NCBI GenBank assembly: GCA_963785725.1
Contig: CAWAWS010000003.1
Coordinates: forward strand, 1 to 64,000
DNA length: 64,000 bases
Origin: an uncultured delta proteobacterium
GTDB taxonomy: Bacteria > Myxococcota_A > Polyangia > Palsa-1104
Direction of reading: 5' to 3'
Shown here: positions 1 to 64,000 of the stretch, piece after piece
How positions within the stretch are numbered: the first letter of the stretch is position 1
Layout of the letters: each line of letters starts with the position of its first letter
Notes under the pieces: model-generated
What the model saw: the letters and a program-made list of their open reading frames with translations, nothing else
Database searches by the model: none
Told to the model about the DNA's origin: nothing
Position numbers and translations under genes: made by a program

Positions 1-1150
1 CCGACGCTGGGCTCGGGTCGCGTCAGCGGCGATAGGCAGCAGTTCATGACGATGGGCGTGCGCGTGCGGCCGGTGTCGGGCTTGGCGCTGCAGGCGGCGG
101 TGGACGTCGGGCTGTCGAGCTTCGGCTTCCAGTACGGCTCGCCGCAGCCGGCGTGGAACCTCATCCTCGGCGCGGCGTTCGACTTCGATCTCATCCACAC
201 GGGTCGCGCCAAGGTCGTGACGACGACGATCACGCGCGAGACGGCGCAGACGCGCGTGGCCGAGGGCAAAGTGCGCGGCATCGTGCGCGACGCCGCCACC
301 AAGAAGCCGCTCGGCGCCGCCATCATTCGCTATGTCGACCGCCGCATCAACACGCAGGTCACATCCGACGACGGCAGCTCGTGAGCCCGCCGATTCCGCC
401 CGGTCCGATTAGGCTCGAAGCGTCGCGCGACGATTACGAAGCGGCCAAGACGCAGGTAATATTCCGAAGGAGGGCGAAGCGGCGGTCGAGATCGCGCTAA
501 CGCCCAAGCCGCCGCAGCTCGGCCAAGTGCACATGAAAGTCGCCGACGAGACGGGCGCGCCGCTGGCGGCCGGCGTGCGGCTGAACGGCAGCAGCAACGT
601 CATCGACGGCGAAGCGACCGCGGTCGGCAATATAATGGCGAAGGCGCCGGCGGGTGACTACGCGATGGACGTCGTGGCCGGCGGTTACCTGGCGAAGCAG
701 CGGCCGGTGACGGTCGTGTCGGGGCAGCCGCAGAAGATCGAAATCGTGCTACACAAGCAGCCGCTACAGTCGCACGTGTCGATCGCCAACAACGAGATCG
801 TCATCAAGGGCGTCATTCACTTCGGGACCAATACGGCGGAGATCAAGCCCGATGGTCAGCAGCTGCTCGACGAAGTGGCCGATGTGCTGGTGAAGAATCC
901 GGGCGTGCGTCATGTGCGCGTCGAAGGGCACACCGACAATCGCGGCGATGCCAACCACAACCTCGAGCTGTCGAAGTCGCGCGCGGCGGCGGTCGTGGCC
1001 TACTTGGTCAAAGAGGGCATCGCGCCGGCGCGCCTCGAGTCGGAAGGTTACGGCGCGTCGCAGCCGCTCGTGCCCAACTTGACGGCGGCCAATCGGGCCA
1101 AGAATCGCCGCGTGGCCTTCAAGATCCTCGACGGCGGCGCGCAGCCGTAG
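1..1150 (+). CDS. OmpA/MotB-family outer-membrane protein with carboxypeptidase-regulatory-like repeats; 5' end outside the window, split by indels near 380 and 480
   Basis: C-terminal ORF 527..1150 carries OmpA_C motifs (IHFGTNTAEI, VEGHTDNRG, NLELSKSRAAAV, NRAKNRRVAF); upstream frames give 'GKVRGIVRDAATKKPL' carboxypeptidase-regulatory-like segments. Confidence 0.8.
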
Positions 1151-1151
1151 C

Positions 1152-1858
1152 ATGAGCGCGCCGGAGCCGCGCGGGCTGGCGTTGTTGATCGTCGACGGCG
1201 ACGATCATCGCGCCCGCGCCACCCGCCGGATCCTGCTCGCGCACGGCGCCGAAGTCTTCGTCAGCGACAACGGCGCCGCAGGGCTGACCGCGGCACGACG
1301 CGGCGGCTTCGATCTCGTCTTGAGCGAATTCCAGCTCCCCGATCTCGACGGTCTGCGCTTTTTGTCGCGCGCTCAGGCGATCGAGCGACGTGCCGCTCGT
1401 CATCGTCGGCGTGCGCGCCGAGGAGGATCGCGTGCGCGCGCTCGACGCCGGCGCCGACGACTGCTTGGCGCGGCCCGTCGGCGCGCCCGAGCTGTGGGCG
1501 CGCGTGCAGGCGCGGGTGCGGCGTGCGCGTGGCTTGTGCGGACCGCGCACGCGCCTCTTGCGCGTCGGCGAGCTCACCGATCGATCTGCGCGCGATGCGG
1601 GCGACGGTGAGCGGACGCGACGTGCCGCTGACCGGCTACGAGCTGACGCTCTTGCACGCGTTGGCCGAGCGCGCGGGTCGCGTCATCAGCCGCGAGCAGC
1701 TGCTGGAGCTGGCGAAGGGCTCGGCCGACGACGCGTTCGACCGCTCCATCGACGGCCACATCTCGCGGCTGCGCACGAAGCTCGGCGACGACCCGAAGCG
1801 CCCGCGCCTCTTGAAGACGGTGCGCGGCGCCGGCTACCTGCTCAGCGACGACGTTTAA
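1152..1858 (+). CDS. OmpR/PhoB-family response regulator (REC + winged helix), frameshifted near 1385 and 1580; atypical receiver (VDGD, LSEFQLP where the phospho-Asp normally sits)
   Basis: Pieces in ORFs 1152.., 1390.. and 1523..1858: 'LLIVDGDD', 'ALDAGADDCLARP', 'DRSIDGHISRLRTKLGDDPKRPRLLKTVRGAGY'. Confidence 0.8.
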
Positions 1859-1894
1859 TAGAAGCAGTGACCGGCGATGGTGGTGGCGGCGCGA

Positions 1895-5818
<3,924 letters not shown>

Positions 5819-5831
5819 CTTCGATGTCCCT

Positions 5832-7915
5832 TCAACCGACCAGGCGCCGAATGGTGTCGAGGAGCCGACCCTGGTCGAACTCGCCCTTGACGATGTAGTC
5901 GCGCGCGCCGGCCTCGACGCCGCGACGGCGATCTTCGGCCGAGCCGCGCGAGGTCACGAGGATCGCCGGCACCTCTTGCAGCTGCGGATCGCGGCGGGTG
6001 CGCTCGACGAACTGCAAGCCGTTCATGCCCGGCATCTCGACGTCGACGACGAAGAGCGAGAACGGCCGCGCGTGCGCCATCTCCAGCCCCTCTTCGGCCG
6101 AGGTCGCGAGCTCGACGTCGTAGCCCGCCGACTCGAGGATGCACTGCTCGAGCATGCGCGTCGTCAGCGAGTCGTCGATGACGAGCACCGGCGCGCGCGC
6201 GACCGCAGCCGGCGCGGCGAGGGCGCGACCGCGGCCGGCGTGCGCGGCCGCGACGAGGGCCGCCGGGTCGAGCACGAGCTGCGGATGGCCGTCGGCGTCG
6301 AGCGCGGCGCCGGCCACGAGCGCGCTGGCACCGGCCAGGCGCGGCAGCGGCCGCACGACGAGCTCGGCCGTGCCGAGCAGCCGATCGACGCGAACGCCGC
6401 CCGCGCGTCGCCGCCGCGCACGACGACGGCCGGGCAGGCGGCGGCCGCCGTTGCGAGCGCCGCGCCGGGCACGAGCGCCGCCAGCCGCACGAACGGCAGC
6501 GGACGACCTTGCACCACGAGCGAATCGTGCGTCGGCGCGCCGGCGATGTCGGCGGCGGTCACGCGCAGCGCCTCCTGCACGGCGTCGAGCGGCAGCGCCA
6601 CGCGGACGCCGCCGGCTTCGACGACCAGCGCCGGCAGCGACGACAAGCTGATGGGCACGCACACTTCGATCGTCGTGCCGCGGCCGGGCTTGGTGTCGAT
6701 GGTGACGTCGCCCTTGAGCTGCACGGCGGCGGCGCGCACGACGTCGAGGCCGACGCCGCGGCCGGCGATCTCGGTCAGCTCGGGCGCCGTCGTCACGCCC
6801 GCATGCAAGACCAGCCGGACGAGCTCGGCCGGCGCCATCGCCGCCGCCTCCGCTTCGCCGACGATCCCGCGCGCCAGCGCCGAGCGGCGCACGGCGGCGA
6901 CGTCGATGCCCCGGCCGTCGTCGCGACAGCTGAAGGCGATGCGATTCTGCCGCCGCTCGACCTCCAGCCGCACCTGGCCGATCGGCGGCTTGCCGGCCGC
7001 GCGTCGCTCGTCGGCGCTCTCGAGCCCGTGCGCGACCGCGTTGCGCACGACGTGCAAGAGCGCTTCCCGCAGCGGCGCCAGCACGTTGGCGTCGACGCGC
7101 TGATCGCCGCCCGACGTCGCGAACGCCACGTCTTTGTGCTGCGCGTGGCCGACGTCGCGCGCGGCCCGCTCCAGCGTCGCGAACATCGCGCTCACCGGCA
7201 TGAGGCGCAGCCGATGCGCCTGCTCGCCGACGTCGCCGAGCTCGCGCCCGGTCTGCAAAAGGCCGTCGCCGAGCGCGCGCTCGACCGTGCCGAGCAGCGT
7301 TTGCAGCTCGAGCGCCAGCCGCCGCGTCGACTGCGCGTCGCGCTCGGCGTCTCGATCGCTGCGCGCCAGCTGCGCCGCCAGCGTGCGCGCGTGGCGCAGC
7401 TCGTCGATGGGCGCGCGCATCGCCGTCAGCCGCACCGAGACCTCGGTCAGCCCTTCGACGAGCGCGTCCATCTCGCCCACGTCGACGCGCACGTTGTCGA
7501 GCGCCTCGGCCGCGCGCGCCGTCGGCAGGCTCGGCGCCGCTTCCGGGCGCGGCCGGCCCTTCGGCGCCTGGGCGAGCGGCACGACCTCGCGCAGCGGCAC
7601 GACCGGCGCGTCGAGCGCCGCCACGCCGGCGGCGATGGCGTCGACGAGCTGCAACAGCCGCGGCACATCGGCCGATCCGCCGCCGGCGGCATCGCGATGC
7701 GGCGCGAGCAGATCCTCGATCGCGTGCGCCGCTCGGCGATCTCGGCTGCTTGACGACCCGCGCCGCGCCTTTGAGCGTGTGCGCGAGGCGCAGCAGCCGC
7801 GCGACCAGTCTCCGGCGTCGGCGCCCCGCTCTCGAGCTCGAGGACGCCCACGACCGAGCCCGTCGAGGAGCTCGCGCGCCTCGACGCGGAAGTATCGATA
7901 GGGATCCGTCGCCAC
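5832..7915 (-). CDS. cheA: Hybrid CheA (Hpt-HATPase-CheW-REC), WspE-like, frameshifted
   Basis: '[15 protein letters not shown]' (Hpt), '[14 protein letters not shown]', 'DDGRGID', '[10 protein letters not shown]', C-terminal REC '[15 protein letters not shown]'. Confidence 0.9.
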
Positions 7916-7918
7916 GTC

Positions 7919-9393
7919 TTAGGCGCTGCGCCTGCGGTTGGATGAGCCGCAGCAGCTCGCGCGACAGGCTCGTCAGCTGCGACGCGGTCTGCAGCGTCTG
8001 GCTGGAGCTCGCCTCGGTCTCCCGCGCCGCCTGCGACGACGTTGCGATGGCGACGTTCACCTGCTCGACCGCGGTCGCCTGCTGCTTGGTGCTCAGCTCG
8101 ATCTCCTCGCGCCGCCTCGGTGGTCGTCGCCACCAGGCCGGCGATCTGCTTGAACGAGCTGGCCACGTCGCCGAACTGCCGCGCGCCGGCGTCGACCGCC
8201 TTGGAGCCGCTCTCGGTCGCCATCACCGTGGTGTTCACCGCCGCGCGGATGTCGTCGATCAGCCCGCGGATCTCCTTGGTCGAGCCGCCGACGCGGTCGG
8301 CCAGCTTGCGGATCTCGTCGGCCACGACGGCGAAGCGCTTGCCCGTCTCGCCCGCGCCCGCCGCCTCGATGGTGGCGTTGATGGCGAGGATGTTGGTCTG
8401 CTCGGCCAGCTCGTTGATGATCTCGAGGATGCCGCCGATCTGCTGCGACTTCTTCCCCAGCTCCAGCATGTGCGCGACGATCGACGTCGACCTGGCGCTT
8501 GATGCCGGCGACCGACTCGCTGCGTCGCTGCGACGGTCTGGTCGCCGGTCGCGCGCCGCCGCCGCCGTCTCGCTCGGCGATCTGCGCGACGCGCTGCGCG
8601 CTCTCGGCGATCTGCCGCGAGGTCGCCAGCAGCTCGCTGATGGTGGTGGTGATCTCGTTCATCGCGGTGGCCTGCTCCTTGGCGCCCGTCGCCTGCTGGT
8701 TGGCCGCCGCCTGCAGCTCCGCCGACGAGCTCTGCACGTGCTGCACCGCCGCGCCGATCTGCGCCGTCAGCGAGCGCGTGATGGCGAACGCCGACGAGCG
8801 ATCACGAGCACGAGCGCCGAGCAGCGTGCCGACGAGGATCGTCGCGCTCGCGCCGCCGACGCCGCCTCTCGACGTCCGCCGGCGCTGCCCGAGCAGCTCG
8901 CGCTCCTCGTGCGTCCATCTCCGCCAGCAGCGCCGCGCACTCGTCCATGTAGCCGCTTGCCTTCCCCTCCGCGACCACCTTCAGCGTCGCCTCGAAGCCG
9001 GCGGTCCGGCGCAGCTCGATGGTCCGCTTGAGCTCGGCGAGCTTGCGCGGCGATGAGCGGCTCGACCTCGTCGAGGCGCTTCTGCTGGCGCGGGTTGTCG
9101 GCCGTCAGCTCGCGCAGCTCGCGCTGCGTCTTGGCCACCGCGTCGCTCCCGCGTGCGATAGGGCTCGAGGAAGGCGTCGTCGCCGGTGATGACGAAGCCG
9201 CGCTGCCCGGTCTCGGCGTCGCGCAGGAGCGAGAGCGTGGCCGCGATGTGCTCGCGCACGACGTGGGTGTGCGTCACCAGGTAGCTCGTCGACGTCAGCC
9301 GATCGACGCTGCGATAGGCGACCGTGCCGATGGCGGCCAGCATGACGAGCGCGAGCGCGAAGCCCACTGCTACTTTCGTCCGAAAGTCCACAT
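7919..9393 (-). CDS. Methyl-accepting chemotaxis protein with a periplasmic CHASE3-like sensor, frameshifted several times
   Basis: N-terminal TM, then '[10 protein letters not shown]...[23 protein letters not shown]' (CHASE3); signalling tip '[40 protein letters not shown]'. Confidence 0.88.
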
Positions 9394-9394
9394 C

Positions 9395-9966
9395 TCACGC
9401 TCCTCGGCGCGCTGCGAATGGCCCCACCAGCGCCGCCACGTCGATGACCGCGATCGTCCGTTCACCGGTCGCTTCTCGAGTCTCTTCTTTGATACGGCCA
9501 AAGCCTGAACGTACTGTCGCGGCGCGTTGCCCGCGTGCACTTCGGTGGTCGCCAGCTCCACATATCCGTCGAGATGCGCGAAGCCGAAGGCGACGGGCTC
9601 GCTCGCGCCGCAGCCGACGAACCAGCGGGGCGGCTCAGTCTCTGTTCCATAGCCGAGCAGCGCCGACAGACTATAGACGGGCACGAGGTTGCCGCGCACG
9701 CCGGCCAGGCCGAGCACCTCGGGGATGGCGCTGGCGATGGGCACGACCTTGCGCGCCGCGCTCAAGCCGCCGATGTCGGTCAGGCGAAAGGCGTAGCCGT
9801 CGGCGCCGAGGTGCAGCCGGAGGAGCCGCTCGACGTCGGCCACGCGACCGCGCGCCGGCAGCGCGAACGACGCGTCGAAGGCGCGCCGCAGCTCGCGCGC
9901 GGTGGCGTTCTCGTGGCGCTCGCTGCCTCCATCGCGCGCGGAGCTCCCGTCGCGCTCCGCGCTCAT
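9395..9966 (-). CDS. cheW: CheW-like coupling protein (WspD-like), frameshift near the 3' end
   Basis: 'ELRRAFDASFA...LGLAGVRGNLVPVYSL'; ATG at 9966 overlaps the cheR stop. Confidence 0.8.
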
Positions 9967-11501
9967 GACCGCGGCTCCGTGCCGCGCAGCTCGGCGCGAC
10001 AGAGCGCCATCAGCGCCTCGCGGCTGAAGCCGCCGCCGAAGAGCAGAATGCGCGACGGCTCCTCGCGCGCCAAGAGGTCGAGCGCGCGGCCGAGCTCGTC
10101 GTGGGCGCGGGTGCGCTCGCCGGCGCGCCGCGCCAAGAGGCCGAGATGCAGGCGCGGCATGGCGAAGCGCGGATCGAGATAGACGGCCATGAGATCGTGC
10201 TCGCGCGCCTGCTCGAAGTCGCCCAGCTGCTCGCACAAGAGCGCCATCAAGTAGCGCGCGCCCGCGTTCAGCTCGTCGGCGGCGAGGAGGCGTCGGCCGG
10301 CCTCTTGCGCGGCCGCCCAGTCGCCGTTGTGGGTGAGCAGCACCGCGTGCAAGAGCTGCGCGTCGGCGTCGGCGCGATCGGGCTCGGGCAGGGCGCGAAA
10401 GAGATCGAGCGCCTCGGCGAAACGCTCGTGCTGCAGCAGCTCCATCGCGGCTGCCAGCGCCGTCGGCCGCGCCGCCGGCGGCGTCGTCGGCGCGACGAAG
10501 GGCGGCCGAGCGAGCGGCGTCTGCAGCGGCCACGCCGGCGCGGTCGTCGACGGCAGCCGCGCTCCGGCCCGCGTCAAGGTCGCGATGCGCGCGTGCGCCG
10601 TGGCGATGGCGTCGACCCAGGAGGCGCCGGGTGCGGCCGTTCCTGCCGGCAGCGCCGTCTCCAGTCCGCGCCGCCGCTCGTGGCTCGAGAAGCTCTGGTA
10701 ATAGAACGTCGCGTGCGTGTGGCGCAGGTGGAAGTCGTGCGACAGATCGCGCAGCGTCTCGGCGTGCCCCAAGAACAGGTAGCCGCCCGGCGTCAGCGCG
10801 CGCTCGATGCGACCGACGACGGCGCGCGCCTGCCGCGGCGAAAGATACATGAGCACGTTGCGACAAAACACGACGTCGAAGGCGTCGGCGCGCCAAAAGT
10901 CGGGCGCCTCGTCGACGAGGTTGCGCACCTCGAAGCGCACGAGCGCGCGAATGTCGGCGGCCAGCTCTTGGTCGCGTCCGTGGCCGCGAAAGTAGCGCTC
11001 GCGCATCGGGTCGGGCGTCTCGCGCAGCGACCAGTCGGAGTAACGCCCGCGCCGCGCCTTGGCGATCGCCGCCGGGTTCAGGTCGATGCCGACGATCTGC
11101 ACCGGCTCCGGCAGCTGCTCGCGCACGAGAATCGCCAGCGAATAGGCCTCCTCGCCCGACGCGCAGCCCGCCGACAGAATGCGCAGCGGCCGGCGACCGG
11201 CGAGCGCGCGCAACCGCTCGGGAAGACCGTGCTCGGTGCAGGCGCGCAGCTGATCGTGATTGCGGAAGAAGTAGGTCTCGCCGACGGTGAGCTGCTCGGC
11301 CAGCGGGCCCAGCTCGTCGTGGCTGCCGCCTTCGAGCGCCTGCAGATAGCGGCCGCTGTCGTCACCGCCGGTCGCGTCGAGCCGCTGCCGTAGGATTTGC
11401 GCCAGCAGATCGAGCTTGCCGTCGTCGAACTGCAGCCCCAGCCGCTGTCCGATCGCCGCGCGAAAACGCTCGACGTCGGCGGGCGCCAGCGACGGCTTCA
11501 C
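9963..11501 (-). CDS. cheR: CheR methyltransferase with C-terminal TPR (WspC-like)
   Basis: 'LTVGETYFFRN', 'ILSAGCASGEEAYS', 'DVVFCRNVLMY', 'GHAETL'; TPR 'AVYLDPRFAMPRLHLG'; GTG start at 11501 overlaps the upstream cheW stop. Confidence 0.9.
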   Translation of the reverse strand: MKPSLAPADVERFRAAIGQRLGLQFDDGKLDLLAQILRQRLDATGGDDSGRYLQALEGGSHDELGPLAEQLTVGETYFFRNHDQLRACTEHGLPERLRALAGRRPLRILSAGCASGEEAYSLAILVREQLPEPVQIVGIDLNPAAIAKARRGRYSDWSLRETPDPMRERYFRGHGRDQELAADIRALVRFEVRNLVDEAPDFWRADAFDVVFCRNVLMYLSPRQARAVVGRIERALTPGGYLFLGHAETLRDLSHDFHLRHTHATFYYQSFSSHERRRGLETALPAGTAAPGASWVDAIATAHARIATLTRAGARLPSTTAPAWPLQTPLARPPFVAPTTPPAARPTALAAAMELLQHERFAEALDLFRALPEPDRADADAQLLHAVLLTHNGDWAAAQEAGRRLLAADELNAGARYLMALLCEQLGDFEQAREHDLMAVYLDPRFAMPRLHLGLLARRAGERTRAHDELGRALDLLAREEPSRILLFGGGFSREALMALCRAELRGTEPRS

Positions 11502-12127
11502 TGCGCGGCCAACCCGAGCTTCAGCCAGGTCTCTTCGGTCAAGAGATGCGACGCGCGCAAGACCACCAGCAGCTGCGCATCGAGCGCGCCGACGGCCGCC
11601 AGCAGCTCCGACTGCGTCGACGAAGCCAGCAGCGGCGTCGCCTGCAGCGCGTGCGGGTCCAAGTGCACGACGCCGAGCACGCCGTCGACGGCCAGCGCCA
11701 CGCAGCGTTCGGGCAGCGCGTCGTCGGCGCTCGCCTCGGCATGCGCGGGCGCCGGCTCGACCGCGCGCACGCCGACCGCGCGACCGGGCCACGGCCCGCC
11801 CAGCCGCGCGCTGCGCGTCGCCAGCGACGGGCGACCGTCCGACCGCTCGTCGACGCGCACGAGCACGAGCCGTGTCACCGCCACCGCCGGCTCGCCGAGC
11901 ACCGCGCCCAAGTCGACGACCGGCACGGCGACGCCGCGAATGATCGCCAGGCCGCGCACGAACGACGGCGCATCCCCGAGCGGGCTCACCGGCAAAAGAC
12001 GCATGGTCTCGACCGCATGCGCCAGCGGCACGGCGCACAGGCGGGCACCGACGCGCGTCAACAGCGCCCAACCCGCGTCCGCTTCGGGCTGTTCGCGCGA
12101 CGCCTCTATTGTCCGCTCGGAATCCAT
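11498..12127 (-). CDS. cheW: CheW-like coupling protein (WspB-like) with an internal insertion
   Basis: 'VETMRLLPVSPLGDAPSFVRGLAIIRGVAVPVVDLG...ALAVDGVLGV'. Confidence 0.85.
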   Translation of the reverse strand: MDSERTIEASREQPEADAGWALLTRVGARLCAVPLAHAVETMRLLPVSPLGDAPSFVRGLAIIRGVAVPVVDLGAVLGEPAVAVTRLVLVRVDERSDGRPSLATRSARLGGPWPGRAVGVRAVEPAPAHAEASADDALPERCVALAVDGVLGVVHLDPHALQATPLLASSTQSELLAAVGALDAQLLVVLRASHLLTEETWLKLGLAAQ

Positions 12128-12212
12128 GAAGGGCGGCCTCCCAGGAGCTGCGATTTCATCGCGTCAATACGATGGCCTGCCCAATGATACCCGCGCTCTT
12201 TCGGCCGCGCGC

Positions 12213-12263
12213 TGCGACAAAATGCCGCAGGTGGCGAGCGTCGCCGTCGGACAAATTGCCGCG
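12213..12263. promoter_or_regulatory. Two imperfect palindromes TGCGRCA-N3-TGYCGCA in the divergent che/czc intergenic region
   Basis: TGCGACAAAATGCCGCA at 12213-12229 and TCGGACAAATTGCCGCG at 12247-12263; the reverse complement of the first contains GCGGC-N5-GTCGC. Confidence 0.5.
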
Positions 12264-12462
12264 AGCGGTGCGCGGACCCCTCCGTCATCGATACGCGCGG
12301 CGCGCTAAATCGGATTCATTTCGCGCGAAAACGAATGCCGTTTTGTCGATATCGCGCGGCAGACGCGTCGGCGCGGCGCCGAAACCTGCTCGACATGCCA
12401 CGATCTCGACGGCGGAATGTCACTTGGCGGCGTCGGTGGATACGTTATAACCGGACCCTTCG

Positions 12463-13566
12463 ATGAAACCGGGTCTCACCATCGCGTTCTCGTTTTGGCT
12501 GGCGGCGGCCGGCTGTTCGCACGATTCCGGAGCCGAGCCGGCGGCCGACAAGCCCGAGGTCGACCGTCAAGGTGACCGGCTGGTCATTCCCGACGGCTCG
12601 CCGCTGCGCGATCGGCTGAAGGTCGATGTCGTCAAATCGCAGTCGATTCAGCGCCACTTGACGGCGCCGGCGGTGGTCGAGGCCGAGCCGTCGAAGCTGG
12701 CCAAGATCACGCCGCCCGTCGCCGGGAAAGTGGCGCGGCTGTTCGTCAAGTTCGGCGACGCGGTGACCAAAGGGCAGCCGCTGCTGTCGATGGACGCGCC
12801 CGATCTCGTGCAAGCGCAGTCGGACTTCCTGCGCGCCAAGAGCGCGATCGCGCAGGCCGAGCGCACGCTGGCGCGGCAGCAGGACTTGGCGGCGCACGGC
12901 ATCGGCGCCAAGCGCGAGGTCGAGCAGGCGCAGACCGATCGCGACGTGGCCTTGGCTGAAGTGGAGCGGTCGGAGATGCGGCTGAAGCAGCTGAAAGTGG
13001 ACACCGGCCACATCGGCGAGCCGCTGACGGTGCGCTCGCCCATCGCCGGCCGCGTCATCGACTTGGCCGTGACGCCGGGCGAGTTCAAGAACGATCCCAA
13101 CGCCGTCCTCATGACCGTGGCCGACCTCGATACGATTTGGGTCACCGCCAACGTGCAGGAAAAAGACATTCGCCGCGTGCACAAAGGCGACAGCGCCGAC
13201 GCGCAGTTCGCCGCCTATCCGGGCGAGGCCTTCACCGGCAAAGTGCTCATCGTCGCCGATCTGCTCGATCCCGATACGCACGCCATCAAAGTGCGCGTCG
13301 CCTTCGATAATCCCGAGCATCGGCTGAAGCCGGGCATGTTCGCGACCGTGACCTTCGCGTCGAACGCCGCGTCGGAAGTGGTCGTGCCGTCGACGGCGCT
13401 GGTGCTCATCGGCGACAAGAGCTACGTGTTCGTCGAGCGCGCGCCGTGGACGTTCGAGCGCGCCGCCGTCGAGACCGCGGAGAGCCAAGGCGGCGTCACC
13501 ATCGTCAAAGACGGCGTCACCGCCGGCACGCGCATCGTCGTCAAAGACGCCGTTCTGCTCCAATGA
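12463..13566 (+). CDS. RND efflux periplasmic adaptor (CzcB/CusB-like lipoprotein)
   Basis: Lipobox 'LAAAGC'; 'ITPPVAGKVARLFVKFGDAVTKGQPL'; 'VRSPIAGRVI'; 'LKPGMFA'. Confidence 0.9.
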   Translation: MKPGLTIAFSFWLAAAGCSHDSGAEPAADKPEVDRQGDRLVIPDGSPLRDRLKVDVVKSQSIQRHLTAPAVVEAEPSKLAKITPPVAGKVARLFVKFGDAVTKGQPLLSMDAPDLVQAQSDFLRAKSAIAQAERTLARQQDLAAHGIGAKREVEQAQTDRDVALAEVERSEMRLKQLKVDTGHIGEPLTVRSPIAGRVIDLAVTPGEFKNDPNAVLMTVADLDTIWVTANVQEKDIRRVHKGDSADAQFAAYPGEAFTGKVLIVADLLDPDTHAIKVRVAFDNPEHRLKPGMFATVTFASNAASEVVVPSTALVLIGDKSYVFVERAPWTFERAAVETAESQGGVTIVKDGVTAGTRIVVKDAVLLQ

Positions 13567-16500
13567 TCGCGAAATTCGTCGCCACCTGTCTGCATCGGCG
13601 CTGGCTCGTCCTCGCGATCTTCGGGCTCATCGCCGTCTTCGGCTATTACTCGTGGACCGAGCTGTCGCTCGAGGCCTATCCCGACATCGCGGATACGACG
13701 GCGCAGGTCGTCACGCAGTTTCCCGGTCACGCCGCCGAAGAGATCGAGGAGCAGGTGACGATCCCGCTCGAGCGCGAGCTCAACGGCCTGCCCGGCTTGC
13801 ACGTCATGCGCTCGAAGTCGACGTTCGGCCTGTCGCTCATCACGCTCGTCTTTCGCGACGGCATCGAGGATTACTGGGCGCGCCAGCGCATCCAAGAGCG
13901 CATCGGCAACGTCGATCTGCCGCCGGGCGCGTCGCCGGGGCTCGACCCGCTGACGTCGCCCATCGGCGAGATCTATCGCTACACGCTCGAGTCGCAACTC
14001 GCGCAACGAGCGCGAGCTGAAGGAGCTGCAGGAGTGGGTGGTCATCCCGACGCTGAAGCAGGTGTTCGGCGTGGCCGACGTGACCAACTTCGGCGGCGAG
14101 ACGACGCAATATCCAGCTGCTGCTCGATCCGGCGCGGCTCGTCCAGTTCAAGCTCACGCTTGCACAACGTCATCGACGCCATTCAGACCAACAACGCCAA
14201 CGCCGGCGGCTAGCGTCATGGTGCGCGGCGAACAGGGCTACGTCGTGCGCGGCATCGGCCTCATCCGCACGCTCGACGATCTCGGCAACATCGTCGTCAA
14301 AGTGGACGAAAAGACCGGCACGCCCATCTTCGTCAAGAACTTGGGCACGCTGCAGTTCGGCGCGCTCGAGCGCAAAGGCGTGCTCGGCAAAGACGGCAAT
14401 CCCGACGGCGTCTCGGGCATCGTGCTCTTGCTGCGCGGGCAGAACCCATCGGTCGTGCTCGACGGCGTGCACGAGAAGATCGACGAGCTCAACCACGGCT
14501 TACTGCCGCCTGACGTTAACGTCGTGCCCTATCTCGATCGCACCGAGCTCGTGCACACGACGCTGCACACGGTCTCGCACACGCTGCTCGAGGGCATGGG
14601 CCTCGTCATCATCGTGCTCATCCTATTTTTGGGCAGCGTGGCGCGGCCATGATCGTCGCCATCACGATTCCGATGGCGCTGCTCATCGCGTTCATCTTGA
14701 TGCACTTGACCGACATTCCGGCGAACCTGCTGTCGCTCGGCGCCATCGACTTCGGCATCATCGTCGACGGCGCCATCGTCATGCTCGAGAACATCCTGCG
14801 CATGCGCGAGGAGAAGCCGACCGAGCCGCTCAACGAGCTCGACGCACGCGAAGCGGCGACGCAGGTGGCGCGGCCGATGTTCTTCGCCATCGCCATCATC
14901 ATCACCGCCTATATCCCGCTGTTCGCCTTCCAGCGCGTCGAGAAGAAGCTGTTTTCGCCGATGGCTTACACCGTCGGCTACGCGCTGTTCGGCGCGATGC
15001 TGGCGGCGTTCGCGCTCATTCCCGGCTTGGCGCTGTCGGCCTATCGGCAAGCCGAAGCCGGTGTGGCACAACCCGGTGCTCAGTGCGCTCACGCACGGCT
15101 ACGAGCGGCTGATCCGCAAGCTGTTGGCGCGGCCGATCGTCGCCATCGTGCCCGGCGCGATCGCGGCGCTGCTCGCCGGCGTCCTCTTCGTCGTCATCGG
15201 CAAGGAGTTTCTGCCCGAGCTCGACGAAGGCTCGATTTGGCTGCAGGTGCAGCTGCCGCCCGGCGTCTCGCTGCAAAAGGCGAGCGACATGGCCTCGGAG
15301 CTGCGTGCGGCGATGCTCGAATACAAGCGCGAGGTGTCGCACGTCGTTACGCAGCTCGGCCGCAACGACGACGGCACCGATCCGTGGACGCCGTCGCACA
15401 TCGAGTGCTCGATCGGCCTGCATCCGTACGCGACCTGGCCCAACGGCGAGACCAAGCACGATCTCATCCGCAAGCTGGGCGAGCGGTTCGAGCCGCATTC
15501 CCGGCATCGCCGTCGGCTTCTCGCAGCCGATGATCGACGGCGTCAACGACAAGATCGCCGGCGCGCACTCCGAGCTGGTGCGTCAAAGTCTACGGCAAGA
15601 ACTTGGACGAAATGCGCCGCATCGCCGGCGACATCGTCGACGCGCTGAACAAGGCCAAAGGCGCCGTCGACGTCGCCATCGATCAGGAGCCGCCGCTGCC
15701 GCAGGTGCAGATCAGCGTCGACCGTCAGGCGGCGGCGCGCTTCGGCATCAACGTCGGCGACATCGGCGAGCTCATCGAGGCCGGCATCGGCGGCAAAGGC
15801 GTCGGCGCAGCTGTTCGTCGGCGAGCGCCGCTACGACATCGCCGTTCGCTTCATCGAGACGCGCGCGCAACAGCCCCGAGGCCATCAGCAACTCTGACGT
15901 TGACGCACGGCGGGCGGCGCGCGCATCCCGCTGTCGCAAGTGGCCGACGTCGAGCTGCGCTACGGGCGAGAGCACGATCACGCGCGAGATGAACAGGCGC
16001 CACTTGACCGTGAAGCTCAACCTGCGCGGCCGCGATCTGTCGTCGTTCTTGGCCGAGGCGCATCAAAACATCGCCAAGCTGGTCAAGTTCGATCCGACGC
16101 TGTATCGAGATCGAATGGGGTGGTCAGTTCGAGAACCAACAGCGCGCGCAGACGACGGCTGGCGATGATCGCGCCGATCGTGCTCGCGCTGATCTTCCTC
16201 TTGCTCTACAGCGCGTTCGGGACGCTGCGCCATCCGGTCGTCATCCTCGTCAACTTGCCGCTGGCGATGTTGGGCGGGCTCATCCTGCTGGCCGCGCGCG
16301 GCATGACCTTCAACGTGTCGAGCGCCGTCGGCTTCATCGCGCTCTTCGGCGTCGCCGTGCAGAACGGCGTCATCATGGTCGCCAACTTGAACCATCGCCG
16401 CTCGGAAAAGACGCCGCTCATCGAGAGCGTCGCGCTCGGCGCGGTCGAGCGTTTGCGGCCGGTGTTGATGACGGCGACGGTGGCCATGCTCGGCCTCATT

Positions 16501-16659
16501 CCGGCGGCGTTGGCGCGCGGCATCGGCTCCGACGTGCAGCGCCCGCTGGCGACGGTCGTCGTCGGCGGTCTCATCTCGGCGACCATCCTGACCTTGCTGG
16601 TGTTGCCGCCGTTCTATCTCGTCATCGAGCAGCGGTTCGCCAAGGATCACGAAGCGTGA
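13563..16659 (+). CDS. czcA: Heavy-metal efflux RND transporter, CzcA/CusA family (many indels)
   Basis: 'LEAYPDIAD', 'EEIEEQVTIPLERELNG', 'ANLLSLGAIDFGIIVDGAIVMLEN' (CzcA-type acidic TM4), 'GFIALFGVAVQNG', 'RLRPVLMTA', 'GSDVQRPLATVVVGG'. Confidence 0.85.
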
Positions 16660-17964
16660 AGCGCACCGCCCTCCTCGTCATTCTCGCGTGGGCCGGCGTC
16701 GCGCTGGCCGATGGCGCGCCGGCGCCGTCGCGCCTCGGCTTCGGCGATTACTTGGCCGCCGTCGGGCGCGGCAACCTCGATCTCGCGGCGCAAAAAGCCG
16801 GCGTCTCGGCCACCGAAGCGCAGATCGCCGTCGCGCGCGTCTTTCCCGATCCGCAGCTGACGGTCGGCGTCGCCGCGGTCGACATCTCCGGCACGCACAC
16901 GCCGACGGTGAGCGAGCTGTCGGTGCAAGAGACGATCGAGCTCGGTGGCAAGCGCGGCGCGCGCGTCGCCGCCGCCAGCCACGACTTGTCGAGCGCGCAG
17001 GCCGGGCTCGACGACTTCTTGCGCACGCTGCGCGGCGACGCCAGCGACGCTTACATCGACGCCGTCGCCAAGCGCATGGTGCTCGAGCGCAAGCGCGTCA
17101 CCGCCGCCAGCTTGCAGCGACTCGTCGACGTGAACCAAGAGCGCTTGCGCGCCGGCGACATCGGCGAGATCGCGCTCGTGCAGTCGCGCGTCGAGGCCGG
17201 CAAGTCGCGCGGCGAGGTGTTGGCCGCGACGACCGACATGCAGCAGGCCAACCTGACGCTGGCGCTCAAGCTCGGCCAAATGCGCGGCGGCACGACGGCG
17301 GTCGAGCCGGCCGGCGAGCTGCACATCGCCATTCGCACGTTCGATCTCGAGCCGCTCATCGCCAAGGCGCGCGAAAGTCGCGCCGACGTGCGCGCCAAGC
17401 GCTTCGCCCTGTCGGCGGCCAAAGCGCGCGTGACGCTCGCCCACGCCAACCGCTGGATCGATCTGACCGTCGACGTCGGCTGGCAGCACAGCTTCGCGAC
17501 GCACGGCGGCGGGATCGAACGGGGATGAGACGAATGCGCAGCACGCCGTCGGCCAGCAGTTCGGCTTCGACACGTTGGGCGCGTCATTGAGCGTGCCGCT
17601 GCCGTTTTCGCACGTCTACAAAGGCGAGCTGACGGCGGCGTCCTTCAACCAGACCGTCGCCGAATGGCAGCTGCGCGGCGCCGAGCTCAAAGTGGAGGTC
17701 GAGCTGCGCCAAGCCTGGTCCAAATACGCCACCGCCGTCGAGCGCCTCAAGCTCTACGACTCGGGCCTATTGAAGGACGCCGATCGCGTGCTGGAGGCGA
17801 AATTGTACGAGTATCAACGCGGTGGCGCGCCCCTCTTGGAAGTCCTCGAGGCGCAGCGCACCGTCAACGACGTCTATCTCGACTACATCGACGCGCTGGC
17901 CGAGCATGCGCACGCGCTCGTCGCGATCGAGCTGGCCGCGGGAATCTGGGACGTGCAGCTATGA
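16656..17964 (+). CDS. TolC/CzcC-family outer-membrane efflux protein (frameshift near 17520)
   Basis: Signal peptide; 'QETIELGGKRGARV'; 'LSVPLP'; 'YQRGGAPLLEVLEAQRT'; third gene of the RND operon. Confidence 0.85.
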
Positions 17965-19355
17965 ACGAGCTGTTGACGAAGAGCGCTCTGGAACAGGCGG
18001 CGCTGATTGCAAAGGGTGAGCTGTCGTCGGAGGAGCTGACGCGGCTGTATCTCGATCGCATCGCGCGGCTCGATCCGGCGCTGCACGCGTTCACTGACGT
18101 CTTTCGCCGCCGCGCGCTCGTCATGGCGCGCGTCAAGGACGCCCACCGCCGCGTGCGTCGCGCGCCGCCGCCGCCGTTCGACGGCGTGCCCATCGGCATC
18201 AAGGACCTGAACTTCGTGCGCGGCGCGCCGACGCGTTGGGGCTCGACCGCCGTGCCCCATTTGACGTTGCCGTTCGACGACCACAACGTGGCGCAGCTGC
18301 GTCGCGGCGGCTTCGTCATCGTCGGCAAGCTGGCGACGTCGGAGCTGGGCGCGATGCCGGTGACCGAGACCGAGCTTGGGCCGCCGACGCGCAACCCGTG
18401 GGATCGCGCGCGCTCGTCGGGCGGCTCGTCGGGCGGCTCGGGCGCGGCGCTGGCGGCCAACCTCCTGCCGATCGCGCACGGCTCGGATGGCGCCGGCTCG
18501 ATCCGCATTCCGGCGGCGTTCTGCCACCTGTTCGGGTTCAAGCCGTCGCGCGGTCGCGTGCGCAATCAGTTCGGCATGAAAGATCGCCACATCCTCTATA
18601 CGTCGGGACCGCTGGCGCACACGGTCGACGACGCGGCGGTGATGCTCGACGTCCTCGCCGGAATCGTCGACGGCAAGCCGCACTGGGCGCCACCGCCGCC
18701 GCGACCGTTCGCGGAGATGGCGCGCCAAAAACCGCGCCGCCTCAAGATCCGCATGTGCGTAAAGTCGCCGCTCGGCGACGTGCATCCCGAGATCGCCGCG
18801 GCGGTCATCGCCGCGGGCAAGACGCTGAGCGCGCTCGGCCATGACGTCATCGAGAGCGCGCTGCCCGACGGCACGCTCGAGGAGTTCCTGCCGCTGTGGC
18901 AGCTGCAGATCGCGCAGATGCCGGTGTTGCCGTGGAAGAAGCGGCAGCTGCAGCCGATCACGCGCTGGCTGGCCGACGCCGGCAAGCTCTTGCGCCACGA
19001 AGACGTGCTGGCCCGGCAGCTCGCCATCGCCGCGCGGCTGCAGACGGCGCTCGACGCCGCCGACGTGTGGCTGACGCCGACGGTGTCGCAGCCGGCGCCG
19101 CGCGTAGGCGCGTTCGCGGCGCTGCCGCCGGCCGAGGCGTTCGCGGCCGCCGCGCAGATCGGCGCCTTCACCGCCGCCTTCAACGTCACCGGCGCGCCCG
19201 CGGCCAGCTTGCCGCTCGGCCTCACCAGCGACGGCCTGCCCATCGGCGTGCAGCTCGGCGGCCGCCTCTTCGCCGACGGCGAGCTCCTCGGCCTGTGCCG
19301 CGAAGTCGAAGACGCGCTGCCCTGGCGCCAGCGCCACGCCCCCGACATCAGCTAA
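17961..19355 (+). CDS. Amidase-signature family enzyme
   Basis: 'GVPIGIKDL', 'TRNPWDRARSSGGSSGGSGAA', 'GSDGAGSIRIPAAFCHLFGFKPSRGR'; ATG at 17961 overlaps the TolC stop (ATGA). Confidence 0.9.
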   Translation: MNELLTKSALEQAALIAKGELSSEELTRLYLDRIARLDPALHAFTDVFRRRALVMARVKDAHRRVRRAPPPPFDGVPIGIKDLNFVRGAPTRWGSTAVPHLTLPFDDHNVAQLRRGGFVIVGKLATSELGAMPVTETELGPPTRNPWDRARSSGGSSGGSGAALAANLLPIAHGSDGAGSIRIPAAFCHLFGFKPSRGRVRNQFGMKDRHILYTSGPLAHTVDDAAVMLDVLAGIVDGKPHWAPPPPRPFAEMARQKPRRLKIRMCVKSPLGDVHPEIAAAVIAAGKTLSALGHDVIESALPDGTLEEFLPLWQLQIAQMPVLPWKKRQLQPITRWLADAGKLLRHEDVLARQLAIAARLQTALDAADVWLTPTVSQPAPRVGAFAALPPAEAFAAAAQIGAFTAAFNVTGAPAASLPLGLTSDGLPIGVQLGGRLFADGELLGLCREVEDALPWRQRHAPDIS

Positions 19356-19514
19356 ACCATGCTCGTGCCCTCCTTGTCTTCCGCGTGTCTCGCAATCTAG
19401 GCGACACGGCTAAAGCGCTCCGTTTACGAACCCGTTTACGACTTTTGAGAAGCGAAGTTCCTTAGTCGACCGCGTCGGCTACGGGATTCTCCGTATTTGC
19501 GTCGACTGCCACCG

Positions 19515-19530
19515 CGGCACGCTCGCTGCT
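19515..19530 (+). promoter_or_regulatory. Sigma54-type -24/-12 promoter candidate
   Basis: CGGCACGCTCGCTGCT with GG at 19516-17 and GC at 19528-29, exactly 10 nt apart; AGGAGG RBS follows before ATG 19563. Confidence 0.6.
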
Positions 19531-19562
19531 TAAGCAAGCGGTCACAAGGAGGCTCGAAACCG

Positions 19563-19712
19563 ATGCTCTGGACGATTGCCATGATCTTGCTGGTCTTGTG
19601 GGTGCTTGGACTGGTGACGGCGCACGCGATGGGCGGCTTCATTCACATCCTGCTCGTGTTCGCGCTCGTGGCGATTTTGGTGCGCGTCATCCAGGGTCGC
19701 TCGGTTCTCTGA
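19563..19712 (+). CDS. Small membrane protein, lmo0937/DUF5670-like
   Basis: 'MLWTIAMILLVLWVLGLVTAHAMGGFIHILLVFALVAILVRVIQGR', with AGGAGG RBS. Confidence 0.85.
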   Translation: MLWTIAMILLVLWVLGLVTAHAMGGFIHILLVFALVAILVRVIQGRSVL

Positions 19713-19722
19713 GACTATAAAA

Positions 19723-19938
19723 ATGGGCGAAATCATCGATAAGCTGAAGGGCAAGCTGAAAGAGGCCGAAGGCGCGATCACGAACGATCCCGTGCGCAAG
19801 GCCGAAGGTCAGCTCGACCAGCTCAAAGGCAGCGTCAAAGGCGCCTTCGAAGAGGTCAAGCACGAGGTCAAGAAGGCGCTGCATCGCAACCCACAGGTCA
19901 CCGTCGACGACGGCGCCGACGTGAGCGTGAAGCGATGA
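19723..19938 (+). CDS. CsbD-family stress protein
   Basis: 'DKLKGKLKEAEGAITNDPVRKAEGQLDQLKGSVK'. Confidence 0.8.
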   Translation: MGEIIDKLKGKLKEAEGAITNDPVRKAEGQLDQLKGSVKGAFEEVKHEVKKALHRNPQVTVDDGADVSVKR

Positions 19939-20135
19939 GCCGGCTCGGCATCTTGATGGCGGCGCTGGGCTTGGCGTCGCTCGTGGGCTGCGCGCACGTC
20001 GATCAGCAGCGCGCCGACTATCACGAACGCAAAGCGGAGCGCGCCGCCGACCACGGCCACTTCATCAAAGCGGCGCACGAAGAGCACAAGGCCAACGAGG
20101 CCGAGCACGACGCCGAGCACGATCCGCTGCCGTAA
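19935..20135 (+). CDS. Small His/Glu-rich lipoprotein
   Basis: Lipobox 'SLVGC'; ATG overlaps the csbD stop. Confidence 0.6.
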   Translation: MSRLGILMAALGLASLVGCAHVDQQRADYHERKAERAADHGHFIKAAHEEHKANEAEHDAEHDPLP

Positions 20136-20589
20136 CGAGCGGCCAGACACAGCGAGCCGCGCGTGCGAGTCCCCGCGCGCGGCCTCGCGTCACTCACGAT
20201 TGGCAACTCGCTCCAAGCACGCTCGCGCAGCGCCCCGAAACGACAACTTCACCCGCGCACATTTCGCCCGCCGCACGTCGCTGACGCGGCAACGGCGCGA
20301 ACGGCGCGATTCGCTACGGCCTGCAGTCGTCGGCTGCGCGATCGGCCACGCGATCACGCGACGCTCGCGTGCGCAACGTGAGGATTTCACAAACAGCTAG
20401 GCCTTTGAACGACAGCGGCAAATTGCCTCGTCATTGCGGCAAAAGGCGACGGTGTCAAAAGACATCACCGACCGCTACCGATCGTTTGCACCGTCGGGGA
20501 TCGTCTTAGTTTCACTTGGTTGCAAGCCGTGTGACGTCGCGCCGTAACGGCCGCGCCAACGGCTTGACGGTTGCTTGCCTATAGACCTC

Positions 20590-22098
20590 ATGAGCTCGAT
20601 TCGCTTCGTCATAGGCACGGCCGTGTTGTGCTTGTCAGTCATGGGTTGTGGCAGCTCCGGCATCCATCACGGCGCCGGCGGTGGCGGCTCCGGTGGTGGA
20701 ACCGGCGGAACCGGTGGCACTGGTGGAACCGGCGGAACCGGTGGCACCGGCGGAACCGGTGGCACCGGCGGCGGTATGGCGCCGCCTCCGACATGTATCG
20801 AGACGACCAGCCCGCCGACCTGTCAAGTCAGCTGCGCCAGCACGCCGACGACGATCACGGGCACGGTTTACGCGCCCAACGGCACGCTGCCGCTCTACAA
20901 CGCCATCGTCTACATCCCGAGCCAGACGCCGGGCGCCTTCACGAGCGGCGTGACCTGCGACGCCTGCGACGGCCAAGTCTCTGGCGCGCCCATCGTGACG
21001 GCGCTGACCGGCCCCGACGGCACCTTCTCGCTGGCGAACGTTCCGCCGGGCAACAACATCCCGCTCGTCGTTCAGCTCGGCAAGTGGCGCGTGCAGACGA
21101 CGATCCCGAGCGTCGCGTCGTGCGCGTCGACGGCGGTCGACAAGAGCTTGACCACGCTGCCGGCGAACTCGTCGCAGGGTGACATGCCGAAGATGGCGAT
21201 CGCGACCGGCTCGGCCGATCCGTTCGAGTGCTTGCTCCTCAAGATCGGCATCGATCCGGCGGAGATTCAGCCCGACTCGGCCAACAAGCGCATCTCGTTC
21301 TTCACCGGCGCGCACTCGCCGGGCACGACGATGAACGGCGCCGGCGACGGCACGACGCTCTATCCCAGCCTCGCGAAGCTCATGACCTACGACATCGTCA
21401 TGTTGCCCTGCGAAGGCGGCGAGTTCGACCAGAGCACCGACGGCAACGACAACCCGCTGGCGACCGATCCGCGCGGCCTCATCGCGCAGTACGTCAACAT
21501 GGGTGGTCGCCTCTTCTCGACGCACTTCAGCTACGACTGGCTGACGTACACCGGCAGCCCGTTCAACGCCATCTCGCAGCCGCTCACCAACGGGCTGTGG
21601 GACAAGAACCAGACCGACTATCCGCCGAGCGACACGACGGTGACGACGGCGCAGCTGGTGACGACGTTCCCGAAGGGCCTCGCGTTCGCGCAGTGGCTCA
21701 TCGCGGCCGGCGCGCAGTCGGCGATGAACACGCTCAACATCCTCGCCATTCGCCACGACATCGACGGCGTCGACCCGGCGCTCGGCACCGTGTGGGCGAC
21801 CGACACCATGCCGGCCAAGAAGGGCGGCACGGGCGCCGCCGGCATCGCGCACCTCACGTTCAACACGCCGCTCGACCCGGCCAGCACCATCGACAACCCG
21901 GGCCTCTACTGCGGTCGCGTCGTCTTCAGCGACTTCCACGTCGCGTCCGACGAAGTTTCGCTGTTGGACAACACGTTCCCGGGCGCTTGCGTCGCCGGCG
22001 CGCTCACCGACCAAGAGAAGGCGCTCGCCTTCATGCTCTTCGATCTGTCGTCCTGCGTTCAGCCGGACGGCCAGCCGCCGGTCATTCCGATCACGTAA
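20590..22098 (+). CDS. Secreted lipoprotein with a GGT linker, a carboxypeptidase-regulatory-like domain and a conserved myxobacterial C-terminal domain
   Basis: Lipobox 'SVMGC'; (GGT)n; 'ITGTVYAPNGTLPLYNAIVY'; 'LVVQLGKWR'; 'CGRVVFSDFHV...LTDQEKALAFMLFDLSSC'. Confidence 0.75.
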   Translation: MSSIRFVIGTAVLCLSVMGCGSSGIHHGAGGGGSGGGTGGTGGTGGTGGTGGTGGTGGTGGGMAPPPTCIETTSPPTCQVSCASTPTTITGTVYAPNGTLPLYNAIVYIPSQTPGAFTSGVTCDACDGQVSGAPIVTALTGPDGTFSLANVPPGNNIPLVVQLGKWRVQTTIPSVASCASTAVDKSLTTLPANSSQGDMPKMAIATGSADPFECLLLKIGIDPAEIQPDSANKRISFFTGAHSPGTTMNGAGDGTTLYPSLAKLMTYDIVMLPCEGGEFDQSTDGNDNPLATDPRGLIAQYVNMGGRLFSTHFSYDWLTYTGSPFNAISQPLTNGLWDKNQTDYPPSDTTVTTAQLVTTFPKGLAFAQWLIAAGAQSAMNTLNILAIRHDIDGVDPALGTVWATDTMPAKKGGTGAAGIAHLTFNTPLDPASTIDNPGLYCGRVVFSDFHVASDEVSLLDNTFPGACVAGALTDQEKALAFMLFDLSSCVQPDGQPPVIPIT

Positions 22099-22304
22099 TC
22101 CGCACGCGCGGCCGCCTCGCCGGCCGCGCGACTTACTTCCCCACTCTCTCGCCGCCGCACCTAGAATTCGTAAACGTGCCGTTGTCATCCGCGACCCGGC
22201 ACCTCGCCCCATCACACGAGGGACCTTACAAATTCTCAATACTTACGACCTTGGTCGTTTGGATCCTCATTTGCTCAAGCGGGTGTCTCACGAAGGAGGC
22301 ACTC

Positions 22305-24629
22305 ATGAGGACCCGGGAGTTGCACAGAAGCACCTCGTTCTTGGCGCTCATTGCGCTGGCGAGCGGCTGCGCGGGCGGCATTGGAACCGATCCCAGCGGC
22401 AACTCCAGCGAGTCGTCGGTCCCCGTGGGCGCCGTCTACGAGCTGGTGCGTCAGGGCAGCGCCAAGTGCCTCGACATCGCCGCCGCCGGCACCAGCGACG
22501 GCACGAAGATCCAGCAGTACACGTGCAATCAGTCGGGCGCGCAGCAGTTCCGCGTCGACGACTTGGGCGGCGGCAAAGTGCGGCTGGTGAACCCGACGTC
22601 GAACAAGTGCGTCGACGTCGCCTCGGCCGGCACCGCCAACGGCACGCCAGTGCAGCTGTGGGACTGCAACGGCACCGGCGCGCAGTCCTACACGATCGAA
22701 GACATGGGCAACGGCTATCAGCGCCTGCGCAACAGCAACTCCAACCGCTGCATCGACGTGGCCGCGGCCTCGACCGCCGATAGCGCCACCGTCCAGATTT
22801 ACGACTGCAACGGCACCGCGGCGCAGAACTGGCAGTTCGTCACCGTCGGCGGCGGCACGGCCGGCGGCGGCGGAACCGCGGGCGGCGGCGGCGCTGCCGG
22901 CGGCGGCGACGGCCGGCGGCACCGGCACGACCAACTGCGCGCCGAGCTGGACCGTCACCAGCACCTGCGGCGGACCGGTCAGCGACACGCCGCCCAACTT
23001 CGGCGCCAACGTGCTCATCTTCGACCCGACGATGTCGTCGTCGTCGATCCAGAGCCAGCTCGACAGCGTCTACGGCAAGCAGGACGCGGCGCAGTTCGGC
23101 ACCGGCCGCTATGCCTACTTCTTCAAGCCCGGCAGCTACAGCAATGACGTCAAGATCGGCTTCTACACGCAGGCGATCGGCCTCGGTCAGTCGCCCGACA
23201 ACGTCACCATCACCGGCGCCGTGCGCGCCAAGGCCGATTGGCTGCCGCCCGAGAACGCGACGTGCAACTTCTGGCGCGGCGCCGAGAACATCGCCGTCTC
23301 GCCGACGTCGGCCATCGACGGCGGCACCGACATTTGGGCCATCTCGCAAGGCACGCATCTGCGCCGCATGCACATCAAGGGCAACATCAACCTCGACGAC
23401 GGCGGCTGGTCGTCGGGCGGCTTCATGGCCGACTCGCTCATCGACGGCACCATCAACTCCGGCTCGCAGCAGCAGTTCATCACGCGCAACAACGATCAGA
23501 ACTGGGCCGGCGGCAGCTGGAACATGGTCTTCGTCGGCGACGGCAACGCGCCCGGCTCGAGCTGGCCGAACAACCCGTACTCGGTCGTCGCCCAGACGCC
23601 GGTCGTACGCGAGAAGCCGTTCCTCTACAACGACGCCGCCGGCCACTACCTCATCATGGTGCCGAATCTGAAGAGCAACAGCGCCGGGCACAGCTGGGCC
23701 AGCGGCGCGGCGCCGGGCTCTCCTCTGGCGATCGATCGCTTCTACATTTCCAAGCCGGGCGACTCGGCGGCGACGATCAACGCGCAGCTGTCGGCGGGCA
23801 AGCACATCCTGTTCACGCCTGGCATCTATCACCTCGAAGCCAGCTTGCAGGTCAATAACGCGGGCACGATCCTGATGGGCCTCGGCTTGGCGACGCTGAT
23901 TCCGACGACGGCGACGCCGGTCGTGACCGTGGCCGACGTCGACAACGTGACCGTGGCCGGCCTGCTGCTGGAAGCCGGTCCGCAGAACTCGCCGACGCTG
24001 TTGCAGCTCGGGCCGACGGGCAGCTCGAAGGATCACTCGGCGGCGCCGACGGCGCTGTTCGACGTGCACTGCCGCATCGGCGGCGCCGACGTCGGCCTGG
24101 CCGCGTCGTGCGTCATCGTCAACAGCAACAACGTGCTCATCGACAACATCTGGTTGTGGCGCGCCGATCACGGCCAGGGCAACGGCACCGCCGGCTGGAC
24201 CCAGAATCCGAGCAACAACGGCATCATCGTCAACGGCAACAACGTCACCGCGTACGGCCTGTTCGTCGAGCACTTCCAGCAGTAGGCAGACGCTGTGGAA
24301 CGGCAACGGCGGCTCGGTCTACTTCTACCAGTCGGAGATGCCGTACGATCCGCCGAATCAGGCGTCGTGGACGGACTCGAACGGCCACTGGGGTTAGGCG
24401 TCGTACAAAGTCGGCCGCCAACGTCACGTCGCACAAGGGCCTCGGCATCGGCGTCTACAGCGTGTTCACCAACGACGTCGTGGCCGAGAACGGCATGGAG
24501 ACGCCCGCGAACGTGACGATGAACCACTTGGTGACGATCTCGCTCGCCAACGGCGAAATTCAGCACGTCATCAACGACACGTTCGGCCCCGTCGGCAACG
24601 GCACCCAAAAATCGCAGAGCACTTACTAG
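22305..24629 (+). CDS. Lipoprotein with a ricin-B (CBM13-like) lectin domain and a GH55-like beta-1,3-glucanase domain (indels near 22910, 24285, 24390)
   Basis: AAGGAGG RBS; lipobox 'LASGC'; three KCLD/CVD..QxxxC repeats; 'QFGTGRYAYFFKPGSY', 'NATCNFWRGAEN', 'GWSSGGFMADS', 'SGSQQQFITRN', 'WLWRADHG', 'YGLFVEHFQ', resembling actinobacterial GH55 laminarinases. Confidence 0.8.
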
Positions 24630-24638
24630 TCGCTAAGG

Positions 24639-24675
24639 GCCTTCGCCGGCGCACCAAGCCGGCGGAGGCTTCTTC
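24639..24675 (+). terminator. Intrinsic terminator candidate after the glucanase
   Basis: GCCTTCGCCGGC-gcaccaa-GCCGGCGGAGGC stem followed by TTCTTC. Confidence 0.55.
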
Positions 24676-24676
24676 A

Positions 24677-27214
24677 TTGACCGCGAGCAGCGTCACCCCA
24701 CAAACTCCACCCGTGGCGACGATGTCGGGTGAGGCAACGAGCTGGTTGGAGTTTCTCTCCGAGGCCTCGCAGCATCTCGGCGCATCGCTCGATTACAACG
24801 TCACCCTCGACAGCTTGGCGCGCCTGACGGTGCCGCGGCTGGCCGATTGGTGCGACATCCAAATGCTCGACGACGCCGGCATCTTGAAGCGCGTGAGCAT
24901 GATTCACCGCAATCCGGCGCTGGTCGCGCTGGCCGAGGACTACTCGCGGCGCTATCCCTACGAAGCGCACTCGGGACAAGGCGTGCCGCAGCCGCTCATC
25001 GCCGGCGCCATGCTGTTTCCCCACGTCACCGACGAGATCTTGCAAGGCTATGCGCGGCGGCCGGAGGAGCTCGAGATCCTGCGTCAGTTCGGCTGCCGCT
25101 CGATCATGCTCTTGCCGCTGACGGCGCGGCAGCGACGGCTCGGCCTCATGGTGCTGGCGTCGTCCGAGTCGGGCCGCACCTACGACGCCGACGACTTGCG
25201 GCTGGCCGAGGAGCTGGCGGCGCGGGCGTCGTTGGCCGTCGACAACGCGCGGCTGTACGCGGCCGAGCAGCAGGCGCGCGCCTTGGCCGAGGAGGCGCTG
25301 CGCGCGCGCATCGCCAGCGAGCGGCAGCTGCACGCGATCCTCGATCATTCGCCGGCGATGATCTACGTCAGCGATCGGCAAGGCCGGCTCGTGATGGTCA
25401 ACCGCGAGTACGAGCGGCGCAGCAATCGCACGGCGGCCGAGCTCATCGGGCGCACCGTGGCCGAGATCTTGCCGAAGGATCAGGCCGACCTGCTGCGGGC
25501 GTACGACGAGCGCGTCATCGCGCAGAACCAGGCGGTGCAGTTCGAGGTCGACGTCGGCAGCGAGAAGCCGCTGGCCTACTTCTCGCTCAAGTTCCCGCTC
25601 ACCGACAGCGACGGCAACGTGACCGGGCTGTGCGGCATCGCCACCGACATCAGCGCGCGCAAAGAGGCCGAAGAGGCGCTCAGGCTGTCGCAAGATCGCT
25701 TCGAGAAGGTCTTCCGCGCGGCCACGATCGCCATCACGATCACGCGCCAGAGCGACGGCCATATCATCGACGCCAACCCCGCCGCCGAAGCGCTGTCCGG
25801 CTACCCGCTCAGCGAAATGCTGGGCAAGACGACGACCGAGCTCGGCTGGTGGGCCGACGAGGACGGGCGCGATCGCGCTTTTTCGGCCTTGCGCTCGAAC
25901 GGCAGCCGCAACTTCGAAGCGCGGCTGCGCGATCGCCAAGGCAAGCTGCACGACGTGCTGATGACGCTCGAGGTCATCGAGCTGGCCGGGCAGAGCTGCT
26001 ATGTCTCGCTGGCGCAGGAAGTGACGGAGCTCAAGCACCTCAATCTGCGGCTCGAGCGCGTGCACAAGATGGAGGCGCTGGGGCGTTTGGCGGGCGGCAT
26101 CGCGCACGACTTCAACAACATCTTGACCGCCATCAACGGCTACAGCCGCCTCGTGCTCGACGCGGCGCCGCCGGGCTCGCCGATTCATGCGAGCGCGATT
26201 CACATCGAGCGGGCGGCGGCGCGCGCGGCCGGCCTCACGCAGCAGCTGCTGGTGTTCGGCCGCCAGCAAGTGCAAGAGCGCGCTGTCGTCGACCTCAACG
26301 CGGCCGTGCGCAACCTGTTGGCGATGTTGCGCCGGCTCATCGACGAGGACGTCAAGCTGGAGACGACGCTCGACCACGACGCGGGCGCGGTCGAGATCGA
26401 TCCGGCGCAGCTCGAGCAGGTCATCTTGAACCTGACGTTGAACGCGCGCGACGCCATGCCCAACGGCGGCCGGCTGCGGATCGCCACGGCCGCGACCGGC
26501 TCTCCCGGAGATGACGGCGACGCCATGGTGCGGCTGACCGTCGAAGACGACGGCGAAGGCATCGACGAGGAGACGCGCACGCGCATCTTCGAGCCGTTCT
26601 TCACGACCAAGGACGTCGGCAAAGGCACCGGCCTCGGCTTGGCGACGGTCTACGGCATCGTCACGCAGCTCGGCGGGCGCATCGCCGTCAGCTCGGAGCC
26701 AGGCTCGGGCGCGCGCTTCGACGTCTTCTTGCCGCGCTCGTTGCGCTCGCCGACGACCGGTCCGCCGACGGGCGACGCCGGCTTGCCGCGCGGCTCGGGC
26801 CAGACGCTGCTCGTCGTCGAGGATGACGAGTCGGTGTGCGAGTTCGTCTGCTTGGTCCTGCGCGGCGCCGGCTACGTCATCCTCGCCGCCGGCGACGGCG
26901 ACGAGGCGCTGCGCGTCGGCGCGGCGCACGGCGGCCACATCGATCTGCTGCTCACCGACATCGTCATGCCCAATCGCAACGGCCGTTCGCTCGCCGAGGA
27001 GCTGCGCGCGCGCCATCCCGGCTTGCGCGTCATGTATATGTCAGGTTATCCCGGCGACACGCTGCAGCGTTACGACGGCATCCCTGCCGGCGACGCCTTC
27101 TTGCAAAAGCCGTTTACGCGCGAGGAGCTGTTCCACAAAGTCGCCGACGTCTTGCGGCCGCGTCCGGCCGCGTCGCCGTCGCTCGACGAGCCCGAAGAGG
27201 CGATGGAAGACTGA
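24677..27214 (+). CDS. Hybrid sensor kinase GAF-PAS-PAS-HisKA-HATPase-REC (true start may be ATG 24722)
   Basis: GAF '[13 protein letters not shown]...AVDNARLY'; two PAS domains; '[16 protein letters not shown]'; '[18 protein letters not shown]'; REC 'LLLTDIVMP'. Confidence 0.9.
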
Positions 27215-27275
27215 CGAAGACCGGCGTCGTCGGCGCAGACGCGGCCCGGCAGCCGGCGGCGAACGCTGAGCGCGA

Positions 27276-28268
27276 CTAAGCCTGCATCGGCGCGAGCAGA
27301 TTGAGGCTGAAGCGGCCGAGGTCGTCGCGCCAGCGCTGCTCGACGGCGAGCCCGGAGTCGGCGGCGAGCGCGTCGATCTCGGCCGGCGAATACTTGTACG
27401 ACGACTCGGTGTGAATGGCCTCGCCGTCGCGGAATGACACCGTCATCTCCAGCTCGTCGATGCGCACGCGCTGCTTGCCGCGCGCCACGAGGTACATCGA
27501 CACGCAGCCGGCGCGCTCGTGCCAAACGGCGCGATGGTCGAAGCGATCGACGTCGAAGTGGCCGCCGAGCTCGCGGTTGATGCGTATCAACAAGTTGCGA
27601 TTGAAGCGCGCGGTCGTGCCCGCGGCGTCGTCGTAGGCGCGCTCGAGCACCTTGCGCCCTTTGCGCAGGTCGATGCCGACGAGCAGCCGATCGCTCGGCG
27701 ACAACATCGCGCGCAGCGACTGCAAGAAGCCGCCGGCCTCTTCGGGCGCGTAGTTGCCGATGCTGGAGCCGAGCCACAAGATGATCTTGGGCCGGCCCGC
27801 TTCCAGCTGACGGATGCGCTGCAGGCCTGGCTCGTACTCGGCGGCGATGGGCACCAGCTCCAGCGCCGGCCGCGTCCGCGCCAGCTGGGCACAGGACTCC
27901 GCCAGCATCGTCGCCGAGACGTCGATCGGCAGATAGCGCAGCTGCTCGTGCGCCGACAAGAAGGCGTCGATGAGCAGCTGCGTCTTGGTCGAGCTGCCGC
28001 TGCCGAGCTCGACCATCGACGTCGCCGGTGCCAGGCGTCGCACGATGTCGCCGGCGTGCGCGTCGAGGATGGAGCGCTCGGCGCGCGTCGGATAATACTC
28101 GGGCAGCTCGCAAATCTCTTCGAAGAGCCGCGATCCCTCCTCATCATAGAAGTACTTACACGACAGGTGCTTCGCGGCGGCGCTGAGCCCTTCGCGAACG
28201 TCGGCGGCGAAATCGCTCTCCGACGCTGGCTCAATCTCCGCTCGCGCTTCTTCGGCACGTAGAGGCAT
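27276..28268 (-). CDS. egtD: L-histidine N(alpha)-methyltransferase EgtD (Methyltransf_33)
   Basis: 'KYFYDEEGSRLFEEICELPEYYPTRAE', 'ELGSGSSTKT', 'LGSSIGN', 'AYDDAAGTTARFNRN', 'IHTESSYKY'. Confidence 0.9.
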   Translation of the reverse strand: MPLRAEEARAEIEPASESDFAADVREGLSAAAKHLSCKYFYDEEGSRLFEEICELPEYYPTRAERSILDAHAGDIVRRLAPATSMVELGSGSSTKTQLLIDAFLSAHEQLRYLPIDVSATMLAESCAQLARTRPALELVPIAAEYEPGLQRIRQLEAGRPKIILWLGSSIGNYAPEEAGGFLQSLRAMLSPSDRLLVGIDLRKGRKVLERAYDDAAGTTARFNRNLLIRINRELGGHFDVDRFDHRAVWHERAGCVSMYLVARGKQRVRIDELEMTVSFRDGEAIHTESSYKYSPAEIDALAADSGLAVEQRWRDDLGRFSLNLLAPMQA

Positions 28269-28476
28269 GTCAGATTGCAATAGGGCCTCGCGAACGTGTG
28301 CACAATGGCACCGCGCACGATTGGTTGGATCTTACGGGAGACACTCGAGCTAACTCTTGTGAGTGAAACGGTTTTACGGACGCGACGAGCGTCGCTTTTT
28401 GCGCACGCGTCGCTTCGTTGTAACGCGCTTTGCCAAGTTTGTTTGAGCCGCGGCGCGTCGTCGTCGAGTCGCCCGT

Positions 28477-29556
28477 ATGATGGCGACACTCAACGGAGAG
28501 TGGACGATGGACCCGCGTCAAATGCTTCGAGCCTTGCTTGCGCCGAATGTGAGCTCGAGGGCTGGGAAGATTCGCCGTCGGGCCATCCCGGTCGCCTTCG
28601 TCTCGTGTGTGCTCGCGTTCGTCGGCTGCGCGTCGGCGGAGAAAGGCGGCACCGGCCTGCCGACCGGCGGCAACGGCACCTGCACCGACGGCGCCGCCTG
28701 CACGACGAACAATCCCGGCGCCTGCGTCAAAGGTCACACCGTCTGCTCGAGCGGCGTCGCGACCTGCATGCCCGACGTGACGACGCAGTCGTGCTACGGC
28801 GCCGATCCCGACACGCAGAACAAGGGCATCTGTCATGCCGGCACCCAGAGCTGCGTCGGAACACTCGGCATGTGCATGGGCGCCGTCTTGCCGATGAAGA
28901 CCGAGAACTGCTTCAACGAGCTCGACGACGACTGCGACGGCACCGCCAACAACGGCTGTCCGTCGAGCCTCAGCATCGGCACCAGCGATCCGTTGGTGGC
29001 GCGCGGCGGCTCGGGCGGCAGCGTCGCGAGCTCGATGTGTCCCGCCGGCTCGCTCGTCACCGCCGTGCAGGTCACGCTCAGCGCCATCGGCGTCAGCCCC
29101 GGCTACGTCATCTCCGTGCAGCCGAGCTGCGCGACGCCGACGCTGCAGAAGAACACCAGCGACTACTCGGTCGTGCTCACGCCGACGACCTCGCCGGCGC
29201 CGATGCTCGGCACCGACGCCGCGCGCACCGGCAGCTCGTGGATCACGTGCGCGACGCCGGGCTCGTTCGCCAACGGCACGCAAGGCAGCGTCGAGAACGA
29301 CGGCCGCACCGTCATCGAGTCCATCGGCGCCAACTGCGCGACGCTGGCGCTGACGCTCGACGCCACCAACAAGCTGCAGCTGGCGATGACGCCGGACACG
29401 ATCGACTCCGGCTCGGCGTCGGTCCAAGTCACCGGCACCGTGTGGACCGACAGCTGCGGCGCCAACGAGGTGCTCATCGGCTTCCAAGGCCGCACCGGCG
29501 CGCAAATGGACCAGATTCAGGGCGTCTGCGCCCCGCTCACCGTCAATTACCTGTAG
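28477..29556 (+). CDS. Cys-rich secreted lipoprotein with a DDDCDG metal-binding-type motif and a C-terminal lectin-like region (start uncertain)
   Basis: Lipobox 'AFVGC'; 'ENCFNELDDDCDGTANNGC'; C-terminal 'CGANEVLIGFQGRTGAQMDQIQGVC'. Confidence 0.65.
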   Translation: MMATLNGEWTMDPRQMLRALLAPNVSSRAGKIRRRAIPVAFVSCVLAFVGCASAEKGGTGLPTGGNGTCTDGAACTTNNPGACVKGHTVCSSGVATCMPDVTTQSCYGADPDTQNKGICHAGTQSCVGTLGMCMGAVLPMKTENCFNELDDDCDGTANNGCPSSLSIGTSDPLVARGGSGGSVASSMCPAGSLVTAVQVTLSAIGVSPGYVISVQPSCATPTLQKNTSDYSVVLTPTTSPAPMLGTDAARTGSSWITCATPGSFANGTQGSVENDGRTVIESIGANCATLALTLDATNKLQLAMTPDTIDSGSASVQVTGTVWTDSCGANEVLIGFQGRTGAQMDQIQGVCAPLTVNYL

Positions 29557-29604
29557 CTTTCGAAGTCGCAGCGCCGATCGGCGCCTTGTGGCAGACTCCC
29601 GCCG

Positions 29605-30585
29605 ATGACGTTCGCAGGACCTTTGGCGCCGCTGTTCGCGCAGCCGGCGATTGTGCTGGCGCCGATGGAGGACGTCACCGATCTGCCGTTCCGTCGCTTG
29701 TGCCGCGAGTTGGGCGCGGGTCTGACGATGACCGAGTTCATCCGCGCCGAGCACCTCATCGCCGGCAGCCGCTCGGCCGCGCGCAAGCTGACGCTGGCGC
29801 CCGATGACCGCCCGACCGCCATCCAAATTTACGGCGCCGACGCGACGTTGCTGATGGAAGCCGCCGGCGTGGCCGCGGCCGCCGACCCGACGTTCGTCGA
29901 CATCAACTGCGGCTGCTGGGTGCCGCGCGTGGCCCGTGGCGGCGCGGGCGCGGCCTGGCTCAAGCGACCGTCGGCGATGGTGGAGATGGCGACGCGCGTG
30001 GTGACGGCCATCGCGCCCATGCCGGTCACGGTCAAGACGCGCATCGGCTGGGGCGACGAGACGGAGATGCCAATCGTCGACCTGGCGCGGCGGCTCGAGG
30101 ACGCCGGCGTCGCCGCCATCACCGTCCACTGCCGCACGGCGCAGATGGGCCATCGCGGCCGCGCCGATTGGAGCTGGGCGCGTCGCGTGCGCGAAGTCGT
30201 CGACATCCCCGTCATCGTCAACGGCGACATTCGCTCCGGCGCCGACGCGCGCCGCGCGCTCGACGAGACCGGCGCCGCCGGCGTCATGATCGGCCGCGCC
30301 GCCATCGACAGCCCGTGGGTGTTCCGCGACGTGCGCGCGCGGCTCGAGCGCGGCGAATCGGCGGCGCCGCCCTCGTTCGCCGAGCGCATCGCGCTCTACG
30401 CCCGCGTCCTCGCCGACAACGTGCACAAGCGCGGCCCCAAGTTCGGCGTCGAGGTCACGCGCCGTCACGCGCGCACGTGGTTCGACGGCTGCGACGGCGG
30501 CGCCGAGCTGCGCGCGCAGCTGTTCGCGGCGGCGACCGAGGCCGAGTGCCTGGCCGTGCTCGCCGGCGTCCGCGCCGCCGCCTGA
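29605..30585 (+). CDS. dusB: tRNA-dihydrouridine synthase (DusB-like)
   Basis: 'LAPMEDVTDLPFR', 'VDINCGCWV', 'VTVKTRIGW', 'NGDI', 'GVMIGRAAI'. Confidence 0.88.
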   Translation: MTFAGPLAPLFAQPAIVLAPMEDVTDLPFRRLCRELGAGLTMTEFIRAEHLIAGSRSAARKLTLAPDDRPTAIQIYGADATLLMEAAGVAAAADPTFVDINCGCWVPRVARGGAGAAWLKRPSAMVEMATRVVTAIAPMPVTVKTRIGWGDETEMPIVDLARRLEDAGVAAITVHCRTAQMGHRGRADWSWARRVREVVDIPVIVNGDIRSGADARRALDETGAAGVMIGRAAIDSPWVFRDVRARLERGESAAPPSFAERIALYARVLADNVHKRGPKFGVEVTRRHARTWFDGCDGGAELRAQLFAAATEAECLAVLAGVRAAA

Positions 30586-30614
30586 AGTAAACAGCCGTTT
30601 ACTCGTTCGACCGT

Positions 30615-30656
30615 AAAAAGGCGAACGCCCGCCGCAGCCGAAGCTGACAGCGGGCG
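30615..30656 (-). terminator. Terminator candidate between the convergent dusB and chitinase genes
   Basis: CGCCCGC...GCGGGCG stem; A-run at 30615-19 gives a U-tract on the minus strand. Confidence 0.4.
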
Positions 30657-30684
30657 CCGCGTGGTTGGCGATGTAACCGACTGT

Positions 30685-32197
30685 TTACTTGCTGACGGCC
30701 TGGAAGATCTTGCTGAACTGGAAGGTGCTGGTGTCGAGGTTGGAGCAGCGGTCGCCGTCGCCGTAGCCGCTCGACGGGCACTTCTCGTCGCGCTGGATGG
30801 CCCAGAAGGCGAGGAGGCCAATGCCCTTCGACTTGGCGTAATTGGCGAGCGTGCTGGCGTCGTCGAGGCTGAAGACTTCGCTGTCGTCGTTCTTGCCGAT
30901 CATGGGCGTGACGCCGACCATCTGGTACGCGGCGGCCGAGGAGAGGCCGCTGATGGCCGACTGCAGCTGCGACGCGGTGGCGTCGGCCGACGAGAGCGAG
31001 GCCGAGCCGACGTCGGTGCCGTCGCCGTAGTCCATCGTCATGACGTTGACGTGCGAGATGGTGACGCCGGCCTTGAGCGCCGAGGTGACGACGGCGAGGC
31101 CGAGGCTGTCGAGGCCGTCCGGGTTGACCGGCAAGGTGAAGGCGACCTTGATGCCGCGCGACGCCTGCACCGTCTTCAAGGCGCTGGCGCGCATGGCGTT
31201 GATGGTCGCGTTGCTGGTCGACGAGCCCTGCTCGATGTCGAAGTCGAGGTCGGTGATGCCGGTGGCGTCGACGAAGCCTTCGAGGGCCGACGCCAGCGCG
31301 CTCGCCGACGAGCAGGCGCTCTCCAAGTAGGTGCCGTCGGCGCCGCCGAAGCTGGCTTTGACGTGACCGCCGGCCGCTTGGAAGGCTTTGACGTCGGACA
31401 AGTTGTTCTGGATGTCGGTCGACGTCGTGCAGCCGCCGCCCGAGAGCACGAAAGCGATGGTGACGTCGGACGGGCCGCCGGCCGCTTTCATCGAGGTCAA
31501 GCTGGAGAAGGCGTAGTCGCTCGAGCCCCAACCCCACGTGTAGAAGTAGGGCGCGAACTCGGTGCCGCTCGTCGGCGACGTGCCGCCGCCGCCGGCCGTG
31601 CCGCCGCCGCCGGCCGTGCCGCCGCCGCCGGCGCTGCCACCGCCGCCGGCCGTGCCGCCGCCGGCCGCGCGCGCTGATCTTCCACTGCTGCGCCGCGGTG
31701 CCGTTGCAGTCGTAGAGCTGGACGGTGGCGCCGTCGGCGTTCGAGGCCGCGGCGACGTCGATGCAGCGGTTGCTGTTGGGATTGCGCAGCTGCGAATAGC
31801 CGGCGGCGCTCGACGCCTCGGCCACGAAGGTCTGCGCGACGGTGTTGTTGCAATCGTAGAGCTGCACTTTGGTGCCGTTGGCGGTGCCGGCGGCGGCGAG
31901 GTCGACGCACTTGCCGCTGTTGGTGTTGACGATCTTCACGCCACCCGTGACCGGCTCTAGCAGGAAGTCCTGCGCGCCGGTCCCGTTGCAGGTGTACTGC
32001 TGGATCTTGGTGCCGTCCGCGGTGCCGGCGGCGGCGACGTCGAGGCACTTGGCGCTGCCGTTGCGGACGATGGCGCCGCCCGACGTGACGGCGCTGGGAT
32101 CGCCCGTGCCTTCACCACCGACGGAACCGCCAACGCAACCACCGGCGCTGAGCGCGGCGGTGAGACAAAACATGATCGAGCGCGGCTTTAGGCCCAT
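30685..32197 (-). CDS. Lipoprotein with a ricin-B lectin domain and a GH18 chitinase domain (frameshift near 31680)
   Basis: AAAGGAG RBS; lipobox 'SAGGC'; ricin repeats; 'EFAPYFYTW', 'SFGGADG', catalytic 'TDLDFDIEQG' (DxDxE), 'VNVMTMDYG', 'TPMIGKND', 'FWAIQRD'. Confidence 0.85.
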
Positions 32198-32582
32198 GCG
32201 TGCTCCTTTGGTTGAGCGCGACCGCGTTCGTAGCCGGCCGACTTTCGAGTGCACCTCCCTTTTGCGAGAATGGGTCCAGCCGCCCCAGGCCATAACCGAC
32301 TGAAATTACGTAGGCAGTCGAGTGTATCAACGAAGGGACAGCACCTCGGCTGTCCACCTCCGGTTTCCGAATCGGCGCGTAGGACGGCCGCGCGAAGGCC
32401 GCTCACGACACAGTCGGCGCGGCTGCCGCGGCAGAAACGCGGCGTGATGCAGGTCGTAGGCGGCGAAAGGTGGGAGGCACACACGCGAGCCATGGATCGC
32501 GAGACGGCGGAGCACGTTCGCTGTCGGCGCTGCGGGGCTACGTCACGTGGCGCTGGCACAGCTGCTGCGCATCACGGTTAGC

Positions 32583-33071
32583 TTAAAGCGACAAGCGAAA
32601 GAGCGGCCGGCCGATCGCACGCCACGGCCACGGAAACGCCGACGCCACGAACACGAAGAACACCAGCAGCGTCGTGCACAGGATGCGCTGCTTACGCGAC
32701 TCGGGCGCGCGCTTACTGACGGCCCGTCCGACATGCGCGGTCACGAACGCCAGCAGCATCGCCGTCTCGTGCTCGATGCCGAAGAAGCGCGCGTCTTGGC
32801 TCTTCATGGTCGCCGCAAACGCCGTATGAATCGCCGTCCAATAGGGGCTGAAGCCGAAGTAGAGCGTCAGGCCGAGCAGCACTTGGATATCGACGGCGGC
32901 GACGAACAGCAGCGACGCCCGCTCGTCGCCGGCCGTCCAGCCGCGCGCGCGAATCGCCCGCACGAGGACGACGATCGCCGACAGCACGACCATCCAGCGC
33001 CAATAGCTGTGCACGAGGCGCAGCCAGCCGTACACATGCGTCGTCGTCGCGGCAGCGTCATGAAGCGACAT
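32583..33071 (-). CDS. Four-TM membrane protein with several membrane His residues (possible heme-b binding)
   Basis: 'HSYWRWMVV', 'DIQVLLGLTLY', 'RFFGIEHETAML..TAHVG', 'FPWPW'. Confidence 0.6.
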   Translation of the reverse strand: MSLHDAAATTTHVYGWLRLVHSYWRWMVVLSAIVVLVRAIRARGWTAGDERASLLFVAAVDIQVLLGLTLYFGFSPYWTAIHTAFAATMKSQDARFFGIEHETAMLLAFVTAHVGRAVSKRAPESRKQRILCTTLLVFFVFVASAFPWPWRAIGRPLFRLSL

Positions 33072-33112
33072 GAGATGGCCCTACTCTGGCGTCAATCGTG
33101 AGCGCGCGCGAG

Positions 33113-33194
33113 TGGCAAGAATGCCAATCTTCGTCGATTTCTCGCCAGTCTTTTGTCGTGGCAAAATCTCGATGGTGCTTTAGATTTCGGCCAT
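33113..33194. promoter_or_regulatory. Paired TGGC...GCCA operator candidates between the divergent membrane-protein and GlxA-type regulator genes
   Basis: Minus strand carries TGGCGAGAAATCGACGAAGATTGGCATTCTTGCCA and TGGCCGAAATCTAAAGCACCATCGAGATTTTGCCA in tandem; palindrome TGGCAAGAATGCCA at 33113-33126. Confidence 0.5.
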
Positions 33195-34143
33195 GCTCCT
33201 CATCGCGGTGGTCGCCTGCGACGGCGTCGTCCCCTTCGATCTCGCGACGCCCGTCGGCGTCTTCGGCAACACGCGCTTGGCCTCGGGCCGCGCCGCCTAT
33301 GACGTGCGCGTCTGCGGCGTCACGCGCGACATCGACGCCGGCACGTTCCGCATGCGCCCGCGTTACGGGCTGCGCAGCCTGGCCGACGCGCACACGATCA
33401 TCCTGCCCGGCGTCATCGACCCGTTCGCGCCGGTGCCGCTGCCGCTCGTGCGCGCGGTGCGGGCGGCGGCGGCGCGTGGAGCGCGCGTGGCCTCGATCTG
33501 CAGCGGCGCGTTCCTGCTCGCCGCGACCGGCCTCCTCGACGGCAAGCGCGCGACGACGCACTGGCTGGCGGCGGCCGAGCTGGCGCGCCTGCACCCGGCG
33601 ATCACCGTCGATCCCGACGTGCTGTATGTCGACGAAGGGCAGCTTCTGACGTCGGCGGGCGCGGCGGCGGGGCTCGATCTGTGTCTGCATTTGGTGCGCC
33701 GCGATTACGGCGCGGCCGTCGCTGCCGACAGCGCGCGCCGCTCGGTCATGCCGCTCGAGCGCTCGGGCGGGCAGGCGCAGTTCATCGTCCACGAGCCGCC
33801 GGCCGGCGACGGCGCGTCGCTGGAGCCGCTGCAGCGCTGGGTCGAGGCGAACCTGCATCGGCCGCTGACGCTGGAAGATTTGGCGCGCAAGGCGGCGATG
33901 AGCACGCGCACGCTCAATCGCCGCTTCCGCGAGCAGACGGGCACGACGCCGTTGCAGTGGCTGCTGCGTTGTCGCGTGCGCCGCGCGCAGCAGCTGTTGG
34001 AGACGACGGGCCAGTCGGTGGAGCAGGTGGCGACGCGCGCCGGCTTCGGCTCGGCGGCGGCGCTGCGCGATCGCTTCGGGCGCGTCGTCGGGACCGGCCC
34101 GCGCGCCTACCGGCACAACTTCCGCGGCGCCGCGGCGCGCTGA
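33193..34143 (+). CDS. GlxA/FtrA-family transcriptional regulator (DJ-1/PfpI-like + AraC HTH)
   Basis: 'VASICSGAFLLAATGLLDGKRATTHW', 'TSAGAAAGLDLCLHLVRRDYG', 'RSGGQAQF', 'AQQLLETT..VEQVA..AGFGS'. Confidence 0.92.
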   Translation: MLLIAVVACDGVVPFDLATPVGVFGNTRLASGRAAYDVRVCGVTRDIDAGTFRMRPRYGLRSLADAHTIILPGVIDPFAPVPLPLVRAVRAAAARGARVASICSGAFLLAATGLLDGKRATTHWLAAAELARLHPAITVDPDVLYVDEGQLLTSAGAAAGLDLCLHLVRRDYGAAVAADSARRSVMPLERSGGQAQFIVHEPPAGDGASLEPLQRWVEANLHRPLTLEDLARKAAMSTRTLNRRFREQTGTTPLQWLLRCRVRRAQQLLETTGQSVEQVATRAGFGSAAALRDRFGRVVGTGPRAYRHNFRGAAAR

Positions 34144-34473
34144 GCCCGGCGCGGCTTGCAACGGCCGCGGCGTCAGGTCGCCAAAGTCGGCGTCGGCACG
34201 GTTCTCGCCCGATTTACCGCGGCGAAACAGGTCGCGTCGTCGGACCACGAGGCGCGCAAGCGCCGAATCTCTTGCGCGCGCCGGGCATTTTCCGCGCTCC
34301 AGCCGTCTTTATGGGTGCAACTGGGTGTCGCAGCGCGCTTCGGGCTAGGCAAAAGGCGCGAGGTCTGGCAACGACAAAAATCACCAAAAATCAGATTTTT
34401 GTTTCGTGGTCACACGGAATCATCGTAAGAAAACCAATCGCTAGACCCCTCAATATTTTTTGCAGGAGATGAA

Positions 34474-35016
34474 ATGCGTAAAGGTTTGATCATCGTTTCT
34501 TTGCTCGGTTGGATTGCTGGCTGCGGCGGTAGCAGCAAGAGCGGTAACGGCGGTGGCGGCGGCAGCGGTGGCGGCGGCGGCACCGGCGGCGGCGTGGCCG
34601 CTGGCGGCGGCGGCACGGCCGCGAACCCCGACCTCGCGACCCCGGCGGCTCCGCCGGATATGGTGCAGCTCAACTGCTCTCAGCTCTCCATGTGCATCAA
34701 CGCGAACCCGAACGATTCGTCGGTGCAGCAGGCCTGCTACAACGCCAGCACGACGACCGCGCAGAACCTGTTCAACGCCTACCAGAATTGCTTTACGACC
34801 GAGTGCACCCCGGTCAGCGCGACGAGCACCGACCCCTGTCTGCAGACGCAGGACGCCTGCTTGAGCTGCACGCAGTCGGGCGTCGCCACGACCGACATGG
34901 GCATGATCCAGGGCTACAGCGCCACGTGCGTCACGACCCAGGGCGGCGCCACGCAGACGAGCCCGACCTGCTCGACCTGCATCGCGGCCGTCTACGCCTG
35001 CCAGCTCGATATGTAG
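34474..35016 (+). CDS. Cys-rich secreted lipoprotein of unknown function
   Basis: AGGAG RBS; lipobox 'WIAGC'; Gly linker; Cys-rich C-terminal domain. Confidence 0.7.
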   Translation: MRKGLIIVSLLGWIAGCGGSSKSGNGGGGGSGGGGGTGGGVAAGGGGTAANPDLATPAAPPDMVQLNCSQLSMCINANPNDSSVQQACYNASTTTAQNLFNAYQNCFTTECTPVSATSTDPCLQTQDACLSCTQSGVATTDMGMIQGYSATCVTTQGGATQTSPTCSTCIAAVYACQLDM

Positions 35017-35348
35017 CTCGTTCCACGCTCGCTCCCTCCTCCGCTCGTCTCGTCTAGCCCGCACGCATCGCCAGCTCGTCATCGCGATCGCACCTCGCGC
35101 CCGTCGCTATATGCGCCTTGCCCGTATGATTCAGTGCGCGCGAGCCGCCCGCGGCGCCGTCACGTGAAGCGGCGACCGCCGGCTTCGTTCTCTGCGCATG
35201 TGCCGGGCGCTGCTGCGGCGGGCGCCGAGCTTGTCTGCCGTCGTCGATAGGCTGGTCGAGCGCGAAGGTCGTCGCCGAAGCGACTTGGGCCAGGCTCGGT
35301 GATGACGGAGGTGTTTGCGGAAAGGCGCTGGTGTTTCGGAGCTGACGG

Positions 35349-35393
35349 AAAAGAAGCGACGCCGCCGGCGGGAGGGGCCACCGGCGACGTCGC
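35349..35393 (-). terminator. Intrinsic terminator of the second chitinase
   Basis: 13-bp stem GCGACGCCGCCGG/CCGGCGACGTCGC followed on the minus strand by TTCTTTT, about 10 nt after the stop. Confidence 0.65.
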
Positions 35394-35402
35394 CCGAGGG
35401 GC

Positions 35403-37050
35403 CTAGTGCATGCCGTTCGCGAGGAACGCCTTCAGGTAGCCGTGCACGCCGACGCCGCCGATGGAGTTGCACGTCGGCGAGGCCGAGCCCGCCGGGCAAT
35501 CGGTGTCGCGGTCGTACGACCAGTAGTGGATGCCGGCCATGCCCTTGGAGATGGCGAACTGCGAGATGGTGTCGACGTCAGCGACGGTGAAGTGCTCGTC
35601 CTGCGCGTCGTTGCCGCCGATCATCGGGGTCAGCTCGATGTTGCTGTAAGGCACGCCCCAGTGGTCGTTGAGGTTGTCGGCCGCCTGAATCGCCGACTGA
35701 CCCATCTGGCACAAGCCGCCCGAGACGACGCAGACGCCGGCCGACGGGCTGCCGTAGTCCATCGTCATCAGGTTGACCGTGACGTAGCTGGGCCAGCGTG
35801 CCGGCCGAGCCGTTGAAGCCGAGGCCGCTCTTGACCGCGTTGAGCGTGTTGTCGCCGTAGACGTTGAAGCTGTCGGGCGCGCTTCCGCCGAGCGACGTGG
35901 CCGAGCTGGCGCCGTTGTTGTTCGCCAGCGTCGCCAAGGTGAGGCTGAAGCGCAGGCCCGGGTACGCCGAGTGCGCCGTCTTGATGCGGGCGATCAGGTC
36001 ATTGATGACGTCCTGCGACTGGCCGGCCTCGATGTCGAAGTCGACGCCGATGAGGCCGGGCGACGACCAGCGGCTGATGAAGGTCGCGAAGCCGGCGTCG
36101 GTGCCGCACGTGAAGGAGCCGGCCGCGCCGCCCGTCGACAGGATGTACTTGACGCCCGAGCTCGACAGCGTCGGCACGTTGGCCGAGGCCATGGCCGCGC
36201 CCTGCACGCCGCCCCAGTTTTCACTGCCGCACTCGCCGGTGGCGAAGGCGAGCGTGATGGTCTTGCCGCCGGCCGAGGTCAGATCCTGCGTCAGCGGCGT
36301 GGGCGTGCCCGTGACGCTGGTGGTGATCATGTTGGTGTTCCAGTTCATGTTGATGCTGGTGTCCTTGTAGGCGCTGAACACGAGGCCCGCCGCCGCGCCG
36401 GTGCCGCCGCCGCCACCGGTCGTACCGCCGCCGCCCGCGCTACCGCCGCCGCCGGCCGAGCCGCTGCCGCCGGCCGAGCCGCTGCCGCCCGCCGAGCCGC
36501 CGCCGCTGCACGCGCCCTCGTCGGCCCAGACGCCGCTGCCGCCGGTGCTGGGGGCCTCGCCTTGCGTCCACCACTTCGCCTCCCACGTGTGGCCGTTGTA
36601 GCTCACGAGCATGCCGCCGGTGTAGATCGCGCTCGCGCTCCACGCGGCCGCCGTGCAGGTGCCGCCCGAGCCGCCGCTGCCAGCCGAGCCGCCGCCGCCA
36701 GCCGTGCCGCTTCCACCGGCCGTGCCGCTTCCACCGGCCGTGCCGCTTCCACCGGCCGTGCCGCCGCCGTTCGAGCACTGCACGGGCGTCCACAGCGCGG
36801 GCACGGCCGAGGGCGTCCAGTCCGACAGCGCCGTGTGGCCCTGCAAGCATTGGTAGTCGCTGCCCTGGTAGCTGACGATGGCGCCGGTCGCGTAGGACGT
36901 GCCGGGCGTCCAGGCCGGCACCGAAGCCGGGCACGTCACGCTGAGTGGGGCGGAGGATTCATGCTCGCCAGCCGCGCCACACCCGGCCACCGCGGCAAAC
37001 ATGATGAGAATGGAAGGAGCGCGAAGAGCTTTGACGAGTGTTGGTCGCAT
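35403..37050 (-). CDS. Lipoprotein GH18 chitinase with two CBM5/12 chitin-binding domains (frameshift near 35790)
   Basis: Lipobox 'AVAGC'; 'AWTPGTSYATGAIVSYQG..WTP..VPALW'; 'WSASAIYTGG..WEAKWWTQGEAP'; catalytic 'GVDFDIEAG'; 'MTMDYG', 'TPMIGGND', 'YWSYDRD'. Confidence 0.88.
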
Positions 37051-37365
37051 GACTCGGCCTCATCGCAAGACGAGGGCCACTCGGTTCTGCGTGCAAGCTG
37101 CTGAAAACGCGTAAACACGAATCGGCGGCGGTGAGGGGTGAAAGCACCTCGTGTCAACCTCGCATTCACAGCGACGGACGAGTGCGCACGGAAGGTCGCA
37201 GCGGCGCCCGCCAGCGACGGTAAACTGGAGTTGTCACTGTCTCTCGACGGAGACATGACGCAGCTCGGGGAGCGCGTTTCTGACGGCGCTCTCCGACGGG
37301 CAGCGACGATTCCGCGCGCGCTACGAGAGTCGTCCTGCGTCGCGGCGCGGCGAAGAAGCGGCGCC

Positions 37366-37582
37366 AATCGCCGACGACGAATCCGCCGCGGATCACCTGC
37401 GCGCAGCAGTCCTAAATCGCCGCGCGCAGCCCGCTGCAGATCGCCGCGCGTGCAGCCGGAAATCGCCCCGCGAGCGCGTCGGCAAAATCGCCGCGCGCGC
37501 AGCCGTGAATCGCCGCGCGCAGCCGTGAATCGCCGCGCGCAGCCGTGAACCGCCGCGCGCGCGCAAGCGCAATCGCGCGCGG
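37366..37582. repeat. Imperfect 20-25 bp tandem repeat with core AATCGCCGCGCGCAGCC
   Basis: Near-identical 20-mers at 37508, 37528 and 37548; degenerate copies at about 37415, 37439, 37461, 37486 and 37571. Confidence 0.75.
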
Positions 37583-37595
37583 CGACACCGCCACC

Positions 37596-37749
37596 TGCGG
37601 CCGATTGTCGCAGCGACGAGCGCGCCCGCGGGCGCTGTCGTTCTATGTCCGCTGCGACGCGCCTTCCGCGACAGACAACAGCACATAGAAAAGCGACATA
37701 AAAACTGCGACACGTTGCCACGCGTAATCGGGTGCGACAAATCGCCGCA
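37596..37749. promoter_or_regulatory. Cluster of TGCGRCA-N3-TGYCGCA-like sites upstream of the ketosynthase operon
   Basis: TGCGGCCGATTGTCGCA (37596), TGCGACACGTTGCCACG (37706), TGCGACAAATCGCCGCA (37733), in an A/T-richer spacer. Confidence 0.5.
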
Positions 37750-38042
37750 CAAAATGAAACATCAATGATTTCAACACACGAGAAACAATATACGTCGGCG
37801 CGCGCACGAACGAATCGACGAGGGAAAGCAAATCGCCACCGTCGAGCGCACTTGGCGGCCGGGCGTTTCCTTGACACTTACACACCATTGCTGCCATTTG
37901 AATTTGTACGCTCGTACGGTCGGCCAAAACTGCCCGCTGCGCGCGATTCTCGACGAGAGGGAAGAAGATCTGTTGATTCGAACGTAACCAAAACTGATTC
38001 GGTTTGCGTTCGATTTGAATTGGTTTCGCGGTCGCTGGGGAG

Positions 38043-39350
38043 ATGGAGCAGCACATGGAAGTCGTCGTCACCGGGATCGGTCCGCTCTTGCCGAACTGCG
38101 CCGACCGCGGCGCCTTGTGGACGCACCTGCGCGAAGGGCTGTCGCAGCTGACGTTCGAGCCGACGCCGACGAGCGACGGCGGACAATGGAGCGCCGGGCG
38201 CCTCGGCGACCTCGAGCCGGCGCGCTGGCTCGACCGTTTCCCACGCAAATTCTACGAGCGTTACAGCCGCGAGCAGCAGATCTACTTGGTGTCGCTGGTC
38301 ATCGCGCTCGCCGACGCGCGGCTCGACCTCGACGACGAGCCGCGCGAGCGCGTGGCGCTGTTCGACGGCACGTCCCGCGGCAACTTCGACTTTTGGTACG
38401 ACCGCGTGCGGCAAGAGCAGGCGCGCCCGCCGAGCGAGCTGTACACGCGGCGCGAGCTGATGCTGGGGACGCCCGGACAAGCGGCGAATCTGGCGGCGGC
38501 GCTGTTTCGCATTCGCGGGCCGGTCTACACCTTCAGTGGCACCTGCTGCTCGGGCGCGATGGCGCTCGGTCAGGCCTATCGCGAGCTCGCGAGCGGCGGC
38601 GACATCGAAGTCGCGCTCGCCAGCGGCCACGACTCGTGCCGCGCCGCCCCGCTCTATCATATGTATCGCGAGGCCGGGCTCGTCTCCGCCGAGCAGAAGG
38701 ACGCGCGCCGCGCCATTCGCCCCTTCGCCGCCGCCGATTCCCCCGTCGACGGCGGCGTGCACGGCAACGCCTTCGGCGAAGGCGCCATCACGATCGTGCT
38801 CGAGACGCGCGCCCACGCCGAACGCCGCGGCGCGAACATCTTGGCGACCATCGGCGGCTTTCAGTGCGGCAACAACGGCGCCCATCCCACCGACGTCGAC
38901 AAAGAGGGAACGCGGGCGACGGCGCTCATGAATCGCGTGCTGCAGCGGAGCGGGGTCGATCAGGAGCAGATCGGCTTCGTCGTCGGACACGGCAACGGGG
39001 TCGCGCAGAGCGACCGCTCCGAGGTCGCCTATTTGCAGCGCGTCTTCGCGGCGCGCACGCCGGAAGTGCCGCTCTTGTCGACGAAGCCGCTCTATGGCCA
39101 CCTGTTGGGCGCGTCGAGCACGCTCAACGTCGCGGCGGCGGTGTTGATGCTGCATCACCGCTGGGTCGTGCCGACGGCGAACGTCGACGGTGGCCCCTTC
39201 CTGACGGCCGACCGGCGCGCGAGCGGAGGCGTCGATCATCGCGCCGGCGGCGGACGGCCGTGCCATTCGCCGGCGGGCATGGCGGTCTCGTACGGCATCG
39301 GCGGGCACAACACGGTGACGCTGGTCGAGCGCGTCGAGGCGGCGGCCTAA
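38043..39350 (+). CDS. FabF/FabB-type beta-ketoacyl synthase (start 38043 or 38055)
   Basis: 'VVVTGIG'; Cys in 'SGTCCSG'; His in 'VVGHGNG' and 'STKPLYGHLLGA'; 'FGEGA'; 'SYGIGGHN'. Confidence 0.85.
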   Translation: MEQHMEVVVTGIGPLLPNCADRGALWTHLREGLSQLTFEPTPTSDGGQWSAGRLGDLEPARWLDRFPRKFYERYSREQQIYLVSLVIALADARLDLDDEPRERVALFDGTSRGNFDFWYDRVRQEQARPPSELYTRRELMLGTPGQAANLAAALFRIRGPVYTFSGTCCSGAMALGQAYRELASGGDIEVALASGHDSCRAAPLYHMYREAGLVSAEQKDARRAIRPFAAADSPVDGGVHGNAFGEGAITIVLETRAHAERRGANILATIGGFQCGNNGAHPTDVDKEGTRATALMNRVLQRSGVDQEQIGFVVGHGNGVAQSDRSEVAYLQRVFAARTPEVPLLSTKPLYGHLLGASSTLNVAAAVLMLHHRWVVPTANVDGGPFLTADRRASGGVDHRAGGGRPCHSPAGMAVSYGIGGHNTVTLVERVEAAA

Positions 39351-41177
39351 ATGCGCGCCGGCAAATTGATGCGCCTTCACGACGCCGTGCGCGCCCACGT
39401 CACGCCGGGCATGCATCTGCACTTCGCGTCGACGCCGAGCCGCTCGAACGCGGCCGTGCGTGAGATCGCGCGCTCGTTCGTCGGCACCCGGCCGCGCTTT
39501 AGGCTGAGCAGCACCGGCTTTCACTCGCTCTTGCACCTCTTGCCGATGCTGCGGCTGGGCGAGACCTTGGCGGGCTGCTTCTTCGGCGATCATTATCCGG
39601 CGCCGCGACCGAACCCGCTCTACACGCGCGTCGCCGCCGCCGGCGTCACGCTCGAGCAGTGGTCGCTGGGCTCGTTCGTGGCCAGCTTGCGCGCCGGCGC
39701 CCAGGGCGACCGCTGGGCCGTCAATCGCACGCTCGCGGGCACGACGCTGGCCGCCGATCTCGCCGCGGCCGGACGTTATCGCGAGCTGCCCGATCCCGCC
39801 GACGACACGCGCAGCCTCGGCCTGTGCGCGGCCATGCGGTCCGACGTCACGTTCGTCCACGCCGCGGTCGGCGACGACGACGGCAACGTCCTCATGTCGG
39901 CGCCGTTCTCCGAAGGCTTGTGGAGCGCGCTCGGGGCCAAACGCGGCGTCATCGTCACCGTCGAGCGACTGGCGCCGTGCGCGTGGAGCCGCGAATATCC
40001 CGACTTGATCGCGCTGCCGGCCGATCGCGTGCTCGCGGTGTGCGTCGAGCCGTTCGGCGCCCATCCGCAGTCGTTTCACTGCGAGCCCGACCTCGGCGTC
40101 GCCTCTTATCGGGACGATTTCGCGCACTACGACGCCTGGCGCGCGCTGACGACGGACGAGGCGGCGGCCGGTCGCGTCATCGCCCGCATCATCGACGGCG
40201 ACGACGGCGGCGAGGCCTACCGCGCCATGGTCGGCGGCGCGCGACTGGCGGAGCTGACCGTGCCGCGGGCGCGGCGGGCCTATCGCCGCACGTGGACGCC
40301 CGCTCCGACAGCTCCGGCGCGCGCTCAGACAGTGCTCGCCCCACGGGCGGCGCAAGACAGCTCGCGCGCGCCGGAGCTGTCTCCGCTCTGCCTGCAGACC
40401 AGAACGAGCCGGAAGGAACGCGCCGTGAGCAAGGGACGCGCGGTCGATCACATGATCGTCGGTGGGGCGCGGCAGTTGGCGGCGCGGGCCAAGGCGATGG
40501 GCGCGCGCGTGCTCATCGCCGGCATCGGGCACGCGTTTTTTGCGTCGCGGATGGCGCAGCTGCAGCTGGCGGACGAAGGATTCGAGCTGCAGGTCATGGT
40601 CGAGATCGGGCTCTATGGCGTCGCCTGCGGCGTCGAAGGGCATGGCTATCCGCTCGCGTATGACAATGTTCGGCATGCGCGGCGGCTGAGCTCGATCGAC
40701 GACGTGCTCGGCGTGCTCAGCTGCGGCGCCGACAACCGCTGCTTGGGCGCGCTCGGCGCCGCGCAGGTCGACGCCGAGGGCAACTTGAACAGCACGCGCT
40801 TGGCCGACGGGCGCGTGCTCGTGGGATCGGGCGGCGCGTGCGACATCGCGGCGGCGGCGACCGAAGTCGTCGTCCTGACGCGCCTCGAGCCCGGGCGGCT
40901 GGTCGCGAGGCTCGACCATCGCACCAGCCCCGGTCGTGCCGTGAAATCGGTCGTCACCGATCGCGGCACGCTCGTGCGCGGCGACGGCGGCTGGCAGCTG
41001 GCGTCGCTGTCGGCGGACGCCGCGAACGACGACGATCGCGCAGCCGTCGCGCGCGACTGCGCCTGGCCGTTGACGTTCGCGGCCGAGCTGACGCACGCCG
41101 CGCCCATCACGGCGCGCGAGGCCGAGCTTTTGACGATGCTCGATCCCGACGGTCTCTTTCGCGGACGTGCCGCATGA
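39351..41177 (+). CDS. Fused alpha+beta family-I CoA-transferase (glutaconate CoA-transferase GctAB-like)
   Basis: Alpha half 'HAAVGDDDGNV', 'VIVTVERL', 'VEPFGAHP'; beta half 'IAGIG', 'MVEIGLYG' (Glu at the catalytic position), 'LGAAQVDAEGNLNST', 'VGSGGACDI', 'DHRTSPG', 'VVTDRG'. Confidence 0.82.
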   Translation: MRAGKLMRLHDAVRAHVTPGMHLHFASTPSRSNAAVREIARSFVGTRPRFRLSSTGFHSLLHLLPMLRLGETLAGCFFGDHYPAPRPNPLYTRVAAAGVTLEQWSLGSFVASLRAGAQGDRWAVNRTLAGTTLAADLAAAGRYRELPDPADDTRSLGLCAAMRSDVTFVHAAVGDDDGNVLMSAPFSEGLWSALGAKRGVIVTVERLAPCAWSREYPDLIALPADRVLAVCVEPFGAHPQSFHCEPDLGVASYRDDFAHYDAWRALTTDEAAAGRVIARIIDGDDGGEAYRAMVGGARLAELTVPRARRAYRRTWTPAPTAPARAQTVLAPRAAQDSSRAPELSPLCLQTRTSRKERAVSKGRAVDHMIVGGARQLAARAKAMGARVLIAGIGHAFFASRMAQLQLADEGFELQVMVEIGLYGVACGVEGHGYPLAYDNVRHARRLSSIDDVLGVLSCGADNRCLGALGAAQVDAEGNLNSTRLADGRVLVGSGGACDIAAAATEVVVLTRLEPGRLVARLDHRTSPGRAVKSVVTDRGTLVRGDGGWQLASLSADAANDDDRAAVARDCAWPLTFAAELTHAAPITAREAELLTMLDPDGLFRGRAA

Positions 41178-42145
41178 GCGAGCACGACGTGCGCATCACC
41201 GGCTTCGCCAGCTACCTGCCGAAGCTCATGCATACGAACGCGACCTTGCCGCCGCTCGACGAGCCGATCGGCGACGACGAGCTGCAGCGCATCGGCGTCT
41301 TCCGGCGCGGCTGGGCCGGCGAAGACGAGGGCGTGGCCGACATGGCGCTCGCCGCCGCCCAGCGCGCGCTCGCGCGTGCCGGCGTGCGCGCCGACGAGCT
41401 CGACGTGGTCATCGTCGCCAACTGGACGCAGCGTCGCTTCTTGCCCGAGTTCGCGCCCAAGCTGAAGCTGCTGCTCGGCGCCGCGCGCGCGTTCGCCCAC
41501 GACCTCGGCTGCGCCTGCGCCGGCTTTCTGTACGGCGTCGCCACCGCCAGCGAATTCCTACGCAATCCGCGCTATCGGCGCGCGCTCGTCGTCGCCTCGG
41601 AGACGACGTCGCGACGGGCGCGACCGGGCAGCCGCGGCACGCTCATCCTCGGCGATGGCGCAGGCGCCTTCGTGCTCGAGCGCGCCGACGATTCCGACGC
41701 GCGCGGCGGCAAGCTCATCGACTACGAGCTCGCCAGCGACGGCGCGCATCACGGCATCATGGAGATCAACGCCGCCGGCTGGGTGCAGACGCATCTGCCG
41801 CAGCGCGAGCTGTGCGCGCTGGCGGCGCGCTCGATCGCCGACGTCAGCCGCCGGCTGCTCGACCGCAACGGCCTCACCCTCGCCGACGTCGCCTGGCTGG
41901 TGCCGCATTCGGGCACCGCCGGCGTGCAAGCGGCCATCGCGCGCACGCTCGAGCTGCCCGACACGCGCATCCTCACCAACTACGCCGACGTCGGCAACGT
42001 GTCGTCGGCGTCGATTCCCGTCGCGCTCGATCATTTCGTGGCCGCGGGTCGCGTGCAGCCGGGCGATCTCGTGCTGTCGGCGGCGGTCGGTGGCGGCTGG
42101 TACGTCGCCGCCGCGCTCTACACCGTCGGCGAGGCGCACGCGTGA
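41174..42145 (+). CDS. KAS-III/FabH-like condensing enzyme with an intact Cys-His-Asn triad
   Basis: 'DLGCACAGFLYG', 'LGDGAGA', 'LVPHSG', 'VGNVSSASIP', 'AVGGG'; ATGA overlap with the CoA-transferase stop. Confidence 0.88.
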   Translation: MSEHDVRITGFASYLPKLMHTNATLPPLDEPIGDDELQRIGVFRRGWAGEDEGVADMALAAAQRALARAGVRADELDVVIVANWTQRRFLPEFAPKLKLLLGAARAFAHDLGCACAGFLYGVATASEFLRNPRYRRALVVASETTSRRARPGSRGTLILGDGAGAFVLERADDSDARGGKLIDYELASDGAHHGIMEINAAGWVQTHLPQRELCALAARSIADVSRRLLDRNGLTLADVAWLVPHSGTAGVQAAIARTLELPDTRILTNYADVGNVSSASIPVALDHFVAAGRVQPGDLVLSAAVGGGWYVAAALYTVGEAHA

Positions 42146-43182
42146 CCGGCGCGCATCGCCGCGGCGAGTTCGTCAGCGAGCTGGTCGCCACCGGCTACGC
42201 CTACCCGCGCACGATCGTCGACAACGAGGAGTTCTTCGCGCGCTGCCGCTTCCCCATCGCCGACGGCGCCGGCGGTCGCGCCACGCTCGTGGCCGACACG
42301 CGCATGAAGACGCGACGCTGGTGCGGCCCGGGCGAAAACACCTGGACGATGGCGCAGGAAGCGGTGGCGATGGCGATGACCGAGAGCCCGCTGCCGGCGA
42401 GCGAGATCGATCTGGTCATCGTCTCCTCGTGCTCGACGATCCCGATGGTCAACGTGCCCAACGCCGACAATCCGGTCATGGCCGACCTGGCGCCGCTGGT
42501 GCTGGCGCAGCTCGGCCGCGACGACGGCGTCGCCATCGACCTGAAGGCCGGCTATTGCGCCGGCTTCTTGCGCAGCCTGGAGGTGATGGACGCCATGCTG
42601 CAAACGGGCGCCTATCGCGCCGGGCTCGTCGTTGCCAGCGACGAAGGCGGCCGCTTCGCCACCGCCGAGAGCAACCGCTCGGCGTTCTGCTTCATCGTCG
42701 GTGACGCCGCCGGCGCCGTCGTCATGAAGCCGCGGCCGCGCAGCACCGTCGGCAGCGGCGGCCTCGGCCTCGTCGACTGCCTGACGCGCACGGTGCCGAG
42801 CTGCGCCGACTTGACCGGCTGGGGCGCCGACGGCCGCTCGCTCTACGTCAAAGGCGCGCGCGCCGGCGCCACCGGCCTCGCCCTCCTGCTCGACGCCGGC
42901 CGCGAATTGCTCGCGCGCAACCACATGAGCGGCGCCGACGTCGATTGGCTCTTACCGGCGCAGACCCACGTCGCCACCGTCGAGGCGCTGTGCGACGGCC
43001 TCGACGTGCCGCGCGCCAAGCTGTGCTGGTCGGGCGACGTCACCGGCTACTCGGCCAGCGCCAGCATCGCCGCCAGCCTCGGCGAACGCCGCCGATCGGG
43101 CGCGCTGCACAAAGGCGACCTCGTCCTCTCGCTCGCGGTCGGCGCCGGGATGAACGTCGCCGCCGCTTTGTACTTTTGTTGA
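42142..43182 (+). CDS. Second KAS-III/FabH-like protein; Cys kept, His and Asn positions substituted
   Basis: 'DLKAGYCAGF', 'VGDAAGA', 'LLPAQTH' (PHQ expected), 'TGYSASASI' (GN expected), 'AVGAG'; GTGA overlap. Confidence 0.82.
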   Translation: MTGAHRRGEFVSELVATGYAYPRTIVDNEEFFARCRFPIADGAGGRATLVADTRMKTRRWCGPGENTWTMAQEAVAMAMTESPLPASEIDLVIVSSCSTIPMVNVPNADNPVMADLAPLVLAQLGRDDGVAIDLKAGYCAGFLRSLEVMDAMLQTGAYRAGLVVASDEGGRFATAESNRSAFCFIVGDAAGAVVMKPRPRSTVGSGGLGLVDCLTRTVPSCADLTGWGADGRSLYVKGARAGATGLALLLDAGRELLARNHMSGADVDWLLPAQTHVATVEALCDGLDVPRAKLCWSGDVTGYSASASIAASLGERRRSGALHKGDLVLSLAVGAGMNVAAALYFC

Positions 43183-43192
43183 CGGCTTGCTC

Positions 43193-43936
43193 ATGGAGGC
43201 GCGCGTGGGACTGCTGGCGGAAAAAGTAGTCGTGGTGACGGGAGCGACGTCGGGCATCGGCGCCGAGCTGTCGCGTCGGCTCTATCACGAAGGCGCGACC
43301 GTCATCGGCGTCGGCCGCCGCGCCGACACGCTCGCCGCCGAGGAGACGCGCGGTGAAGGCCGCTTCATCGGCATCGCGACCAACCTCGCCGATCCCGAAG
43401 CGCGCCCGCTGGCGATCGAGTCGATCGCGCAATATGCGCCGCGCATCGACCTCTTGGTCAACAACGCGGGCGAGACCAGCTACGAGACGCCGCTCGAGCT
43501 CGGTTACGAGCGCTGGCGGCAGCTGTGGGAAGTGAACCTGCACGCGGCCATCGAGCTGTCGTTGGCGCTGGCGCCGCGGATTCAGCCGGGCGGCAGCCTC
43601 ATCAATGTCTCGTCGATCACGGCGCGCATGCCGCCCAACGTGCGCTTCGCGGCCTACGCGGCCACCAAAGGCGCGCTCGATCGCGTGACCGAAGCGCTGC
43701 GGCTCGAGCTCGATCCGCGTCAGGTGCGCGTCTCGTCGATCGCGCCCGGGCTCGTCGACACGCCGATCTACGACAAGCTGGCCGGCTTCGCCGAGACGCG
43801 CGCGAAGATCATGCGGCAAGTGCCGCGCTGGCTCTCGCCGGGCGACGTCGCCGACGCGATCGTGTGGATGGCGTCGCGGCCGGCGCACGTCGTCATCAGC
43901 GAGCTGGTGATCTTGCCGTCGGGCCAAGGACGATGA
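43193..43936 (+). CDS. Short-chain dehydrogenase/reductase
   Basis: 'TGATSGIG', 'LVNNAG', 'NVSS', 'YAATK', 'IAPGLVDT'. Confidence 0.9.
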   Translation: MEARVGLLAEKVVVVTGATSGIGAELSRRLYHEGATVIGVGRRADTLAAEETRGEGRFIGIATNLADPEARPLAIESIAQYAPRIDLLVNNAGETSYETPLELGYERWRQLWEVNLHAAIELSLALAPRIQPGGSLINVSSITARMPPNVRFAAYAATKGALDRVTEALRLELDPRQVRVSSIAPGLVDTPIYDKLAGFAETRAKIMRQVPRWLSPGDVADAIVWMASRPAHVVISELVILPSGQGR

Positions 43937-44415
43937 CGGACCCGCTCATGGACGCCGAGCTGCAGCAAAAGTCGGAGCGCTATCTCGACGAGCTGTTCGG
44001 TCCCGGCGCCGGCGCGCGTCACAGCCGCTTCTTGCAGCAGCTCGAGAACGAGGGATTGCGTACAGAGATCCATCGTTATCACGCGCTGCAGGCCGATCAG
44101 TCGCAGCTCTCGGTGGGCGAGCATTACTTGATCGCGCTCTGTGTCTTGTGCGCGCTCAGGTCGTACGGCACGGCGCAGATGTTCGCCAAGACGCTGCGTC
44201 ATCTCGGCGTCTCGCGCGGCAAGATCCTGGCGGCGTTGGCGCGGCTGTCGATGTGGACGGGCGGCATTCCGGCGGTCGAGGCCACGCTGGCGATGACGCG
44301 GGCGCTCGACGAGTACGATCGCCTGGGCGCGGCGTCGCTGGCCGCGTGGTTTCCCGACGAAAACGGCGTCGGCCAAGCGCCGCGGCCGCGTCAGCCGGAG
44401 CCGCGTCATGGCTGA
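43933..44415 (+). CDS. Carboxymuconolactone-decarboxylase/AhpD-like helical protein
   Basis: 'LSVGEHYLIALCVLCAL...LGVSRGKILAALARLSMWTGGIPAV' fits the CMD/AhpD helix pattern; ATGA overlap with the SDR stop. Confidence 0.55.
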   Translation: MTDPLMDAELQQKSERYLDELFGPGAGARHSRFLQQLENEGLRTEIHRYHALQADQSQLSVGEHYLIALCVLCALRSYGTAQMFAKTLRHLGVSRGKILAALARLSMWTGGIPAVEATLAMTRALDEYDRLGAASLAAWFPDENGVGQAPRPRQPEPRHG

Positions 44416-45223
44416 TCGGCCGGTCGATCGTCCGCTCGATCGTCCGCCGCTGCTCGCCGGCGCGCGCGGCGTCGTCATCGGCGTCTCCAGCGAGCGCAGC
44501 ATCGGCTACGCCTGCGCGGCCACGGCGCGCGCGCTCGGCGCCGAGGTCGCCATCACCTATCGCCCGGCGCGCTGGCGCGACGGCGCGCGGCTGGCCGAGC
44601 AGCTCGGCGCCAGCTTGCACGCGCCGCTCGAAGCCGGCGACGACGCGACGATCGACGAAGCCTTCGCCGCGCTCGAGCAGGCGTTCGGTCGGCTCGACTT
44701 CGTCGTCCACACGCTCATGCATGTGCCGTCGGAGCTGCTCGAGCGGCCGCTGACGGCGCTGTCGCGCGACGATTTTGCCCGCGTGCTCGACGTCGGCGTG
44801 CATTCGCTGTTGCGGCTGTGCCGGCACGCGCGGCCGCTGCTCATGCGCTCCCAAGCGCCGCGCGTCGTCACCATCAGCTCGCCCTGCAGCCAGCGCGCGA
44901 CGCCGCACTATCACGTCGCCGGCATCGCCAAAGCGGCGCTCGAGTCGGCGCTCATCTACCTCGCGCAGGAGCTCGGTCCGGCCGGCATCTTGTGCAACGC
45001 CGTGAGCCCGGCGCTGCTCGCCACCGACGGCGCGCTGGCCGTCGTCGGCGCCGACGCTGCGGCCGCGACCCGCGCGCACCTCGGCAAGCGCGCGGCGACG
45101 CGCCGGCCCACCGAGCTCGACGACGTCGCCGATTGCGTCGCCTGGCTGTGCAGCCCGATGGCGCGACAAGTGACCGGCGAAGTCATCACCATCGATGGCG
45201 GCTATTCACGCAGCTATTTCTGA
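44408..45223 (+). CDS. FabI-like enoyl-thioester reductase
   Basis: 'GVSSERSIGYACA', 'FGRLDFVVH', 'PHYHVAGIAKAALES' (Y-x6-K), 'ELGPAGILCNAVSP', 'VTGEVITIDGGY'. Confidence 0.85.
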   Translation: MADRPVDRPLDRPPLLAGARGVVIGVSSERSIGYACAATARALGAEVAITYRPARWRDGARLAEQLGASLHAPLEAGDDATIDEAFAALEQAFGRLDFVVHTLMHVPSELLERPLTALSRDDFARVLDVGVHSLLRLCRHARPLLMRSQAPRVVTISSPCSQRATPHYHVAGIAKAALESALIYLAQELGPAGILCNAVSPALLATDGALAVVGADAAAATRAHLGKRAATRRPTELDDVADCVAWLCSPMARQVTGEVITIDGGYSRSYF

Positions 45224-45247
45224 CGCGGCAGCCTTGGGGGAGAGCGA

Positions 45248-46726
45248 ATGAGCCTTGCGGCAACGAGCAACAGCAATAGCGAGAATACGTCCACCTATCG
45301 ACTGCCGAAGAAAGCGGGCGGGCTGCAATTGGGCGCGCGCCTCGGCGAATTCGCGGACTTCTTGCGCGGCAACACCAACCTCGATCCCGAGCTGCGCCGC
45401 GCCCAAGCCGACGTCATGATCGCCCGCGCGCAAGTGCTCATCTGGATCTCGGTGTTCGTCATGCCGAGCTGCATTCTGTCGTATGTCTTCTTCAATCGCG
45501 CCGATCGCCTGATGCTGGCGGCGACGATCGTCGGCGCCGCCATCGTCGCCGTGCTGCTCCTCGCCGTCGTCATTCGCGGCGGCCTTTTTCGCGGCCGCGA
45601 GCAGCTGGCGATGCTCATCCTCGTCGGCGGCGTGTTCGGGCCGACGGGCGCGCTCATCACCGTCGTCTCGCCCGGCAACAGCGGCAACTTCTTCTTCTCG
45701 TTCTTTCTCATTTACTTCGCCTTCACCGCGCTCTTTCCCGCCGACGTCAAATGGGTCTTGGCGACTTCGATGGCGCTCATTGCCAGCTATTTGGGTGCCA
45801 ATGCTTTGCAACAAGGGACTTTGCATTTCTCGGGGGAGCTGACGAACAACCTCATTTACTTGGCGGAGCTGACGTTCATCGGCGTCGTGCTCAATCGCGT
45901 CTTGTGTCGCCTGTTCTTCGACGAGCGGCGCGCGCAGCAGGAGTTACGCGGCGCCCGCGACGCGCTGTTCTCGGAGATGGAAGTCGCGCAAGAGATTCAG
46001 ACGCTCTTGTTGCCGAAGAATCCGCAAGTGGAAGGCAATGTCGTCAGCGGCTTGATGGTGCCGGCGACCGAGGTCGGCGGCGATTATTACGACGTCATCG
46101 TCTCCAATAACGGCCGCACCTTCATCGCCATTGGCGACGTTTCGGGCCACGGCGTCACTTCGGGATTAACGATGATGATGGCGCGCGCGAGCTTATTGGG
46201 CGCGCTCGAAGCCAGCCCGACTGCGTCGCTCGAATCGCTGTATCAAATATTGAATCGCTGCCTGCGCCAGAACTTGGAGCGCATGGAGCTGAGCCTGTAT
46301 ATGACCTTCGCGCTGTTCGAGCACCTCGGCGAAGGGCGCTTTCGCGGCGTCGGCCGCCACTTGCCGGCGCTGATCTATCGGCACGCGCTCGACAAAGTGG
46401 AAGAGATCGATCTCGACGGCATTTGGCTCGGCATTTTACCCGACGTCACCGCCGATCAATTGCCGGCGGCGACCATTCAATTGGCGCCCGGCGATCTGCT
46501 GTTCCTTTATACCGACGGCATCGTCGAGCACGAAGGGCCGGGCGGCATGTTCGGCTTCGAGCGGCTGAAGACGCTGATTCAACTGGCCGCGCGCGACGGC
46601 GCCGCCGAGCTCATCGCCAAAGTCATGCGCGAGCTGAACGCTTACTCGGGCAAGCAAGAAGACGACGTCACCATGCTCGCCGTCAATCACACCGGCCAGC
46701 GCCATTCGCCACGCGCGAGCGCTTAG
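45248..46726 (+). CDS. Membrane-embedded PP2C/SpoIIE-family phosphatase (about 6 TM helices; SiaA/RsbU-like)
   Basis: Hydrophobic N-terminal half; 'EMEVAQEIQTLLLP', 'EVGGDYYD', 'IGDVSGHG', 'LYTDGIVE', 'QEDDVT'. Confidence 0.9.
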   Translation: MSLAATSNSNSENTSTYRLPKKAGGLQLGARLGEFADFLRGNTNLDPELRRAQADVMIARAQVLIWISVFVMPSCILSYVFFNRADRLMLAATIVGAAIVAVLLLAVVIRGGLFRGREQLAMLILVGGVFGPTGALITVVSPGNSGNFFFSFFLIYFAFTALFPADVKWVLATSMALIASYLGANALQQGTLHFSGELTNNLIYLAELTFIGVVLNRVLCRLFFDERRAQQELRGARDALFSEMEVAQEIQTLLLPKNPQVEGNVVSGLMVPATEVGGDYYDVIVSNNGRTFIAIGDVSGHGVTSGLTMMMARASLLGALEASPTASLESLYQILNRCLRQNLERMELSLYMTFALFEHLGEGRFRGVGRHLPALIYRHALDKVEEIDLDGIWLGILPDVTADQLPAATIQLAPGDLLFLYTDGIVEHEGPGGMFGFERLKTLIQLAARDGAAELIAKVMRELNAYSGKQEDDVTMLAVNHTGQRHSPRASA

Positions 46727-46759
46727 CGGCCGCTTGGCCGACTCTAAAGGAGAACTGCA

Positions 46760-47122
46760 ATGGACGATTTGAACGCGGGCGATTTGAACATTCAGGTCAT
46801 CAGCAAAGACAACTTATCGGTACAGTTGGTCTTGCGCGGTCGCAGTAACGACCGGCAGCCGACGCGGCTCTTGTCGCCCTATTTCGCGACGGCGGTGGCG
46901 ACGGCCGCGGCCGCGAACGTGCCGCTGGAGTTGCACTTCGAGCAGCTGGAGCACTTCAATTCGTCGACGATTACGGTGCTCATTCAATTGATCCAAGAAG
47001 CGCGCAATAAGGGGATCAAGCTGAGCTTCGTCTATCGACAAGACTTGAAGTGGCAAAAGCTCAGCTTCGATGCGCTCAAAGTATTTACCAAGGATGGTCA
47101 GCTCGAATTGCGGGCCGTTTAA
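46760..47122 (+). CDS. STAS/SiaC-like protein with a putative phosphoacceptor Ser (FNSST)
   Basis: AAGGAG RBS; 'LRGRS...P..LLSPYF...LHFEQLEHFNSSTITVLI...KWQKLSF'. Confidence 0.6.
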   Translation: MDDLNAGDLNIQVISKDNLSVQLVLRGRSNDRQPTRLLSPYFATAVATAAAANVPLELHFEQLEHFNSSTITVLIQLIQEARNKGIKLSFVYRQDLKWQKLSFDALKVFTKDGQLELRAV

Positions 47123-47135
47123 AGGAGATCGCGTC

Positions 47136-47624
47136 ATGTCGAGCTTCAATTTTTCCATCGATCTTCCGGTGCGCAGCGAGTGGAAGAACGTCGACCTCTT
47201 GCGCACGTCGGTACAAAACTGCTTCGTCGCCATCTTCAGCGACCTCGATGGGTGCCATGCCATTTCGATGGTCACCGGCGAGCTCATCGAGAACGCCATC
47301 AAATACGGCCATTGGGACGGCGAGACGCAGTCGTTTCGGCTGCGCGTCTCGGGCGGCGCCGGTCGGGCGACGATCACCGTCGAGAATCCGATCAAAGCCG
47401 GCGACGAAGGCGTGGCCGACCTGTTGCGCACGATCGCCTGGCTGCAGGATTTCCCGTCGGCGGCCGAGGCTTATCGCGCGCGGCTGATGGAGATAGCGGC
47501 GGCGCCGGCCGATTCCGGCGCCAGCCGGCTGGGGCTCGTGCGCGTCGCTTACGAAGGCGGCTGCAAGCTGTACGCGGAGCCGCTCGGCAACACGCTGGCG
47601 GTGTCCGCCGCGATGGAGTTCTGA
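47136..47624 (+). CDS. GHKL-type anti-sigma-like Ser/Thr kinase (RsbW/SiaB-like)
   Basis: AAGGAG RBS; N-box 'MVTGELIENAIKYG'; 'SRLGLVRVAYEG'. Confidence 0.7.
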   Translation: MSSFNFSIDLPVRSEWKNVDLLRTSVQNCFVAIFSDLDGCHAISMVTGELIENAIKYGHWDGETQSFRLRVSGGAGRATITVENPIKAGDEGVADLLRTIAWLQDFPSAAEAYRARLMEIAAAPADSGASRLGLVRVAYEGGCKLYAEPLGNTLAVSAAMEF

Positions 47625-47627
47625 CGC

Positions 47628-48152
47628 ATGAGCCGCAATCAACTGCGCCTCGAGCTGCAGCTCGACGGACAATGGGAGCGCATCGACAGCGTGCGCGAGG
47701 CGGTCGGCCATTCGGTGGCGGCCGCGTTCGGCGACGGCGACCTGCGCGACTCGCTGGCCATGGTCACGGCCGAGCTGCTCGAGAACGCGCTCAAATACGG
47801 CGAGGCCGACGCTGGCGTCGAGCTCACGATCGTGAGCGAGCCGGAGGCGCTCGTCGTCACCGTCGGCAACGCCGTCAAAGAGGACTCGCCGCACATCGTC
47901 GCGCTGCAAAAGCGGCTCGCGTGGCTGCGCGAGTTCGACGATCCGTTCACCGCCTACACGACGGCGCTGGCCGAAGTCTTCGATCGCAAAGGGCCGGACA
48001 GCGTCGACAGCGGGCTCGGCTTCGCGCGCATCGGCTACGAAGGGCGCTGCGTGATCGCGTGCGACACGTCGCGGCCCGGCTTCGTGTCGGTGACGGCGCG
48101 ACGGCAAAAGAGCGAGACCGTCGAGCTGCACGCCGACGCGAGGCTGTCATGA
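47628..48152 (+). CDS. Second RsbW/SiaB-like GHKL kinase paralog
   Basis: 'MVTAELLENALKYG'; 'SGLGFARIGYEG'. Confidence 0.7.
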   Translation: MSRNQLRLELQLDGQWERIDSVREAVGHSVAAAFGDGDLRDSLAMVTAELLENALKYGEADAGVELTIVSEPEALVVTVGNAVKEDSPHIVALQKRLAWLREFDDPFTAYTTALAEVFDRKGPDSVDSGLGFARIGYEGRCVIACDTSRPGFVSVTARRQKSETVELHADARLS

Positions 48153-48553
48153 CGACGAGCCCGACGCAGCCGCAAGCGGTCAAGCCCGAGGTGCGCGTCT
48201 CGATTGGGCCGACCCAAGAGAACGTCATCACGTTTACGGGTTTGATGCGCGAGGTCGATCCGGGCAGCTGGTTCCTGCCGCTCATCGACGAGGTGCACGG
48301 CAAGCTGCTCGCCGGCCGCATCAACAACGTCGTCGTCGACATTCGCAAGCTGACGTATTCGAACGCCGCCGGCTGGAAGTGCTTCGTCTATTGGATGAAG
48401 AAGATGCAAGAGGACGAGCGGTCGACGTATCGCATGTGCATCTTGTGCGAGGAGACGCTCGGCTGGCAGCAGGTGGGCATGTCGGCGCTGCGCGTGTTCG
48501 GCGGCGAGCGGCTGCAGCTCAAGGTCTACAACGGCGATAAGCGGGTGCGCTGA
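48149..48553 (+). CDS. Second STAS/SiaC-like protein, NAA at the position of NSS
   Basis: ATGA overlap; 'ITFTG...DPGSWFLP...VVDIRKLTYSNAAGWKCFVYW...GWQQVGM' aligns by eye with 46760..47122. Confidence 0.55.
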   Translation: MTTSPTQPQAVKPEVRVSIGPTQENVITFTGLMREVDPGSWFLPLIDEVHGKLLAGRINNVVVDIRKLTYSNAAGWKCFVYWMKKMQEDERSTYRMCILCEETLGWQQVGMSALRVFGGERLQLKVYNGDKRVR

Positions 48554-48589
48554 CGACTGGGATTCCGCGCGCGACGGCGCGCGGGTTAG

Positions 48590-48850
48590 TTAGCGGACGC
48601 GGGTCTGCAGGCTGTCGACGGCGTGGATCGGCGGCGCGGCGCCGGCCATGAGCGGCGCGATGGCCGCGTACACCAGGCGCTGGCTCTTGAGCATGTTGAG
48701 CCCTTCGAACGCCGCGGCCGTGACGACGATCGTGTAATGCCCATTCCCGCCGTCGACGTCACACTTGGCGCCGGCGATCGCGCCTTCGACGGCCGTGCGA
48801 ATCGCCGCCAAGATGTCGCCCTGGAAGTCGGTGTCGTGCTTGCCCGACAT
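48590..48850 (-). CDS. bolA: BolA/IbaG-family protein
   Basis: 'GNGHYTIVVTAAAFEGLNMLKSQRLVYAAI...IHAV'; directly downstream of the Grx4 gene. Confidence 0.85.
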   Translation of the reverse strand: MSGKHDTDFQGDILAAIRTAVEGAIAGAKCDVDGGNGHYTIVVTAAAFEGLNMLKSQRLVYAAIAPLMAGAAPPIHAVDSLQTRVR

Positions 48851-49782
48851 TAGTAGCGCGGCACTTTCGCGTCGACCGTCTGCGACCAGGCGTCGATCCC
48901 GCCTTCGAGGTTGTAGACGTCCTTGAACCCTTCGGCGATGAGCTGCTCGGCCGCGCGCTGGCTACGGCCGCCGTGATGGCAATGCAGCACCACCGTCGCC
49001 GTGCGATCGAGCGCCGCCAGCCGCGCCTGACCGGCGGCGTCGAGCAGCTGCGCGCCGGCGATCGACGCCGTGGCGTGCTCTTCGGGCGTGCGCACGTCGA
49101 ACAGCGCCAGCGTCGCGCCGCTGTCCAGCATGCTCTTGAGCGCCTTGGCCGTCAGCTGCTTGACCCGCGCCGGCTCCTGCGGATTGGCGATCTTGAAGCC
49201 CGCGCCCCGCGCATCCTCCACGAAGTCGATGCTGACGCCGTCGAGCCGCGGCGCGCTCTGCGCATCGACGTGAATCGCCAGCCCCTCCGACGTCACCACG
49301 AAGTCGTTGGGCTGCTTGTCGCCGAAGTAGAGCTCGTACTGGAACTGCGCGTTCGCTTCCATGCGCAGGACCATCCCCGGCGCATCGGCCGCGGCCGACG
49401 AGAACGCCTTGGCCGCCGTCGCCGACAGCGTGATGCTCGGCGCCTTGGCGGGCGCTGCCGGAGCCGGCGCCGCCGCGCCGAACAGCTTCTGCAGCTCGCC
49501 CGACGCGTGCATCGCCTTGACGATGTCGCAGCCGCCGACGAACTCGCCGTCGACGTAGAGCTGCGGGATGGTCGGCCACTGCGAATACTCTTTGATGCCG
49601 TCGCGAATCGCCGGATCGGCGAGCACGTTCACCGTCTCGTACTTCGGAACCAGCGGGTTGAGCAGCGACACGACGGTCGCGGAAAAGCCGCACTGCGGGA
49701 AGCTCTTGCTCCCCTTCATGAAGAGCACGACCTTGTTGTTCTTGATGGTGCGCTCGATCTGCCCGCGAACATTCTCGTCCAT
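48850..49782 (-). CDS. grxD: Monothiol glutaredoxin Grx4 fused to a Cys-less HesB/IscA-like domain and a rhodanese domain
   Basis: 'LFMKG..FPQCGFS', 'WPTIPQLYVDGEFVGGCDI'; 'ITLSATAA...IHVD..SAPRLDGVSIDFVED..GFKIANP'; 'DVRTPEEH', 'HCHHGGRS', 'NLEGGIDAW'. Confidence 0.88.
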   Translation of the reverse strand: MDENVRGQIERTIKNNKVVLFMKGSKSFPQCGFSATVVSLLNPLVPKYETVNVLADPAIRDGIKEYSQWPTIPQLYVDGEFVGGCDIVKAMHASGELQKLFGAAAPAPAAPAKAPSITLSATAAKAFSSAAADAPGMVLRMEANAQFQYELYFGDKQPNDFVVTSEGLAIHVDAQSAPRLDGVSIDFVEDARGAGFKIANPQEPARVKQLTAKALKSMLDSGATLALFDVRTPEEHATASIAGAQLLDAAGQARLAALDRTATVVLHCHHGGRSQRAAEQLIAEGFKDVYNLEGGIDAWSQTVDAKVPRY

Positions 49783-49866
49783 ACGTCTCGCCTCGACTCG
49801 TTTGCCAGGATAACGGCGCTATAGAGGTAGCCACTTCGTGGCCGAGACGCAACCCATCGGTCGGAT

Positions 49867-51126
49867 CTAAGGATGTAATTCGTCTTCGCGCGGCTTGATT
49901 TGGTCGAGCCGGCCCAGCTTCAGCAGCACCGGCCACAAGATCGGCGCCGCCACGACCGCCGCCAGCGTGCCGAAGCCGCCCAGCATGACCGAGCCGATGG
50001 GGCCGAGCAGCGCCGCCGTGACGCCCGACTCGAACTCGCCCAGCTCGTTCGACAGGCCGATGAAGACGTAGTGCACCGCCGAGACGCGGCCGCGCAGCCG
50101 ATCGGGCGTCACCACCTGCTCGAGCGTGCGCCGAATGACGACGCTGAGCGCGTCGAACACGCCGGTCATAAAGAGCAGCGCCATCGACAGCCACAGCGTG
50201 CGCGACAGCCCGAAGCCGAGCACGGCCAGGCCGAAGCCGCCGACGCTGATGAGGAGAACGTGACCCGAGCGACGCCACGGTTTCAAGCGCGTCTGCACCA
50301 GCGCCGTCAGGAGCGAGCCCAGCGACGGCGACGCCTGCAACCAGCCGAGCCCGCGCGGCCCGACGTGCAAGATGTCCTTGGCGAAGATGGGCAAGAGCGC
50401 GTTGACGCCGCCGAGCAGCACGGCGAAGAGGTCGAGCGTGATCGCGGCCAGGAGCTCCTTGGTCTCGAACACGAAGCGCAGGCCGGCCATCAGATCCTTG
50501 CGATCGGGGCGCGGCTTCGGCGCCGACGTCGTCTTCACGACCGGCTCGGGCAGCAGCCACAAGATGAGCGCGAAGGCCGAGGCCGCGACCGCTTCGGCGA
50601 GGAAAATAGGCGTCGCCGAGTGCGTGACGCCGAGCACGAGGCCGGCCAGCGCCGGGCCGACCGTCGCCGAGAGCTGAAACGCCGTCGACGACCAGGCGTT
50701 GACGCGCACGAGCTGCGCCAGCGGCACCATCTGCGGCAAGAGCGCTGACACCGCCGGCGAGTTGAAGGCCGTCGCGATGCCGCTGAAGAAGAGCAGCGCG
50801 TAGATGGTCCAGATCGGCAGGTGAAAGTGGGTGACGAGCGCGAGCCCGAGCGCCGCCGCCGCGCTCATGAGCTGCGTGACGACGCCGACGAGGCGGCGGC
50901 TGCGGCGATCGGCCATGGCGCCGGCGCGCAAGGTCAGGCCGACGACGGGCACGACCTGCACCAGCCCGACGAGCCCGAGCAGCAGCGCCGAGCCGGTGCG
51001 CTCGTACAGCTGCCAGCCGAGCGCCACCGACAGCATCTGCCGGCCCAAGGTGCTGACGAGGCGGCCTAGAATGTACTGCAAGACGCCGGGCAGGCGCAGG
51101 CCGGAGGTCGCTTCAGCGTCGGGCAC
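49867..51126 (-). CDS. MFS transporter (EntS/DHA3-like)
   Basis: About 12 hydrophobic segments; 'GWQLYERTGS', 'GAMADRRSRR', 'TLDLFAVLLGG', 'PDRLRGRV', 'SNELGEFESG'. Confidence 0.9.
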   Translation of the reverse strand: MPDAEATSGLRLPGVLQYILGRLVSTLGRQMLSVALGWQLYERTGSALLLGLVGLVQVVPVVGLTLRAGAMADRRSRRLVGVVTQLMSAAAALGLALVTHFHLPIWTIYALLFFSGIATAFNSPAVSALLPQMVPLAQLVRVNAWSSTAFQLSATVGPALAGLVLGVTHSATPIFLAEAVAASAFALILWLLPEPVVKTTSAPKPRPDRKDLMAGLRFVFETKELLAAITLDLFAVLLGGVNALLPIFAKDILHVGPRGLGWLQASPSLGSLLTALVQTRLKPWRRSGHVLLISVGGFGLAVLGFGLSRTLWLSMALLFMTGVFDALSVVIRRTLEQVVTPDRLRGRVSAVHYVFIGLSNELGEFESGVTAALLGPIGSVMLGGFGTLAAVVAAPILWPVLLKLGRLDQIKPREDELHP

Positions 51127-51198
51127 GATTCATCATGGGATAACGACCGGCGGGCTGCAACGCAACCCGACTGCGCGAACGCGAGCTGTCGGCGAAGG

Positions 51199-51825
51199 TT
51201 ACGAGCCGAGCGCGGCGCGGCGCAGGGCCGACGGGGCTTCGAACGGGCTGACGTCGAGGTGCAGCGCCAAGAGGTCGCCCGCGGCGCGCGCGCCGCTGAC
51301 GCGCACGAACGACAGCGCCGTCAACACGCGACGCAGCACCGGGTTCTTCGCCAGCGCCGGAATCTGCAGGAGGTCGAGCACGAAGCGGTCGTCGTGCGCG
51401 TCGACGAGCGCGCCGTGCTGCATCGGCATCATCTTCACCAGCGACGCCGGCTTCGACAGGTCGAGCGACGCCATCATCATCGCCGCCGGCGAGCCCGCGG
51501 GCGCGTCCAGCTTCAGGTTTTGCACGCGCAGCGCCAGGTTGAGCGCGTCGGGCTTGGGCTCGATCGACTCGATCGTCAGCTCCGCCGACACCTGCAGCTT
51601 CGTGCCGTAGAGGTCGACGGTCAGCCCGAGGCCGAGCGCCGGATCGGCGTGCGTCAGCTCGATGCGCTCGGGCCCTTTGCCGCGCGGACGCTTGTCGATC
51701 GCCCACTGCAAGAGCGGAATCGGCAGGGTCAGCTCGTGGCGCACGGCGTTGCGCGCCGACTGCAGGAGGAACCACGGGTGCGACGTGAGGAAGCCGGCGG
51801 CTTTGAGCGCGGAATCGATCAGCAT
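51199..51825 (-). CDS. Hypothetical protein
   Basis: Intact 208-aa ORF with normal codon bias filling the gap between flanking genes; no recognised motif. Confidence 0.55.
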   Translation of the reverse strand: MLIDSALKAAGFLTSHPWFLLQSARNAVRHELTLPIPLLQWAIDKRPRGKGPERIELTHADPALGLGLTVDLYGTKLQVSAELTIESIEPKPDALNLALRVQNLKLDAPAGSPAAMMMASLDLSKPASLVKMMPMQHGALVDAHDDRFVLDLLQIPALAKNPVLRRVLTALSFVRVSGARAAGDLLALHLDVSPFEAPSALRRAALGS

Positions 51826-51922
51826 GCGCGGACGGTACGCCGAACCGCGAGCGCCTTCAATACGCGTAGGTGCAGTCGGTTCCTAGCGTGATGCCCTGAA
51901 GTGCCATGGCTTCGCGAAGCAA

Positions 51923-53740
51923 TCAGCGGTGAATGGCGGCTTCGAGCGCCGGAATGAGCGCGGCGGTGCAATGCTCGCGCACGAACGCCAACAAGCGGTC
52001 GACGGCGATCGGCTTCTCCAAGATCGAGACGCCGGGATAGCGCGTCGTCTTCTCCACCGACGCCGACATGATGCATACCGGCAGCGCCTGATAGCGGACG
52101 TCGGCGCGAATGCGGTCGAGCACGTCCCAGCCGATCACCCGCGGCATCATCAGATCGAGCAGCACGGCGCACGGCGGCTCGGCGGTGAGCTGATCGATCG
52201 CCGCTTGACCATCGGCGACGGCGATGCAGCGATAACCTTCGGCTTCGAGCAGGAACAGGAGCGACTCGCGCACGTCGGAGTCGTCGTCGGCCATGAGGAT
52301 GTAGCTCGACGCCGTCGAGCGGCTGAGCACGCGCGGCAGCTTGACCGAGAACGTCGAGCCCTGGCCGGGCTGGGAGCGGACGACGACGCTGCCGCCGTGC
52401 GCTTCGACGATCTCGCGCACGATCATGAGGCCGAGGCCGGTGCCGGCGACGTGGTGCTGCGGATCGATGACGCGCGTGTAGCGCTCGAACAGCGTCGGCA
52501 GCGCCGCCGCGTCGATGCCGCGGCCGGTGTCCTCGACCGACAGCTCGACGGCGTCGACGTTGAGCCGCACGCGCGCCGTCACCTTGCCGCCCGAGGGCGT
52601 GAACTTGATGGCGTTCGACAACAGGTTCGTCATCACCTGCGCCAACCGCCGTCGATCGCCCGGGATCTCGATACGATCGTCACCCAACACGACGTCGATC
52701 GACAGCTGCGACTCCTCGGCCAACAGGCGCACGTCGTCGACGGTGACGCGGACGAGCGCGTTGACGTCGACCGGCTCGCGATCGAGCTTGTAGCCGGCGC
52801 CTTCGAGCCGCGCCAAGTCCAAGAAGTCGTTGATGAGCGCCACCATCGAGCGCACGTTGCTGTCGATCTTGCGGATGTCGTCGGTCACCGACGCCGACAA
52901 GAGGCCGCGCCGGCCCGACAGCATGCTCGCCGTGCGCAACATCATCGCCGACAGCGGCGAGCGCAGGTCGTGGGCGATGATCGAGTAGAAGTCGAGCCGA
53001 CGGGCTTCGTTGTGCCGCGCCGTCGTCACGTCGCGCAGCGAGATCGTGCGCGTGGCCGCGAAGTCGCGCGGCAGGGCGCGGATCGTCGGCGAAAAGATGC
53101 GAGCGTCGACCCGCACGTCGGGCAGCGGCAAGAGCGCCTCCGAGCCGCCTAGCCGCAGCGTATCGAGCTGCAAGTCGGGCAAGAGCGTCGTGACCTGCTT
53201 GCCGGTCAGCGAGCGGCCGCCGCCGAAGGCGCGCTCGGCCTCGGCGTTGGCGAAGGCGACCACCCCGGCGGCGTCGACGGCCAAGAGCGCGTCGGGCGCG
53301 TTCGACAAGAGCGCGCGCACGTTGCGCTCGGCCTGCTCGACGCGCTCGAGCATGGCCTTGCCGCGCATCAAGGCGCCGACGCGCGCGCGCAGCTCCATGT
53401 CGTCGTAGGGCTTACGCAGATAATCGTTGGCGCCGGCGTCGAGCGCTTGCACGACCTGCGCGGTCTCGTGATGCGCCGTCAAGAGCAGCACCGACACCTG
53501 CGCGATGCCGCCTTCGCGCGAACGAATGAACTGACAGAGCTCGAGGCCGCTCAGACCCGGCAGCACCCAATCGAGCACCAACACGTCGGGCGCGCCGTCG
53601 CTGAAGCGCTCGAGCATGACGCTGCCGTCCGTGAAGACCTCGACCGTGTAGTCCGCGGCCAGGATCGATCGGGCGCGCTCGCCGTCCATTGGACTGTCGT
53701 CGACAATCCAGACGATTTGGCGGCGCGGGTCGGACAACAT
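51923..53740 (-). CDS. Hybrid sensor kinase REC-PAS-HisKA-HATPase-REC, divergent from the second che operon
   Basis: 'WIVDDS..LVLDWVLP'; 'IIAHDLRSPL'; 'NLLSNAIKF'; 'GTGLGL'; 'VLLDLMMP'. Confidence 0.9.
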   Translation of the reverse strand: MLSDPRRQIVWIVDDSPMDGERARSILAADYTVEVFTDGSVMLERFSDGAPDVLVLDWVLPGLSGLELCQFIRSREGGIAQVSVLLLTAHHETAQVVQALDAGANDYLRKPYDDMELRARVGALMRGKAMLERVEQAERNVRALLSNAPDALLAVDAAGVVAFANAEAERAFGGGRSLTGKQVTTLLPDLQLDTLRLGGSEALLPLPDVRVDARIFSPTIRALPRDFAATRTISLRDVTTARHNEARRLDFYSIIAHDLRSPLSAMMLRTASMLSGRRGLLSASVTDDIRKIDSNVRSMVALINDFLDLARLEGAGYKLDREPVDVNALVRVTVDDVRLLAEESQLSIDVVLGDDRIEIPGDRRRLAQVMTNLLSNAIKFTPSGGKVTARVRLNVDAVELSVEDTGRGIDAAALPTLFERYTRVIDPQHHVAGTGLGLMIVREIVEAHGGSVVVRSQPGQGSTFSVKLPRVLSRSTASSYILMADDDSDVRESLLFLLEAEGYRCIAVADGQAAIDQLTAEPPCAVLLDLMMPRVIGWDVLDRIRADVRYQALPVCIMSASVEKTTRYPGVSILEKPIAVDRLLAFVREHCTAALIPALEAAIHR

Positions 53741-53850
53741 TGACGCCCGATAGTGTAAGCTCCCCACGGTAACGTCAAGGGTAGCCAGGTAAAGAATCGT
53801 CAGTTGACTCTGGTACTTTGCGGCTTAAACGACCTTTCTCAGGGGTGAGC

Positions 53851-54228
53851 GTGCCGGACATCTTGGTAGTGGACGACAGCAAGGTGATGCGCGAGATGGT
53901 CGTAGCCTGTCTGCGCGCCATCGAAGGGCTGACGTTCGCGCACGCGGCCTCGGGACTGGAGGCGATCGAGCAGCTGTCCTTGCGGCCGTACGATCTGGTC
54001 GTGCTCGACTTGAACATGCCGGACATCGGCGGCGTCGAGGTGATCGAGTTCATCCGCGGCCAGGACACGCTGCAGAAGCTGCCGATCCTCGTCGTCACCA
54101 CGCGCGGCGACGACACGTCCAAAGGGCGCGTCATGGCCGCCGGCGCGTCGAGCTTCATGACCAAGCCGTTCCAGCCCGACGCCATCGTCGCCGAAGCACG
54201 GTCGCTGCTCACACGCAGCGCGTCGTGA
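53851..54228 (+). CDS. cheY: CheY-like single-domain response regulator
   Basis: 'ILVVDDSKVMR', 'VVLDLNMPD', 'FMTKPF'; first gene of the che operon. Confidence 0.85.
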   Translation: MPDILVVDDSKVMREMVVACLRAIEGLTFAHAASGLEAIEQLSLRPYDLVVLDLNMPDIGGVEVIEFIRGQDTLQKLPILVVTTRGDDTSKGRVMAAGASSFMTKPFQPDAIVAEARSLLTRSAS

Positions 54229-54232
54229 TCGT

Positions 54233-56242
54233 GTGACAGTCGACCTGCAAGGCTTCATCGCCGGCTATCTGGCGGAGGTCGACGAGCATTTGTCGGCGGC
54301 GACGAAGAACCTGGTCGCGGTCGATGGCGCGCTCCGCCGTCAGACGCGTGAGCCGCGGGCCGTGCGCGAGCTGTTCCGTTCGTTACACACGATCAAAGGG
54401 CTGTCGGCGATGGTCGACATCGAGCCGGTGGTCGCCATCGCGCACGAGATGGAGACCATCCTGCGCGTCGCCGATCGCGCGGCCGGCGAGCTGTCGCGGC
54501 ACGCCGTCGACGGGCTGGCCGACGGGCTGCGCGCCATCGAGCAGCGCATCGCCGCCGTCGCCGCCGGCAAAGTGGTCGACCCGGCGCCGCCGTCGCTGTT
54601 GCTGCGGCTCGGGCAGCTGCAGAGCGATCACGCCGACGCGGCGCAGTCGCGCGCGCCGGCGCCGGCGCTGCCGCCGGCCATCCTGGCCAAGCTGTCGGCG
54701 GCCGAGCAGGAGCAGCTGGCGCAAGGCGTGGCCGCCGGTCGCTCGGCGTGGCGCGTCGACTTCGTGCCCTCGCCGTCGCGCGCGGCGACGGGCGTGAACA
54801 TCACGAGCGTGCGCGAGCGCATGGCGCGCGTGGCCGAGATCGTCAAAGTGTTGCCGCAGGCGCTGCCCAAGAGTGACCAGGCGCCGGGCGGGCTGGCCTT
54901 CGCCATCATCGTGCTCGGCGACGACGGCGAGGCGCTGCGCGAGGCGGCCGGCGCCGAGACCGCCGAGCTGTTGGCGGCGCCCGCCGCGGCGGCGACGCCG
55001 CGGCTCACTGACGCGCCGTCGCCGTTCGATGACGTGGCCGGCGCCGGCGACCACAACTTCAACCGCTCGACGCGCCTCGTCCGCGTCGACGTCGCCAGGC
55101 TCGACGACGCGATGGAGAAGCTGTCGGCGCTCGTCGTCAACCGCTTTCGCCTGCAGCGCGCCGTCGCCCAGCTGCGCGCGAGCGGCGCCGACGTGCGCGC
55201 GCTGAGCGAGATCCTGGCCGAGAACGGCCGCCAGCTGCGCGACCTGCGCGCCGCCATCATGCGCGCGCGCATGGTGCCGATGGGCGAGCTGCTCGAGCGC
55301 ATCCCGCTGCTCGTGCGCGGCCTCGAGCGCTCGACCGGCAAACACGTGGAGGTGCGCATCGACGCCGGCCACGCCGAGCTCGACAAGGCCGTCGCCGAGC
55401 GGCTGTTGCCGGCGATCGTCCACCTCGTGCGCAACGCCGTCGACCACGCCATCGAGCCGCCCGAGGAGCGCGTGCGCGCCGGCAAGAGCGCCATCGGCCT
55501 CGTCGAGGTGACCTGCCACGAGCGCAGCAACAATCGCCTCGAGCTGGCCGTGCGCGACGACGGGCGCGGCGTCGATCGCGCCGCTGTCGCCCACAAAGCC
55601 GGCAAGCCGGTGCCCGAGCACGACGAGGCCTTGCTGGCGCTCTTGACCTTGCCCGGCCTGTCGACGCGCGAGTCGGCCTCGGCGACGAGCGGGCGCGGCA
55701 TGGGCATGGACATCGTGCGCCGCATCGCCGTCGACGAGCTCGGCGGACAGCTCGATCTCACCACCGAACGCGGTAAAGGGACGACCTTCATCTTGCGTGT
55801 GCCGCTGACGATTACGATCGTGGACGCCTTCTCCTTCATCGTCGGCGTGCAGCCGTTCGTGACGCCGGTCTCCGCCATCGACGAGATCTTGGAGATCGAT
55901 CCGACCCGCGTCATCCGCAGCCCCGGTCAGACCAACGATCGACGGCTGGCCTTGTACGAGCGGCGCGGCGAGGCGATGCCGCTGGTCGCGCTCGATCGCG
56001 TGTTTCGGCTGCCGAAGCCGGCGCAGCAGCCGCGCAAAGCGATGGTCGTGCAGCGCAACGGTCGCCCCTTCGCGTTCTCGGTCGATCGTATGCTCGGACA
56101 GCAAGAGGTCGTCGTGCGGCCGCTCGAAGATCCGCTGGTGCGCGTCGTCGGGATCGCCGGCTCGACCGATCTCGGCGACGGCAAGCCGACGCTGGTGCTC
56201 GACCTCGTGGCCTTGTGCGCGTCCTTGTCGGAGGCGGCGTAA
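54233..56242 (+). CDS. cheA: Chemotaxis histidine kinase CheA
   Basis: 'LFRSLHTIKGLSAM', 'VRVDVARLD', 'HLVRNAVDHAIE', 'SGRGMGMDIV', 'QQEVVVRPL'. Confidence 0.93.
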   Translation: MTVDLQGFIAGYLAEVDEHLSAATKNLVAVDGALRRQTREPRAVRELFRSLHTIKGLSAMVDIEPVVAIAHEMETILRVADRAAGELSRHAVDGLADGLRAIEQRIAAVAAGKVVDPAPPSLLLRLGQLQSDHADAAQSRAPAPALPPAILAKLSAAEQEQLAQGVAAGRSAWRVDFVPSPSRAATGVNITSVRERMARVAEIVKVLPQALPKSDQAPGGLAFAIIVLGDDGEALREAAGAETAELLAAPAAAATPRLTDAPSPFDDVAGAGDHNFNRSTRLVRVDVARLDDAMEKLSALVVNRFRLQRAVAQLRASGADVRALSEILAENGRQLRDLRAAIMRARMVPMGELLERIPLLVRGLERSTGKHVEVRIDAGHAELDKAVAERLLPAIVHLVRNAVDHAIEPPEERVRAGKSAIGLVEVTCHERSNNRLELAVRDDGRGVDRAAVAHKAGKPVPEHDEALLALLTLPGLSTRESASATSGRGMGMDIVRRIAVDELGGQLDLTTERGKGTTFILRVPLTITIVDAFSFIVGVQPFVTPVSAIDEILEIDPTRVIRSPGQTNDRRLALYERRGEAMPLVALDRVFRLPKPAQQPRKAMVVQRNGRPFAFSVDRMLGQQEVVVRPLEDPLVRVVGIAGSTDLGDGKPTLVLDLVALCASLSEAA

Positions 56243-56682
56243 GTGGCGCTGCACGTGCTCTTTCGCGTCGGGACAGCGACTACGTGCTGCCGGCGTCCGA
56301 CGTCTTGCAGATGGAGTCGTACGGCGGCGCGACGCCGGTGCCGGGCGCGGCGGCTTACGTCGCCGGCCTCGTGCAGGTGCGCGGCCGCGTCGTGCCGGTG
56401 GTCGATCTGCGCGCGCGCTTCGGGCTGCCGCCGGTCGAGCCGACCATCGACACGCGCGTCGTCGTCGTGCAGCGCGACGAGCGGACGATCGGGCTCCTCG
56501 TCGACAGCGCGCGCGAGGTGCTGCAGATCGAGGCCGACGCCATCAAGCCGCCGCCGGACGTGCTCGGTCGCGACAGCAAAGGCTTCGTCAAAGCGGTGGC
56601 CAAGTCGGGTCAGCGCCTGTTGATGTTGATCGACTTCGCGAAAGTGATCGGAGAGGAGCGGGACTATGGCGGTTCACTCTAG
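56243..56682 (+). CDS. cheW: CheW coupling protein (frameshift near 56275)
   Basis: 'LHVLFRVG' followed by '[34 protein letters not shown]'. Confidence 0.88.
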
Positions 56683-59194
56683 CGGCTTCGTCAACCTCGA
56701 CGAGGCGCTCAAACAGGCGCAGGACACGGCCCGCGCGTTGCGCGAGACGGCGACGCAGGCGCGCGGCATCGAAGACGCGGCGCAGCGGTTGGCGTCGAGC
56801 GGCAACGAGCAGGCGGCGTCGTCGGAGCAGCTGCGCGCGTCGTTGGAGTCGATCGCCAGCGCCATCGAGCAGACGGAGGACGGCGCGCTGTCGATCAAGC
56901 GCAATCAGGCGCGCGCGGCCGACATGGCGCAAGAGACATCGTCGGGACTGCAGTCGACGGCGGCCGGTTTGGAGGAGATGGCGGCGTCGACCGAAGGCGT
57001 GCGCCGCGACACCGAGCTGTTGGCCGAGCGCGCGCAAGCGACGGCCGCGACGGTGGAAGAGATGTCGCGCTCGGTGAAGGCGACGGCGAGCAACGCCGAG
57101 GAGCTGGCGGCCTCGTCCGAAGAGCTCTTGGCGACGACGACCGAGACCAACGCCAACTTGACCGATTTGACGGCGCGCGGACAGGATTCGGCGGCGGCGA
57201 TCGAGGAAGTGGCGTCGACGATCGAGCAGATGTCGAAGGGCATGGCGCGTCTGGTGACGGACGCCAATGCCGTCGGCGAGCGCATGACCAGCGTCGGCAA
57301 GCTGGTCGTCGGCGCAGCGGCGGGCATCGAAAAAGTGGCCGCCGACGCCACCTCGATGGCCGCCAACGTCGAAGAGACGGGCGCGACGACGGAGGAGCTG
57401 GCGCGCTCGATCGCCGGCGTGGCCGAGAGCGCGCGCGGGCTCAACGAATCGGCCGCGGCGACGGCCTCGACGGTGACGGAGCTGGCGGCGTCGGTCGAGG
57501 AGGTGGCGGCCACGAGCGAGAAGAACGCGGCCACGATCGAGAGCAACGCCGCCGCCATCGAGCAGGTGGCGCGCTCGGCGCAGGCGACGGCGCTGTCGGC
57601 GGAGTCGATCGCCGCCTCGGCGTCGACGAGCGCGGCCTCGGCGCAGCAGCTCGATCAGTCGACACGGCGGATCGTCGGCGTCGTCGAGCAGGCGCGCGGC
57701 GCGGCCGATCGCGCCGCCGGCATGGCGCGCGAAGGCGGGACGACGGTCGAGCGCTCGATCGCCGGCCTCAAGAACATCCGCCAGGCCATGGGCGAGTCGG
57801 CGACGGTCATGAAGGAGATGGGCAAGCGCGCCGAGGAGATCGGCGACATCGTACAGACGATCAACATGATCGCCGATCGCACCAACCTCCTGTCACTCAA
57901 CGCCAGCATCGAGGCGGCGCGCGCAGGCGAGCATGGGCGCGGCTTCGCCGTCGTGGCCGAGGAGATTCGCGCGCTGGCCGATCGCGCGGCGGCGGCGTCG
58001 GCCGACATCGCCAAGATCGTGCGCGGGCTGCAGTCGACGGCGCGCGACGCCGTCACCGCGACGTCGGACGGCGTCAAAGTCGCCGACGAGGGCGCGCGCT
58101 TGGCGGGCGAGGCCGAGCGGGCGCTGGGCGGAATCTTGGGCGGCGTCGACGAGCTGGGCAAGTCGGTGCGCGAGATCGACCGCGCGGCCGGCGAGCAGCA
58201 GCAGGCGGTGCAGTCGCTGACGCAGTCGACGTCGAAGGTGAGCGAGGAGGCGCGCTCGGTGGCGCGTTCGGCGGCCGAGCAGACCAAGGCGACGCAGTCG
58301 CTGGCGCTGGCGGCGCAGGAGATGCGGCGCTCGGCGCGCCAGACGACGCAGGCGGCGCAAGAGCAGGCGCACGCCATCCGCGACGTGGCGCGCTCGACGA
58401 CGCAGCTGACGGCCAACGCCGAGAAGGTCGCGCGCGCCTCGTCCGAGCAGGCGACGGGCGCGGCCGAGCTGGCCAAGGCGGCGGCGCAGATGCGCACGCT
58501 GACGGCGCAGACGTCGGCGGCGATGGTCGAGCAGACGAAGGTGCTGGCGTCGGTGACGGCGCAGGTGCAAGACACCGCTTCGGCGACGACGCGAACGGTG
58601 CAAGGGCTGACCGAGCAGGCCAAAGGCGCGGCCGAAGTGGCCAAGGCCATGGACGACTCGCGCAAGCAGGCGGTGCAGACGGCGCGCGCGGTGGCCGAGC
58701 AGGCGAAGACGGCCAAGCAGATCGAGCAGACGGCGCGGCTGACGGCCAAGGCGTCGGCGGAGGTGACGCGCGCGACCAACGAGCAGGTCAAGGCGCTGCT
58801 GTCGCTGGCGAAAGACGGCGACGAGGTGCGCAAGATCGCCACGCAGACGGCGCGCGCGGTGACCGAGCAGGCGGCGGCGCTGACGACGTTGTCGCGCACG
58901 GCGGCGCGGCAGACGCAGGCGGTGACGTCGCTGGCCAAGCTGTCGGCCGAGCAGGCGACGGCGACGACGCAGATCGCCGAGGCGGCGACGAGCATTCGCA
59001 CGCAGGTGCGCGAGGCGACGACGGCGCTGGCGAGCCAAGCGAAGGCGGCGGCGGCGACGACCGCCGAAGTCCGCAACGTGGCGACCCAGCTGGCGCAGGT
59101 GCGTGAGCAGTCGACGCATCAAGCGGAGGTCGTGAACGCCGTGGCCGAGACGCTGGCGCAGTCCAACAAGGTTCGCCCCGTGGAGCACGCTTGA
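56666..59194 (+). CDS. Cytoplasmic methyl-accepting chemotaxis protein with very long coiled-coil arms; no TM or sensor domain
   Basis: Hairpin tip '[34 protein letters not shown]'; repeated 'EEM/EEL/EQ' heptads on both sides; no hydrophobic segment. Confidence 0.9.
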
Positions 59195-61554
59195 ATCGAG
59201 CCGCCGGCGCCGCCGACGCTCTCGCCCGAGGAGCGCGCGCGGATGGAGCGCATCGATCAGCACGTGATCGACGGCGCCGTCGCGCCGCTCGTGGCGATGC
59301 TCGACGATCGCAGCTGGACCGTGCGGCGCGCCGTCGTGCGCGCGCTGGCGGCGCTGGGCGACGCGGCGGTGACGCCGCTGGCCGAGCTGTTGGTGAGCCA
59401 TCGCGACGACGAGGCGCGCATCGCGGCCACGGTCGATGCGCTGGCGGCGTCGACCGGGCACGTCGAGACGGTGCTGCTGCGCACGATCGGTCACGTCGAG
59501 CCGGCGGTCGTCGCCGACGTCGCGGTCATCCTCGGTCGCCGCCGCGCCGCCGTGGCCGTGCCGGCGCTGACCGAGCTGCTCGCGCACAGCGACGACAACG
59601 TGGCCGTGGCCGCGGTCGAGGCGCTCGGCCGCATCGGCGGTCGCGCCGCGGTCGAGTCGCTGATCAGGCTCGTCGCGCAGCGACAACTTCTTCCGCATCT
59701 TCCCCGCCATCGACGTGCTCGGTCGCTCCGGCGATCCGCGCGCCGTCGCGCCGTTGGCGGCGCTGCTCGACAAGCCGACGTTCGCCGGCGAAGCCGCGCG
59801 CGCGCTCGGCCGCTCCGGCGAACGCAGCGCGGCCGCGCCCTTGGCGGCGCTGCTCGTGCGGCCGAGCGAGGCCAGCGTGCGCGTCGCGGCGTCGGCGCTG
59901 GCCGATCTGCACGATCGCTATCGCGAACGCTTCGGCGTCACCGCGCCCGTCGAGGATGCGCTGCGCCGCGCCGTCGAGCCGGCACAAGCCGCGCGCCGGC
60001 TGACGCACAGCCTGACCGCGGCCGATCCGGCGGAGCAGGCGGCGATCGCGCGCGTGCTCGGCGTCCTGCGCGACTCGGCGGCGGTGGCGGCGCTGATGAC
60101 GCTGCTCGACCGCGCGGCGCCGGTGGCGCAAGCGGCGGCCGAGGCGCTGCAGAAGCTGGCCGCCGCCGAAGACGACGAGATGATCCGCGATCTCGAGAGC
60201 GCCGACAGCACGCGGCGTCGCTTGCTGTTGCCGCTCATGAGCCGCTCGTCGGCGCTGCCGGCGGTGACGCGCTGTCTCGACGACGAAGACGCAGCCGTGC
60301 GCGCCGCCGCCTGCGACGCCTTGGCGCGCATCGGCAATCCGGCGGCAGCGCGCGCCCTCTTCGGCCTCGTCGGCGACGGCAACGCCCGCGTCGGCCAGGC
60401 AGCGGTGGCGGCCATCCAGTCGCTGGGCTCGGCCGAGACGGAGCCGCTGGCGCTGCAAGCGGCGCGCTCGCCCGATCTGGCCGTCCGGCGCGCGGCGCTG
60501 CGGATCCTGTCGTATTTCGGCTATGGCGCGGCGCTGCCGGTGTTCACCGAGGCCATCGAAGGCGAGGATGCCCGCGCGCGCGAGATCGCCGTGCAAGGGC
60601 TGCCCTTCATCGAGGATTTGCGGGCGATGGACATGCTGCTCGGCGTCGCGCGCGGACCGAACGAGCGCATGCGCGCCACGTCGATGCGCGCGCTCGGCCA
60701 GTGCCGCGGCTCGGACGCGCGGGTGACGTCGGCGCTCTTGCGCGGCCTCGGCGACAACGACGGCTGGGTGCGCTATTACGCCTGCCAATCGCTGGGCCGG
60801 CTCGGCAGCGAGGCGGCGGCCGGCGCCATTGCCGCGCGCGTCGCCGACGAGGCCGGCCAAGTGCGCGTCGCCGCCATCGAGGCGCTGTCGCACCTGCGCT
60901 CGGAGGTCGCCTTCACCGCCCTGCGCGACGCCGCGCGCTCGAGCGATCCCGACATCCGCCGCGCCGCGCTCGTCGGGCCTCGGCCTGTCGCGCCGCGCCG
61001 AAGCGGCGACGCTGCTGTTCGAATTCTGCGGCGACGCCGATCCGGCGACGCGGCTGGTCGCGCTCTCGGCCATCGCCGACTTCGACGAGCCCGAGACGCT
61101 GACGGCGCTGGCCCGCGCCGCCGTCGACGACGACGAGAGCGTGCGCATCGCGGCCATCTCGTTCTTGGCCGCGCGCACCGATCGTGCCGCGACCGACACG
61201 CTGGTGCGCCTGCTCTTGCGTGCGCCCGAGCGTGAGCGCGTCGTGAGCGTGCTGGCGCTGCCGTCGGACGGACGCATCGCCGGCCTGACGACCGCGCTGC
61301 GCGACGCCGACGACGAGCTGGCGCCGCTCTTGGTCTCGGCGCTCGTGCGCATGCGCCGGCCGGAGGCGAACAGCGCGCTCATCGCCGCCTTCGCGCTGCC
61401 CAATCCGCGCGCGCGCAAGGCCATCGCCAGCGGCCTGCAGTCGATGATCGGCCTCGGCGCCGGCGCCGAAGCCTTCGTCGTGCTGCAGCGCGCCGCCGCT
61501 TATGACCCCGATCCGGAAGTGCGCCGCATCGCCGCGCTCCTCTTGGCGCAATAG
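59191..61554 (+). CDS. HEAT-repeat (PBS-lyase-like) protein, Cpc7-like (indels near 59200, 59680, 60975)
   Basis: Repeats such as '[20 protein letters not shown]', '[20 protein letters not shown]', '[18 protein letters not shown]', '[10 protein letters not shown]'. Confidence 0.85.
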
Positions 61555-61624
61555 CCGTGGCCCGTCACGACCAAGCCGCCGCAGCTCGGCGCCGCGCCGC
61601 GCGCCATCGACTCGAGCGGCGCTG

Positions 61625-62456
61625 ATGGCGCTGCCGCTCTCGCCACAGGTGTTCGCCATCTTTCGTGGGCTCGTCGAGGAGCACAGCGGCCTCCATTATG
61701 GGCCGGCCGATCTCGAGCTGTTCGCCGAGAAGGTGAGCGCGCGCGCCATCGACGAAGGCTTCGAGTCGCTGCTCGATTACTACTATTTCCTCCGCTACGA
61801 CGACGGCGGCAAGGACGAGCTCGAGCGCCTCCTGGACGCGCTGGTCGTCAACGAGACCTACTTCTTCCGCGAGCGCGAGCAGCTCGAGTGGCTCGTCGAT
61901 CACTTCCTCGTGCCGCGCATTCAGCGGGGCAGCGGCCGCGCGTCTGGTCGGCGGCGTGCGCCACCGGCGAGGAGCCGCTGACGCTGGCCATGCTGCTGCG
62001 ACGCGCGCGGCTACGCGATCGCGTCGACATCGTCGCCACCGACCTGAGCCCGCGCGTGCTCGCAAGGCGCAGGCCGGGCGTCTTCAGCGCGCGCTCGCTC
62101 CGGCACACCGCGCGTCCCGAGCTGGCGGCGCAGTTCCTCGAGGAGCACCAAGGCCGGCTGCGCATCACGCCGTCGCTGGTGACGCGCGTGCGCTGGCGGC
62201 GGCTCAACCTGACGCGCGCCCACGATGTCGCGCCGCTGGGCGCGTTCGACGTGGTCTTGTGCCGCAACGTGCTCATCTACTTCTCGGACTGACGACGCAG
62301 CGCGTGCTCGATGCGCTGATGGCGCGGCTGCGCGACGACGGCGTCTTGCTCGTCGGCGTCTCCGAGTCGCTCCTGCGCTTCGGCGCGGCCATCACCTGCG
62401 AGGAGCACGGCGGCATCTTCGTCTATCGCCCCGTGCGACCGGCGGTGCGCCCATGA
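61625..62456 (+). CDS. cheR: CheR methyltransferase (frameshifts near 61925 and 62290)
   Basis: '[11 protein letters not shown]', '[16 protein letters not shown]', '[12 protein letters not shown]', 'VGVSESL'. Confidence 0.88.
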
Positions 62457-63493
62457 TCCGCGTGCTCGTCGTCGACGACTCGGCGTTCGCGCGCAAGGTG
62501 CTGCGGGAGACGCTGGAAGGCCACGCCGACATCGAGGTCGTCGGCATCGCGCGCGACGGCCTGGAAGCGCTGGAGAAGATCCAGAGCTGAAGCCGGACGT
62601 GGTGACGCTCGACCTCGTCATGCCCAACCTCGACGGCATCGGCGTCTTGAAGGCGCTGCCGGCGGTCGGTGCGCCGCGCGTCGTCGTCGTCAGCATCTCG
62701 GACGCGGCCAGCGAGCTCGGCCTGCAGGCGCTCGAGCTCGGCGCCATCGAGCTCGTGCACAAGCCGACGGCGCTGGCGACCGAGCGGCTCTACGATCTGG
62801 CGGCCGAGCTCGTCGCCGCCGTGCGCTGAGCGCGAGCGTGCGGTCGTCGCTCGTCGCCCGCCGCGCCGCCGCCGGTCGACCCGATCGCGCTCACGCCGCC
62901 GTCGCTGGTCAAGACGTCGGCCAATCTCGTCGTCGTCGGCGCGTCGACGGGCGGACCGCAGGCGCTGACGCGGCTCGTGGGCGCGCTGCCCAAGGATTTC
63001 CCGGTGCCGATGGCGCTCGTGCTGCATATTCCGCCGGAATACACGGCGCCGTTCGCCGCGCGGCTCGACGCCGGCTCGGCGCTGCACGTGCGTCGAGGCC
63101 GAAGACGGCCTGGAGCTGACCGCCGGTCGCGTCGTCGTCGCCCGCGGCGGCGTGCACCTCGCGGTCGTCGACGACGGCGGCACGCTGCGCTGTAAGCTCT
63201 CGCTGTCGCCGGTGACGACCGCGCATCGCCCGGCCGTCGACGTGCTCTTCGAGAGCGCCGCCCGCGTCACCGGCGCGCGCACGCTCGGCGTCGTCTTGAC
63301 CGGCATGGGCGACGACGGCCTGGCCGGCTCGCGCGCCATTCGTGAGGCCGGCGGCCGCGTCATCACCGAGGCCGAGTCGTCCTGCGTCGTCTACGGCATG
63401 CCGCGCGCCGTCGCCGAAGCCGGGCTGTCGAACGGCGCCGTCGCCATCGAAGGCGTGCCCGCGCTCATCCGCCGCCTGCTCGGCGAAGCGTAG
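62453..63493 (+). CDS. cheB: CheB methylesterase (several frameshifts)
   Basis: '[13 protein letters not shown]', 'VTLDLVMP', '[10 protein letters not shown]', 'VLHIP', '[11 protein letters not shown]', 'LTGMGDDG', 'VVYGMP'. Confidence 0.88.
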
Positions 63494-63568
63494 GTATTTC
63501 ACCCGACTTTCCGTCGCTGGCGGGCATGAATTTTTGCTCGGGTGAGCCCTTGAGATCGGCAAACACGT

Positions 63569-63660
63569 TCCTATGACGTAGGTACCGCTTTCGGCCTGGG
63601 TGGCCAGGGTAACCAGTCCCGGCGAGGTTCGAATCCTCGGTAGGCGGCCAACGTCAGGGA
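63569..63660 (+). ncRNA. tRNA-like structured element (acceptor stem, D-like arm, canonical T arm, G-CCA) without a canonical anticodon arm, nested in a longer stem
   Basis: CGCTTTC (63586-92) pairs with GTAGGCG (63640-46), followed by G-CCA; T arm CGAGG-TTCGAAT-CCTCG (63623-39); outer stem TCCTATGACGT (63569-79) with ACGTCAGGGA (63651-60). Confidence 0.45.
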
Positions 63661-63767
63661 CACATCGAAGGCGGGAAGGCTCGTGGGCGCTGCGCGGCCG
63701 CGCCTTGACCTCTCGCGACGTAAACCCGACGCCTTTTGACGACTTGCCACCGCGCAACCACTTGACG

Positions 63768-64000
63768 ATGACGAGGAGCACCTTGGCGACGAGCAACGTA
63801 AGAAGATCGAGACCCGCGCACGCGAAGCACGAGACGCGACGCGACCAGGCGCCACCGGCGCTGGCCAAGACCCCATCGGGCATCGAAGGCTTCGACGAGA
63901 TCACCGGCGGCGGCTTGCCGCGCGGGCGCACGACGCTCGTGTGCGGCGGCGCCGGCTGCGGCAAGACGCTGTTCGCCATGGAGTTCCTCGTCAACGGCGC
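63768..64000 (+). CDS. kaiC: KaiC-family ATPase, 5' part (runs off the window; start ATG 63768 or TTG 63783)
   Basis: Not in the ORF track; reads 'LAKTPSGIEGFDEITGGGLPRGRTTLVCGGAGCGKTLFAMEFLVNG' (Walker A GxxGxGKT); GAGGAG RBS before TTG 63783. Confidence 0.85.
   Translation, partial: MTRSTLATSNVRRSRPAHAKHETRRDQAPPALAKTPSGIEGFDEITGGGLPRGRTTLVCGGAGCGKTLFAMEFLVNG

Follow-up and report, generated by a model that had tools for sequence, protein, structure and literature searches.

What is a compact set of seven enzyme genes, none of them encoding an acyl carrier protein (ACP), doing immediately ahead of a membrane phosphatase? The question is raised by positions 38043-48553 of the window, the whole 64,000-nucleotide stretch of DNA analysed here. 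This region contains 12 ORFs, all on one strand and without internal stops, and with successive gaps of 0, -4, -4, 4, -4, -8, 24, 33, 13, 3 and -4 nt the operon is real and intact; an earlier note on this DNA had described just such a tight cluster without visible indels, and gaps confined to -8 to 33 nt bear this out. The KAS III-b ORF starts with GTG at 42142 and the last STAS-like ORF with ATG at 48149. The features are as follows.

37051..38042, no strand: upstream non-coding region, GC about 55% near the start; 20-nt tandem repeat, imperfect, at about 37400-37560
38043..39350, + strand: FabF-type elongating ketosynthase (KS), 435 aa; KS N and C domains found by Pfam, identity to FabF about 30%
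39351..41177, + strand: fused alpha+beta family I CoA-transferase, glutaconate CoA-transferase type, 608 aa; top PDB profile matches GctA and GctB (1poi)
41174..42145, + strand: KAS III-a, FabH-like with complete triad, 323 aa; nearest structures FabH
42142..43182, + strand: KAS III-b, catalytic Cys only, 346 aa; Cys139 invariant in 24/24
43187..43936, + strand: classical SDR, about 245 aa; adh_short
43933..44415, + strand: CMD-fold protein, 160 aa; weak Pfam CMD match, predicted model with pLDDT 90
44408..45223, + strand: FabI-type enoyl reductase, 271 aa; adh_short_C2 in Pfam, top NCBIfam models FabI, under cut-off
45248..46726, + strand: membrane sensor fused to a PP2C (SpoIIE) phosphatase, 492 aa; SpoIIE at residues 288-480
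45389..45967, + strand: six-helix membrane domain of the sensor, residues about 48-240, proposed receptor from its model and its co-occurrence with the block
46760..47122, + strand: STAS-like protein 1 (slr1659-like); weak STAS and SiaC matches
47136..47624, + strand: GHKL-like protein 1 (slr1658-like); HATPase_c_2 below cut-off
47628..48152, + strand: GHKL-like protein 2, a diverged paralogue with 33% identity to protein 1
48149..48553, + strand: STAS-like protein 2, lacking the conserved Ser/Thr run; slr1659 superfamily, E 2.5e-5

A search for sigma-70-like promoters gave none, and comparison of the region 5' of the operon with related loci revealed no common upstream motif. Terminator-like sites occur at chance level (9 observed against 7.3 +/- 3.2 expected), and the 45.2 kb junction between the enzyme genes and the PP2C gene, where a transcription break would have separated the two halves, is free of them; this is compatible with co-transcription rather than a demonstration of it.

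The enzyme families named in the earlier note (FabF-type KS, fused CoA-transferase, two KAS-III, SDR and FabI-like reductase) were recovered with Pfam and NCBIfam, the FabI models remaining below cut-off. The Pfam cut-off was passed by KS, CoA_trans, two ACP_syn_III, adh_short, adh_short_C2 and SpoIIE, while CMD (E 8e-4), STAS (E 3e-4) and HATPase_c_2 (E 1e-3 and 4e-3) fell below it. Judged by residue conservation, the active sites of the block enzymes are intact. In the KS, Cys168, His316, Lys348 and His353 are invariant in 28/28 orthologues, a Cys-His-His set that points to an active elongating enzyme. Glu418 of the CoA-transferase is invariant in 92/92 and aligns with the Glu in the catalytic strand of GctB (residue 52 in the chain as deposited, presumed to be Glu54), the catalytic Glu of a family I CoA-transferase of GctAB type; a catalytic role for the GctB-type beta-subunit Glu is described in PMC5380842. 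The protein shares its fold family with GctAB and IpdAB, 1poi being its best profile match, but differs from both in being a fused single chain set among condensing enzymes rather than catabolic genes. KAS III-a retains Cys115, His245 and Asn275 in 25/25 sequences, whereas in KAS III-b the FabH His and Asn positions hold other residues, and the latter is probably an acyl-transfer, joining or release enzyme. An active and an inactive FabH-like chain make up a PqsBC-type pair; here KAS III-b lacks His and Asn but keeps its invariant Cys, and its gene is often relocated away from KAS III-a, although still present in 5/5 genomes checked. The SDR, with Asn117, Ser143, Tyr157 and Lys161 invariant (23/23), is a probable ketoreductase, and the FabI-type reductase has invariant Tyr168 and Lys175 (19/19). 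As for the protein previously labelled ‘CMD/AhpD-like’, the CMD half of the label stands on the weak Pfam match, the model and the top Foldseek rows, which are CMD-family structures at probability 1.0 with E > 0.001, and His30, His50, Glu63 and Arg104 are invariant; the AhpD half was dropped, since the 23 CMD-like proteins compared share no invariant Cys.

Equally characteristic is what is absent. As had been claimed, no ACP, malonyl transacylase, acyl-CoA ligase, dehydratase or exporter was found by Pfam among the 12 proteins, and the seven PP-binding matches of the genome all lie outside the window. A profile of these seven carrier domains run against 97 stretches returned nothing below E 0.43, there being no positive control among the stretches. 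Unlike a type II FAS or type II PKS cluster, the block has no dedicated ACP, malonyl transacylase or dehydratase, nor a chain-length factor, the KS being the only one among the 12 proteins. PqsBCD, PpyS, DarB and the lipstatin pair LstAB are KAS III-based signal synthases built on free-standing FabH-like enzymes, one of a pair being partly degenerate, and in this the present block is similar. It departs from them in lacking an acyl-CoA ligase, in its extra FabF-type KS, CoA-transferase, CMD-fold protein and two reductases, and in a proposed receptor that is a membrane protein and not a LysR or LuxR regulator. A DarB/StlD dialkylresorcinol synthase was considered and rejected at 30-39 bits against cut-offs of 450-550 (DarB model 30 versus 550). 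No description of the seven-gene block was found in the literature searched.

Neither Pfam (E up to 1) nor Foldseek (E up to 0.001) returned a match for the six-helix domain of the sensor. Its predicted model (pLDDT 90.7) shows a short N-terminal helix and then six long helices, and the order of six helices followed by a long cytoplasmic helix, typical of the class III adenylyl cyclase domain, appears in that model. Structural Z scores are 14.7 for ImcA and AC5, 13.9 for AC9 and 8.6 for Rv1625c over 150-210 residues at 9-15% identity, to be read against the Z of about 13 that helical bundles can reach through common arrangement, which the 14-15 of the sensor slightly exceeds. Superposition gave rmsd 4.2 over 213 aligned residues for AC5, 3.4 over 194 for AC9 and 4.5 over 154 for Rv1625c. 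The MASE8 family (PF20968) was not matched by hmmscan in 3 members, while a ranking by language-model features puts clusters that contain MASE8 at the top (0.98; the family is present on 11-40% of their members). We know of no cyclase-type six-helix receptor (AC5, AC9, Rv1625c, ImcA) beside a ligand synthase. Although the fold resembles that of these cyclases, no cyclase catalytic domain was found among 34 sensor homologues scanned, whose outputs are SpoIIE or histidine kinase (two without a match, one with an added GGDEF); SpoIIE is carried by 82/88 of the membrane-region matches. C18 unsaturated fatty acids are reported to need the membrane domain of Rv1625c for their inhibitory effect (PMC12505454), and the membrane domains of mammalian cyclases to act as lipid receptors (PMC11606603), while for the top match, the diguanylate cyclase ImcA, regulation by a partner protein, with no known lipid, is described (PMC10904736).

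Downstream of the sensor, Ser68 and Ser69 of STAS-like protein 1 are conserved in 12/12 orthologous rows, including that of the window, making it a probable phospho-acceptor. The same Ser/Thr run is missing from STAS-like protein 2, for which the related loci compared offer no close counterpart. The ‘two GHKL kinases’ of the earlier note are GHKL-like with an intact N box, but their kinase label is unproven because the canonical G1 aspartate is missing from both; GHKL-like protein 1 is a putative Ser/Thr kinase or anti-sigma-type partner. Against the NCBIfam slr1658/slr1659 superfamilies the four small proteins score 25-35 bits (cut-off 100). Membrane PP2C, GHKL-like and STAS-like proteins recall slr1658/slr1659 and the SiaABCD system of Pseudomonas aeruginosa, for which a membrane PP2C, a GHKL-like protein and a STAS-like target are reported (10.1101/674879). 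Unlike SiaABCD, the scores here are far under family cut-offs, the sensor domain is another one and both small proteins are duplicated; no GGDEF counterpart of the diguanylate cyclase SiaD occurs among the 12 proteins, and a SiaA-family phosphatase was rejected, since NF038263 scored 56 bits, in the PP2C part only, where its cut-off is 700.

Considering whether the two halves travel together, the block itself is conserved, shuffled and ACP-less in scattered Myxococcota, among them uncultured soil and water myxobacteria. All seven genes are seen at 18/80 metagenome loci and at least one gene besides the CoA-transferase at 67/80, in several gene orders. Where the close-subfamily six-helix domain, fused to PP2C or histidine kinase, is carried by a searched genome it lies beside the block (11/11). 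A phylum-wide sample has the sensor in 3/401 genomes, the same three that have the block; in Kofleriaceae it occurs in 6/138, all six with the block, while KS, CMD gene and sensor are all missing from the four other genomes with the CoA-transferase; in another order it occurs in 4/154, the same four with KAS III-a on the same contig, two of them absent from both query alignments. A block gene lies within 4 kb of the domain in 21/22 domain-bearing stretches, the exception being a contig end in a genome that has the block. The sensor gene itself may be downstream, upstream and divergent, or inverted, with PP2C or kinase output. At seven related loci the domain sits on a histidine kinase, confirmed by Pfam as a hybrid kinase at L042, L071, L076, L080, L121 and L165, the seventh (L114) being a near-copy of L042. 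Sensor distances correlate with those of KAS III-a (rho 0.43) and the CoA-transferase (rho 0.46), weakly with the KS (rho 0.12), kinship confounding all three.

The association has its limits. One well-supported branch of 11 loci has a secreted beta-barrel gene after FabI and no adjacent six-helix sensor, with six loci near a chemosensory cluster and five without such a neighbour. Eight metagenome loci show 3 kb or more of sequence on each side, and within the sequence visible there the sensor was present at only 4/8. At one locus a membrane STAS protein follows FabI. Among 40 relatives the block was not found, and two carry distant homologues of the domain. GHKL1-type genes occur in 43/138 Kofleriaceae genomes, mostly without the block. 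The expectation that biosynthesis and signalling travel together thus holds for the six-helix domain in three whole-genome samples; it fails for the STAS/GHKL genes, common on their own, with a kinase replacing PP2C at seven loci and one branch lacking an adjacent sensor. The PP2C/STAS/GHKL module is a swappable output, not a partner that travels with the block.

We lean modestly towards a block that makes a small diffusible acyl compound, with the adjacent six-helix domain as its predicted cognate receptor. The CoA-transferase would load a short acid onto CoA, perhaps a dicarboxylate given its glutaconate-type ancestry; KAS III-a would carry out the first decarboxylative condensation and the FabF-type KS would lengthen the chain, most likely with malonyl-ACP borrowed from the cell; the SDR and FabI-type enzyme would reduce ketone and double bond; KAS III-b, its decarboxylation residues lost, would transfer, join or release the chain, and the CMD-fold protein would perform a cyclisation, dehydration or decarboxylation. 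We infer this order and these substrates, the intact active sites being the part that can be read from the genes. A membrane-permeant product could then partition into the membrane and bind the six-helix domain, which in the window's genome would control a PP2C, with STAS-like protein 1 as its target and the GHKL-like proteins as its antagonists, and in other genomes a histidine kinase. The earlier suggestion that the membrane phosphatase is the receptor of a lipid product gains from the adenylyl-cyclase-type fold and the linkage of the domain to the block; the lipid product and its sensing are what we infer.

CqsA and LqsA are single PLP enzymes. In CqsA/CqsS (Vibrio CAI-1) and LqsA/LqsS (Legionella) a synthase gene lies beside a six-helix receptor for a lipid-like ligand, a likeness in which receptor and ligand are, here, a proposal. 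The chemistry would be unrelated: seven CoA/thiolase-fold and reductase enzymes replace the PLP synthase, no aminotransferase-class match occurs among the 12 proteins, and the output in the window is a PP2C. CqsS has the same six-helix design (PMC4821796), and the kinase variants (six-helix, HisKA, HATPase, REC) follow it in architecture.

It is conceivable, though rather unlikely, that the block instead makes a defensive or structural metabolite and that the sensor reads an outside cue or the starter acid, not the product, to switch the operon on. A sensor that did no more than regulate the operon would be just as likely to be linked to the block, and the sensor-less beta-barrel branch and the locus with a membrane STAS protein also fit. 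However, the outputs found (partner switch, hybrid kinases, chemosensory cluster) are of behavioural type, Pfam detects no DNA-binding regulator in the window's operon, and since one rare sensor subfamily has been kept through many rearrangements a cognate ligand would be the better fit. That the block converts or degrades a lipid or signal of foreign origin, with the sensor detecting an exogenous acyl compound that the enzymes activate and remodel or destroy, strikes us as improbable. The CoA-transferase and CMD families are familiar in lactone and dicarboxylate catabolism, and the nearest outgroup CoA-transferases adjoin acyl-CoA dehydrogenases, enoyl-CoA hydratases and a ligase; yet Pfam finds no dehydrogenase, hydratase or thiolase in the block, and two condensing enzymes have complete decarboxylative triads. 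IpdAB, described as a ring hydrolase with a CoA-transferase fold, is reported to lack the Glu equivalent to the retained Glu418 (PMC5380842). A steroid-ring (IpdAB) or beta-ketoadipate catabolic cluster was itself rejected, as thiolase, enoyl-CoA hydratase and acyl-CoA dehydrogenase are absent from the block and flank only distant CoA-transferases.

Very little speaks for an accessory fatty-acid pathway whose product is an unusual membrane lipid, the six-helix domain then monitoring the state of the membrane. FabF-, FabH-, FabG- and FabI-like parts are all there and six-helix cyclase domains are reported to respond to fatty acids (PMC12505454), but housekeeping fab genes, ACP and malonyl transacylase included, form a locus of their own on contig C5, the block did not turn up in the 40 relatives, and no acyltransferase for placing a chain into lipids was found by Pfam among the 12 proteins. 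That two unrelated modules adjoin by chance we regard as extremely unlikely: GC does fall across the junction, from 0.68-0.73 in the enzyme block to 0.62 in the PP2C gene and 0.55 in STAS1, and STAS/GHKL genes are widespread, but reciprocal co-occurrence in three genome samples, in varied arrangements, has already largely refuted it for the six-helix domain. For GHKL2 and STAS2 it may hold.

The synthase-plus-receptor reading would matter for several reasons. The enzyme set implies new chemistry: its FabF-type KS has no carrier of its own, one KAS III retains just the Cys, and a His/His/Glu set is conserved in the CMD-fold protein. Myxobacteria are strongly social. Acyl-homoserine-lactone synthases are reported to be very rare among them (10.1101/849075), a gap that a lipid signal specific to the lineage would fill. 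Tentatively, and as a prediction that could well fail, we propose a previously undescribed class of autoinducer in Myxococcota, a lipid-like signal of a carrier-less KS/CoA-transferase/twin KAS III/CMD pathway read by a cyclase-type six-helix receptor with phosphatase or kinase outputs. Most six-helix membrane domains of cyclase/CqsS type are described as orphan receptors (PMC4821796); if the reading is true, the natural ligand of one could be read from its neighbouring genes, and because a candidate would be obtainable by expressing about 7.2 kb of DNA and testable on the neighbouring receptor, the receptor question becomes directly testable. Time and again the block lies next to a single rare type of membrane sensor, which suggests a chemical signal not yet described, accompanied by the receptor for it.

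The operon at 38043–48553 joins an intact, conserved block of seven enzyme genes (38043–45223: FabF-type ketosynthase (KS), CoA-transferase, KAS III-a, KAS III-b, SDR, CMD-like and FabI-type) to a phosphatase gene (45248–46726) encoding a rare six-helix membrane domain, which is tied to the block in whole genomes and carries interchangeable outputs. Its twelve genes run on one strand, as the earlier note had described, at spacings of −8 to 33 nt, and none is interrupted by a stop codon. The families named there agree with ours, although the CMD, STAS and GHKL calls score under curated cut-offs, and it was also correct that none of the twelve products is a carrier protein, malonyl transacylase, ligase, dehydratase or exporter. 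Seven carrier-domain matches occur in the source genome, G000, whose contig C3 supplies the window at positions 1–64000; all seven lie outside the window, one of them within a housekeeping fab locus on contig C5. A profile made from these domains, run with no positive control, gave a best E-value of 0.43 in 97 stretches. By the carrier test the block does not qualify as a type II FAS or PKS cluster. The housekeeping fab genes (G000:C5, approximately 235700–240000) look frame-split, as do two carbohydrate-binding/glycoside-hydrolase genes in the window (30599–32293 and 35403–37050), a pattern suggestive of assembly indels, of which the operon itself is free.

The flanking MFS, BolA, glutaredoxin and carbohydrate-binding genes do not adjoin the block in other loci, and the MFS protein was therefore rejected as its exporter. 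The BolA gene lies beside a fused glutaredoxin/Fe–S biosynthesis/rhodanese gene (48590–49782), convergent with the operon, and an imperfect tandem repeat with 20-nt spacing is found upstream of the operon at 37400–37560; no upstream motif common to the window and related loci was found.

Active sites were compared across those ORFs in the fetched loci that are close to full length, a subset of all loci. The KS retains Cys168, His316 and His353 in all 28 rows, KAS III-a retains Cys115, His245 and Asn275 in 25/25, and KAS III-b has Cys139 in 24/24 with the FabH His and Asn not kept. In FabH chemistry the catalytic Cys permits acylation and, without the His and Asn, no decarboxylation is expected; on these residues KAS III-b should therefore accept an acyl group but not decarboxylate. 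The Tyr/Lys pairs of the SDR and FabI-type proteins are retained. The CoA-transferase is nearest to glutaconate CoA-transferase, and its invariant Glu418 aligns with a Glu on the catalytic strand of GctB; PMC5380842 describes the equivalent residue as essential in CoA-transferases and missing from the hydrolase IpdAB. The predicted fold of the CMD-like protein resembles CMD-family structures (matches at E above 0.001), with His30, His50 and Glu63 conserved and Cys not conserved.

A CoA-transferase profile of 92 homologues led to 284 metagenome stretches, and among the best 80 of these 284 at least one further block gene was present in 67 and all seven in 18, with contig ends cutting most of the remainder. 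Gene order within the block varies, KAS III-b being found adjoining the KS, on the opposite strand or on a separate contig. KAS III-b is present in 5/5 genomes checked, in one of which (G431) the CMD profile found no match; the CMD gene was also not found in 25 genomes of another order. Close homologues of the window CoA-transferase carry the labels Polyangia and Kofleriaceae, which makes the source a relative of the myxobacteria. The distribution of the block is patchy: a full-length CoA-transferase orthologue was found in 0/40 relatives of the window's genome. A class-wide search (3/182 genomes) gained no further carrier, KAS III-b had no match among plasmids at E 1e-30, and no cultured carrier was found among 10 CoA-transferase clusters, in which the names, where given, are all MAGs. 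The CoA-transferase is retained alone, or with KAS III-b, at L147, L148, L149, L150, L027 and L064, with neither the sensor nor the remaining block genes, and at L029 it lies immediately 5′ of a six-helix PP2C gene. A larger distant relative, L083:8628–21410, sits behind a LuxR-type ATPase regulator and holds a KS, a CoA-transferase and a pair of KAS III, together with several SDRs, a further two KS and an amidohydrolase.

The phosphatase's membrane region (residues ~48–240) forms a narrow family, with 88 matches in one search and 62 representatives in another. Its association with the block was tested in both directions in three whole-genome samples, which overlap, so that their counts are not additive. 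Across the phylum, at least 13 of 401 genomes matched the CoA-transferase, a floor set by a stricter first screen, and block genes lie beside it only in G000, G291 and G431; the six-helix domain, sought with a profile containing sequences of these three genomes, occurs in exactly the same three. Among 138 Kofleriaceae genomes, six have the domain and ten the CoA-transferase. All six domain genomes bear the block, four with block and sensor on one contig; in G497 the KS lies past a contig end and in G454 the block is divided between two contigs. In the remaining four the CoA-transferase stands alone, save for KAS III-b in one, and neither the KS nor the CMD search gave a match. The 138 include one unpublished genome (G477), negative for the domain and CoA-transferase and with one weak GHKL1-type match, on which no conclusion rests. 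In the order of G431, KAS III-a is found in 4/154 genomes, two of them in neither query alignment, and the domain in the same four, on the same contig. A rougher comparison found 13 of 28 membrane-domain records (contigs of at least 14 kb) equal in contig size to a top-120 CoA-transferase record.

The suggestion that the biosynthetic and signalling halves travel together thus holds for the six-helix domain, whose close subfamily occurs in 11 of the genomes searched, all with the block (11/11), but not for the STAS/GHKL switch, which is common apart from it: GHKL1-type genes occur in 43/138 Kofleriaceae genomes, and the switch is therefore not block-specific. Sensor and block distances correlate moderately for two genes and weakly for the KS, a relationship confounded by kinship, and the sensor and KAS III-a trees, concordant at the few nodes that have support and mostly unresolved, do not count here as proof that the two co-evolved.

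The output module is swappable behind one constant membrane domain. Beside the block, this domain is carried on a PP2C phosphatase in the window and at L017–L019, L021, L029 and L032, and at L042, L071, L076, L080, L121 and L165 on a histidine kinase, in most cases one that also has a receiver and a further kinase domain. The window's phosphatase output resembles SiaABC (10.1101/674879), yet is not a family member. Ser68 and Ser69 are conserved in STAS1 and not in STAS2; GHKL1 and GHKL2 keep the N box, and the canonical G1 aspartate is not seen.

Evidence against a cognate receptor comes from loci with another gene directly 3′ of FabI:

L068:10356–10823, beta-barrel gene encoding a secreted protein of ~150 residues; also at L035, L057–L059, L063, L067, L072, L073, L081 and L088 (11 loci in total)

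The six-helix domain is in view at 0/11 of these loci, which counts against the cognate reading, and at 6/11 there is a chemosensory cluster nearby, its membrane domain unrelated. Among the eight metagenome loci whose visible sequence extends 3 kb or more to either side, four have the sensor (two near-identical) and four the barrel. In quick trees, built separately for KAS III-a, KS and KAS III-b, the sensor-bearing loci split every time from the barrel branch with support of 95–100. When the long-branched L083 is taken as outgroup, the barrel branch falls inside the sensor-bearing lineages, which suggests, on an unsure root, that the sensor was lost or replaced there. Weak matches of the barrel protein to DUF3224 (4/10 members), allene oxide cyclase (1/10) and pyocyanin demethylase (E 0.22) are the basis for a reading as an AOC/dirigent-type barrel, which may be a tailoring enzyme or ligand carrier. 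At sensor-less loci, two other membrane domains, that of the chemoreceptor nearby and that of a membrane STAS protein, were each rejected as six-helix relatives, with no detectable kinship (probability <1%); the STAS protein, membrane-anchored and RsbR-like, follows FabI at a single locus (L034:9017–10072). Distant homologues of the domain also occur without the block in 2/40 relatives (E 3e-22 and 2e-8), again counting against the cognate reading. One distant six-helix PP2C, at L182:6890–10533 (genome G010), is grouped with a methyltransferase gene and a GHKL-like gene of DUF6272, and may form a further synthase–sensor pairing.

Pfam gave no match to the six-helix domain, and language-model features give MASE8-containing clusters as a lead. 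The predicted model (pLDDT 90.7) has a short N-terminal helix followed by six long helices, the last extending beyond the membrane to the cytoplasmic side. Compared with 48,161 chains, it comes structurally closest to ImcA (Z 14.7) and adenylyl cyclases 5 (Z 14.7) and 9 (Z 13.9), with three unrelated or designed helical proteins (Z 10–11) and then Rv1625c (Z 8.6) next; Foldseek gave its top TM-scores to the same proteins, with E-values that are not significant. PMC4821796 describes CqsS as having the same six-helix design and as able to regulate Rv1625c in a chimera, and PMC12505454 describes inhibition of Rv1625c by unsaturated C18 acids as requiring its membrane domain, whereas ImcA is controlled by a partner protein (PMC10904736). 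A lipid ligand is thus consistent with the predicted fold and not proven by it.

The earlier note had proposed a lipid-signal synthase with its receptor, and on balance, with some reserve, we consider the block and the six-helix domain to be a cognate synthase and receptor. A sensor that does no more than regulate the operon would share the whole-genome association; we regard it as unlikely, though a serious competitor. Conversion of a foreign compound by the block is improbable, and a membrane-lipid role is very doubtful. Chance adjacency is scarcely credible.

The working mode proposed here, synthase plus six-helix receptor, is like that of CqsA/CqsS, but the block fails the test for a CqsA-family synthase, and no description of the block was found in the open-access literature searched for this enzyme combination. 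We rate a synthase with a cognate membrane receptor as a known kind of system and the chemistry of this block as undescribed. As cognate synthase, the block would activate a short acid, condense and reduce it on the cell's own carrier or on CoA esters, and release a small amphiphile, which the six-helix domain would bind, thereby setting the phosphorylation of STAS1 in G000.
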